A stretch of 64,000 bases of DNA from Octopus sinensis (taxonomy: Eukaryota): the NCBI RefSeq assembly GCF_006345805.1, contig NC_043005.1, positions 89,776,001 through 89,840,000 of the forward strand, in the 5' to 3' direction. The position numbers and the translations under genes were made by a program. This document shows, piece after piece, positions 1-64,000 of this stretch. Each line of letters begins with the position of its first letter. The stretch's first letter is position 1. The notes beneath the pieces were generated by a model. It was not told where the DNA came from. It did not search any database and worked only from the letters and a program-made list of their open reading frames with translations.

Positions 1-140
1 CCCAGCAGGTGTCACCACTGATCGTCTCTTCGAAGGTTTTATTTACCTAGTTTCGGTGGAATACATCCACCTGTTTTCAATAATAGAAATATTAAAATTA
101 CTAAGTCTCTCTAAAAGAGATTACGGCAGCGTTACTGGAA

Positions 141-510
141 ATTAATTGTTATCGCCATATTAATATGGCAGTCTTATAGATATAAGACTAAAAGCTGTCG
201 CTGATTAGCTCCATGAGGCCATCGCCTTAAGATAGCTATTTGACACACAAACTGTGTCCATTATAACCTTCGAACAAGGGAGGTCAGCCGCTTCACACTA
301 CGCTACATTGACAAAGGGCAAATACTCTGAAACGCGTCTGTAGCTGTTTGACTAGCAGTGTGAAGCGGCTGACCTCCCTTGTTCGAAGGTTATAATGGAC
401 ACAGTTTGTGTGTCAAATAGCTATCTTAAGGCGATGGCCTCATGGAGCTCATCAGCAACAGCTTTTAGTCTTATATCTATAACACTGCCATATTAATATG
501 GCGATAACAA

Positions 511-515
<5 letters not shown>
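141..515. repeat. Long inverted repeat (159-bp arms 141-299 / 357-515) with a hammerhead in the spacer; PLE pseudo-LTR-like fragment with inverted copy
   Basis: Arms are reverse complements with about 3 mismatches; the right arm ends in (TA)n. Confidence 0.85.
302..344 (+). ncRNA. Minimal type I hammerhead ribozyme, U3-A8 core variant
   Basis: Stem I GCTACA(302-307)/TGTAGC(339-344); core TTGACAA; stem II AGGG-caaata-CTCT; GAA; palindromic stem III ACGCGT; predicted cleavage after C338 (GUC). Confidence 0.8.
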
Positions 516-564
<49 letters not shown>

Positions 565-835
565 CAAATGAATAATAATAGATGAATGTATGTGACCCTT
601 CCATGAATTATGAGCAGAGAATATACAGGGATTATCTCAAAAGGTCGATAAAATCAAGTGTAAAGATTTCAGGTAACGAAAACCCATGATGTGGGTGGGT
701 GATGGAGTGAGAAAGGTTTTTAACCCCAAACAATAAAAGAAAAAAATGTCGCAAGGAATTTTGGGTTTGAAGCACCACCATTTGAACCACCCACCTGGAA
801 TAAATAATAATACGAAGAAATCATTATAAACTTAC

Positions 836-978
836 CTGTAATCTAAGTCAGGTGTAATAAAAACCATGCTTCCAATGTGTAAACCATCCATAATGGTTGA
901 AGAGAAGAGGAAAGCTAGCATCAGTTTCTGATAAAGTCCACATCCTCCAATTGTCCCAATCACTTCTTCGTAGTCCAT
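836..978 (-). CDS. SLC22: First coding exon of an SLC22-family organic cation transporter-like gene (paralog A; continues left of the window)
   Basis: cacc-ATG-g start; MDYEEVIGTIGGCGLYQKLMLAFLFSSTIMDGLHIGSMVFITPDLDY-R; 143 nt ending in AG|gtaag donor; about 96.5% identical to 24618-24760. Symbol is family-level only. Confidence 0.85.
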
Positions 979-1789
979 GGTGAACAAACCTCTCAGAACA
1001 AATGTGTCGTCTGCTTCAAGCAATTTCTAATTGTGTCTGTTAGCGAATATGTCTGGCTACTTTCATGCATACGTACATAATATATGTATCAATTGAGCAA
1101 GTGAGAGTAGCTGTAGGAGTGTAAGTGGTGGTAAGGGGGAGGAGAGGAGGCATGGGAGTGAGGGACTAGCATTTGGGATTGGGTGTTGTATGGAAGTGAG
1201 AGGAGGAGGGGAAAAGAGAACAAGAGAAAGAGTGTGTGGGAGGGGGAGATTAAATGTGAGTATATCTCTATCTATATATATCTCTATATTATAAATCTGA
1301 AATGCCAAAAGTTTGTTTGTTTGTCTGGTTTTGGCATTGAGAACGGGTTAAAGGCCACTAGATCTCGTCGGATTGACTCCAAAATTTACAGGGACATGTA
1401 AAATGAGGTGAGGTTGCTAGGGCCAAAAACGTACTTTGACAAGTCTACTCTCATTCTTTTATGTATCTGTCTTCCTCCGTCACTCACTCTCTTTCCTCCC
1501 TTCCCATCACTTTCTATATATAACGTTGTTTCACGGCGTCTATCTCCCTTACCTTCACTTTCTCTTTATGACGTCGTGTCACGGCGTCCTCAATCTCCCC
1601 CTCCTCCCCGCCTTCGACAGCGCTTTCACACACACTCTCTCTCTACGTCTGTCTGCATTCATAGAGAGAATTATCATCGCCACATCCACCACACAATCAT
1701 GAGAACAAATAATATGAATCAGATATTTATTGGGTTAATTTATATATGTGTGTGTGTATATGTGTGTGTGTGTGTTCTATATATAAATA

Positions 1790-1925
1790 TGTATATATAA
1801 TGTCTTGAGAGGAAGTAGGAGATTCTGTAATTGCTAGCGATATTCACTCCACAGCCTGGTCTTGTTGGTGGTCCTGCTATAGGGTCAGTGGTTACTTTAT
1901 GGTCCTTGCGAAGTCCATACAAAGT
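1790..1925 (-). mobile_element. Short Penelope-like RT fragment
   Basis: MYGLRKDHK...GPPTRPGCGVNIASNYRISYFLS resembles the PLE RT 'YGLPKIHK...PLRP' region. Confidence 0.5.
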
Positions 1926-2201
1926 GTATATATCTGTATTGATGTATATTAAACTTTTTAATACTTTTTGATAATTATATATATTTTTAAAAAAATTATA
2001 AATATAAATTAATAATTTTAATTTTAAATTTAAATAATTTTAATTTTTCAATTTTATATTTTATATATTTTGTATATTATATTTTTATTTTTATGTTTTG
2101 GTTTATGTTTTTCACTGTTTGATTTGCCTATTAGTGGTTTTATCTCTAATTTAATTCATACATATATATATAATTTGTATACATTTGTATATATAATGCG
2201 T

Positions 2202-2262
<61 letters not shown>

Positions 2263-3099
2263 CATATATATATATATAATGTGTGCATTATGAGGTCGGT
2301 TGAGCTGAAAATATGCACACCTATGTTAAAAGTGCTGGCAAGTTTGCATGACGACAATTTTTTCCTCAAATGAAAGGCGTGACCTCTAGGACAAAATTCC
2401 TCATCTTATAAAATGTAGCCCCAGTAGACCCGAATGAAATCGGGTTATATTAACCAAAATGTGAAAAGGGGTCTAAATGGGGCTGGACGGAGATTAAAAT
2501 TTAAAGGAGTGGGTGTTTAGGAATTCTCTGTTACATCAAGCTAAAAAATTTGCGCCAGCCTTTTAATCGTCAATGTGTTGCCGTCCGTGATGAAGTTTTG
2601 AATGCTTGCCATGGTGAGTCTACTGTCGTGAGAAAGAATCACCTCAAAACTTGGTGTTTAGGAATTTTCTTTTACATCAAGTTCAAAATACACCAGCCGT
2701 TAAACTGCCACTATGTTACTGTCCGTCGTTAAGAAATGCCAGCCATGATGACTCTACTATCCTCAGATTCTATCCCTTCAAACTTTGGTTTCCAATATTT
2801 TATTATTTTTATTCAGCTCGCAAGTTCGTCTGTCCCTTTTAAATGTTAGTGTTTTGCTTTCTGCCTTGAAGCAGACATTTCCGTTGTCACTGCCTAATAT
2901 TTATGATTGATCTTTCAAACTACTTTCTTTCTCAAATTACTCAAGATCTTTTGTTGTTTATAAATGGGAGAGAGATAGATAGAGAAAGATAGAGAATAAG
3001 AGAAAGCGAGGGAGAGGCCGAGAGAAAGGAAGAGTAAGAGAGTGGGAAAGGGAGAGAGAAAGGAGAGAGAAACAAAGAGGGAGAATCATCATCATAATC

Positions 3100-3478
3100 G
3101 TCATCATCATCATTTAACGTCCGTTTTCCGTGCTAGCACGGGTTGGACGGTTTGACCGGGGTCTGGGAAGCCAGGAGGCTGCACCAGGCTCCAGTCTAAT
3201 CTGGCAGTGTTTCTACAGCTGGATGCCCTTCTTAACGCCAACCACTCCGTGATTATAGTGGGTGATTTTTTCGTGCCACCGGCACAGGTGCCACGGGGTG
3301 AGGGTCACTGACAGCGGCCACGATCGGTTGGTGCTTTTTACGTGCCACCGGCACAGAAGCCAGTCAATGCGACGCTGCCATCGGCCACGTTCGGATGGTG
3401 CTTTTTACGTGCCAAAAGGAAGCAACAGAAAGTAACAACCACACTCTTACCCGCGCGTAGAGCGGGTCACCTTAAGCT
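3100..3478 (-). mobile_element. 5'-truncated RTE-type LINE 3'UTR copy with (GAT)n tail
   Basis: Shares 'ggcacgtaaaaagcacc'-type motifs with the RTE 3'UTR at 12530-12820 and with 21795-22290. Confidence 0.6.
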
Positions 3479-3509
3479 AGTATATATATATATATATATA
3501 TGTATGTAC

Positions 3510-3540
<31 letters not shown>

Positions 3541-3655
3541 TGTATGTATGTATGTATGTATGTATGTATGTATGTATGTATGTATGCATGCATGCATGCA
3601 TGCATGTATGTATGTATGTATGTATGTATGTATGTATGTATGTATGTATGTATGT

Positions 3656-3702
<47 letters not shown>

Positions 3703-4014
3703 GCACACACATATATATGCAATGTATGAAATAATGGTTGGATCTATTCTATTTGTAATATTTGTATTTAATACATTTGTTACAGTATGTATGTATATGT
3801 GTTATATATATATATATATATTATATATATATATATATATATCATGTGTGTGTGTGTGCATGCACACATAAATATATATATATATATATATATTAACAAT
3901 TAAGGAACGGCCATAATAGGCCATTCACCCACTAGAAATAACAGCCAAAGCTTCTACCGCAAATAAAGATTAATTCCGTAAACAGGAGAAAATTAAAAAA
4001 ACATTTACCCTGTA

Positions 4015-4121
4015 ATTTCTTGTACGGTATACCGTTTCATCCGCTGTTTAATGGTAAACTAACATGATTAAATTAAATCAAGCCAATCTTCCATAAGCCC
4101 TCGGATTCTTCAGCAAGAAAT
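4015..4121 (-). ncRNA. Type I hammerhead ribozyme in the inverted segment of the array
   Basis: Exact reverse complement of 4961-5067. Confidence 0.88.
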
Positions 4122-4960
4122 AGCTCAAGTCGGAACAGATATTTACACGAGGCATACCCAATCTTGCCAAGTCAATATCTGACCTAAAATTTTCAAATCG
4201 TCGCACTCGCGCCAAATTTATCGGCAGCAAATAAATATCAGCCGTCGATTCCATTACGGAATTAACCAAAAAATTCATAATTAATCAATATAGGGTGGCA
4301 AGGAAAATTTTGTAGAATTTTATTGCCACCAGCGGCCCAGTGGGAAAAAATTAAATAGTCATAGACCATTTTTAAGTCCAACATTAACAATTAAGGAACG
4401 GCCATAATAGGCCATTCACCCACTAGAAATAACAGCCAAAGCTTCTACCGCAAATAAAGATTAATTCCGTAAACAGGAGAAAATTAAAAAAACATTTACC
4501 CTGTAATTTCTTGTACGGTATACCGTTTCATCCGCTGTTTAATGGTAAACTAACATGATTAAATTAAATCAAGCCAATCTTCCATAAGCCATTTTTAATT
4601 TTCTCCTGTTTACGGAATTAATCTTTATTTGCGGTAGAAGCTTTGGCTGTTATTTCTAGTGGGTGAATGGCCTATTATGGCCGTTCCTTAATTGTTAATG
4701 TTGAACTTAAAAATGGTCTATGACTATTTAATTTTTTCCCACTGGGCCGCTGGTGGCAATAAAATTCTACAAAATTTTCCTTGCCACCCTATATTGATTA
4801 ATTATGAATTTTTTGGTTAATTCCGTAATGGAATCGACGGCTGATATTTATTTGCTGCCGATAAATTTGGCGCGAGTGCGACGATTTGAAAATTTTAGGT
4901 CAGATATTGACTTGGCAAGATTGGGTATGCCTCGTGTAAATATCTGTTCCGACTTGAGCT

Positions 4961-5067
4961 ATTTCTTGCTGAAGAATCCGAGGGCTTATGGAAGATTGGC
5001 TTGATTTAATTTAATCATGTTAGTTTACCATTAAACAGCGGATGAAACGGTATACCGTACAAGAAAT
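4961..5067 (+). ncRNA. Type I hammerhead ribozyme (first sense copy; repeated in every unit)
   Basis: Stem I ATTTCTTG(4961-68)/CAAGAAAT(5060-67), 8 bp; core CTGAAGA(4969-75); stem II ATCCG/CGGAT closing a 58-nt insert; GAA(5044-46); stem III ACGG-TATA-CCGT; A17=5059 (GUA site). Confidence 0.9.
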
Positions 5068-8000
5068 TACAGGGTAAATGTTTTTTTAATTTTCTCCTGT
5101 TTACGGAATTAATCTTTATTTGCGGTAGAAGCTTTGGCTGTTATTTCTAGTGGGTGAATGGCCTATTATGGCCGTTCCTTAATTGTTAATGTTGAACTTA
5201 AAAATGGTCTATGACTATTTAATTTTTTCCACTGGGCCGCTGGTGGCAATAAATTCTACATTCTACAAATTTTCCTTGCCACCCTATATTGATTAATTAT
5301 GAATTTTTTGGTTAATTCCGTAATGGAATCGACGGCTGATATTTATTTGCTGCCGATAAATTTGGCGCGAGTGCGACGATTTGAAAATTTTAGGTCAGAT
5401 ATTGACTTGGCAAGATTGGGTATGCCTCGTGTAAATATCTGTTCCGACGTGAGCTATTTCTTGCTGAAGAATCCGAGGGCTTATGGAAGATTGGCTTGAT
5501 TTAATTTAATCATGTAGTTTACCATTAAACAGCGGATGAAACGGTATACCGTACAAGAAATTACAGGGTAAATGTTTTTTTAATTTTCTCCTGTTTACGG
5601 AATTAATCTTTATTGCGGTAGAAGCTTTGGCTGTTATTTCTAGTGGGTGAATGGCCTATTATGGCCGTTCCTTAATTGTTAATGTTGAACTTAAAAATGG
5701 TCTATGACTATTTAATTTTTTTCCACTGGGCCGCTGGTGGCAATAAATTCTACAAATTTTCCTTGCCACCCTATATTGATTAATTATGAATTTTTTGGTT
5801 AATTCCGTAATGGAATCGACGGCTGATATTTATTTGCTGCCGATAAATTTGGCGCGAGTGCGACGATTTGAAATTTTAGGTCAGATATTGACTTGGCAAG
5901 ATTGGGTATGCCTCGTGTAAATATCTGTTCCGACTTGAGCTATTTCTTGCTGAAGAATCCGAGGGCTTATGGAAGATTGGCTTGATTTAATTTAATCATG
6001 TTAGTTTACCATTAAACAGCGGATGAAACGGTATACCGTACAAGAAATTACAGGGTAAATGTTTTTTAATTTTCTCCTGTTTACGGAATTAATCTTTATT
6101 TGCGGTAGAAGCTTTGGCTGTTATTTCTAGTGGGTGAATGGCCTATTATGGCCGTTCCTTAATTGTTAATGTTGAACTTAAAAATGGTCTATGACTATTT
6201 AATTTTTTCCCACTGGGCCGCTGGTGGCAATAAAATTCTACAAATTTTCCTTGCCACCCTATATTGATTAATTATGAATTTTTTGGTTAATTCCGTAATG
6301 GAATCGACGGCTGATATTTATTTGCTGCCGATAAATTTGGCGCGAGTGCGACGATTTGAAAATTTTAGGTCAGATATTGACTTGGCAAGATTGGGTATGC
6401 CTCGTGTAAATATCTGTTCCGACTTGAGCTATTTCTTGCTGAAGAATCCGAGGGCTTATGGAAGATTGGCTTGATTTAATTTAATCATGTTAGTTTACCA
6501 TTAAACAGCGGATGAAACGGTATACCGTACAAGAAATTACAGGGTAAATGTTTTTTTAATTTTCTCCTGTTTACGGAATTAATCTTTATTTGCGGTAGAA
6601 GCTTTGGCTGTTATTTCTAGTGGGTGAATGGCCTATTATGGCCGTTCCTTAATTGTTAATGTTGAACTTAAAAATGGTCTATGACTATTTAATTTTTTCC
6701 CACTGGGCCGCTGGTGGCAATAAAATTCTACAAAATTTTCCTTGCCACCCTATATTGATTAATTATGAATTTTTTGGTTAATTCCGTAATGGAATCGACG
6801 GCTGATATTTTTTGCTGCCGATAAATTTGGCGCGAGTGCGACGATTTGAAAATTTTAGGTCAGATATTGACTTGGCAAGATTGGGTATGCCTCGTGTAAT
6901 ATCTGTTCCGACTTGAGCTATTTCTTGCTGAAGAATCCGAGGGCTTATGGAAGATTGGCTTGATTTAATTTAATCATGTTAGTTTACCATTAAACAGCGG
7001 ATGAAACGGTATACCGTACAAGAAATTACAGGGTAAATGTTTTTTTAAATTTTCTCCTGTTTACGGAATTAATCTTTTATTTGCGGTAGAAGCTTTGGCT
7101 GTTATTTCTAGTGGGTGAATGGCCTATTATGGCCGTTCCTTAATTGTTAATGTTGAACTTAAAAATGGTCTATGACTATTTAATTTTTTCCCACTGGGCC
7201 GCTGGTGGCAATAAAATTCTACAAAATTTTCCTTGCCACCCTATATTGATTAATTATGAATTTTTTGGTTAATTCCGTAATGGAATCGACGGCTGATATT
7301 TATTTGCTGCCGATAAATTTGGCGCGAGTGCGACGATTTGAAAATTTTAGGTCAGATATTGACTTGGCAAGATTGGGTATGCCTCGTGTAAATATCTGTT
7401 CCGACTTGAGCTATTTCTTGCTGAAGAATCCGAGGGCTTATGGAAGATTGGCTTGATTTAATTTAATCATGTTAGTTTACCATTAACAGCGGATGAAACG
7501 GTATACCCGTACAAGAAATTACAGGGTAAATGTTTTTTTAATTTTCTCCTGTTTACGGAATTAATCTTTATTTGCGGTAGAAGCTTTGGCTGTTATTTCT
7601 AGTGGGTGAATGGCCTATTATGGCCGTTCCTTAATTGTTAATGTTGAACTTAAAAATGGTCTATGACTATTTAATTTTTTCCCACTGGGCCGCTGGTGGC
7701 AATAAAATTCTACAAAATTTTCCTTGCCACCCTATATTGATTAATTATAATTTTTTTTTGGTTAATTCCGTAATGGAATCGACGGCTGATATTTATTTGC
7801 TGCCGATAAATTTGGCGCGAGTGCGACGATTTGAAAATTTAGGTCAGATATTGACTTGGCAAGATTGGGTATGCCTCGTGTAAATATCTGTTCCGACTTG
7901 AGCTATTTCTTGCTGAAGAATCCGAGGCTTATGGAAGATTGGCTTGATTTAATTTAATCATGTTAGTTTACCATTAAACAGCGGATGAAACGGTATACCG

Positions 8001-9964
8001 TACAAGAAATTACAGGGTAAATGTTTTTTTAATTTTCTCCTGTTTACGGAATTAATCTTTATTTGCGGTAGAAGCTTTGGCTGTTATTTCTAGTGGGTGA
8101 ATGGCCTATTATGGCCGTTCCTTAATTGTTAATGTTGAACTTAAAATGGTCTATGACTATTTAATTTTTTCCCACTGGGCCGCTGGTGGCAATAAAATTC
8201 TACAAAATTTTCCTTGCCACCCTATATTGATTAATTATGAATTTTTTGGTTAATTCCGTAATGGAATCGACGGCTGATATTTATTTGCTGCCGATAAATT
8301 TGGCGCGAGTGCGACGATTTGAAAATTTTAGGTCAGATATTGACTTGGCAAGATTGGGTATGCCTCGTGTAAATATCTGTTCCGACTTGAGCTATTTCTT
8401 GCTGAAGAATCCGAGGGCTTATGGAAGATTGGCTTGATTTAATTTAATCATGTTAGTTTACCATTAAACAGCGGATGAAACGGTATACCGTACAAGAAAT
8501 TACAGGGTAAATGTTTTTTTAATTTTCTCCTGTTTACGGAATTAATCTTTATTTGCGGTAGAAGCTTTGGCTGTTATTCTAGTGGGTGAATGGCCTATTA
8601 TGGCCGTTCCTTAATTGTTAATGTTGAACTTAAAAATGGTCTATGACTATTTAATTTTTTCCCACTGGGCCGCTGGTGGCAATAAAATTCTACAAAATTT
8701 TCCTTGCCACCCTATATGATTAATTATGAATTTTTTGGTTAATTCCGTAATGGAATCGACGGCTGATATTTATTTGCTGCCGATAATTTGGCGCGAGTGC
8801 GACGATTTGAAAATTTTAGGTCAGATATTGACTTGGCAAGATTGGGTATGCCTCGTGTAAATATCTGTTCCGACTTGAGCTATTTCTTGCTGAAGAATCC
8901 GAGGGCTTATGGAAGATTGGCTTGATTTAATTTAATCATGTTAGTTTACCATTAAACAGCGGATGAAACGGTATACCGTACAAGAAATTACAGGGTAAAT
9001 GTTTTTTTAATTTTTCTCCTGTTTACGGAATTAATCTTTATTTGCGGTAGAAGCTTTGGCTGTTATTTCTAGTGGGTGAATGGCCTATTATGGCCGTTCC
9101 TTAATTGTTAATGTTGAACTTAAAAATGGTCTATGACTATTTAATTTTTTCCCACTGGGCCGCTGGTGGCAATAAAATTCTACAAAATTTTCCTTGCCAC
9201 CCTATATTGTTAATTATAATTTTTTTGGTTAATTCCGTAATGGAATCGACGGCTGATATTATTTGCTGCCGATAATTTGGCGCGAGTGCGACGATTTGAA
9301 AATTTTAGGTCAGATATTGACTTGGCAATTGTGGTATGCCTCGTGTAATATCTGTTCCGACTTGAGCTATTTCTTGCTGAAGAATCCGAGGGCTTATGGA
9401 AGATTGGCTTGATTTAATTTAATCATGTTAGTTTACCATTAAACAGCGGATGAAACCGTATACCGTAACAAGAAATTACAGGGTAAATGTTTTTTTAATT
9501 TTCTCCTGTTTACGGAATTCATCTTTATTTGCGGTAGAATGCTTTGGCTGGTTATTTCTAGTGGGTGAATGGCCTATTATGGCCGTTCTTAATTGTTAAT
9601 GTGAACTTAAAATGGTCTATGACTATTTAATTTTTCCCACTGGGCCGCTGGTGGCAAATAAAATTCTACAAATTTTCCTTGCCACCCCTATATTTTATTA
9701 ATTATATATTTATATATATATATACAGATATTATAAAGTCCGAACATGATGGCCGAAATTTTAGGCTGCACTTTGTAAAAGTGGTGATATTTTGAAAGTT
9801 AAATTCCATGTATTTCAATTTTTTTTTCCATTTATTCCAGCAGGAAAAGCTCGTCTTAAATGGCCGAAACCAGTTCTACTTTTTCTTTGCTTTTTGCCAT
9901 ATTTAAAGCTCACTAAGCATTTCCATCTTTTAGTTTTTCCAACACACATACACACACACACACG

Positions 9965-10013
<49 letters not shown>

Positions 10014-10074
10014 ACACACACACACTCACGCACACACACACACACACACACACATGTGTTTATGTGTGTGTAGA

Positions 10075-10230
10075 CACAACGGAGTAGCTGTGTGGCAAGA
10101 AGCTTGCTTCTCAACCATATGATTCTGGGTTCAATCCCACTGAGTGGCAGCTTGGGCAAGTATCTTTTACTATAGCCTCAGACAGAGTGGGTGGATTTGG
10201 TAGATAGAAACTGAAAGAAGCCCAGCATGT
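10075..10230 (+). mobile_element. tRNA-derived SINE (family recurs at ~35495-35650, 49840-50000, 55215-55335, 58000-58140, 62190-62330, 63900-64000, mostly minus strand)
   Basis: tRNA-like head 'gagtagctgtgtggcaagaagcttgc...gggttcaatccc'; multiple diverged copies in the window. Confidence 0.65.
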
Positions 10231-10282
10231 ATATATATGTATATATATATATATGTATATGTGTGTGTGTGTGTGTGCTTGA

Positions 10283-11800
10283 TCAAACCCTGAAAATCGC
10301 AATGAAAGGCTCCAAGAACTAAAACAAGCACTACTTAAAAGACAATACCCATTGATGCTTATAGACAACGGAAAAGAACGTGCGAAAGCAATAAACATCG
10401 AAGAACAACGGAAAACGTTCCAGATACACCCAACAATCTACCCTTTATTGGCGTAGTAGAGGACTTCAGCAGCATATCAGCTGACTGAGCAACATTTTTA
10501 GGAACACACTGCTCACCCCAGTAAGAGATGGAGACCTAGAAAAGGTGGTCTAAAGAAAGCCTGCCCTACACCGTTTGGCCAGCTTACAGCGGCTGACAGA
10601 CTTATCACTGGCGGTCGATTCCAACTGAAAAAGGAGCGGGAGGAAGGAATGTTGAACATTCCAGAGAGGGAGATTTTAGAGGTGAATGGGAGGAAGGGGA
10701 GGAAGGAAAGTTGAACATTCCAGAGATGGGGATTTGAGAGGTAAAGGGGAGGATGGGGAGAAAGGAATGTTGAACATTCCAGAGAGGGGTATTTGAGAGG
10801 TGAAGGGGAGGAAGTGGAGGACGGAATGTTGAACATTCCGGAGAGGGGGATTTGAGAGGTGAATGGGAGGAAGGGAAGGAAGGAATGTTGAACATTCCAG
10901 AGAGGGGGATTTGAGAGGTGAATGGGAGGAAGGGAAGGAAGGAATGTTGAACATTCCAGAGATGGGGATTTGAGAGGTGAAGGGGAGGAAGTGGAGGAAG
11001 GAATGTTGAACATTCCAGAGATGGGTATTTGAGAGGTGAAGGGGAGGAAGGGGAGGATGGAATGTTGAACATTCCAGAGAAGGGGATTTGAGAAGTGAAG
11101 GGGAGGAAGTGGAGAAAGAATGTTGAACATTCCAGAGATGGGGATTTGAGAGGTGAAGGGGAGGAAGGGGAGGATGGAATGTTGAACATTCCAGAGAGGA
11201 GGATTTTAGAGGTGAATGTGAGGACGGGGAGGAAGGAAAGTTGAACATTCCAGAGAGGGGTATTTGAGAGGTAAACGGGAGGAAGAGGTGACAAGAATGT
11301 TGAACATTCCAGAGAGGGGGATTTGAGAGGTGAAGGGGAGGAATTTGAGGAAGGAATGTTGAACATTCCAGAGAGGGGGATTTGAGAGGTGAATGGGAGG
11401 AAGGGAAGGAATGAATGTTGAACATTCCAGAGAGGGGGATTTTAGAGGTGAACGGGAGTAATGGGGGGGGGAGGGAATGTTGAACATTCCAGAGAGGGGA
11501 ATTTGTTGGAAAAAGAGTAAAAGAGTAAAAGAGTTACCTCCCTTCGAAAAATTCTTGTCGCCAACAAAAATGGCTGAAACCAAGACCTTGGAAGATTGAT
11601 AAGCGTAGGACGCGAAACCGGTACTCCCAGTTTATTACATAATGTTGTAATACAACTGTTTGTTTTATTATGATCCTAATATTGGCATAAATTTTATTAT
11701 ACAAACCTCCTGTGCGTGTTTACATATTTTACTTTCTAATGTAGTAACATTTACACTCGTTAACAACATCAGACGCCTTTGTATATATCTATATATATGT
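10283..11800 (+). mobile_element. Degenerate Penelope-like fragment (RT thumb remnant, internal minisatellite, pseudo-LTR-like tail)
   Basis: 10283-10414 reads SNPENRNERLQELKQALLKRQYPLMLIDNGKERAKAI, like the PLE thumb region; hammerhead-like motif at 11596-11623. Confidence 0.55.
10640..11500. repeat. ~59-bp purine-rich minisatellite, about 15 copies
   Basis: Recurrent GGAATGTTGAACATTCCAGAGAGGGGGATTTGAGAGGTGAA...; first and last anchors at 10647 and 11475. Confidence 0.9.
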
Positions 11801-11879
11801 ATGTATATGTGTTTTATTATGTATAATATATATAATATAATATACGTAAGATGTACCTAGTGTAAGCCATAGACACATA

Positions 11880-12820
11880 AGAGGTGCAGTAATATCAAAG
11901 GAAGGCTAACTGGGAAGATAGTTTTTTGTATGTAGCAAATACTCAGGAGCAATAAACACTGAAAATGTGCAGAGAACAAATTCCGTCACATTCCAGGGAG
12001 AAAAACTTCAAGTAGTTGATAGCTTCCGTTGCCAAGGTGACCAAGTCAGTAGCGTGCGTGGACTAGACTAGGTAAAGTTCAGAGAGCTCCTACATCTGCA
12101 GGTGACAAAGGGCCTCTCGCTCAAGGGAAAAGGTAGACTGTATGACGCATGTGTACAAGCAGCCATGCTACATGGAAGTGATGCATGGGCCATGACTGCG
12201 GAGGATATGCGTAAGCTTGCAAGGAACGAAGCCAGTATGCTCCAATGGATGTGTAATATCAGTGTGCATACTCAACAGAGTGTAAGTACCTTGAGAGAAA
12301 AGTTGGACTTAACAAGCATCAGATGTGGTGTGCAAGAGAGACGACTGCACTGGTATGGCCATGTGGCGAGAATGGATGAGGACAGCCGTGTGAAAAAGTG
12401 TCACACCCTAGCAGTTGAGGGAACGTGTGGAAGAGGTAGACCCAGGAAGACTTGGGATGAGGTGGTGAAGCACGACCTTCGAACATTGGGCATCACCGAG
12501 GCAATGACAAGCGACCGAAACTTTTGAGATATGCTGTGATCGAGAAGACCCAGCAAGCCCAGTGGGGACAATAACCCGTGGCCGATGCTAGGTGTATAAC
12601 CATCCCACTTATGAGTACCCTTCATTCATTGGACAATAAACTATGTTTGCGAAGACTTGTTGAGGCAAGTGAAATCGAAATCGCTGTCGTGGCCGATGAG
12701 AGTACCGCCTGATTGGCACCCTACCCATGGAACGTTAAAAGCACCATTCGATCGTGATCGTTGCCAGCGTTACCTTGTTGGCTCCTGTGCCGCTGGCACG
12801 TAAAAAAACGCCATTCGATT
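11880..12820 (+). mobile_element. RTE-clade LINE 3' fragment (RT C-terminus + 3'UTR)
   Basis: ORF 12102-12527: KGRLYDACV..AMLHGSDAW...RLHWYGHVARMDEDSRVKKC...GRGRPRKTWDEVV. Confidence 0.8.
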
Positions 12821-13020
12821 TAGAACCTGCGGACTTCCATCTCTTTCCTAAGATGAAAATGCAGGTCAAAGGTCACTGTTTTAACAGCGTTGTTGAGATG
12901 AAGAGTGAATCGCAGAAGGTCCTCAACTAATGGAAAACAACTTCCAGGCCGGATTCCAAAAGTGGCAGGAACACCTGGACCGGGGTGCATTGCTGGGCAA
13001 GGCAACTATTTTCAAGGAGA
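12820..13020 (+). mobile_element. Mariner transposase C-terminal fragment (partly duplicated at ~13325-13462)
   Basis: Reads DLEPADFHLFPKMKMQVKGHCF...NFQAGFQKWQEHLDR, similar to the mariner 'DLAPxDFxLF' motif. Confidence 0.7.
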
Positions 13021-13729
13021 GGAGGTTAAAAACTGAGATAATAAGTTATTTTTTTATTAAACATAACTACTCCAGGATACCATCTCATCTCTCCTCTCTC
13101 TCTCTCTCTCTTCTCTATGTATGACTTCATTCATTGGACAATAAACTATGTTTGCGAAGACTTGTTGAGGCAAGTGAAATCGAAATCGCTGTCGTGGCCG
13201 ATGAGAGTACCGCCTGATTGGCACCCTACCCATGGAACGTTAAAAGCACCATTCGATCGTGATCGTTGCCAGCGTTACCTTGTTGGCTCCTGTGCCGCTG
13301 GCACGTAAAAAAACGCCATTCGATTTAGAACCTGCGGACTTCCATCTCTTTCCTAAGATGAAAATGCAGGTCAAAGGTCACTGTTTTAACAGCGTTGTTG
13401 AGATGAAGAGTGAATCGCAGAAGGTCCTCAACTAATGGAAAACCTTCCAGGCCGGATTCCAACCGCTTACCGTGATGTAAATCATTACTTAATCTGTCCG
13501 TTGACTCTCAAATCTCTTTCCTGACTTTTTTTTCAACTTTTTTCTATTGTTTTCAAACTGTCTTCACCCTGTTTCTTCTTTCGTTGTTTTCCTGTTGTCT
13601 CTCTCTCTTTTTCCTGCTTCGCCACCACCCACCTTTACCTGTTTGCCACCACTTCTCATCATGCCTGACTTGCACTCGTTCGTCCAACACCTTCAATCCC
13701 TCCTCAGCCGCTACCCCTGGCACCCTGCG

Positions 13730-16700
13730 TTCTCTCTCCCCCCCAATGTTCCGCACCTGCTATAAAACTTTCCCGCTTGCTTTTTAAGAAACCCGGCCAC
13801 TCTAGTCATCTTTCCTTTCTTAGCGGTTGCCTCCGCCATCATGTCCACACCCCCCCGCGGTTTCCTCTTGAAGTTCCACGCTACCCCCTATTCCTCCCCC
13901 TTCATCGAACCCACCCTCGCTCGGACCTCCCGCTCCCTCCTCCGCGCCACCATCCGCTCCACCGCCCCCTCCTTGACTCCCTCGACCATCAACTTCCCCA
14001 GGCCTACCTCCTTCTCTCCGCCCTCTGCCCTCCACTCTTCACCCAACCTATCCTCCGCTTCATTCTTAATCTCAACCACCAACTCTACAACCACCTCACA
14101 CACAAAAAAAACAAAAAAACTCCACCTCCTCCTCAACCCCTCACCTCCTTCCCCATCCTCCCCACTGTCCCCCCCCCTCCTTCGCACCTACCCCACCCTT
14201 CACGGACCCCCCCACCGTGACCTTCCTACGCCTAACCCATCTTCACCCAACCACCCCTACCCTCCCCTTCACACCCCTGCACCCCCTCCGCCTGCCCCTA
14301 GTCCTCCCACCACCCGCTTCCTCGCGCTGTTGTCACTATACCCCCCACCTCCCCCTCTCCGCGCTGAGCGCTCCCTCCTCAGTAAAGGTCTCCGCTTCAC
14401 GCCACTCACGCGCCACTGTGATGAGTTCGAGACTCGGGCGGACGTCAACCTGTTCCTGCGCCGCCTCAAACTTCGCGCATACTACCACGCGTCCCCGCAG
14501 CGTCAAAACAATCAGGATTGCCTTTTGGAGCTGGGGCGTCCGTCCATCCATCTGGACGCCGCCCCCAGGCCTTTTCAGTAGCCTAGATTCGTTTGTACAT
14601 GACTGCAACGCTTTGGTCCACCGTTTCAACTTTGAACCAAGACCCCGCCGAGCCAACCTCACTCGGGCCGCCGAATCCATTGCCCTTCGCCACCTCCGCC
14701 GTCGTGATGACATTGTCATCAAACCGGCGGACAAAGGCGGGCAGGGTAGTGTGGCGCGCGGACCTATACAGGGAGGAAGCGCTCAACCAGCTTCAAAATC
14801 CACTCTTCTATCGCCTCCTCCCCTCCGATCCCACCTCCTCCTACCAACAACGAGTGTCCTCCACCATCCACGACCTCATCTCCTCCTCCGCTCTCCCCCT
14901 CACCGCCACCAACCTCATCGTCCGCACACCCGCACCTCCACCATCTACTTCCTCCCAAGATCCATAAACCCTCTAATCCTGGCGTCCCATAGTCTCTGCT
15001 GTAATTGCCCCACTGAACTCATCTCCCTATACCTCGACCGCATCCTGTCCCCCTTAGTCGCAGCCCTCCCATCCACATACACGACACCAACCACGCCCTC
15101 CGTCTCTTCAATTCCTTTTCCTTCCTTCCAGCCCCTCAAACCTCCTCTTCACTTAGATGTAAAAATCCCTGTACACAGTGATTCCCCACAATGACGGTCT
15201 CCTAGCCCTCCAACACTTCCTCGACCGTCGTCCCGACCCCACCCCCAGCACCCCCACCCTTCTCCGTTTGGCCGAGCTCGTCCTCACCCTCAATTGCTTC
15301 ACGTTCGCCGGGGAAACGTACCAACAGGTGTCCGGGGTCGCGATGGGAACTAGGAGGGCCCCAATTTCGCCAATCTCTTTCTGGGCTACATTGAGGCCCA
15401 AGTGTCTCCCAGTTCTCTGGGCCGACCCCCGAACTATACGGTCGCTATAACGACGACTGCGTAGGTGCCACCTCCCTTTCCCGTGAACTTCTCTGCCAAT
15501 CATCTCTTTCCTTCCAACTTTCACCCCTCCCTTCAATTCACCTCCACCATCTCCAACACCTCTGTCAACTTCCTTGACATCTCTCTCCGCATCGATCACC
15601 CCTCCAGATCTCTCACCACCACCGCCTTTTTTAAACCTACGGATTCCCACCTCTATCTCAACTTCTCTTCCTCCCACCCCTTCCACACCAAACGAGCCAT
15701 CCCCTACTCCCAGTTCCTCCGCCTCCGACGTTTGTGCAGCCGCGACCAGGATTTCGAGACCCAATCTCAATACCTGGCCCGCATGTCAGACTCCGAGGTT
15801 ACCCCACCCCATACTCCTCTCTGATGCCCTCACCCGCGCCCGTCGCATCGACCGCACTACCGCCCTGTCTCCTTCCCCCGCCCACCCCCAACCGCACCCC
15901 CTTCCCCCTCCTTTTCCACCCCTCTACCCTACCCCTCGTCGCAAGATACTACGTGCCTTCCGTCGCCTCCAGCTTGATCCCACCACCCGCCCCATTTTCC
16001 CTAACCTACCCTGTCCTCTTTCAAACGAGCCCGCAATCTGCGTGACCTCCTGGTCCACAGAACCCCTCTCCTTCCCCCTCAGCCCCACACGGATCATTCC
16101 TTGCTCTAGATCCCGCTGCAACACTTGCCCCTTCATCACCAACACCACCGCTGTCACCGGCTCCAACCTGCACACTGTACGCATTAGGCACTCTTTTACG
16201 TGCACCTCGTCTGGCCTTATTTACTGCATTAAATGCAAACTATGCGGGATGCTGTATGTAGGACAGACGGGACGCCGGTTGTCCGACCGTTTCACTGAGC
16301 ACTTAAGGGACGTTCGCCTACACTCTCTTTCTCCCGTCGCACGCCACTTCCGCTCGGCCGGCCATTCCCTAGATGACATCTCAGTGTTTGGTCTCGCCCC
16401 CCACCAAGGTCGCCCACTTTCCAGGCTCCACTTGGAGCAACGCTACATCTTCACCCTACAAAACTACCACCCCACACGGACTTAACCACAGCCCCCTCCT
16501 CTTGAGATCTGTTTTTTTTTTTTTTTTTTTTTTGGCACACCACCCACACAACCCACCCACCTGCCTCCCACACGCACACCACCCACCACTCCCACACACA
16601 CCCCACACCTACCTCCCACACGCCTGTTCACACACACACATACGTAGACCATACGTACATACATTCACACCTTTTCACCACACACAGACAATACTAGCAC

Positions 16701-19700
16701 ACACTAACATACAAACCAACATGCACATACACACACACATACATACATACGCACACACACACACTACTACACTACTGTTACACACACATACTAGACACAT
16801 ACTACATACACATTACATTTAATCACCACACACTTACAGACATACTAGCACACACAACATACAAACACATACATACACACACACATAATTACGCACACAC
16901 ATACATACTTACACACACACACACAACAGACATACATCACACATACACACACACATACATACGCACATACATACACACACACTCACCCACACACACACCG
17001 CACGTACATACTTCACACACACACATGCAAACATACATGTAGGCACATACATACATACATGCCCCACACATGCACACCCTTACACTGAATGCACACACAC
17101 ATACACCTTTTTGCATCCAGGCAGCCCCCCCTCTTTTCTGCTTTCCGGTTTTGGCTGATGGATCCTCGGTTCCCGCGTAGCGGGGGCGTTCGAGGGCCTT
17201 TGCGCTCGCGCGCCTTGGCGCGCGCTGGGGGCTTGGTCGGCCCCTTGGGCTTGCGTTGTACTGCTTGCGTTTGTGTGCGTGAGCGCGCTTTGTGCGTGTG
17301 GGCTTGCTTCGGATGTGCGCGTACGTATGTATGCATACATACCCACACACTCGCATGCATCCCTACCCACATTAATACACGCACACCTACTCACACACAC
17401 ACATACACACACATACCTGCACACACACACACACTACCTACACATACACTACATACCTACTTCAGACATACACACACAGACATACACCCATACACTCACC
17501 TCACACGCATACACACACACACATACACACGCACACGTACACATACACCACACACACACACCTACATACATACATTACACTTGTATACACACACACTTAC
17601 ATTCATACACACACACACCTACACAGCCATACCTCACTCAGACACACACATCTACTACACACACACACAAACACACACGGACACACACCCATACATACAT
17701 ACATCTACACACCACACGCCTACACACATACATACACACATACATAAACACACACACATACACATATACACACATACGCACACACACATTACTTATACAC
17801 ATGCAGCACCACACACACATACATACATACACCCATATACATACATACACACATACCCACATACTCCTATACGCACATACATACACAAAGACATACACCT
17901 TACACACACTACACAAACATACACACACACATACTTACACACACACTCACCTGCACGCGCACACACATGCATGACAAACACCCATACATCACACTCACAT
18001 ACGCACACACCAACATAAACACGCACACGCACACACACACCTACACTCCCACACAATACACACGCATAACACACACGCACATACACACGTACACACACAC
18101 ACCACACATACACATGCATACACACACACACACAAAATGCACGGACAACCTAGAATACACACACATACACCTATAACACACGCCCACACACCTACATACA
18201 CACACATATACACACGCCCACACACCTACATACACACAAATACATACACACACATACACGGACACACACCCACACATACTTACATACATACACCTATACA
18301 CACACGCCTACAACACCTACATACACACACATGCATACACACACACACACATGTACGCACATACACACACATATACGCACATACTATATACCACACAACA
18401 TGCACACACACCACACATACGCACATGCATGCATGCATGCACACGCGCACACCTACACGCATACACACACACACACGCACGTACACATACATACATACAC
18501 ACACGCATACATACACCCATACACATACATGCATCCGACACACACATACATACACACTCACACATACATACACACACACACACTCACTCACAACTGTATG
18601 TACGCGCACACACATGCACATACACACACTTCCCCACCCCACACGTACATACATACACACTCACACACATACACACACACACACACACACACGGACATAC
18701 ATATCTATGCACACACATACATACACACATACTCACATACATTCATCGGACACACTGCCACCCAGACATACACACAGACACACTCACACATCCACACACA
18801 TACATACTTACGGCGATACTCGCAGGCACGCGCACACACGCACTTGCGCCGGCTCGCGCTGCATACGCGCCGCATACACCTCGCCCTTGGACCTGACGAG
18901 ACCTCCCGCCCGTTCCTGGGACCGTCCGTGTCGTGGGTTTTCCCACGCCCTGTCTCCGCGGGACCACTCTCCATCTTCCCCTCAGCTGGAGTCCTTTTTC
19001 CTAACCCCCCCTTTTTTCGTTACACAACACGCGCACACATATACACACCTTGCTATATATATATACATCACTCTTACACACATTCAATCTACTCGCCATT
19101 AATACCACCACGACACTGACACACACACACACTACTACTCAACACACGCTGGCACGCTACATACCGCCCCCAACCCTTCCCTCCCTCCCTTCCTCCTTCC
19201 CTTCTTTTTCTTACTACTGACCTCCCTTCCTCCTTCCTTCTTTTTCTTACTATGACCTCGTCTGCTAGCTGACACTTAGTCTCGCCCTACCCCACACGCC
19301 TACACAAGACGCCACACTAACACACACATAAATTTTTTGTTTTTTCATCTCGCCTCACACACACACATACACACACGCACACGCACACACTCACACAATA
19401 CACAAAATCTGTTGGGTTACCAACCTTGTCTCCACTTTTTGCCTTTAAAAAACCACTTTGCTCTTGTTATCGTCAACATCCGCCTTTCACCATGTGCAAC
19501 TCGTAAACACCAGTCGTCTTTTTTCTCTTTCACTGTTGCCCGCTCTGGGATCTTTCTTTCCTCTCTCTTCCTTCTTTATGTTTCCGACGAAGAGCTCCGC
19601 TCGAAACGTCATACTCCCTGCTTCCATCTCCTGAGCGCCTATTAATAATAATACTGTAATTGTTCCGGTTTGTTGTTGTTTTTTTGTTTCCCTTTTGGAT

Positions 19701-19850
19701 TAAAATTTATATATATTATATATATAATATATATATACCTCCCTGCTTCCATCGCTGAGCGCCTATTAATAATAATACTGTAATTGTCATGTTGTTGTTG
19801 TTTTTTTGTGTCCCCTTTTGGCTTTAAAATTATATATATATAATATATAT
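13730..19850 (+). mobile_element. Penelope-like retroelement: frameshifted RT + GIY-YIG ORF (~13730-16485), long CA-rich 3' region, pseudo-LTR-like end
   Basis: Motifs VIKPADKGG, FAGETYQQVSGVAMGT, HPFHTKRAIPYSQFLRLRRLCS, CNTCPFI, LIYCIKCKLCGMLYVGQTGRRLSDRFTEH; hammerhead-like motif at 19584-19610; duplicated tail at 19615-19720 / 19738-19840. Confidence 0.9.
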
Positions 19851-19858
19851 ATAATATA

Positions 19859-19897
<39 letters not shown>

Positions 19898-19943
19898 TAA
19901 ATATAAATATATTAAAAAGGAGATATGGAAACACAGTTGTGAT

Positions 19944-20178
19944 ATATAAAAGGAAATGAAGAAAATGCTGACAAAATAATTTAAGTAAGGGAGAGTGGAT
20001 TTAATTAGGTGAAGTTCTTTTTACCAGTTGCGCATGTGTTAGGAACTCTATCTCACTCAAAATATCTTTTGATAAGCATAAACAAATGCGCAACCGGTAA
20101 AAAGAACTTTCACCTAATTAAAATACCTCCCCTTACTTAAATTATTTTGTAAGCATTTTCTTATTTCCTTTTTTTATA
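19944..20178. repeat. Imperfect foldback (~97-bp arms, 40-nt spacer) between (TA)n tracts
   Basis: 19944-20040 is the reverse complement of 20081-20178 with several mismatches. Confidence 0.75.
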
Positions 20179-20225
20179 TATAAATATATATATACATATA
20201 CACACTCACACACACATACACAACA

Positions 20226-20269
<44 letters not shown>

Positions 20270-20286
20270 TAACATATATATATTAC

Positions 20287-20327
<41 letters not shown>

Positions 20328-20565
20328 TATAATACACATACAAAATAAGAAAATGGAGAAGCACATCTCAATCATGATCAACTACCAGATAATACCCAAT
20401 CACATAATTTATTAACCACTACATATGACATTAAGGTCAAACATAATAATATAGAACAAAACATGTACATGAAAGAGTAATATGATCCAATAAGTATTTA
20501 TTAAACAGTATGTATAAGTGAATAAAATAAATGACCAAATACAGTAATAAGTATAAATAAATACT

Positions 20566-20695
20566 ACATCTTACAGCTGTTTCGGCCATGCAGATATGGG
20601 TGTCTCATTATGCTCATATTAGCCATATGTGATAGGTCAATATGTAGTTATAAATGAGACACTTACAAAAATAACCCAAGGCCTCTTCAGAGTTT
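20566..20695 (-). ncRNA. Type I hammerhead with 92-nt loop II insert and weakened stem I
   Basis: Minus strand: CTGAAGA-GGCC...GGCC-GAA-ACAGCTGT-A; the insert has a 10-bp hairpin GTGTCTCATT/AATGAGACAC; stem I only partly paired. Confidence 0.65.
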
Positions 20696-21228
20696 ATGAA
20701 ATACAAACTAAATTAAATATGAATATCAGAGGAGGTACACCCATACAAGAGTGGGTACATACCCATAATATATAATATACACATACATATGAGTGAATAT
20801 GCCCATACTCCAATACATATATATATACATATACATAATAATATAAATCAATATACATACATATGTTCTATATTCAATGTTACAGTTGGTCAATACAATA
20901 TTATGATATCACAATGTAGAAAGCATACACATATTCATATTCAAGTGCAGATATACAAAGTCCAGAGTACATTATATTAAGTTACAAAATGTCATTAATA
21001 TTAACATCATTACTATTATCATTACCACTACTGCTATTAATATCATTATTATTATTATTAATAACATTAATACCAGCAAAACAATATATGCATCACACGG
21101 TTAGCAACATAATAGCAAAAACAACAACAATAATACTACAGTACCATATACATATATATATACATATATATATATACATATACATACATATATATACATA
21201 TATATACATATATATACATATAATATAC

Positions 21229-21294
<66 letters not shown>

Positions 21295-21305
21295 ATATAT
21301 TATAC

Positions 21306-21341
<36 letters not shown>

Positions 21342-21378
21342 ATATAAAAATAATATATATATGTATATACATGTATAA

Positions 21379-21425
<47 letters not shown>

Positions 21426-21509
21426 CATATATATACACACGTCCTCGCGTTGTACTTTCTCTTTGTGTTTTCATGCTTGGATTCACTACATATATACATA
21501 TATACATAT

Positions 21510-21567
<58 letters not shown>

Positions 21568-21568
21568 C

Positions 21569-21616
<48 letters not shown>

Positions 21617-21621
21617 ATATG

Positions 21622-21701
<80 letters not shown>

Positions 21702-21794
21702 CATACATACATACATACATACATACATACATACATACATACATACATACATACATACATACACACAAACACACACACATATTTATATATATAA

Positions 21795-22290
21795 TCGAAA
21801 TCAAGTTTGATGACAGTACCACTTGACTGGCATCCGTGCTAGTGGAGCGCTAATAGTACCATCCGAGCGTCATCGTTGCCAGGGCTGCAGACTGGCTCCC
21901 ATACCGGTGGCACGTAAAAAGTATCATTCGAGTGTGATCGTCACCAGCGTCGCCTTACTGGCACTTGTGCTGGTGGCACATGAAAGACAACATTCGAGCG
22001 AGGTAGTTGCCAGTGCCGCTAGACTGGCTCCTATGCAGGTGGCACGTAAAAAGCACCTTTTGAGCGTGGGCGTTGCCAGTACCGATCAACTGGCTCTCGT
22101 GCCAGTGGCATGTAAAAGCACTCACTACACTCTCGGAGTGGTTGGCATTAGGAAGGGCATCGAGTTGTAGAAACTCTGCCAGATCAGATTGGAGCCTGGG
22201 TCAGCCATCTGGCTCGCCAGCCCTCAGTCAATCTGACCAACCCATGGTAGCATGGAAAGCGGACATTAAACGACGATGACGATGATGATA
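21795..22290 (+). mobile_element. RTE-type LINE 3'UTR copy ending in (GAT)n
   Basis: Repeated 'ggcacgtaaaaagcacc' motifs; tail ...ggacattaaacgacgatgacgatgatga. Confidence 0.6.
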
Positions 22291-22328
22291 TATATATATA
22301 CATATTTATACATACATGCATACATACA

Positions 22329-22381
<53 letters not shown>

Positions 22382-22799
22382 TATATATATACATATGTAT
22401 ATATACACACACACATATATATATATATATACATATATATACCTATACATATATTATATATATACATATATATATATATATGTAGTGTGTATATATATAT
22501 ATATATATATACATATCACACACACACAGGCACACTGCCGTTTAATGTCCACTTTCCATGCTGGTATGTGTTGGACGGTTTGACTGAGGACTGGCGAACC
22601 AGAAGGCTACACCAGGCTCCAATCTGATCTGGCAAAGTTTCTACAGCTGGATGACCTTCCTAACGCCAACCACTCCGAGAGTGTAGTAGTTGGTTTTATG
22701 TGCCACCTGCACGAGGGTCAGTCAGGCGGTGAATAAATAAGCATTACTTTCAACAGAATAATCTACATGAGAAAGAGTTAAGTTACAACTTACAGAGAA

Positions 22800-23143
<344 letters not shown>

Positions 23144-23186
23144 CTATTTATAGCAATGGGTGTCCACATAGTGGTTTCCCTCTAAT

Positions 23187-23224
<38 letters not shown>

Positions 23225-23225
23225 T

Positions 23226-23304
<79 letters not shown>

Positions 23305-23425
23305 GTAACAAATTTTTTAAACCTTCAGTTTTTTATGCTAGACCACTGGTGTGAAATCGATGTCAATTAAATTAATATCTAATTTCTCACCCTTTTAAAT
23401 TTTATCACCATTTAAAATTTTATAG

Positions 23426-23459
<34 letters not shown>

Positions 23460-23461
<2 letters not shown>

Positions 23462-24200
23462 AGAGTTTATGAAAAAAACAAAAGACGAAGACAGGTGGTG
23501 TACAAAACAAACAGATGTATTAGTATAACGCTCAGGAATAGAAAAAGTCTGTTACGTTTCGAGCCTACGATCTTCTACAGAAAGGGATACAGAAAAAAAC
23601 AAGGAGAGAAAAAAATGTGTGTAGTGGCTAACGATCTATCATGGCGACTGACTTCGGACAGAAGGGTTACACACGAGAGGGAAGAAGTAGGGGAGATAAC
23701 AAAGTAAAAATGGGATGTCGGTTCGGCTGAGGGTTGGGGTAAAGTTGGGGTTTGTGGGTAGGCCGAGGATGGGGGTAGAGGTGGGGTATGTGGGAGAGGG
23801 TGTGTGGGATAGGATGGGATGGGGATGGAATGGATGGGAATGATAGGGAAGGTGGAGTAGAAATGTGTAAAGGTGGGTGGGCTTATGGGGAGAGGGGAAG
23901 GTGGGTATGTGAGGAGAGAGAGGAGGAGAGAAGAGAGTAAGAGAGAAGAGAGAAAGAGAGGGTGAAAAAGTAAGAGGGAAGAGAGAAAGAGAATAAGAGA
24001 GAAGAGAGAAAGAGAGAAGAGAAAAAGAGAGTAAGAAAGAAGAGGGAAAGAGAGTAGGGATGAAGAGAAGTAGGAGTGAAGAGAAGTAGGAGTCGGGGCA
24101 AGAGAGGAGAGTTGGGTGGGAGGAAGTAGGAGGGTGGGGGAGAGAGGCAAGGGGAGGAGTTTAGATGAAGAGGGGAGGAGAGTTGAGCCCAAATGGCGTG
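23460..24200 (-). mobile_element. PLE 3'UTR/pseudo-LTR fragment (same family as 34030-34590)
   Basis: Shared 'gaagagcgtaggctcgaaacgta..agactt...gagcgtta' tail motif. Confidence 0.55.
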
Positions 24201-24617
24201 TGTATATACACACACACACACAAACTCATACATACACACTCACACTCAAACCCATTAATACATTCTGTGCACTGCACACATTCATATAGTGCAACATAGT
24301 ACTATAACTTACTTAAACTCGCACACATACGCACATACATACACATACACACCTGACCACGTACACTCTTTTTCTCTTTGTCTTTTTCCTTCCCTCTCTC
24401 ACTTGCATACAACACCCAATCTCAAACGCTAGTCTTTCACTCATATTCCTTCCACTCTCCCCCATACCATCACTTACACTCGATAGGTACTCTCACTTGC
24501 ATACCTGATATGTATATGTATGTATGTATGTATGCATGAAAGGAGATAGCCAGAGGCAGATACATTTAGAAATTTCTTGAAGCAGACGACACATTTGTTC
24601 TGAGAGGTTTGTTCACC

Positions 24618-24760
24618 ATGGACTACGAAGAAGTGATTGGCACAATTGGAGGATGTGGACTTTATCAGAGACTGATGCTAGCTTTCCTCTTCTCTTCAAC
24701 CATTATGGATGGTTTACAAGTTGGAAGCATGGTTTTTATTGCACCTGACTTAGATTACAG
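24618..24760 (+). CDS. SLC22: SLC22-family transporter paralog B, coding exon 1
   Basis: caccATGg; MDYEEVIGTIGGCGLYQRLMLAFLFSSTIMDGLQVGSMVFIAPDLDY; ends AG|gtaag (phase 2), matching exon 2. Confidence 0.9.
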
Positions 24761-26963
24761 GTAAGTTTATAATGATTTCTTCGTATTATTATTTATTCCA
24801 GGTGGGTGATTCAAATGGTGGTGCTTCAAATCCAAAATTCCTTGAGACATTTTTTTCTTTTGTTGTTTGGGTTAAAAACCTTTCTCACTCCAACACCCAC
24901 CCACATCATGGGTTTTCGATACCTGAAATCTTTACACTTGATTTTATCAACCTTTTGAGATAATCCCTGTATATTCTCTGCTCATAATTCATGGAAGGGT
25001 CATGGGGTAGAGTCGTCAGGTATCTCACCCATACGGCCCTAAATCTCTTTCCTAGACACCTAGTTATAGACTTGAAGAGTGAGGCCCTACCAGGAGACCC
25101 CCTATAATTAGAGCTCTCTCTCTTTTGTCTCCCTTTTTAAAAACCCCTTTAGACATCTATAAATAAAATAGTAACGATGTAGTGTCATTGATTTAATCAA
25201 GGGTGCTCTCATCCCTTATTCCAGAATTCTTGATTTTTATTTCTCTCTCTTTTACTTGTTTCAATCATTGGACTGCAGCCATTGGCGTTCAACCTTCTGG
25301 GGTCAACTACTGAGATTTAAGGCTTTCAAACAACCCCAGGCCGTAATCCCCAAATTTCTGTGCCTTTTGTTAGATGTGATTATTATTTGATTTGTGGATT
25401 CGCAGAATTCTTAGGGAACTGGACAAAATAATTTGTGGTATTTAGTTACAGTTGTTTACATTCTGAGTTCAAATGCCATCAAAGTCACCTTTACCTTTCA
25501 TTCTTTATAGAGACAATAGAATGAAATTCCAGTAAAGTCCAGTTAAGGACCAGTCAGGTTTGCCTCGAGCTTATGAGTTCATTTGGCAGGGACATAGCCT
25601 ACCTTTCAATGACTAAAAATACAAACCTCCTCCTGAATGGATTACCAGCCCATTACAGGGATAATCTCTCCCACCAATGTATTACTGGTACTTATTTTCA
25701 TCTTAGTAAACTGGAGTAACACGAAAGGAAGCATTTTACACCAAAAACACAATGTGTTGACTGATCTGGGATTTGAAACCATGACCTTGCAGTTATGAGT
25801 GCAACATATTAACCATTAGATTGTGTCAGACAAAATTCCTTATGGTTCTTCTGGTTCTTTACATAGTGAGTTCAAATCCCACTGTGGTCTACGTTGTCTT
25901 TCACTCTTCAGGGCTCAGCAAAATTTTTCATCGCTCTAGGGCTAATAAAATAAAAGTAACATTCAAATATTAGGGTTGATGTAATTGCCGGCCTTGTGCC
26001 AAAATTATTAACAACTAAAGATGGTCGTCTGAAAGAGTGGTTAACCTTTTAGCGTTTAAACCAGCCATATCCAGCCCGAATGTTCAACCTGGTTTATGTT
26101 CAAACTGACCAGATTTGACCTCTTACACCTACCCTACAATGTCATTCAAGGCATATATAATCAGCAGGCATAGCTGACTGGTAAGAAGATTGTTTCACAA
26201 CCGCATGGTTCTGGGTTAAGTCTCGCTGCCTGACACATTGAGCAAGTGTCTTAGGCCGATCAAAATTTTGCCAGTTGATTTGGAAACTGAGAAAAGCTTT
26301 TTGCACGCGCGCGCGTGTATTGATATATATTTATATATGTGTATATTTCTGTGTTTGTACCCTGCCGCCGCTAGACAACTGGTGTTAGTATTGTGGCAGA
26401 AATATAGTCACTACATCCAATGTCACGACTGGCTAGAACAAAACAAATTCTTACCAATCGGGACGCCACTGAGAGCTGACCTCCTGCAGAGATTCTAGCT
26501 TTTGGAGCGGCCTCTCTGAACCGATTTTAGGCTAATAAAGCACCACATTTCAAGCACCTAAGGCAGAGCTTTTAGACAGAGCACACACTGTGCTAAAAGC
26601 TGCCACACAGAGTGCTGGGAGAGCACGCACAGAGAACACTAAAGGAATGGTCTAGCTGAAGAGATGACCGGTTCACTTGACCGCTGAATAAATCTGGAGG
26701 CTACGAGATAATCCCAGGATTAATTCCAAGCAATGTGAATAAACCTGCATTATATTTGAGAGAGTAATCTGAACGCTAAAGAGTTAAAGTGTCAGAGAAG
26801 GTGCCTTGCTGTACTTTTAGTTGTTTATGTTCTGAGATCAAATCCCAGAGGTCGACTTTACCTTTCATCCCTCCAGGGTCAATAAAATAAAGCCCCACAC
26901 AAATACTGGTGTCAATGGAATCGTCCAGTGCCCTTGCCACTCTGCCTAAATTAGCAATTATTG

Positions 26964-30234
<3,271 letters not shown>

Positions 30235-31869
30235 ATTATTATTATTATTTGATGGTGAAAATTTGGCAATTATTAATTTTACAAGAGTGAAGTGACCGAA
30301 AATAAGGAAATCGTTTTGAGGATTTGGGGTCCATAACAGCAACATGGGATTTCACAGGTGAAGGGGGCCATGGCTGACCAGCCAAGACGTAAAGGGCTCC
30401 CGTGAATCGTCGTGACTGCTGCTAGTGACATATAAATGGCACCTGTGAATCGTAGTCGTCTCGTTTTTATATTATTCTCTGCATATTTTGTGACACTTTT
30501 ATATGCATTTTATTTCTATGGGTGAATGGACTTTCATAGCAGTAATAGAGAAAGTATTATCATTGCTTTTACTGGATTTGAATTTAAGCCATTCGTTTTC
30601 ATTTTTTTAACAACGGATTGCAATTTTATTAACATATTTTTACAGGAATATAAGAAACGTATATTATATTAAAAGCGTAAAAAATTAAATTATCAAAGAA
30701 AAACACCCATAACTACTTCACTAAGGAAAGAAAAAGGAAGTGGAAGATTAAGCAGCAGAAGATTGGGGTGGGGAGTAATGCGTTGTACACCTCCGACCAA
30801 ATGGCATGTTCACCTACACCTCACAGATATTATTGCAAAGGCATTGCTGTGGGGAATGGCCATTGACACTCACTGCAACAGCCACCCTACCTTGCAGGGT
30901 TCATTCCTCAGACGGGACATAGCTATCCTGATTTTGCTGAGGAAATCTGCAGTATGGGGTCCAGGAATATATATGTATTGAGTAAGGTATTAGACATCTG
31001 TTTTATATAACTTTGTATGTCTGGCCCCATATATGTTGTAACCCCTATGTCAATAACGTTAATTGTATTGTTTGTACAAACCCCCACGCCTGATATATGA
31101 TTCTGTGATTGGGATGACATCTTGGATGCATGCTTGGACATTGTGGAATTCGTTATTATGATAGGGAGCGCAAAAGCCTTGCAAACCTGTTTTGAGGTTT
31201 CAAGCTGTCTGACAGGTACTGACTAGAAACAGTATTTTGCTGACCAGCACATAAGGATAGCATAGAGTGTCCACAATATAGAGTGGTCGGCTATTCAAAC
31301 TACTAGGATTTCACTGCTTCTCATGTTTTGTGGAAGGGACACAGTCTACTGGTCCGATGGTCCATCTACTATCAACACCCACTAGTTGGAAGACATGGCT
31401 GTACAGACATGCGCTGTGGTTACATCCTCCAGTAATTCCTTGATGAGGAACAGGCGGAGGTCATCATTTGGTAGATGTATTTTTGCCCAGCTTTTCTCTG
31501 ACAGAGTTGTAATCCTGGGTTGAGCAAAGACCAAGAAAGGGCATCTGGAATGTTGTTAAGCACTCACTGCCCTCTATCAGTTGGGCAAAATTGTCAACAG
31601 AAATTCTAAACTGGCATTGTTTAGAGGATTAGTGGCAGCGAAAAGTACCAATCCTCTTGAGGAATCTCAGAGTGTTGACGAAAATCAACTGGCTGGTCTC
31701 TTCTGAAAGACTTTAAGTCTGGGCCCATGGATAATTTCCAGAAATCCGTGTTATCTGGAAGTGCTATCTGGAATAGGACATTGCTAGTTTGAGAGAAACT
31801 CTACAGGCTGGGAAGTTCTATCAACTGCACCCAATATATATGCGTGCGCGCGCGCGTGTATAATCAAAT

Positions 31870-33110
31870 GAATAATAACAGACGATGGATAATTGTCAGC
31901 TCATTACAGCTGTTTCTTAAGTAAGTTTTTAATGGAAAAATCGAAACATTATATCATTATAAAAAGCCGTAATCATCAGATGAGCAGAAAGTTTAGGAAA
32001 CATAAGAATATTCAAGAATACAGCCGGGCTGTGTCTGCCGATGCCAACTATTAAATGGTAGAATGAACAATTATTATGTTGCCAGTTCAGGTTAAGAATG
32101 TAGTTCTTGAAAGTGTGTAATTTGATGTCTAAGGTCAGTGACTCGGAAGAGAAGGAGCCTGCGAGACTAGATCACAGGTAGACTGGAGTGGGTTGTAGGA
32201 GGAATTTATGATATTAGGTTATGAGTTGTGGTAAGTAAGGAGGGGGTCACCAAACAGTAAGGATAAGGAGAAAAAAGAAGATAAAATCAAACGTAAGGGT
32301 GCAGAAAAAATAAATCTAAAATAAATATAAAAGCATACGAGCCGAACAGGTAAAGGGTTGGGGTATAGGAATATCTCGCTAGTGGCAAATGACCAGGGAA
32401 GGGGGATAGAGAAACATAGAAATGTAGGGGGTATTCTGTGGAGTGCTACCTATCAATAAGGAGTTTAAAAACTTAAAGCAAGATGGTGTTATATAATGAA
32501 TTAAACCTAGTAAGGGATTAGAGTAAATAGCAGATCGGAATCAGGAAGGCCAGTGATAGGGAGTAGTCTAATGATTAACTATGGAATGTTAAACGGGTGG
32601 CGATGATATCAATATTGGATGGTATAAAGATTTTTGTGTGAATCAGGTGAAGCAACCCAAGATGATAAGTCGCGGGTACGAGGTTGGGATAATGTATTCT
32701 ATCCAGTCTATCACGAGCGCTGCCCGCAAAACTGTATGTTGGTGTCAGCAGTAAATAATTAGTAGAAAATGGAAACGAACTGTCTCGGGTGTGCTACTAG
32801 GAGTTAAGTATCACTGTCATCGCTATTGCATAATACCGGGCACACCACGGATAGAATGATTAGTTCTTCCTTCAATATAGCATAACATAGAAGTATAATA
32901 AGAGCGTTTAAAAGGTAAAGGTAATGGGGAAATGAGACTGGGAGGGCTCAGAAACAAATGGGTAGATCGAGGTCAGTGAGAGAGGAAGTAAATTGGATCG
33001 GACCTAGATTGGAGGCTATTGTAGACGCTGTTTGATGTCCTTAAAGTGTTTAAAGATATTCACTGTCAGATCTCCTTAAAATTTCAAATAGATCCATGTA
33101 GCAAGGTTTG
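31870..33110 (-). mobile_element. Degenerate PLE 3' fragment (GIY-YIG C-terminal remnant, UTR, pseudo-LTR)
   Basis: Minus-strand FEILRRSDSEYL-like remnant near 33000-33110; hammerhead at 31899-31985. Confidence 0.5.
31899..31985 (-). ncRNA. Type I hammerhead ribozyme with ~56-nt stem/loop II
   Basis: Stem I GCTCAT/ATGAGC (6 bp); core CTGATGA; stem II TTACG/CTTAA (4 of 5 pairs); GAA; stem III ACAGCTGT; A17=31905. Confidence 0.75.
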
Positions 33111-33458
33111 CATCCGTATTTACTGTTTAAGTACGGTCAGCCTGCCACAAATAGGGATAACAGCTGTATGCCACAACTACAAATAGTAGCAGCTGTATGG
33201 ATTCCTTTAGCTTAAGCCCACACAACACTCCTTCTTATAATACTCTCTCCACTAGCCGTAACAACAGCGCACCTATTCCTATTTACGTTACCGATATGCT
33301 ATACGCACAGAACTCTAACACCTGTGCTAGTGATCGTTTCTTTATTCCACCCACCCTCGACCTTCTAGTGTCACTATCTGAAAGCCAAATCTCTTAGGTC
33401 AACGCCCAGTAGCAACACTCTCCAACACAGGACTCGGTAACTAATTTTAATCATGATA

Positions 33459-33598
33459 TTAGGTTGTCCCAAAAGTTCGTAAACACTTGCGAAAATTGAA
33501 TTTTTACTCGCCAAGTACTAACAAAAACAACAAAATTATTCCTCAAAATAAAGACCATTATTTTCCAAGACTTTCTACGAACTTTAGGGACAACCTTA
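33459..33598. mobile_element. 140-bp mariner-type MITE
   Basis: 22-bp TIRs TTAGGTTGTCCCAAAAGTTCGT / ACGAACTTTAGGGACAACCTTA (2 mismatches); TA on each side. Confidence 0.8.
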
Positions 33599-33607
33599 TA
33601 GTATCGA

Positions 33608-34590
33608 TCATAGTAATATAAACTCAAGGTGTTGTACTGAATGACCAGTAGAGCGGAAATGGCGCCAGACCGGGGTGTCGTTGCCGAGTCTAATGTCTCG
33701 GAGGTGCTCCGCGAACCGGTCAGCCAAGTGGCGTCCCGTTTGACCGATGTAAAGAGAAGGACAGAAAGAGCAGGAGATGAGTACATGACGTTGCCAGAAG
33801 TGCATGTAAAGGAGTCAGTGATATGATAGGGACGATGATGAGTGCCTGTGAGGATGATGGGGTTGGAGAGGTAGGGGCAAGTGCGGAGGCTTGGGTGGAG
33901 GTTCCCGATAGATTCAGGAACTTGGAAAGGTATGCACCATGTAGGGTTGGGTAATGTGTGTGGTTTTGGTCTATGGTTGGTGAGAGTCGAAATATCAGAT
34001 AGGATATTTCGGGTGTGTAAACAGAGAAAACAGAGAAAACCAACACTCTACCACACCACACAACACACCACATCCCACCACTCCGCAACACTAGTACTGA
34101 CCACTTCCCAGCTCCCACACCCCAACACACACCACCACACCACACACCATCATACCACATCATATCACACCACCCGCACACTAGTATTACCACTTCCCAG
34201 CATCCACACTGTTATCCACACACCCACACTTTACAGACGCACACACTTACACACGCACACGTCCACACGTCAAGGTCACCATCCCCTATCCACACGCACA
34301 CACACACACACACTCTCGCATAGTTTTGGGATCGCCAATACTTTATTATCTCCCCCTTTTCATAGTTTTTCTGTCTAACCACCTCTGTCCAACCAGCCAC
34401 CATCATTGACCGCGAGTCCCTAAAGCCTTTTTATTCTCTCTCTGTTTATTTCCTCGTGTTCCATTCTGTTGAAGAGCGTAGGCTCGAAACATAAAAGACT
34501 TTCTCACCTTCCCGAGCGTTAAACTAACGCACCTGTTTGTTGTTTATACATCTGTCGTCGTCTTTTGATCTTCTGTAAATTCCAGCTATA
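33608..34590. mobile_element. PLE fragment with internal inversion: GIY-YIG part on minus strand (33608-34020), 3'UTR/pseudo-LTR on plus strand (34030-34590)
   Basis: SLYIGQTGRHLADRFAEHLRDI and RTCPYL...HITDSFTCTS on minus strand; pLTR-type tail on plus strand. Confidence 0.75.
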
Positions 34591-34614
34591 TATATATATA
34601 TGTGTGTGGGTGCG

Positions 34615-34675
<61 letters not shown>

Positions 34676-34846
34676 AGAATTTTCTAAACGAAAATTATTC
34701 ATGAGGAATACCTCAAAAGGAGGAAAGCCTTAATGAATAGTTTTTTTATGTAAATTCTACCTCCTTTTTTAATACATACATACATACATAAATACATACA
34801 TGATGATGATGATGATGATGACGATGATGATGATATATACAAATAT

Positions 34847-35025
34847 AAAATTATAATTTAGGGTAACCAAGAGATACCTCCACGCTGGAAATTGCACTCA
34901 AAACTTGACTCTAAAACCATATTAAATGTTCACATTAAATGAACATTTAATGTGGTTTTAGAGTCAAGTTTTGACTGCTATTTCCAGCGTGGAGGTATCT
35001 CTTGCATACCCTAAATTATAATTTT
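34847..35025. repeat. Near-perfect palindrome (~86-bp arms, 7-nt loop)
   Basis: 34847-34932 vs 34940-35025 are reverse complements with a few mismatches. Confidence 0.85.
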
Positions 35026-35141
35026 TAATAATTAGCTTTGAAACGTTTTTATTCCCATGTTGGCCACCTGATACGATCGGTATTTAAATATCGATCTTAT
35101 TCTTATTTATATAAATTTATATATATATATATATACACACA

Positions 35142-35205
<64 letters not shown>

Positions 35206-35228
35206 TGTGTATATATATATATATATAT

Positions 35229-35274
<46 letters not shown>

Positions 35275-35681
35275 TCTTTTACTTGTTTCAATCATTTGAC
35301 TGCGGCCATGCTGGCGCACCGCCTTTAGGCGAGCAAATCGACCCCAGGACTTATTTTTTGTAAGCCTAGTACTTATTCTATCGGTCTCTTTTGCCGAACA
35401 CACCAGCATCGGTTGTCAAGCGATGCTGGGGGGGACAAATGCAGACACACAAACATATATAGACGCATACGTATATATATACATATATACGACGGGCTTC
35501 TTTCAGTTTCCGTCTACCAAATCCACTCACAAGGCTTTGGCCGATCCGAGGCTAAAGTAGAAGACACTTGCCCAAGGTGCCACGCAGTGGGACTGAACCC
35601 AGAACCATGTGGTTGGGAAGCAAGCTACTTACCACACAACTACTCCTGCGCCTATATGTCACACACACACACACACACACG

Positions 35682-35724
<43 letters not shown>

Positions 35725-37104
35725 ACACACACATATATATATGACAAGCTTCTGTTAATTTCCACCAATCAAATCCACTCACAAGGCTTCGGTAGGCTAA
35801 GGTGTATTTTAAAAAGATTTTCACAAAGTGTCAATGAGTGATACTGAATTTGAATCCATGTGGTTGGGATGAAAACTTAACCACATCTACACCGACAGAT
35901 AAATAACTAGATAAACAAATAGATAGATCGAGCAATCAATTAAGGAACAGACAAGCAAACAAATTTGAATCCATTACACGATGTTTTTAATCTTCTGATC
36001 GATTTTAATTTTCATTTCTAATTACACAGACGACCCAACACATTAAACGATAACGAAATAATTCATCGAATTTAAGAGCTTTTTATTTTATAATTGAACC
36101 CAACGAAGGATTAATAAATCTAGCATCGTTCACCTAATTGCTTTAAATGTCTTCACACTAATAAACCCCTTTTGCACTATTGACCATCCCATAATATTCA
36201 GACAACCAACACCTGCCTAATGGGTTTCTGCAGAATGCAAAGATGCTTGTTGCTATTATTTTCACAAAGTTGTATATTCCTAGGAATTTATCATATATTT
36301 TTGCACATTTGAAGTTTCTCCAAATAATAACATTTTAATAAGAGAAGTTGTTCAGTGTGAGAAAATTAAATTATCAGAAGGCATTTTTGGGGGTGGTTAA
36401 CATAACAGAGGTTTATTTAAAATGAGGATAACACTGTATCAAATAAACAAAGATAATTATGATCCTCCCTTGTGTATAAGGGTGTGTGCGACAATAGAAA
36501 TAACGATCAGCTGGAGTGATGCTGGCAGAGAAAAGCGTTTGCGAACTTAATGAGCAGTAAATATCCATGCGTTGTGTGAAAGAGAAAATGTAATAAGTTG
36601 TTTCCAAGTGAGTGTATAAGTAAGCAATCAGCGTGTCGTTTCGTGTGACCGAAGTCACTGGACAGTTGATGATCGCTTAACTTTTCAGCTTCTAGGTAGC
36701 TATTGAATGTTTTTTTAAGTTTCCGTGCCCTTCAGCTGGGCAGAGGTCGTCATGTATATTGCTCCACCACTAGCTTTTAAAGGGCAGAGGAACGCAGTAC
36801 CAGTGTATTGTTATGCGGGGCGAAATAGTTCGACTGCCCTGCTACACCATAAGTGATATGTAGGGCATTGTATTATATTCTTATTTTATTTCCGTTTTAT
36901 TACATTTTATTGTACTTTTTTCAGTGACCTTCTTTAATATCGTGTTATTCTTTAATAATATCGTGTTATTCTTTAATTCTTTAATAAAATAATATTGCAA
37001 AATCAGGGTTTCTTTTGGGTCAACAACCGAGCTCTTAAATTTTGTTATTTTTTCTAGTGCATAAGTACTTAACCAATGTGTGTATGTGTGAATATATGCC
37101 TTTA

Positions 37105-37154
<50 letters not shown>

Positions 37155-37320
37155 AATTGCAAAAAAACCACATGTAAACACGATATTTTTGTTAACTGAG
37201 AAGTGTATTTGAAAGAGAATAATGCATGAGAAGAAGAAAAGATAGCGAAAAAGATAACTTCTCAGTTAACAAAAATATCGTGTTTACATGTGTTTTTTTT
37301 TTTGCAATTCATGTGTGTGT

Positions 37321-37402
<82 letters not shown>

Positions 37403-37468
37403 GTGTGTGTGTGTACTTATGCACTAGAAAAAATAACAAAATTTAAGAGCTCGGTTGTTGACCCAAAA

Positions 37469-40400
37469 TGTTACACATTCATGTCTATGTGTTTACATAT
37501 GCCAAACTACATCCCCACTCTTGGCACAATTTTGTTAGTGAACAGTACAACTGTGTGTAAAGTATATATTGTATTAGTACGCTGAATGTCGAGTCCGTGT
37601 AACATGAGAAGTAAATAAACCCGTAACAATAACAATGGTTTTCATTTGGTTGTCTATCCCATTAGAACCCAAACTACACATAACATGGTGGCAGCGGTAA
37701 ATAATTAATCGGGAACTGTGCCTTTACAACGATACAGAAACACAACGAACGAGGAATTAACAAACATAACATCGCTTCGCCTTAGTACAACAAACACGAC
37801 GATCCAAGATGGTGACCCCCGTCGCCGTACAGATGAATCTACGTCCGATTATGAACTGGGATTCTAGTGATGTAGAAGCATTTAAAAAATTTAAACAAAA
37901 AACTCAACTAGCTTTCAAAAGTTTCCTGAAAGGCACAACTGACGATGAGAAGGTAAGCTATTTCCTTTTATGGTCAGGTAATAAAGGAATAGACCTATTC
38001 AATAGCTGGGATATGTCAGAATCGGACTGCAATAACCCAGACACACTTCTTGAGAAATTTGAAAGGCACCTAGAGCCCAGGTCGAACCATAGAATTCACA
38101 GATACGAATTCCAGGGCCTGAAACAAGATCCACAAGAAACAATTGACAATTTCCTGTCAAGACTGAAAAATGTTGCAGAGAAATGCAAATTCAAAGACAG
38201 GGAGGAGAGAATTGTAGACCAATTAATATGGGTGTGTGCCCACAAAGAAGTACAAAAATCACTAATGGGTAAGGACGCTCTCCAGTTGGTAGAGGCAGTA
38301 GACACTGCAAGAGCATTCGAAGCCACTACCAAACAAATGGCCTCACTTAGCTTACAAACAAGCTCACTAGATAGCAGTGTAGATATTGTATCTAGGCACA
38401 GGACACATACCCACAAACAAAGAACATGCCAGTACTGTGGTACAGAGCATGAATTTAATAACCGAAAAAAATGTCCTGCATTCGGTACACACTGCAAAGC
38501 ATATGGAAAACTTAACCACTGGGAAAAAATGTGTAGGTTAACAAAATCCCAGAAATACAAGCCCCAATTTTCAAAGAGGAGCAGAAATAGAAGAGATATA
38601 CATGCACAACAACAGGAACAAAACACCTCAGAGGAGGAATTCTTGGCAGTCGGCATAATAAATGTGCATGAGATGGGAAAGGACGACCGGAAGAAAGAAG
38701 ATGAGGCATACACGACAATAAAAATACAGAAGAAGTCTGGCAGGAAACGAACAAACATAGACTTAAGGCTAAAGATTGACACTGGGGCCCAGAGTGATAT
38801 CTTGCCTGTCAGCTTATACAAGAAGATGTTCCCAGAAAATATGACAGAAGAGGATAGGGTCAGGAAAGGAATCCCCACACCAAGTGATGTAATCCTCACT
38901 GCGTATGGAGGAACCAGGATTCCACAACTGGGTAAAACAACTATCACAGGGACACACAAAGGAAAAATAATTAAGTGTTCTTTTTATGTCACAAGAACAG
39001 AAGGGCCAGCAATTCTTGGACTCAATACCTGCAAAAAGCTAAACATTGTATCAATCAATGCTGAAGTGAAAGCAGCTCCAAGCAGGATTGACAGTGATAT
39101 GCCTATCAAAGACCGACCACCAATCACAAACAAACAGGAGATGGAAGGACTAAGCATAAAGGTCCACCACATTGTAAATGTGACAACCACAAAGCTAGCG
39201 GAAATCAAAGAGGAGACCAGCAAAGATGAAGAACTTCAGCTCCTTACTCAGATGGTGATTCAAGGGTGGCCAGAAAAGAGACATCAGGTGCAACCCCTGA
39301 TTCGTGAATATTGGGCCATCCATGATAATATATCAGTGGAGAATGGAATCCTGATGGCTGGATCCCGAATAATTATACCCAAGTCAATGCAAGAAGAGAT
39401 TCTTGACAAGATCCACCAAGGGCATCTCGGAATGGAGAAATGCAAGCTCCGAGCCAAGTCAGCAGTATATTGAGTAGGCATGTACAAAGACATAGAAAAG
39501 ATAGTTTCTACATGCCACATCTGTCAAAAGTACAGAAACTCACAACAAAAGGAGGAAATGATATCTAGTGACATCCCAAGAAGGCCATGGCAAACTATTG
39601 GAGTAGATCTGTTCACAGAGGGCCAAGAATGGTATTTGATAATGGCCTGCTACTACTCCAAATTTCCATTTGTGAGAAAAGTGAAAGACCTGACAGCCGA
39701 AACAATCACTACAGTGGCTCGAGGACTTCTAGCAGAGCAAGGAATACCAGAGCAGATCATATGTGACAATGGAACCCAGTTCACATCACAAGAATTCAAA
39801 AAGCTAGCCGATGAGTATGGGTTCAATATTACAACTTCATCTCCACACTACCCCAAAGGCCATGGGTTTATAGAAAGACAGGTGCAGACAGTGAAGAGAA
39901 CACTAGTCAAATGCCGAGAGACTAAGGAAGATCCACACCTGGCACTTCTGTCCCTACGAGCGACACCACTGAGAGCTGATATGAAATCCTCAGCAGAATT
40001 GCTGAATGGCATGAAGTACAAAACTACCCTGCCAACTAATATCCAACCTCCTATTGACCAGGAAGAGACAAGGGCAAAGCTTGCAGCCACTCAAGAACAA
40101 TCACAGAGGTATTACAACAAACATGCACAATGTTTACCTGAGATACTTGGAGGACAACATGTGCATACTCAAGATCCCATAACTAAAACATGGATCCCAG
40201 CTCAGGTTGTCAGTAGAGCTGAAACTCCAAGATCATATATAATGGAAACGGAATCTGGTAGGCAGCTGAGACGCAACAGGGCCCACATCCGCCCAACACC
40301 AGAGCTGTCGAGGACAACGTGTACAACACCTGCTGCATTAGTGACAACACCCACAGAATCATCACCCCAACGTGCACCAACCACCTATCAGCAGCCCAAC

Positions 40401-40947
40401 AACACACCTCAGACACCGGTGCGAAGCACAAGATCCACCAGATGGAGAATAAACATTCTGCCACCGGTTCGATACCGTTAAAGAAAAAAAAAAAGGGAAA
40501 ATGAAAAGAGAAGTAACTAATACTTGGCGGTGCCCCAGCATGGCCACAGCTCATGAGCTGAAACTAGAATCAATTAATCAATACAGCTAGACTACAAAGC
40601 AGAGGCAGAATAATCTCACGATTTCTGCTGTAGGATTGCCACCTCAGGCTGACAATCCATAGAGTAAGGGAGACTACTTATATTGTCTTCACTGCCAAAA
40701 GACCCCTTTATTTTTTTCAAGAAGAAGGGATGTTACACATTCATATCTATGTGTTTACGTATGCCAAACTACATCCCCACTCTTGGCACTATTTTGTTAG
40801 TGAACAGTACAACTGTGTGTAAAGTATATATTGTATTAGTACGCTGAATGTCGAGTCCGTGTAACATGAGAAGTAAATAAACACGTAACAATAACAATGG
40901 TTTTCATTTGGTTGTCTATCCCATTAGAACCCAAACTACACATAACA
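37469..40947 (+). mobile_element. Ty3/Gypsy LTR retrotransposon with internal deletion of RT/RNase H
   Basis: 217-bp TG...CA LTRs (37469-37685, 40731-40947; 4 differences); TSD CAAAA; PBS TGGTGGCAGCGGT (tRNA-Leu-like 3' end); PPT AAGAAGAAGGGA. Confidence 0.95.
37809..40481 (+). pseudogene. gag-protease-integrase frame of the Gypsy element, one in-frame TGA (39471-39473), no RT/RNase H
   Basis: Zn knuckles CQYCGTEH...C; protease KIDTGAQ; integrase HQGHLG...CHIC, VDLF, CDNGTQF, IERQVQTVK; both ORFs are in the same frame. Confidence 0.85.
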
Positions 40948-40952
40948 CAAAA

Positions 40953-41828
40953 GAAACCCTAATTTTGCAATATTATTTTATTCACATAGTTTTGCATATT
41001 TATACTTTTATCGCCTTCAAAGTATTCTCCATTTGAAGGAATGCATCCTTCCAGGTGTGTTCTCCGCTATTCGAAGCTGTGCTAGAATTCTTGCGAAGTG
41101 ATGCCTTTTAACGCCTCCATCGTTTTTTCCTTCACCTCTTCCACGTCTGCAAATTCCGTAGTACCAGCTTTTATCACCAGTGATGACCTCCGAAAGACGG
41201 TTCGGATCAACTTCCAGCTGTTCTTTCAGTTCACAAAACACATTCAGTCTTTTAATCTTGCGTGAGCAAGTGAGGCACAAATTTTGCTGCAACCCTTTTC
41301 ATTCGCAATTCCTCGCTCAAAATTCGTTTACAGGAGCTCCAGAACACATCGGTCATATCAACAAGTTCGTCAAATTGATTGGTGACGGTCCTCCAAGATC
41401 AGTTCATGGATTTTCATGATATTTGCATTCGTTCGGTAGGTCTACGGTCGTCCTGAACGAGGTTGGTTTTCAAGCGTCAAGTAACCATTCCCCAAAGCAC
41501 AGAAACCACTCGAAAACTTGTGATATGCTCGTAGCAGCGTCCTTGTAAGCTGTTTGAAGCAAGAGAACAACTGCTTCAGCGGCCGTTTTCCCCAGCAGAA
41601 ATCAGAACCACGCTGTTCCTACGTTTCAGCCATCGCAAAAGTCAACGAACAGGGGAGAAGCACTGCAAAGCAAAGACGCACCGCGTGAGAGTACGAGGTC
41701 AGTCGACGACGCCGGTCGGCATACTGATGTCTGAGGGCGACATCGAGTGGCTTCTAGTGGTGGAAGCCTGAACTACAACGGGCCTATCCCACAGAGGACG
41801 TTTCTGCTTATTTTTGAATGTCCCCTCG
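40953..41828 (-). mobile_element. Internally deleted mariner element
   Basis: Remnants ILSEELRMKRVAAKFVPHLL, VITGDKSW, EFADVEEVKEKTMEALKG; terminal ...cccctcg|ta. Confidence 0.8.
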
Positions 41829-43512
41829 TATTTATTATTCCAATGTAATACTAGTAGTATATTAGGATGAATGGAAAAGAAAAGATCTCATTGATATTTC
41901 CAAATTTTCATTTTGTTTACGGTTGTTCCTGTGATTCACACAAAGACATTGTCAACCATTTAATTGTTAATTATATTTATTAAATTCATTTACTCGAATG
42001 TGACGTGGAAGTCATTTCATCAGAAACATTTTTAAATACTGATTTCAAATTTTGACACAAAGCTAACAATTTAGGAGGAGGGGATAAGGCAATTACATTG
42101 ACTCCAGTGTTAAACTGGTACATGTTTTATCGACCCTGAAAGGATGAAAGGATAAGTCGACCCAGCAGCATTTGAACCTAGAAATCCTGCTAAGTATTTT
42201 GCTCATCACAGTAACGATTCCGCCAGCTCATCTTCTTAACGCATTCAAATATTTGAACCAAATTCCCGTTACTGCTTTAAATATAATATACAAAATGAAC
42301 ATCTCAAGAAAATAGGTGTAGTAAAAGAAGTATGTTTTTAGGTTTAGATGTTTAATAGTTTCAGTCATTGGACTGCGGCCATGCTGGCGCACCACCATGA
42401 AGGGTTTTAGCTGAACAAATCGATTATTTTTATATGTTGGTCTCTTTTGCCAAACTGCTAAGTAATGGGGAGGTAAACAAACCAAACCAAATTGTCAAAT
42501 GGTAGCAGGAGGGCAAATACACCCACACCCACATTCGATGCAATCGATAAATGAACCTCATAGGATCAACATGCAAAGGAAACTCTTCATCAGAGGGCTG
42601 GAAAAGAACACAACTGTCTGACGGAAGTATTTGCTTTGCGTGCTGGTTCTGTTAGGTTCATCTCAGACGAAAAATGAAATCAAGACATTGGACAGATAAT
42701 AGAAAGCGTAAGCAAAATCATTCATTCATTCCCTGTCGTTGTCGGGCAATTTTCCTAATAGAATACTTTCAGATTTCATTGTTCCACGTCAAATCATGTC
42801 TTCTCCGACAGACAGACCTCCTTTATAATGTATTAATAAACCAAAATTTTGTTTAAATATGTTGTGATACAATTATATATTTAGACACGTTCATATATGA
42901 TAATTACAGAATGCAACCGTATGTCGCTTTAAAAAAATACTAATAAAATTGTAAACGACCGTGCGAAGAAGAGGTGATGAGAGTGGCTCCTTTAGTACAC
43001 CACACGGTCGATTATAATAAATACGAAAAGGATGAATGAGTACAGGTGCCAGAAGGAAAAGAGAGACACAACCGAATAGAATGTTTAAGAGAAAGATTTT
43101 ATTTAGGTGATAACGTGTGTGTATGCGTCATATATACATGATAACAGACAGGTCGTCATGAGAACAAAGTGTGTGTACAAACATGGACGTATGCGTGTGC
43201 GATAAGTACAAAGCATTGAAAGAGTCTATAAAATGACGTTAGAAGAATGTTCAGACACAAGGATGATAAATACCAGTTCGTAGTCAAGGTACACGATAGT
43301 CAAAATGCTGTAACAAGAAGTTGAGGCGAAGAAGCAGAGCCTGTGCGGTACGTGTCGTACAAGAAGTTGTGGCTACGATGCTGCTGCCGGTCACTTGGTA
43401 CAAGGATTTCTCGCAGGTTGTATTTGCTGTTGACCATTGTGAAGTGATTCACAAACATGTATATGTACAAAAAACATGTATACAATAGGTGTACGTGTGT
43501 GTGTGTGTGTGT

Positions 43513-43569
<57 letters not shown>

Positions 43570-44299
43570 GCCCGTATATCGACAAAACACTTTTATCCTC
43601 GATGGAAAAGAAAAACAAATGTCTTAACGAAAGCTTACTCGTCGCTGGAAAGGGACTTAGCTCATGTTTGTAATCAATGGTGGATTTCTCCGCCGTGAAA
43701 ATTGTTAAGTTATGGTTGAAAATTTATTTTTACCGCTATTCGCTGGTGCCTCGGGGAGAAATAATTTGACTAAGATACAGCTAGGATCGTGACGAATGGC
43801 CTCCTAAAATTGGAGCGACATGCCTGCTAATTTGTTACGTGCATAAACTACATTCACGTACACACACACACACACACACATCCTGCCTTTTATATATACA
43901 CAGATATATATTATTTACATTTAATCTTAATTATATTTTTAAATCACGTCTTGCTTTCTTTTTGCTTTTTTTCGTATGTATGAATGAGCTACTCCGCGTT
44001 TGACACTAGAGTGATATTTGATTATTTTATAAAGTGTTTGGGTGTCGGTTTGGTGTCTGGAGCGATATAGCTTACCTCATGGGCAGGTAGAAGCTCTTTA
44101 ACCTTGGTTGGTAATCTACCTGGGAGTAGGAAGTCTCCGAAATAAAACCCGAGGCCTTGGAAATTCCAGGTTTTGTGAATTTCCCTGTCACGCCGGCGAA
44201 AGTCTTCTTGGGCCAACAGGTGGGAGTAGTGCAGTGCAAGCTACACTCACTGAAAATTATTCATCTGCAAAGGTACTTCTTGTACACCAAATCTTAGTA

Positions 44300-47200
44300 A
44301 AATATCAGTAAAACGCACTTATAACTTACTCTAAAATGTCTCAAACAGATTCAATAAATGGCAAAAAAAAAAGGCTTGGGAACGTCAGGGGAACAGGTCT
44401 GGCTCGACAAGAGTCCCAGTGTATCACAGGCTGGGCCCGATCGTCATCCTGCCACTGTGGTCAAGAAAAAGTAAAAATAAACATCCTTTGAATTTCGGCT
44501 GTTGGAATGTGCGCACACTTTTTGATAATTTCAACAAGAAGCCAAAAAGGTGTACTGCACTTATTGCAGGTGAGCCTAAGAAAAATTCCCTTGATATAGG
44601 TGCGCTCTCTGAAACTCGTCTCTCTGGTGAGGGACAAATAAACGAACTTACTTATGGATATACTATCTTTTGGAGAGGGCTACCTGATGGTTAGCATAGA
44701 GAATTTGGTATTGGGTTTGCTCTCAAGAATTCATTAGTTTCCTCCATTGCAGAATTTCCAAGAGGTATATCTGAACGAACCATGTCATGCCATATAAAAC
44801 TGATAAAAGGTAGGTTTCTTACCGTTGTCAGTATTTATGCACCAATAATATCCCATTCTGATTGAAACTGTAGGACAGTTTTATGATGATCTAGCACAAT
44901 TATTGAAGAAAGTACCAATTTCTGACGAGCTGGTCATAATGGGAGATTTCAACGCAAAAGTTGGAAATGACTACGTTTCATGGCCTCTTTTAAGCCGACT
45001 TGGGATTGGAAAATGTAATAAAAATGAAGTAGTACTTTTGATGTTTGTACTGAGAATAATCTGGTTGTTACCAACACTCTGTTTAAGCAGAAAAATAACT
45101 ATAAAACCACCTGGATGCACCCAAGATCTAAGCACTGGCATCTCATAGGTTATATTTTGATCAGAAAAAGTGATATGAAATATCTTTCTATCGTTCGGGC
45201 TATGAAAAGAGCAGAGAGCTGGACTGACCATCGTCTAGTGCGTGGAAATATAAATTTCTCGATAATGCCTAAAAGCCGACAGTCTGGTCCTAAGGTGCCC
45301 CAAAAGATAAATGTTGCAAAGTTCAAATTACCAAGCAACTGGCAAAGATTCCACAATGCTATAGAAAGTATTAGTCTTGATCCAAACAATTTATGGGAAG
45401 ATTTCAAAACAAACGTATTTCAGGCTGCAAGTTCGTCAGTGGGATTTAAATTCCAGAGACTGGTTCTCAGATAGATCAGCAGAAATTTATGATCTTGTAA
45501 TTCGTGGAAGACAAAACTTAGGCAATACGCTTCTTTCTCAGTCCTTGATCCCCAACTCAAATGAAGCTTATTAAAAGCAGAAAAGGAAAGTGCAGACTGC
45601 TCTAAGGAAATTTAAACAGGAATGGTGGAATGATAGAGCAAAAGGGGTACAAGAAGCAGCTGATAGAAATGACGCCCAGGGTTTGTACTGTTATGTTAAG
45701 GAGGTATATGGCCCAAAATCGTCTTCAATAGCTCCAGTGAGAACAGGAAATGGTCGTTTGCTTCTGACTGACACCGCTTCTATTCATAAGCGCTGGGTAG
45801 AACATTTTTCTGCACTTTTGAATAGACCATCATCTGCTGACATGAGGATGATATAAAAAATTGAACACCTTCCATTTATAGAAGAGATGGCATTTGAACC
45901 AACTCTAAAAGCTCCAGGGTCTGATGGAATCTGTGCAGCGGTCTTGAAATATGGGGTTGACAAAATGCTTGAACTCTTAAATATATTAATTTGTCACTGT
46001 TGGAGAACTGAGAAAGTGCCTCGAGACTAGATTAATGCCATTTTAGTCTCCTTGTATAAACCGGGGCCAAAGGTTCGGTGAGATAATTTTCGTGGGATTT
46101 CGCTTTTGTTTGTGGTTGGAAAGGTACTTGCCCACATTCTGTTAGAACGTTTAAATACCTTCATAATTCCAAATATGGTGTTTGAGTCTCAGTGTGGTTT
46201 TCGTTTCTCCAGGGGCACAGCTGATTGTATCTTTACTGTCAGACAATTACAAGAAAAATGCATTGAACAGAATCTTGCCCTTTACCATTGCTTTGTTGAT
46301 TTGAGCAAAGCATTCGATACTGTTAATCGAAATGCTCTGTGGCTAATTCTTTTCTACTCTAAGCACAGGGCCCGAAATTTTGGGAGAGGGGGAAAGTCGA
46401 TCCCGAAAGGATGAAAGGCAAAGTCGACCTCGGTGGAATTTTAACTCAGAACGTGTAGACAGACGAAATACCGCTAAGCATTTCGGTCGGCGTGCGAATG
46501 ATACTGCCAGCTCACCGCCTTGCTCTGTGGCTAATTCTAACGAAAATAGGTTGCCCAGAAAAAATTTGTCAACATGATCAGGACTTTGCATCAAGATATG
46601 AAAGCTTGAGTTAACTTTAGTGGTTGGCTCTCTGAATCTTTTGCCGTGGAAAATGGAGTAAAGAAAGGAGACCTTGATGCACCCACCCTCTTTGCAATAT
46701 ATTTTGCTGTTGTGCTGTCACACGCTTTTCAAAACTCCGAGGAGGGTATTTACATAAAATATTGAACAACAGGTAATGTTTTTAATCTGACCAGACAACT
46801 TCAAAACGAAGGTTTTTACTTCACTCATTAGGGAATTCTTATATGCTGCGATCTAGTCAATCATTGTGAAACAGGTCCGCAATATCTTGTATCTGCATTT
46901 AACCCAGCTTGTAATGATTTGAGCTTGACCATCAACTTGAAAAAAAAAAAACAAAAAAAAAACAGTTGTGATGTATCAACCTGCATGTGGTGTTGTTTGC
47001 AAACCCCTAAATTTTCTGTTTATGGTAAGCTACTTGAGATTGTTGATTCTTTCGTTTACGTCGGAAGCTCTGTACATGATGGAAATTTGGACACAGAAAT
47101 ATATCTGCAAATTCAAAAGGCAGCACAAGCATTTGGTAGCTTTGAGTCACGCATTTAGCGCCAACGACGTATAAATAAAAACACAAAATTGGCTCTTTAC

Positions 47201-48000
47201 GCATCATTTGTCTTATCATCCCTGTTGCCTTCTTCTGAAACATGTTAGAAGAATTCCACTAAAAAATGCCTTCATCGCATTTTAAACATTAAATGGAGTT
47301 CTTTTATTCCAAACAAAGATGTCTTGCATCTGCGGGCACCACCTCAATTAAAGCTATGATTTTGGGAAACCAAATGAGATGGTGTGGCCATATTGTTCGA
47401 ATGGCGGATGAACGCATGCCCAAACAGCTGTTTTATTGTGAGCTTGCGGAGGGGAAACGCTACCGGTGTAAACCTAAAAAAGAGTTTAAGGACGGCATAA
47501 GGACTACCATGGAGTCACTTGGAATGGATTCAGAGGACATAGAAACCCTTGCTTCGGATCGAGCTTGATGGCGAACAAGAGTGTGGAGTGGGGTGAAAGC
47601 GTTTGAAGCGGCCAAGATAACATGTGCAAGACTCAAAAATGATTTAAGGAAGAATGTTACGATTGAGGTGAACCGCAATCACCTTTTTGTGAACACGGTT
47701 TGTGACAGACAGTGCATTTCCTTTGCTGGGCTCAGATCTCATTTGCGAACCCACGGAAAACGAACTTCCGTCAACTATTCTGCCTATATACCTATGCACT
47801 CCTTTCAATGCAGTGTATGGTCTGCAAATTTCAATGCGAGTTCTGTAAATCTAACGGAGGCCTCAAAAGACATTTTACGATCCAGAAAGATCAGAATTTA
47901 ACTGCAGCTCTTGGGGATCCAAATCGGATGGGAAATCTATGTGGTTTTTTTTTCAAAACATTGCCTGGTTTAAAAAGCTACATCAGATGCCATAATGGTT
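44300..48000 (+). mobile_element. RTE-clade LINE, near full length, heavily mutated (APE + RT + C-terminal C2H2-like motifs)
   Basis: LNFGCWNVRTL, LSETRL, GDFNAKVG, WTDHRLV, CGFRFSRGTADCIF...FVDLSKAFDTVNR, RWCGHIVRM. Confidence 0.88.
46351..46520 (-). mobile_element. tRNA-derived SINE inserted in the RTE
   Basis: 18-bp TSD TGCTCTGTGGCTAATTCT (46333-50, 46521-38); head AGGCGGTGAGCTGGCAG... with B-box-like GAGTTAAAATTCC. Confidence 0.85.
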
Positions 48001-48100
48001 CTAAGGTGTAGGTACAGGAGGTGGTCAAACTCTGCATAAGGAGTAGACAACAACTATGTATATGCGTATATGTATGTATGTGTTTATATGTATGTTTGTT

Positions 48101-48142
<42 letters not shown>

Positions 48143-48206
48143 GAGAGAGAAAGAGAGAGAGAGAGAGATGTGTGTATGTACGTGTGTGCGTGTATACGTG
48201 TGCATG

Positions 48207-48288
<82 letters not shown>

Positions 48289-48683
48289 TGGAAGTGTGTC
48301 CGGTCATCTGTGACTGTAACTGACAACCCACGCTGCTATACACCCACCAGGTGTCACACTGTCTCTCACAGCACACCTGCTTTTTTTTCTAGTACCCTTC
48401 CCTCGCTTTAAACTTAATGTAATCTAATACCTCCTCAACAGGTCTCATCTTACCTATGTCACTCTCCCGTTTACTTTCCCTTGTTAAAAATTTCTTTTCT
48501 TCTTGTCTACAGTTTATATATATTACTTGTTACGGACCTTTAAGAATAAGAACAATCGAATCAATGCCTCATTCCCTAACTGAAACGGGCAAATAACAAC
48601 ATGACCGCCTAAACTCAAGATCTAAAAGTTTTTGAGTCATCTAAAAGTTTTTGTGAATCTTGATGTTGACATAAATTCCTTGT

Positions 48684-48766
48684 TTTTCCTGATGAGAAAG
48701 CGGCATAATGTACTCCTTATTCCCTCACAATTAGGAATATGCAGCCTTCGAAACATATGTCGAAAA
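48684..48766 (+). ncRNA. Type I hammerhead ribozyme, sense to SLC22 paralog B intron 1
   Basis: Stem I TTTTC/GAAAA; core CTGATGA; stem II GAAAGC/GCCTTC extended by GCATA/TATGC; GAA; stem III ACATATGT; C17=48761 (GUC). Confidence 0.8.
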
Positions 48767-48967
48767 TAAAGGAAATTTGTTAATTTGTCGTTCAGCTCCA
48801 TTCTTTCATTTATTCAAAAATTTTATAAACATACACACAAATTTCCACATGAAAACACGTAGTCTCTGCCCTAGGCACGTAACTTCAACCGTGTTATTTC
48901 TGATGTGAATTTGCTACCCAGGTATCGGTTAAACGAATTATCCATAAAAAGATATTTCATTTTTCTA

Positions 48968-49027
<60 letters not shown>

Positions 49028-49065
49028 GAGAGAGAGAGAGAGAGACAGGGGGGGGAGAAAGATTA

Positions 49066-49106
<41 letters not shown>

Positions 49107-50380
49107 CAGACAGAGAGACAGACAGACAGACAGAGAGGGAGGAGTGCCTTTTCAATTTGACGTAGTCAGTTCATTGAAATTCAATACAAAGCATTTTTCT
49201 TTTTTCTTTTTCCTTCTCATTGTATCAACATATTTGTAAACAAACACATTTTATCACACGGCTTGGTCACCTTTCAAGATGTCAATTTTAGAACGTAGGT
49301 TGGGAAAGATAAGGAAAGGGGAGCTGGCGCGGTTATCACTGGGAAATAATAAAAAAAAAAACAGAGTTCAAAGTTCAAAGTGCCATGGAAATGTATTTTC
49401 CTTTACACTTGTATAGTCAAGTCTGTGTAATTCTATGTTTTGCATGAATGCACATTAAAAATTAGTACAACATTCATAAATTAAGAAAATAAAGTCAGAA
49501 TTAAAAAAAATAATTTGGTTCTGTTTATAATTCAATCTATTCTCTATGTACGTTTAATGAAACATCATAAATGAGGTTTTTTTAAATTAATATGTATATT
49601 GTATATTTAGCTGGAAGTCACTGTAGGATATAAATCATATAATAAATCAGGGCCTGCATATACTCTTTTACTTGTTTCAGTCATTTGACTGCAGCCATGC
49701 TGGAGCACCGCCTTATTCTTTGTAAGCCTAGTACTCATTCTATCGGTCTCTTTTGCCGAAGCGGTTGTCAAGCGATGTTGTGGGGCGACAAACACAGACG
49801 CACAAACACACACACACACATATATATGCATATATACGACGAGCTTCTTTCAGTTTCCGTTTACAAAATCCACTTACAAGGCTTTGGTCGGCCCGAGGCT
49901 ATAGTAAAAGCCACTTGCCCAAGGTGCCACGCAGTGGAACTGAACCCGGAACCATGTGGTTGGTAAGCAAGCTACTTACCACACAGCTACTCCTGCGCCT
50001 GCACTTATCGCACAACCACTCATGCGCCTATATTTTTAAGTAACTTTCATCCTTTTGTAGAATTTCTTTTTCTTTTTCTTGTTTGCTTGGATAAGAGAAT
50101 TCAAAAGAGATCTTTTTCACGAATTACTTTGCCAATTAGCTACATTAGATATCTTTTCTAATCAGTGCTAAAATGAATCTATTATTCTTTCATGGGTACG
50201 TGTAAGTTCTAAAAGAACAACTGTTGTCAAAATCCCAATGCTATATATATAGAGAGAGTATCACGTTATTATAGAATACTTATAGAGTATCACTTTATTA
50301 ACATTGGAGACACATTCAAGAAACAACGATAACAGTGTAACATGAATGTTTTCTCTTCATCCATCACCATTACTATTAAG

Positions 50381-50442
<62 letters not shown>

Positions 50443-50830
50443 TGCTAATTTAGGCAGAGTGGTAAGGGCACTGGACGATTCCATTGACACCAGTATTTGT
50501 GTGGGGCTTTATTTTATTGACCCTGGAGGGATGAAAGGTAAAGTCGACCTCTGGGATTTGATCTCAGAACATAAACAACTAAAAGTAGAACAAGGCACCT
50601 TCTCTGACACTTTAACTCTTTAGCATTCAGATTACTCTCTCAAATCTAATGCAGGTTTATTCACATTGCTTGGAATTAATCCTGGGATTATCTCGTAGCC
50701 TCCAGATTTATTCAGCGGTCAAGTGAACCGTTCATCTCTTCAGCTAGACCATTCCTTTAGTGTTCTCTGTGCGTGCTCCCCCAGCACTCTGTATAGCAGC
50801 TTTTAGCACAGTGTGTGCTCTGTCTAAAAG

Positions 50831-52041
50831 CTGATCCAATTTGAACTAGCTTACAAAACAACCACAATTGGACTGGCCAAATATCTCGATATATCGAATG
50901 ACTGGATGCTAAAGCTCGTGGAAAATCACGAGAGACGAAAGAAGCTTCATTCTATCATAAAGGAAAGCAAAAGATTTGCTATTGATCTCGTGCAGGATAC
51001 CCAAACTGAACAACCCGAGGGAAGTACGGTAACTATTGTTGCAAAGAAGGTGAAAATGATGGCAATGAAAAAAGCGCACGAGCAATTGGCTGATAGGTAG
51101 GAGGAGAAACCTCTGCACGGCAAATATGTGACCCGCAGCAAACAAGCTGATGTTGACCAGAAGCAAACCCATCACTGGCTACGGAGCTCAGGGCTAAAAG
51201 CAGAGAGCGAAGGTTTCATCCTGGCTGCTCAAGATCAAAGCCTATTAACCCGGAACTACCAGGCCAATGTGATGAAAAATGGAGCAGACCCAAAATGCCG
51301 ATTCTGCAACGACATGATTGAAACAGTGGACCACCTAATCTCTGGATGTAAAGTCTTAGCACCAGTGGAGTATAAATTAAGACATGACAGAGTTGGCCAA
51401 TATCTCCACTGGCTAATAAGTCGGCATTACAATATCAAAACTGTCGACAAGTGGTATAATCACCACCCTGAGGCTGTAACTGAAGGAGAAAATGTAACCA
51501 TTCTGTAGGACTTTCCAGTACATACAGACCGAACCATCAAGGCCAATAAACCAGATATTGTTGTGAAAGACCAAAACAATAAAGTTTGCTTATTGATCGA
51601 CATGAGCATCCCCTGTGATCATAATATCTCAGCGAAAGAGTTTGACAAGCTCAGAAAATATAAAGACCTACTCATTGAAATTGAGAAAATGTGGCATCTC
51701 AAGGCGGTTACAATACCAGTGATCGTAGGAGCACTATGAATGATCAAGAAGGGAACCGAAAATTATATGAGAATGATCCCTGGCTTACCATCCCTGCAAG
51801 AAGTGCAAAATATTGTCTTAACTGGTACATCACACGTATTGAGAAGAGCATTGTCGATGTGAGAACTGTTGCTGCTCATGTATTTTAATTTAACTTTAAA
51901 AAAATAAAAAAAAAAAAAATTAACGAACTACTGAGTTTGGTTTAATGGCCTACCAATATATACTATGAGTTTCTTTGCCCTAGGAGTCGGGAAGACACTC
52001 GGCAAGAAATGGAAGCAAATTTGAAAGAAGAAAAAAAAAAG
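50831..52041 (+). mobile_element. 5'-truncated R4/Dong-type LINE (second subfamily) ending in (AAT)n
   Basis: WLRSSGLKAESEGFILAAQDQSL, CRFCNDMIETVDHLISGC, KPDIVV, KLRKYKDL. Confidence 0.88.
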
Positions 52042-52056
52042 TAATAATAATAATAA

Positions 52057-54960
52057 TGTCGTCCCCCTGCTTCATTTTCAAACATTTAATTTTGGAGACA
52101 AATTTTTGATGCAGTGTAGCTCCATTGCTTTTCTTGAATTTTGATCATTTCTTGATCATTTGTAAAAGGGAAAGATTTGGAACTTTCCTTCACCGCATAT
52201 TTCTAGATGTTTGCTCAGTGGAATCTTGCGCAATTCATCTTGTCGGATGTGTTGTCTGTGGATTCTTGCACGTTTGCAGAGGGAATTCTTTGTTTCGACA
52301 ATGTAATTTTCCTTGTAGTTGGGGCAAGTAATGCAGTATATGAAATTCTGCGTCTTGAAGTTCATATCTGCATTTACTTTGAACTATAATTCGCCCTTGA
52401 ATTTCATGTGAGAACCACTTTCTAAGTATTTGAAGTTGTTGTTGTTGTTGTTGCCTGTTCCACTACTGCTATCTTCACATTCTCTTACGGAGAATTCTGA
52501 TTCATTCTCTAATGTTAATTTTGCTCTTGTAGTGTTTTCTGAGACTTTTTGGTTGGCATATACTGTGTTCTAAGTGGTTTTTATCAATCAGAGTTTTCGT
52601 TTTGGGGCTTTGTAGAGGTAAAGGTAGGGTTTGATTTTATGGTGTGAAAGATGTCGACTAACCCAGCATTGGTTAATAGAAACGTGTGTTCATTAATGTT
52701 TTTCCTTTGGTGTTCTTAGTTGTAAGATGCTCAGCTTCATCGCATTTTTAATACCCTCGCTTATTAATTCTAAGGGGTATTTCTCTTTTGTTACGAAGTG
52801 CTTGAACTCGTTGAGTCGGATTTTACGTATTTTGGGGCCAATCACTATAGTACAGATCCGTCTTACCATGCTGTATGGGATGTTCCTTTAGATGTGTGAG
52901 GGATGGAAACAGTAGAAATTCCAATATTGGTGTGGGTCCGTTTTTTTTTATTATTGTAAAATATGTCTGTTATGACTGTGGAGTTGTGTATTTTTATGTG
53001 AATATCCAGGAATGGTAATTCACTGCAACTGGATTCTGTCACGAATTTGATGGATTGATGAGGTGAGTTGAGTATATTATTAAATATTTGTAGGTTCTCA
53101 TTTGATTTGTCCCAAAAGATGAAGCAGTCTTCCAAGAAGCGTTTCCATTTTTTAATGACGTATTTCTTGCAATCCTGATTAAAAGCTCTTTGTACCTCCT
53201 CATAAAACTTTTCTTCCAAGTGTCCCATGACTGGGTTAGCATAAGAGAGTGCAAACTGCGTCCCCATAGCCGTGGCCTTTTATCTGTCGATATGTTTTAT
53301 TATCGAATCTAAAGGTGTTTCTTCTAATACCAGTTGTTGTGTTGGTGCTTGAGGACCAGCACACTATTGATCTGTTTCAGGTCAGTAGGTCTTAATATTT
53401 TTATGTATTGGTTCCTCTGCTCATTTATGGCTCTATGTATTTCGGGGCTTTCGTGGATTTTGGGTAATCTGTAGAAATTGTTCTCTTTGATTACAGAGTT
53501 GCATGAATAATCCTTCTCCTTCTATGTGAAGGAATCTTGTTGTTGTTGTTGGTGGAGGTTCCTTCTCCCGCCATGCCTGGCTCATAAAGGCTGGTTTCAT
53601 TGGCGTATAGGTTCCCCACCTGGACGGGACACCGGTCTGTCGCAGGTGAGCTGCAAGATGCATTAGGGAAGAGTGAGAGAAAGTTGTAGTGAAAGATTCA
53701 GCAGAAAATCGCCATTGCCTTCTGCCGTAATCGCACGAAGCTTAGGTGTTTCACTCATAAACACACACATCGGCCGGCCTGAAATTCGAACCCATGATCC
53801 CTCGACCACGGATCCACTGCTCTAACCACTCGGCCATGTGCCTCCACTGAAGGAATCTTGGCATTCATTAATTAAAGTTTTGATTTATTCATTATTGCGT
53901 TTTCCGGGTGTCTTGGTTCTTCCTTGTAAGAGGTTTAGTCTGTTAGAATCTCCAATATTCTGTCTTTACAGTAGTCTTTGTCCATGATTACTCTCACCCA
54001 TTCTTACGACGACTGAGTTGTCATTCTTCAGTGTTAGTAAGGCTTCCTCTTCTTCTTCACGAATGTTTTGTTTGCATTTACGGGTACTTTGGGGAAATTT
54101 CGAAATTGCGTCTGTATATGCATCAAAATGTTTGTCATTCCCCTTGTATGAGGTTAAGTGGGATTTATTTCTGACTATTGATTCATCAAATATATCCTTA
54201 TTGCTGAAGAATTCTATAAGTCGCAGGTAGCGGTTAAAATGCTCAATATTAGCTTTTAGTTCAGTGACATTAGGGGTAGGTGTCAGGGTAAATTTGAAAC
54301 CTTTCAATAGGCGGTTCATCTCATCCTTGTTGAGGTTTCTATTTGACAAACTTATGATCTTCGGGTCTACATGTTCTGTGTGCTAATTAAAATTTTATGT
54401 TGCGTAGAGTTTGGCGCGTGATTGTGGTATTTTCTCCATAAAAAGTGAATTGTATTACTGTTTCCATTATTTTGTTGTTTCGGGTTTCTGGTTCCCTCGG
54501 AGGTGAGGGGATGGTTCATGTTCTTTGTATGTATTTCGTTGTCCATAGGTTCTGTCTTCTTCCCATCTTTTATTCATTGGGTCATTTAAGGAATTTGGAA
54601 CTATTGGTCGTAAATCGCAAGTTTCTTGTGTTTCCATAGTGATTATTTATATTACGCTCTTTGTGTTGTCCATATTTTTCTTGTCCTTCTTTCTATGTAG
54701 TCATCCATCTAAGGTACGTGGTATTATGGGTCGGTGGTTGTCTGTATGTTATGTGTCTGTCCTGTCTTTTTCCCCATGTATTCAACCATCTAGGGTGTTT
54801 GATATTACGCGATGAGGGTTGTCTTCTATATTCCATGTGTTTCTTTATTGCAGAGTTATACTTTGGTATTGCAAAATGTGAGTTTCCAGTCTGCACTTGG
54901 GGTGGATTGGGGGGTCATCTCCACACATGCTCTTGGATGTCTTGAGGTTCGATACCTTAG
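52057..54960 (-). mobile_element. Second Penelope-like element (degenerate RT + GIY-YIG)
   Basis: MGTQFALSYAN...WKRFLEDCFIFW; IYCITCPNYKENYIVETKNSLCKR; LLKGFKFTLTP. Confidence 0.85.
53540..53847 (-). mobile_element. tRNA-derived SINE with (ACA)n tail inserted in the PLE
   Basis: 13-bp TSD TGAAGGAATCTTG (53527-39, 53848-60); A box TGGCCGAGTGG, B box GGTTCGAAT. Confidence 0.88.
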
Positions 54961-55057
54961 AGTCGGTGTCTATGTTTGTTTCCTAGTATTTTTTGTTGTT
55001 GTGGATTCGTTTTCATAATGTATACACACACACACACATATACGTATATATACATAC

Positions 55058-55116
<59 letters not shown>

Positions 55117-55334
55117 CATATATATGTATACATACATATATATATACATACACATATACATATACACATACACACGCACACGCATACATATATACACACA
55201 TATATGATGGTCTTCTTTCAGTCTCCATCTACCAAATCCACTGGCAAAGATTTGGTCAGCCATGTGGCCCTAGTAGAAAGCACTTGCCCAAGGTGCTGCT
55301 AAGTGGGACTGAACCTAAGACGAAATGGTTGAGA

Positions 55335-56381
<1,047 letters not shown>

Positions 56382-56888
56382 GTAAATTAAGCCTCCTTCG
56401 ACCCTGCTCCCTTTTATTATATTCTATATCGTTTCACTTTATTTTCTTTAATTTCCCTTCTATATTGAATCTTCTGTTTTAATTTACTTCCCATCTTCCG
56501 CTCTGCCAATCCTACGAACAGCATTACCCAATTATCTTATTAAAGTATATGAGTGTATATACAGAAGACGAAGTATGACAATATTGTTCAGTCAATTAAT
56601 TTATAAGACGTCGGTTAAGAAGTAACTCTATTTTTCGTGTCATGCGTTGCAAGTATCATGTTAATATCGATTTGACCAAAAGCAAAGTACTCACAGTATT
56701 CTGGTTGGAATAAGGTAGATATGTGTAAAGGTCTCTGAGGTAAAAACATGGTTGAAATGTTAAACAAAGAATGTAGGTTAGCTAAGCTCTGGTTCTCGAG
56801 TGACTCTTCTTCAACCATCTGGCTTATCAATTAAGACTTGGTCAAAGTATTTCATTTCAGCTCCGTTCTCTTTGACGTCCTGACAATC

Positions 56889-56925
<37 letters not shown>

Positions 56926-57010
56926 GAGAAAGAGAGAGAGAGAGTGTGTGTGTGTGTGAGAGAGAGAGAGTGTATGTGTGTGAGAGAGAGAGTGTGTGTG
57001 TGTGTGAGAG

Positions 57011-57042
<32 letters not shown>

Positions 57043-57069
57043 TGTGTGTGTGTGTGAGAGAGAGAGAGA

Positions 57070-57104
<35 letters not shown>

Positions 57105-57298
57105 GTCGCATCCACACAACCACCGGAAAATATAGGTGTGTACTGTCACGCCAACTAGTGGGACCTGTAAAACGAATATTGGCGTAAGAATCCAGTTCTC
57201 TGCAGAAACAAGAAAAGGGACGTAATTCAGCTGACATCCCCTATACTACAGCGAACTACTACAAAGTATACACGAATGTGTTTGTGTGTGTATGTGTC

Positions 57299-57361
<63 letters not shown>

Positions 57362-59146
57362 GTGTGTGTGTGTGTAAAGATGTTTGCCATGATCATGAAA
57401 AACATGCAAGTTGTTCATGGAAAGAAGTAAAGATAACCTCTTCAAATCTTGAATATTGAATATTTTAATAATCTAAAAGTTATTATTTTCGCTTTGGTTG
57501 CGACAAAAGACATTGTGATTAACAGCTTTAATAATACAAACATTGAAATGTTATATGAAAGAAGCATTCAGAAATTGTTGCTGTGTGAATCCATACAATT
57601 TCATGGCGTCTGCACTTTATAAAAAGCGCGTGTTGTAATATTTAACGTTAGACCAACTTCTTTTTATTCGTTGCTCAATAAAATGTTGCTTGAGACATTG
57701 CAACCGTCACAGATAAGCATTTCCCTCATGACCATAAATATAATTTCTCTTTTACTTGTTTCATTAGACAGTGGCCATGCTGGGGCATAGGTTGAAGAAT
57801 TTTAGTTGAACGAATCAACCTCAGCATTTATTGTTTTTTTTTATAAAGCCTAGTACTTATTCCATTGGTCTCTTTGACCGAACTGTTAAGTTACGGAGCC
57901 GTAATCACACTGACACTGGTGGTCAAGCAGTGTTGGGGTCAAACACGTGCACACACACACACACACACACACACACTTTTATTACAGGCTTCATTCAGTT
58001 TCTCTCAACCAAATCCACTCACAAGTCTTTTATCGACATGAAGCTATAGAAGGCACTTACCTAAGGTGCCATGCAATGGGACTGAACCCAGAACCATGTG
58101 GTTGAGAAGCAAACGGTTTACCAAACAGTCACGCCTACACTCACACAACTATGTCATAAAAGGGTTTTCACAGCCACAGCTTTAAATTAGTGTACACGTG
58201 TTCAACCATCGTGAGAAGCTCAGTATCAGATGCACACACCAGTGCAATAAATGTCACGGTCACATGCAGAAACACAAATGTTGGACATTACGAACGTAAT
58301 ATTTGTGTGTTTATATTTAGTATGCAATGAGGAGAGCTTAAACAATTAGGCTGGGATATCAATGTACCTAAATTGGTGAGGGTTGTTATGTTCTACCAAG
58401 ATCTTTGTTATATACATTGCACCTAAATTCTATTTTCAATTCAGTCATAAGATCCTATTCATATATGCGCATGTGTCTGCATGCATGTGTATAAGCAAAA
58501 CCGAATGTATACTGCACCATCACTATGTGTCCACCCGCTCTTTGATATCGTCAGGAATTTCAGACTGTTGATCGCTTCGGAGTTAAAATCATCAGACAAA
58601 CATCAGCTTCTTCTCCTGTTAGCCATTGCCATAAATATGGTGACCAAGTGGACTGAGGTGAAATAAGGAAGATCCTCATCTAAGTCAGGTGTTGGACAGC
58701 CCCGAGTAAGAGTATTTATAGCTGACAGTTGGTGAAGATTGCAAGGCTTACCTTACCAAGAAAGACTTACAACCCACCAAATCAAGTTCCATGATGCCAG
58801 AGAAAGGGAAGATGGTTGAAAAATTCCATTTCTAACCGTCTGTAACCACCAGTCACTTTATTACTAATTAACAATCAGGAGAACTCTTTTACACAGCTCT
58901 GAAATCTCTGCCATCCTTCAAAACTCCCTCAATTACCAAGGTCAACAATTCAGGCCTGAACAAGAGAAATCATAGAATAAGGAACAGTTGGGACCTGAAG
59001 GTGTCAACAATTGGCATCAAAGTGGAAATGGAAGGTTGCAGGGTTATGCCTGATACCAAAGGAGTTGATGAGAACCATGGCAACTGGCAGAATGGGTTAA
59101 GGATAATTCTTACAAGACCCAGATTGACAAGGTCGAGGGCAAAGAT

Positions 59147-59248
59147 AGACACCATCTTCTACAGGGAGATATCTGGGTATAGACACCATCTTATCCAAGG
59201 AGATATCTGGGTATAGACACCATCTTGTCCAGGGAGATATCTGGGTAT
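59147..59248. repeat. 3 x 34-bp tandem repeat
   Basis: AGACACCATCTTnnnCAnGGAGATATCTGGGTAT three times. Confidence 0.85.
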
Positions 59249-59759
59249 ATGGAGGGTGAAAGAATGAAGAAAATGGAATAAGTTCTGGGGTTTTATTGAT
59301 AGAGTTTTCTTCAAAAGTAAATCTCTATGATGCAATGTATGTTGGGACTGGATATTGATTGTGGTTCCAAGACATTGTCGCCATAGCGTGAAGTGTTCTG
59401 GAAATGGTTATTGATAATCTTTCCAATATAACCCCTGAATCAGAATAGATTCTGGGATTAATTCTTGAAAACAATCTTTACAACAAAGTCCCTTCTCACA
59501 AAAACTTCTGAGTTACTTTCACCAGTGGTATAAGTGCGGGAATGAAATTTGCTTCGTGGGTGTAAACCCAGGTCCAGTTTCTTTTACAAACACGGTCAAT
59601 TTTATTTCAATCTTAATATCGAAACTAACACAGTTATGATTTATTATTATTATTATTATTATTGTTATTATTATTGTTATTGTTATTATTGTTATTGTTA
59701 TTATTATTGTTATTGTTATTATTATTGTTATTGTTACTGTTGTTGTTGTTGTTATCATT

Positions 59760-60225
59760 ATTCTATGTTTGACTTTTGTTTTACATTTGTACAAGTTGGC
59801 GCCAAGTCTCACCCAGAGGCCTCTAGAGACAACAAGCTGGAAGTTCATTTTGGTGTTATGCCTAGGGTGCCATATATTTGGTTTTGTACTTAGTGTTGTA
59901 CTAGTGAGTGTCTAAAAAACCATACAAAAATTATGTTTGTTTTAAAACTTGAGATTACATAGAAAGTATTTTACGTAGGATATGAGCAGTTCCCATGAGC
60001 ACTATCTTTTGAATTTCTGCCATTTTGGGGTTTCCTGGTATCTGAGTTAGGTAGCAATCAGCCCCATTTGCTATCATTCCCAGGGCACCTATGACAACAG
60101 GTATTGTTTTAGTCTTCAGGTTCCACATTTTGCTGATTTCTATTTCAAGATCTTTATATTTGCTCAGTTTTTGGTAGGTCTGGACAGATACATTTATATC
60201 GATTGGGACAGACATATCAATGAGG
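59760..60225 (-). mobile_element. Short 3' fragment of an R4/Dong-type LINE between (TAA)-type tracts
   Basis: LIDMSVPIDINVSVQTYQKLSKYKDLEIEISKMWNLKTKTIPVVIGALG. Confidence 0.85.
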
Positions 60226-60274
60226 ATTATTATTATTATTATTATCATCATCATCATCATCAGCATTATTATTA

Positions 60275-60314
<40 letters not shown>

Positions 60315-60329
60315 CAACATCATCATCAA

Positions 60330-60405
<76 letters not shown>

Positions 60406-60803
60406 GTTGTACATCAGTCAAATTGGATTAATCCAATAATAGAAAATAAAGTTACAAATCAGTCCAAAAATGTTTCTATGCTCATTTTTTTGTTGATAAA
60501 GATTTTTAGGAGATCGTTTAAAGCCTTTTCATTGCCCCTGCACCACCAAATTTTTGTGACTGTACTCGCACTGTTCCCGAGCCAATGAGCAGTGGTCCCT
60601 TTGACAGTGGCTCCTTCCCTATTATACAATCGATTCTGGGAGTGTCACATGACAGTTGTTCTTACAACAAAGTCCTTTGAATACACACTGACTATGAAAG
60701 GGGTTTCCAAGAAACAGTGTTTCTACATTTCCAAAACACAAAATTATTTTTATCAAAATTATAAAATGTATACATTAAGTAATTTTCCTATTTCTCATTG
60801 CAG

Positions 60804-60907
60804 CTGAATCTAGTTTGCGATAAAGCGATTCTGGCAAGGTACACCATTTCCGTTTATTTCCTGGGGTGCCTTTTCGCCATGGTCGTCTGTGGAATTTTAT
60901 CAGACAG
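60804..60907 (+). CDS. SLC22: SLC22-family transporter paralog B, coding exon 3
   Basis: ttgcag| acceptor, AG|gtaag donor; LNLVCDKAILARYTISVYFLGCLFAMVVCGILSD-R; 104 nt spanning LVC...GxLSDR, as in SLC22 genes. Confidence 0.92.
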
Positions 60908-61529
60908 GTAAGTTCTGTGTGTCATATCTCCACGCTGGTGTGTTTAAAGTCTGCATTATATTTTATAGTCATAAATGTCTGTGTATGCATATCTGTGTGA
61001 GTGTGTGTGTGTGTGTGTGTGTGCGTGTGTGTGTGTGTGTAGTGCATGAATCTGTATATATGGTGGTCAATGTTAACTCGTGACCGAGCATGACCACTTC
61101 ATAAATTCAAAACTTCCTTGCAAACGTTCTGAGAGTCCAAGAAGTTCCTGTGCATGGATTTGGTTTGAGAAGAACCACTTTTCTGAGTAAACAGCCATAA
61201 AACCAGAGGCACAACAGAGGCTGAGATGACCAGAAGCCAACTGCATTTCAATGTTTTTTCATACAAGTTTACCTTTGCCTAAGAGGAAGTTCTGACAAGA
61301 GACAGGGGTCCCTCATTCCCAGTGATTTACATGCTAATTAAACCATGTCTGGGACCCTAACAGGTGCTTCTATTACAGGTCAGATTTGGGAGAAATAGTA
61401 TAAATACATACATAAATATGCATGTACAAGTATACATATATACATATATACATTTGTATACATGTGTGCGTGTGTGTGTGTATGCGTGCATGTGTGTATC
61501 ACCATTATCATCATCATCATTTAACGTGA

Positions 61530-62086
61530 TTCCACGCTTTAGGAATGGTCAGTTGTCGCTTGATGATCAACCTCGTTCAAGACGACTGTCTACCTCCCGA
61601 ATGAATGAAAACATCATGAAAATTGATGGAGGACCATCACCGAAAAATTGACGAACTTGTCGACATGATTGGTGTGTCCTGGAGTTTTTGCCAACGGATT
61701 TTGAGCGAGGAATTACAAATGAAAAGAGTTGCAACAAAATTTGTGCCTGGCTTGCTCACGGAAGATCAAAAGAAGTCATGGCTGAAGGCGTGTTGTAAAC
61801 TGAAAAAAAAAAACCGTTGGAAGTTGATCCGAACCTTTCCTCGAAGATCATCACTAGTGAGGAAAGCTGATGCTACGGAATTTGCAGATGTGGAAGAGGT
61901 GAAGAAGAAAACGATGGAGGCGTTAAAAGGTATTACTTCGCAAGGGTTCCAGCACTACTTCACGCCTGGTCCAATGCATCGCTTCCAATGGAGAATACTT
62001 TGATGGCGATAAAAGCGTAAGCATGTAAAACTAGGTCAATAAAATAATATTGCAAAATTCCGGCTTCTTTTGGGTACCCTCTGGTA
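61530..62086 (+). mobile_element. Internally deleted mariner fragment (same family and deletion as 40953-41828)
   Basis: QRILSEELQMKRVATKFVPGLL, EFADVEEVKKKTMEALKG; 3' end ...ttttgggtaccctctggta. Confidence 0.8.
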
Positions 62087-62102
62087 TGTATGTGTGTATG
62101 TA

Positions 62103-62181
<79 letters not shown>

Positions 62182-62499
62182 GACAGGCTTCTTTCAGTTT
62201 CCTAAATCCACTCACAAGGCTTTGGTCGGCTCGAGGCTATAGTAGAAGACACTTGCCCAAGGTGCAACGTAGTGGGACTCAACCCAGGACCATGTGGTTA
62301 GTAAGGAAGCTACTTACCACACAGCCACTATATGCATACATACTAGAAGTTTTGGAGTTGATGTACAGGTATTTTATATTAGAAGAAATAAGGTACTCAG
62401 AAATTCGGATGGTTTTATATTTACAGATATTTATTAGTATGTTACATGTTTTTATACATCATATATCATATATCATATATTAGCGCTTTCGTCCATTCT

Positions 62500-63730
62500 A
62501 GTGGAGTCTTCAAATATATATATAATGTGGACGTAATATAGCTTGATTTTGCAAAAGCTTTTGACAAGGTGGATCATGGTATGATATGCCACAAACTGCG
62601 TGACCTTGGCATAGCTGGAAAACTTGAAGAGTGGTTACATGACTTTCTGAAAGATAGGAGTCAGGCAGTAGTGGCTAATGGAGCCAACTCTATGAACACA
62701 CAAATAGTGAGCGGTGTTCCATAGGGCACTGTCTTGGGAACCACTCCTTTTTATAGTGGCCTTCTCAGATATGCCCTCAAATGCCCGGATAGCCACCCTT
62801 GCAAGCTATGCAGATGATACGAAAGTTCCGCAGAAAATACAGAACTCCAGCGATGTTACACACCTGCAGCAGGAGTTGGACTCAATTTACAGATGGGCTG
62901 AGGATAATAATATGCAGCTTAATGCTGAAAAATTCCAAGCCCTATGCTATCAGCATCCAAAACTGAATATGAAACTTACAAGGTACACCGGTCCACAGGG
63001 AATTTCAATCCTAGAGCCTAAGTCAGTGAGGGACCTGGGTATCGACATGAGTGATGATACCTCTTTTCAAGTGCACATTACCAGGATGGCGACAAAGTGC
63101 AGACGACTGGCTGGATGGATCCTAAGAACATTCAGAACCAGAGATAAGGAAACCATGATGGTCCTCTGGCGGACATTCATCCTCAGCCGCCTGGATTACT
63201 GCTCACAGCTATGGTCACCCACCAGTGTGAAATTAACAGCAGACCTTGAAGCAATCCAGAGAAGATTCACAAAGAAGATCGTCTCTTTGCAACAGCTCAT
63301 CTACTGGGAAAGGTTGAAACAGCTAAGACTGGAGAGAAGACGGGAGAGGTACGCAGTAATATATATCTGGAAGCTACACCAATACCAGAACGGGACGACA
63401 CTGCATAGTGCCAAAGGTCCCAGCAATGCCATCACTCTTCAGGACCAGTTACTACAACAGCCTGGGTTTCAGGGGCCCACAGCTTTTTAATATTCTCCCA
63501 AAGAGTCTGAGGAACTTGCACAAAGTAGATGTAGGGGTTTTTAAATCAAAGCTGGACCTCTTCCTGTCGAGAATCCCAGATGAATCTACCTCACGGTAAG
63601 AGGTACAAATGAGGGTAGCTATATCAAACTCCATGCTTCACCAAGTCCCACATATTAGAGGAGGTTCTTAGTAATAACAGTGTAGCAAAACGGCGGTGCA
63701 TCAGCATGGCCACAGCTCTGAGCTGAAACT
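62500..63730 (+). mobile_element. CR1/L2-group LINE 3' fragment (RT)
   Basis: LDFAKAFDKVDHG, SGVP*GTVLG, YADDTK, LSRLDYCSQLWSP, LERRRER. Confidence 0.85.
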
Positions 63731-63755
63731 AGAGAGAGTAAAAGACAATTATAAA

Positions 63756-63790
<35 letters not shown>

Positions 63791-64000
63791 TTATAATTGT
63801 CTTTTACTCTCTCTAGTACTTATTCTATCGGTTTCTTTTTGCAAACCGCTAAGTTACGGGGACGTAACACACTAGCATTGGTTGTCAAGCGATATTGGGG
63901 GCTTCTTTCAGTTTCCGTCTACCAAATCCACTCACAAGACTTTGGTCGGCCCGAGGCTATAGTAGAAGACGCTTGCCTAAGCTGCCACGCAGTGGGACTG

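What the first reader, a model, noticed from the sequence alone, without database searches (positions are those of the whole stretch)
3892..9703. Array of ~490-bp units, each carrying a type I hammerhead ribozyme: candidate cephalopod retrozyme / circRNA system
Seen: complete units contain ATTTCTTG-CTGAAGA-ATCCG-(58 nt)-CGGAT-GAA-ACGGTATACCGT-A-CAAGAAAT. This gives an 8-bp stem I, a canonical CUGANGA/GAAA core, a 5-bp stem II, a 4-bp stem III with tetraloop and a GUA site. There are 10 sense copies (the 6th has an extra C and the 10th a substitution in stem III) and one inverted copy. Known: tandem monomers with one type I hammerhead each define metazoan non-LTR retrozymes and PLE pseudo-LTRs; their multimeric transcripts self-cleave to monomers that can circularise. 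Inference: transcription would give ~490-nt monomers or circles, and the near-identical head-to-tail copies fit rolling reverse transcription of a circular template by a PLE RT in trans. The monomer is longer than the roughly 170-400 nt I recall for such elements, and the loop II insert is unusually large. The 12-nt palindromic stem III could also allow double-hammerhead pairing between adjacent units.
Basis: partly seen in the sequence, partly recalled or inferred. Interest (0 to 1): 0.95.

Follow-up and report, generated by a model that had tools for sequence, protein, structure and literature searches.

The report
Tandem hammerhead-ribozyme retrozyme array
A 5.8-kb block of near-identical 491-bp repeats, each carrying a complete but unusually shaped self-cutting hammerhead RNA motif, is a new example of the known animal "retrozyme" mobile elements, and its layout shows it was pasted in by Penelope-type reverse transcription.

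Summary
Window 3892-9705 holds 10.4 head-to-tail copies of a 491-bp, 36% GC unit plus 1.4 inverted copies. There are 10 sense hammerhead motifs, one complete inverted motif and one truncated one.

The motif has every invariant core base and three helices, and it is the MFE fold in isolation. It never arose in 200 shuffled windows. Rfam Hammerhead_1 aligns end to end but scores only 21.4 bits (gathering 34), because of a ~57-nt insertion in loop II. Standard annotation misses it.

What I add is the insertion architecture: a (TA)n target, an inverted 5'-truncated arm, and outer ends at two different internal AT-rich unit positions. These are the hallmarks of Penelope-like target-primed reverse transcription on a circular or multimeric RNA template.

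- "Cephalopod" is unsupported; the organism is unresolved.
- A 491-nt unit is within published ranges.
- Most copy differences, including the extra C in hammerhead 6, look like long-read indel errors.
- The two PLE copies in the window are decayed and unrelated to the unit.
- A10.1-U11.1 and competing folds leave cleavage efficiency uncertain.

No relatives were found, so there is no covariation evidence. Verdict: new member of a known kind, moderate interest.

The parts
3803..3891 (.). Left flanking (TA)n microsatellite, taken as the target site
   Evidence: TRF row 3803-3893 and sequence. It blends into the unit's terminal ...TTAAT.
3892..4590 (-). Inverted, 5'-truncated arm of 1.42 units. 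Unit position 415 lies at the inner junction and unit position 131 at the outer end.
   Evidence: Junction mapping. One difference from the consensus in 699 nt.
4015..4121 (-). Complete hammerhead motif of the inverted arm
4506..4590 (-). 5'-truncated hammerhead at the inversion junction. It lacks the helix I 5' strand, CUGAAGA and part of helix II, so it cannot cleave in cis.
4591..4592 (.). Inversion junction. It joins unit ~415 (-) to unit ~24 (+) and is not a symmetric palindrome.
   Evidence: Junction sequence CTTCCATAAGCC|A|TTTTTAATTTTC
4592..9705 (+). Sense arm: 10.4 head-to-tail units of 487-494 bp (consensus 491 bp, 36% GC), running from unit ~24 to unit 237
   Evidence: TRF, consensus and copy table, junction map
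4961..5067 (+). Hammerhead 1 (reference copy). Helix I 4961-4968/5060-5067; CUGAAGA 4969-4975; helix II 4976-4980/5039-5043 with a 58-nt extension hairpin; GAA 5044-5046; helix III 5047-5058; A17 at 5059; predicted cleavage 5059|5060.
   Evidence: MFE fold is the three-way junction, -32.8 kcal/mol, z = -3.75. Rfam RF00163 aligns to model positions 1-45/45, 21.4 bits, E = 0.0032.
5456..5561 (+). Hammerhead 2 (1-nt deletion in the loop II extension); cleavage 5553|5554
5942..6048 (+). Hammerhead 3, intact; cleavage 6040|6041
6431..6537 (+). Hammerhead 4, intact; cleavage 6529|6530
6920..7026 (+). Hammerhead 5, intact; cleavage 7018|7019
7413..7519 (+). Hammerhead 6: extra C in the helix III 3' arm (CC>CCC) and a 1-nt loop II deletion. 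Both are homopolymer-type changes and possibly sequence errors.
7905..8010 (+). Hammerhead 7 (GGG>GG in the loop II extension); cleavage 8002|8003
8394..8500 (+). Hammerhead 8, intact; cleavage 8492|8493
8882..8988 (+). Hammerhead 9, intact; cleavage 8980|8981
9369..9476 (+). Hammerhead 10: G>C mismatch in helix III and an extra A at the cleavage site. It lies in the error- or decay-rich right end.
9706..9726 (.). Right flanking (TA)n-rich tract. The array's outer end ...TTAATTAT merges into it.
14400..16485 (+). Context only: decayed Penelope-like element. RT motifs are spread over three frames, followed by a CX4CxxC linker and a GIY-YIG endonuclease. It is very C-rich and has no sequence similarity to the unit.
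52159..54382 (-). Context only: second decayed Penelope-like element, AT-rich, with RT and GIY-YIG pieces over three frames. It has no sequence similarity to the unit.

Best explanation
The locus is one insertion of a non-autonomous, non-coding retroelement of the metazoan non-LTR retrozyme class. Each 491-nt unit carries one type I hammerhead ribozyme.

Proposed mechanism:
1. Transcription of the + strand gives a multimeric RNA. This is inferred.
2. [quoted passage not shown] The motif is shown; the activity is inferred.
3. A host tRNA-type ligase circularises the monomers into a highly structured circle in which helix I is mostly unformed, which protects the circle from re-cleavage. The fold is predicted; the ligation step comes from the literature.
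4. A Penelope-like element's RT and GIY-YIG endonuclease, supplied in trans, nicks a (TA)n microsatellite. AT-rich stretches of the circular or multimeric RNA anneal to the nicked ends. Reverse transcription runs round the template many times to give the 10.4-copy sense arm. A second priming event on the other strand gives the inverted 5'-truncated arm. The architecture is shown; the enzyme and the template topology are inferred.
For: Ribozyme:
- All invariant positions are present (C3 U4 G5 A6 G8 A9, G12 A13 A14, A15.1-U16.1, A17), with helices of 8, 5 (plus extension) and 4 bp.
- The MFE of the isolated domain is the hammerhead junction, z = -3.75.
- Rfam Hammerhead_1 is the top hit and the only ribozyme hit, and it covers the full model.
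- No equivalent motif appeared in 200 shuffles.

Retrozyme class features (criteria):
- One hammerhead per unit and a 10-copy tandem.
- GC 36%.
- No homologue for the only ORF, and no tRNA or other Rfam family in the unit.
- Strand-specific structure: the circular + strand folds at -141 kcal/mol, z = -5.8, while the - strand reaches -103, which equals the shuffle mean.

PLE-type integration:
- (TA)n lies on both sides.
- There is an inverted 5'-truncated arm at the upstream end.
- The inner junction is asymmetric (unit 415 against unit 24), so it is not a fold-back.
- The two outer ends sit at different internal unit positions (131 and 237), both at TTAAT/TTAT.
- Craig et al. name tandem/inverted structures and microsatellite bias as the PLE-specific TPRT features.

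Other:
- Outer ends that are not at the cleavage site argue against a cleaved linear monomer primed at its 3' end.
- Youth: about 0.14% substitutions, and unit CpG o/e of 1.16 against 0.65 for the window.
- PLEs of two families exist in this genome.
- Dimer option: -78.6 kcal/mol against 2 x -32.8.
Against: - No relatives were found in any collection available. There is therefore no covariation or conservation evidence, and no evidence of transcription or circles.
- The hammerhead is atypical. It has A10.1-U11.1 where G-C is 'highly conserved' and no recognisable loop 1/loop 2 tertiary motifs, which was a criterion used to call bona fide HHRs. It scores below Rfam gathering.
- In the circle and in nascent transcripts, predicted helix I occupancy is 0-6%. 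An upstream GGGUAUGCC segment competes for helix III and the cleavage site, with a ddG of 2.5-3.2 kcal/mol.
- Both PLE copies in the window are dead and share no sequence with the unit, so the partner element is unidentified.
- (TA)n flanks prevent a target-site duplication from being demonstrated.
- Copy number rests on an assembly with an indel-rich error profile.
Confidence: 0.75

Rival explanations
1. It is an ordinary satellite or minisatellite that grew at the DNA level, by unequal crossing-over, replication slippage, or rolling-circle amplification and reintegration of extrachromosomal DNA at a fragile (TA)n site. On this view the hammerhead is an inherited passenger or relic, not part of the amplification mechanism at this locus.
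For: Tandem arrays can expand by recombination. The 2026 preprint itself invokes local amplification of retrozyme repeats. (TA)n tracts are recombinogenic, which is general knowledge. The right-hand copies look more divergent than the left, as is seen at the edges of homogenised satellites.
Against: The inverted arm is not a symmetric fold-back, because the junction joins unit 415 to unit 24. Both arms are 5'-truncated inward and end outward in AT microhomology with the flanks, which is what target-primed reverse transcription predicts. Differences are mostly indel noise rather than substitutional divergence. It is a small isolated array in unique, TE-rich DNA, not a satellite block.
Confidence: 0.12
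2. The unit is the pseudo-LTR (terminal region) of an autonomous Penelope-like element. The array would then be a run of solo pLTRs or a heavily 5'-truncated tandem PLE insertion, not a separate non-autonomous family.
For: PLE pLTRs carry type I hammerheads, and PLE insertions form partial tandems with inverted 5'-truncated copies. Xenopus retrozymes are sister to PLE pLTRs.
Against: No PLE ORF adjoins the array, which is bounded directly by (TA)n. The unit shows no similarity to either PLE relic in the window. Ten full units with precise unit-to-unit joins fit a ~491-nt template better than a 3-4 kb one. PLE hammerheads are usually minimal, with little or no helix III, whereas this one has a stable 4-bp helix III.
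Confidence: 0.08
3. The hammerhead-like motif is a chance or decayed resemblance and does not cleave. The repeat would then be a non-catalytic tandem repeat.
For: It scores below Rfam gathering. It has A10.1-U11.1, no canonical tertiary-contact loops and a 58-nt insertion in loop II. The catalytic fold is a minor predicted conformer in context. There is no comparative support.
Against: All 13 constrained core positions and three helices are in the right order. No motif of this strength appeared in 200 shuffles. The full-length Rfam alignment has E = 0.0032. The context, one motif per unit of an AT-rich tandem repeat with a PLE-type insertion, is exactly where such ribozymes are known to reside. 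Mussel retrozyme HHRs also lack the canonical tertiary nucleotides yet cleave. Natural compensatory changes at 10.1-11.1 are documented.
Confidence: 0.1
4. The copy number or the inverted arm is an assembly artefact, for example expansion or mis-joining of one or two real copies.
For: Differences between copies are dominated by homopolymer indels typical of noisy long reads. Craig et al. note that PLE tandem/inverted structures cause assembly problems.
Against: Copies carry distinct private differences and the array is only 5.8 kb, which single long reads can span; this is an inference. The junction and both flanks are clean, and the region around the junction matches the consensus almost perfectly.
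Confidence: 0.07

Closest known systems
Metazoan non-LTR retrozymes (Cervera & de la Pena 2020, PMC7229834), e.g. Acropora 220-245 bp, Mytilus 350-390 bp, axolotl 330/350 bp
   Same: One type I hammerhead per unit of a short, AT-rich, non-coding tandem repeat. No LTR, PBS or PPT. The circular RNA is predicted to be highly structured. A PLE RT is the proposed driver of tandem cDNA synthesis from circles.
   Different: The unit is longer than the species studied there, though inside the ranges reported since. Helix II carries a 58-nt extension hairpin instead of 4 bp plus a loop. Helix I is a plain 8-bp stem without an internal loop. 10.1-11.1 is A-U. Helix III is a stable 4-bp stem inside a 12-nt palindrome. 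The catalytic fold is predicted to be masked in the circle, a pattern the paper describes for plant retrozymes and some mussel circles but not for most metazoan ones. Expression and circles are untested here.
pDo500 satellite of Dolichopoda cave crickets (PMC2837043)
   Same: A repeat of about 500 bp with one hammerhead per unit. Both single- and double-hammerhead cleavage modes have been proposed. Compensatory variation at 10.1-11.1 is tolerated.
   Different: pDo500 is a major satellite (about 5% of a genome) with a compact 49-nt hammerhead. Here there is a single small array with a 107-nt hammerhead, and there is no sequence relationship.
[quoted passage not shown] 2021, PMC8557442)
   Same: Type I topology and a palindromic helix III that allows dimers. 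The insertion architecture matches: tandem plus an inverted 5'-truncated copy, with a microsatellite (TA)n target.
   Different: PLE hammerheads are mostly minimal, with little or no helix III, and keep G10.1-C11.1. The unit here encodes no RT or EN and shows no similarity to the PLE relics in the window.
Rfam RF00163 Hammerhead_1
   Same: The full-length alignment places all core positions and all three helices.
   Different: 21.4 bits against a gathering score of 34. About 57 nt are inserted in loop II and 6 in loop III. It is not detected in window-scale or 6-kb searches.

Membership tests
Hammerhead ribozyme, type I | Conserved core: C3 U4 G5 A6 N7 G8 A9, G12 A13 A14, A15.1-U16.1 pair, H17 (not G) at the cleavage site | tested here: met
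   CUGAAGA, GAA, A-U closing pair of helix III and A17 (GUA site) are present in 10 of 10 sense copies and the inverted copy. Copy 10 has an extra A at position 17.
Hammerhead ribozyme, type I | Three helices around the core, with helix I open and helices II and III closed | tested here: met
   Helix I 8 bp (open), helix II 5 bp plus an extension hairpin, helix III 4 bp plus a UAUA loop. This is the MFE of the 121-nt domain, z = -3.75.
Hammerhead ribozyme, type I | Score at or above the Rfam RF00163 gathering threshold (34 bits) | tested here: not met
   No hit at gathering or in the 6-kb E-value search. It scores 21.4 bits, E = 0.0032, with the full model aligned, when 131 nt are searched alone. 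The shortfall coincides with the ~57-nt loop II insertion.
Hammerhead ribozyme, type I | G10.1-C11.1 pair at the base of helix II (highly conserved in canonical HHRs, PMC4209133) | tested here: not met
   A10.1-U11.1 in all copies. Natural compensatory changes at this pair are reported in pDo500, so this counts as a deviation, not an exclusion.
Hammerhead ribozyme, type I | Loop 1/loop 2 tertiary contacts between helices I and II (used in PMC7229834 to call bona fide HHRs) | tested here: inconclusive
   There is no internal loop in the 8-bp helix I. Helix II has an internal loop after 5 bp that could substitute for loop 2. Mussel retrozyme HHRs also lack the canonical nucleotides yet cleave.
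Hammerhead ribozyme, type I | Covariation or conservation of the helices among relatives | not testable with these tools
   No relatives were found in viral, metagenome or prokaryote collections, or through ORF-based searches. No eukaryotic genome DNA collection was available.
Hammerhead ribozyme, type I | Site-specific Mg2+-dependent self-cleavage | not testable with these tools
   This needs in vitro transcription. Predicted occupancy of the catalytic fold is high in isolation but low in long contexts.
Metazoan non-LTR retrozyme | [quoted passage not shown] | tested here: met
   491-bp units, 10.4 sense copies, one HHR per unit. The size is within the 51-972 bp reported.
Metazoan non-LTR retrozyme | Low GC (<50%), non-coding, no LTR, PBS or PPT | tested here: met
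   GC is 36%. The only consensus ORF (66 aa) has no homologue among 5.8 billion proteins. Units join directly head to tail with no LTR structure. PBS and PPT were not searched for formally.
Metazoan non-LTR retrozyme | Stable, highly self-paired predicted circRNA structure | tested here: met
   The circular + strand folds at -141 kcal/mol with 59% of bases paired, z = -5.8. The complement is no better than the shuffles.
Metazoan non-LTR retrozyme | Co-occurrence with Penelope-like elements in the same genome | tested here: met
   Two decayed PLE copies of different families lie in the same 64-kb window. An active PLE was not shown.
Metazoan non-LTR retrozyme | Expression as monomeric linear and circular RNAs | not testable with these tools
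   No transcriptome data were accessible. ORF-handle searches of public assemblies found nothing.
Metazoan non-LTR retrozyme | Dispersed multicopy family with target-site duplications longer than 4 bp | tested here: inconclusive
   There is one locus in the window and no other copy. The (TA)n flanks could hide a target-site duplication.
Autonomous Penelope-like element (pLTR array) | RT plus GIY-YIG ORF between or adjacent to the repeats | tested here: not met
   The array is bounded directly by (TA)n. The nearest PLE ORF remnants lie more than 4.5 kb away, are decayed, and share no sequence with the unit.

The most novel reading that the evidence does not exclude
This insertion may preserve a record of how retrozymes integrate. 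Its two cDNA arms start at two different internal positions of the unit (131 and 237), neither at the ribozyme cleavage site, and both at AT microhomology with a (TA)n target. That would mean the template had no 3' end, that is a covalently closed circle copied by rolling-circle, twin-primed reverse transcription by a PLE enzyme. The 58-nt helix II extension would then define a hammerhead sub-class that Rfam-based annotation misses, possibly serving as the RT-recruiting or fold-switching module.
Probability: 0.3. Interest if true: 0.6.

Novelty: new member of a known kind. Interest (0 to 1): 0.38.

Why it matters
Retrozymes are a ribozyme-based route to abundant circular RNAs in animals, and how they are mobilised is still inferred, not demonstrated. 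This locus adds three things.

1. It is a family whose hammerhead escapes standard Rfam annotation because of a long helix II insertion. Surveys that rely on gathering thresholds or tight descriptors therefore probably undercount such elements.
2. It is a very young insertion whose architecture ties a retrozyme to PLE-type target-primed reverse transcription. The features are a (TA)n target, an inverted 5'-truncated arm, and variable internal start points. They argue for a circular or multimeric template rather than a cleaved linear monomer.
3. It is a compact, testable substrate for single- versus double-hammerhead cleavage, because helix III is both a stable hairpin and a perfect 12-nt palindrome.

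It does not change the known picture, and it is not evidence about cephalopods.

Tried and rejected
- **Rfam at window and 6-kb scale** found no hammerhead. Only a 131-nt search recovered RF00163. The microsatellite 'miRNA' hits at 3813-3893 are low-complexity artefacts.
- **Searches for relatives:**
  - A viral contig scan with a 27-mer gave 0 hits.
  - The metagenome scan gave 4 hits, all chance matches in soil contigs with no helix I and no further homology.
  - The prokaryote genome scan gave 7 chance hits.
  - The 66-aa ORF in the unit, used as a handle, has no exact record and no homologue.
- **Organism identification failed.**
  - Three window ORFs are not on record.
  - The best LINE RT hits are ~55% identical, with named hits from Penaeus, Oculina and insects.
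  - A 70%-identical hit lies on GCA_024449705.1, and a PLE endonuclease relative on GCA_949826985.1. I could not resolve the taxon of either.
- **Two other hammerhead-like motifs** from my scanner (48684-48766 +, 31985-31899 -) were rejected as chance. Shuffles give 0.4 hits per window and 9% give two or more, and neither motif folds as a hammerhead.
- **The neighbouring PLE as the autonomous partner** was rejected. It is decayed, its composition is different, and it has no similarity to the unit.
- **tRNA or SINE-like origin:** no tRNA was found. By eye the unit contains only weak partial Pol III A/B box resemblances, and I did not pursue them.
- **Literature:** nothing in the held library describes a cephalopod or shrimp retrozyme.

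Full report

Yes. Tandem Repeats Finder reports one array at 4592-9705 with period 490, 10.4 copies and 98% matches. Reading the sequence and anchoring on the motif gives ten + strand copies of ATTTCTTG-CTGAAGA-ATCCG-(58 nt)-CGGAT-GAA-ACGGTATACCGT-A-CAAGAAAT, starting at 4961, 5456, 5942, 6431, 6920, 7413, 7905, 8394, 8882 and 9369. There is one complete copy on the - strand (4121-4015) and one 5'-truncated copy at an inversion junction (4590-4506, -).

Copy 6 has an extra C in helix III, and copy 10 has a G>C change in helix III. Copy 10 also has an extra A at the cleavage site, and three copies have 1-nt changes in the loop II extension.

The patterns never occur in dinucleotide shuffles. 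A hammerhead descriptor of this strength never matched in 200 shuffled windows.

**2. Quality of the copies**

A consensus built from the cleavage-site-anchored monomers is 491 nt with 36% GC. Against it, the whole locus shows 46 indel positions but only 8 substitutions. The leftmost 1,167 nt (3892-5059) differ at a single position, and differences rise to 5 per 100 nt at the right end. More than half of the differences are 1-nt homopolymer length changes.

Real decay is dominated by substitutions, so I read most of this as long-read consensus error. On that reading the true copies are about 99.8% identical or better, and the 'extra C' of hammerhead 6 (CC>CCC) may not be real. The exact copy number also depends on the assembly. 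The unit's CpG observed/expected ratio is 1.16, against 0.65 for the window, which also fits a young insertion.

**3. Is it a hammerhead?**

Every invariant core position is present, along with an A15.1-U16.1 pair, a GUA cleavage triplet and three helices in type I topology. The 121-nt domain folds into exactly this junction as its MFE (-32.8 kcal/mol, z = -3.75). The 58-nt 'loop' forms a long imperfect hairpin that extends helix II.

Rfam finds nothing at gathering threshold on the window, and nothing at E<=10 on 6 kb. When 131 nt are searched alone, RF00163 Hammerhead_1 is the top hit and the only ribozyme hit. It aligns to model positions 1-45 of 45 at 21.4 bits (gathering 34), E = 0.0032, with ~57 nt inserted in loop II. 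The motif is therefore complete but atypical, and routine annotation misses it.

Three deviations matter:
- 10.1-11.1 is A-U, where G-C is called highly conserved. Natural compensatory variation at this pair is known, though.
- Helix I is a plain 8-bp stem without the internal loop that usually contacts loop 2. The mussel retrozyme ribozymes also lack the canonical contact nucleotides and still cleave.
- In longer contexts the catalytic fold is predicted to be a minor conformer. In the circle it lies 3.2 kcal/mol above the MFE, with helix I 2% occupied. In nascent transcripts helix I occupancy is 0-6%, because an upstream GGGUAUGCC segment pairs with helix III and the cleavage site (ddG 2.5 kcal/mol). 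These differences are within the error of the energy model. Masking of this kind is described for viroids, plant retrozymes and some mussel circles. I treat it as a caveat, and possibly a way of protecting circles, not as a refutation.

**4. The dimer idea**

ACGGUAUACCGU is a perfect 12-nt palindrome. Two domains co-fold at -78.6 kcal/mol, against -65.6 for two separate monomers, through a 12-bp intermolecular helix III. In a folded tandem transcript the palindromes of adjacent units pair with each other. A palindromic helix III is a recognised feature of metazoan and PLE hammerheads, which often act as dimers. Unlike those, this ribozyme also has a 4-bp hairpin form of helix III, so both modes are open.

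**5. The rest of the unit**

As a circle the + strand folds at -141 kcal/mol with 59% of bases paired, z = -5.8 against dinucleotide shuffles. The complementary strand reaches only -103, no better than the shuffles. The structure is therefore specific to the ribozyme-bearing strand.

The unit contains a 66-aa ORF that has no exact record and no homologue among 5.8 billion proteins. It has no tRNA and no other Rfam family.

**6. Architecture of the insertion**

In unit coordinates, with position 1 being the C after the cleavage site, the locus runs as follows:

| Segment | Window | Unit positions |
|---|---|---|
| Left flank | up to 3891 | (TA)n |
| Inverted arm (-) | 3892 to 4590 | outer end at unit 131, inner end at unit 415 |
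| Junction | 4591/4592 | joins unit 415 (-) to unit ~24 (+) |
| Sense arm (+) | 4592 to 9705 | unit ~24, through 10.4 copies, to unit 237 |
| Right flank | from 9706 | (TA)n |

Both arms are therefore 5'-truncated at the inner junction and have their 3'-proximal ends facing outward. The junction is not a symmetric palindrome, which argues against a DNA fold-back. The two outer ends lie at different internal positions, both at TTAAT/TTAT sequences that merge with the (TA)n flanks.

Craig et al. describe PLE insertions in these terms: partial tandems, often with an inverted 5'-truncated copy immediately at the 5' end. They also report (TA)n as a preferred target and multicopy head-to-tail insertions of non-autonomous derivatives. 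They name tandem/inverted structures plus microsatellite bias as the PLE-specific features of target-primed reverse transcription.

My inference is that the array is one retrotransposition event made by a PLE-type RT/EN with priming on both nicked strands. Neither arm starts at the cleavage site. The template was therefore not a cleaved linear monomer primed at its 3' end, and a circle or an uncleaved multimer fits better. This matches the published model of tandem cDNA synthesis from a target-primed circRNA, but I cannot tell a circle from a multimer using sequence alone.

**7. PLEs nearby**

Two PLE copies lie in the window.
- **Relic 1, ~14.4-16.5 kb (+):** it keeps the DKG, RT, thumb, CX4CxxC linker and GIY-YIG motifs, but they are spread over three frames. 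The region is 56-61% GC with an extreme C excess. Its endonuclease region has six database relatives (E from 1e-17 to 1e-31), four of which give the same weak GIY-YIG Pfam match at the equivalent region.
- **Relic 2, ~54.4-52.15 kb (-):** it is AT-rich and equally broken.

Neither shares sequence with the unit. They show that PLEs have lived in this genome, which meets the co-occurrence criterion. They are not the active partner.

**8. Relatives and organism**

No relative of the unit was found in viral contigs. Metagenome contigs gave four chance matches, and prokaryote genomes gave seven. I had no eukaryotic DNA collection to search, so covariation could not be tested.

The source organism is unresolved. 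No window ORF is on record. An intact LINE RT has best hits of ~55% identity, with named hits from Penaeus, a coral and insects, and none from cephalopods. One 70%-identical fragment sits in an assembly whose taxon I could not determine. 'Cephalopod' is therefore an unsupported label. From my own background knowledge, the very high microsatellite load would fit several invertebrate groups, penaeid shrimps among them.

**9. Comparison with what is known**

The element meets the testable criteria of a metazoan non-LTR retrozyme:
- one type I hammerhead per unit;
- a short AT-rich tandem repeat;
- no coding capacity;
- no LTR structure;
- a structured circle;
- PLE co-occurrence.

Its unit size is not exceptional. 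Consensi of 51-972 bp are reported, HHR-flanked repeats are stated to be expressed as circRNAs of 150 to >1000 nt, and there is a ~500-bp hammerhead satellite in cave crickets.

What distinguishes it is the ribozyme's shape: the long helix II extension, the plain helix I, the A-U pair at 10.1-11.1 and the stable palindromic helix III. The other distinguishing feature is the clarity of its insertion scars. No paper in the held library describes such an element in cephalopods or shrimps. [quoted passage not shown]

**10. Verdict**

This is a new member of a known kind. Confidence that it is a retrozyme-type element inserted by reverse transcription is about 0.75. Confidence that the ribozyme is efficient as a monomer is lower. 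Interest is moderate (0.38). Its value lies in three points: it is an annotation blind spot, it is a clean PLE-type insertion signature for a retrozyme, and it is a convenient test case for single versus double hammerhead cleavage.

Noticed in passing
window 13500-19500 (+ strand): The first PLE relic and the (CA)n-rich tract after it are extraordinarily C-rich on one strand. GC is 0.53-0.61 with a GC skew of -0.36 to -0.64 (about 45-50% C and 11% G). The resulting translation is rich in Pro, Ser, Thr and His but still shows PLE motifs. This looks like strand-asymmetric hypermutation or a compositionally odd family.
   Followed up: partly
window 52159-54382 (- strand): A second decayed Penelope-like element, AT-rich, with N-terminal, RT and GIY-YIG pieces spread over three frames and an interruption around 53.5-53.8 kb.
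   Followed up: partly
window 5060-9705 versus 3892-5059: There is a gradient of differences from the consensus along the array. The left 1.17 kb has one difference, and the right end reaches 5 per 100 nt, almost all of them indels. This could reflect uneven polishing of a long-read assembly, or real edge decay.
   Followed up: partly
window 27449-29401 (- strand): An intact 650-aa non-LTR reverse transcriptase ORF (RVT_1 plus zf-RVT). Its best database relatives are only ~55% identical, so this is a young element of a family poorly represented in public protein sets. A 73.7% nucleotide match over 2.2 kb was found to a contig of GCA_024449705.1.
   Followed up: partly
window 37809-40481 (+ strand): Two long intact ORFs of an LTR-retrotransposon-like element. 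One is gag/protease-like and ends in an integrase zinc-binding domain; the other has an rve integrase core. Together they suggest another recently active element.
   Followed up: no
window 10638-11505: A 59-bp tandem repeat of 14.7 copies at 88% identity, purine-rich on the + strand. It generates long spurious ORFs on the - strand.
   Followed up: no
window 48684-48766 (+) and 31985-31899 (-): Two weak hammerhead-like motif matches (CUGAUGA...GAAAC, short palindromic helix III, large loop II span). Their number is compatible with chance and neither folds as a hammerhead.
   Followed up: yes
window 4804-5004 (+) and equivalents in other units: A 66-aa ATG ORF is present in the consensus unit and runs into the 5' half of the hammerhead. 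It is intact in 6 of the 10 sense units (it is also intact in the inverted copy). It has no homologue or record anywhere and is most likely fortuitous.
   Followed up: yes
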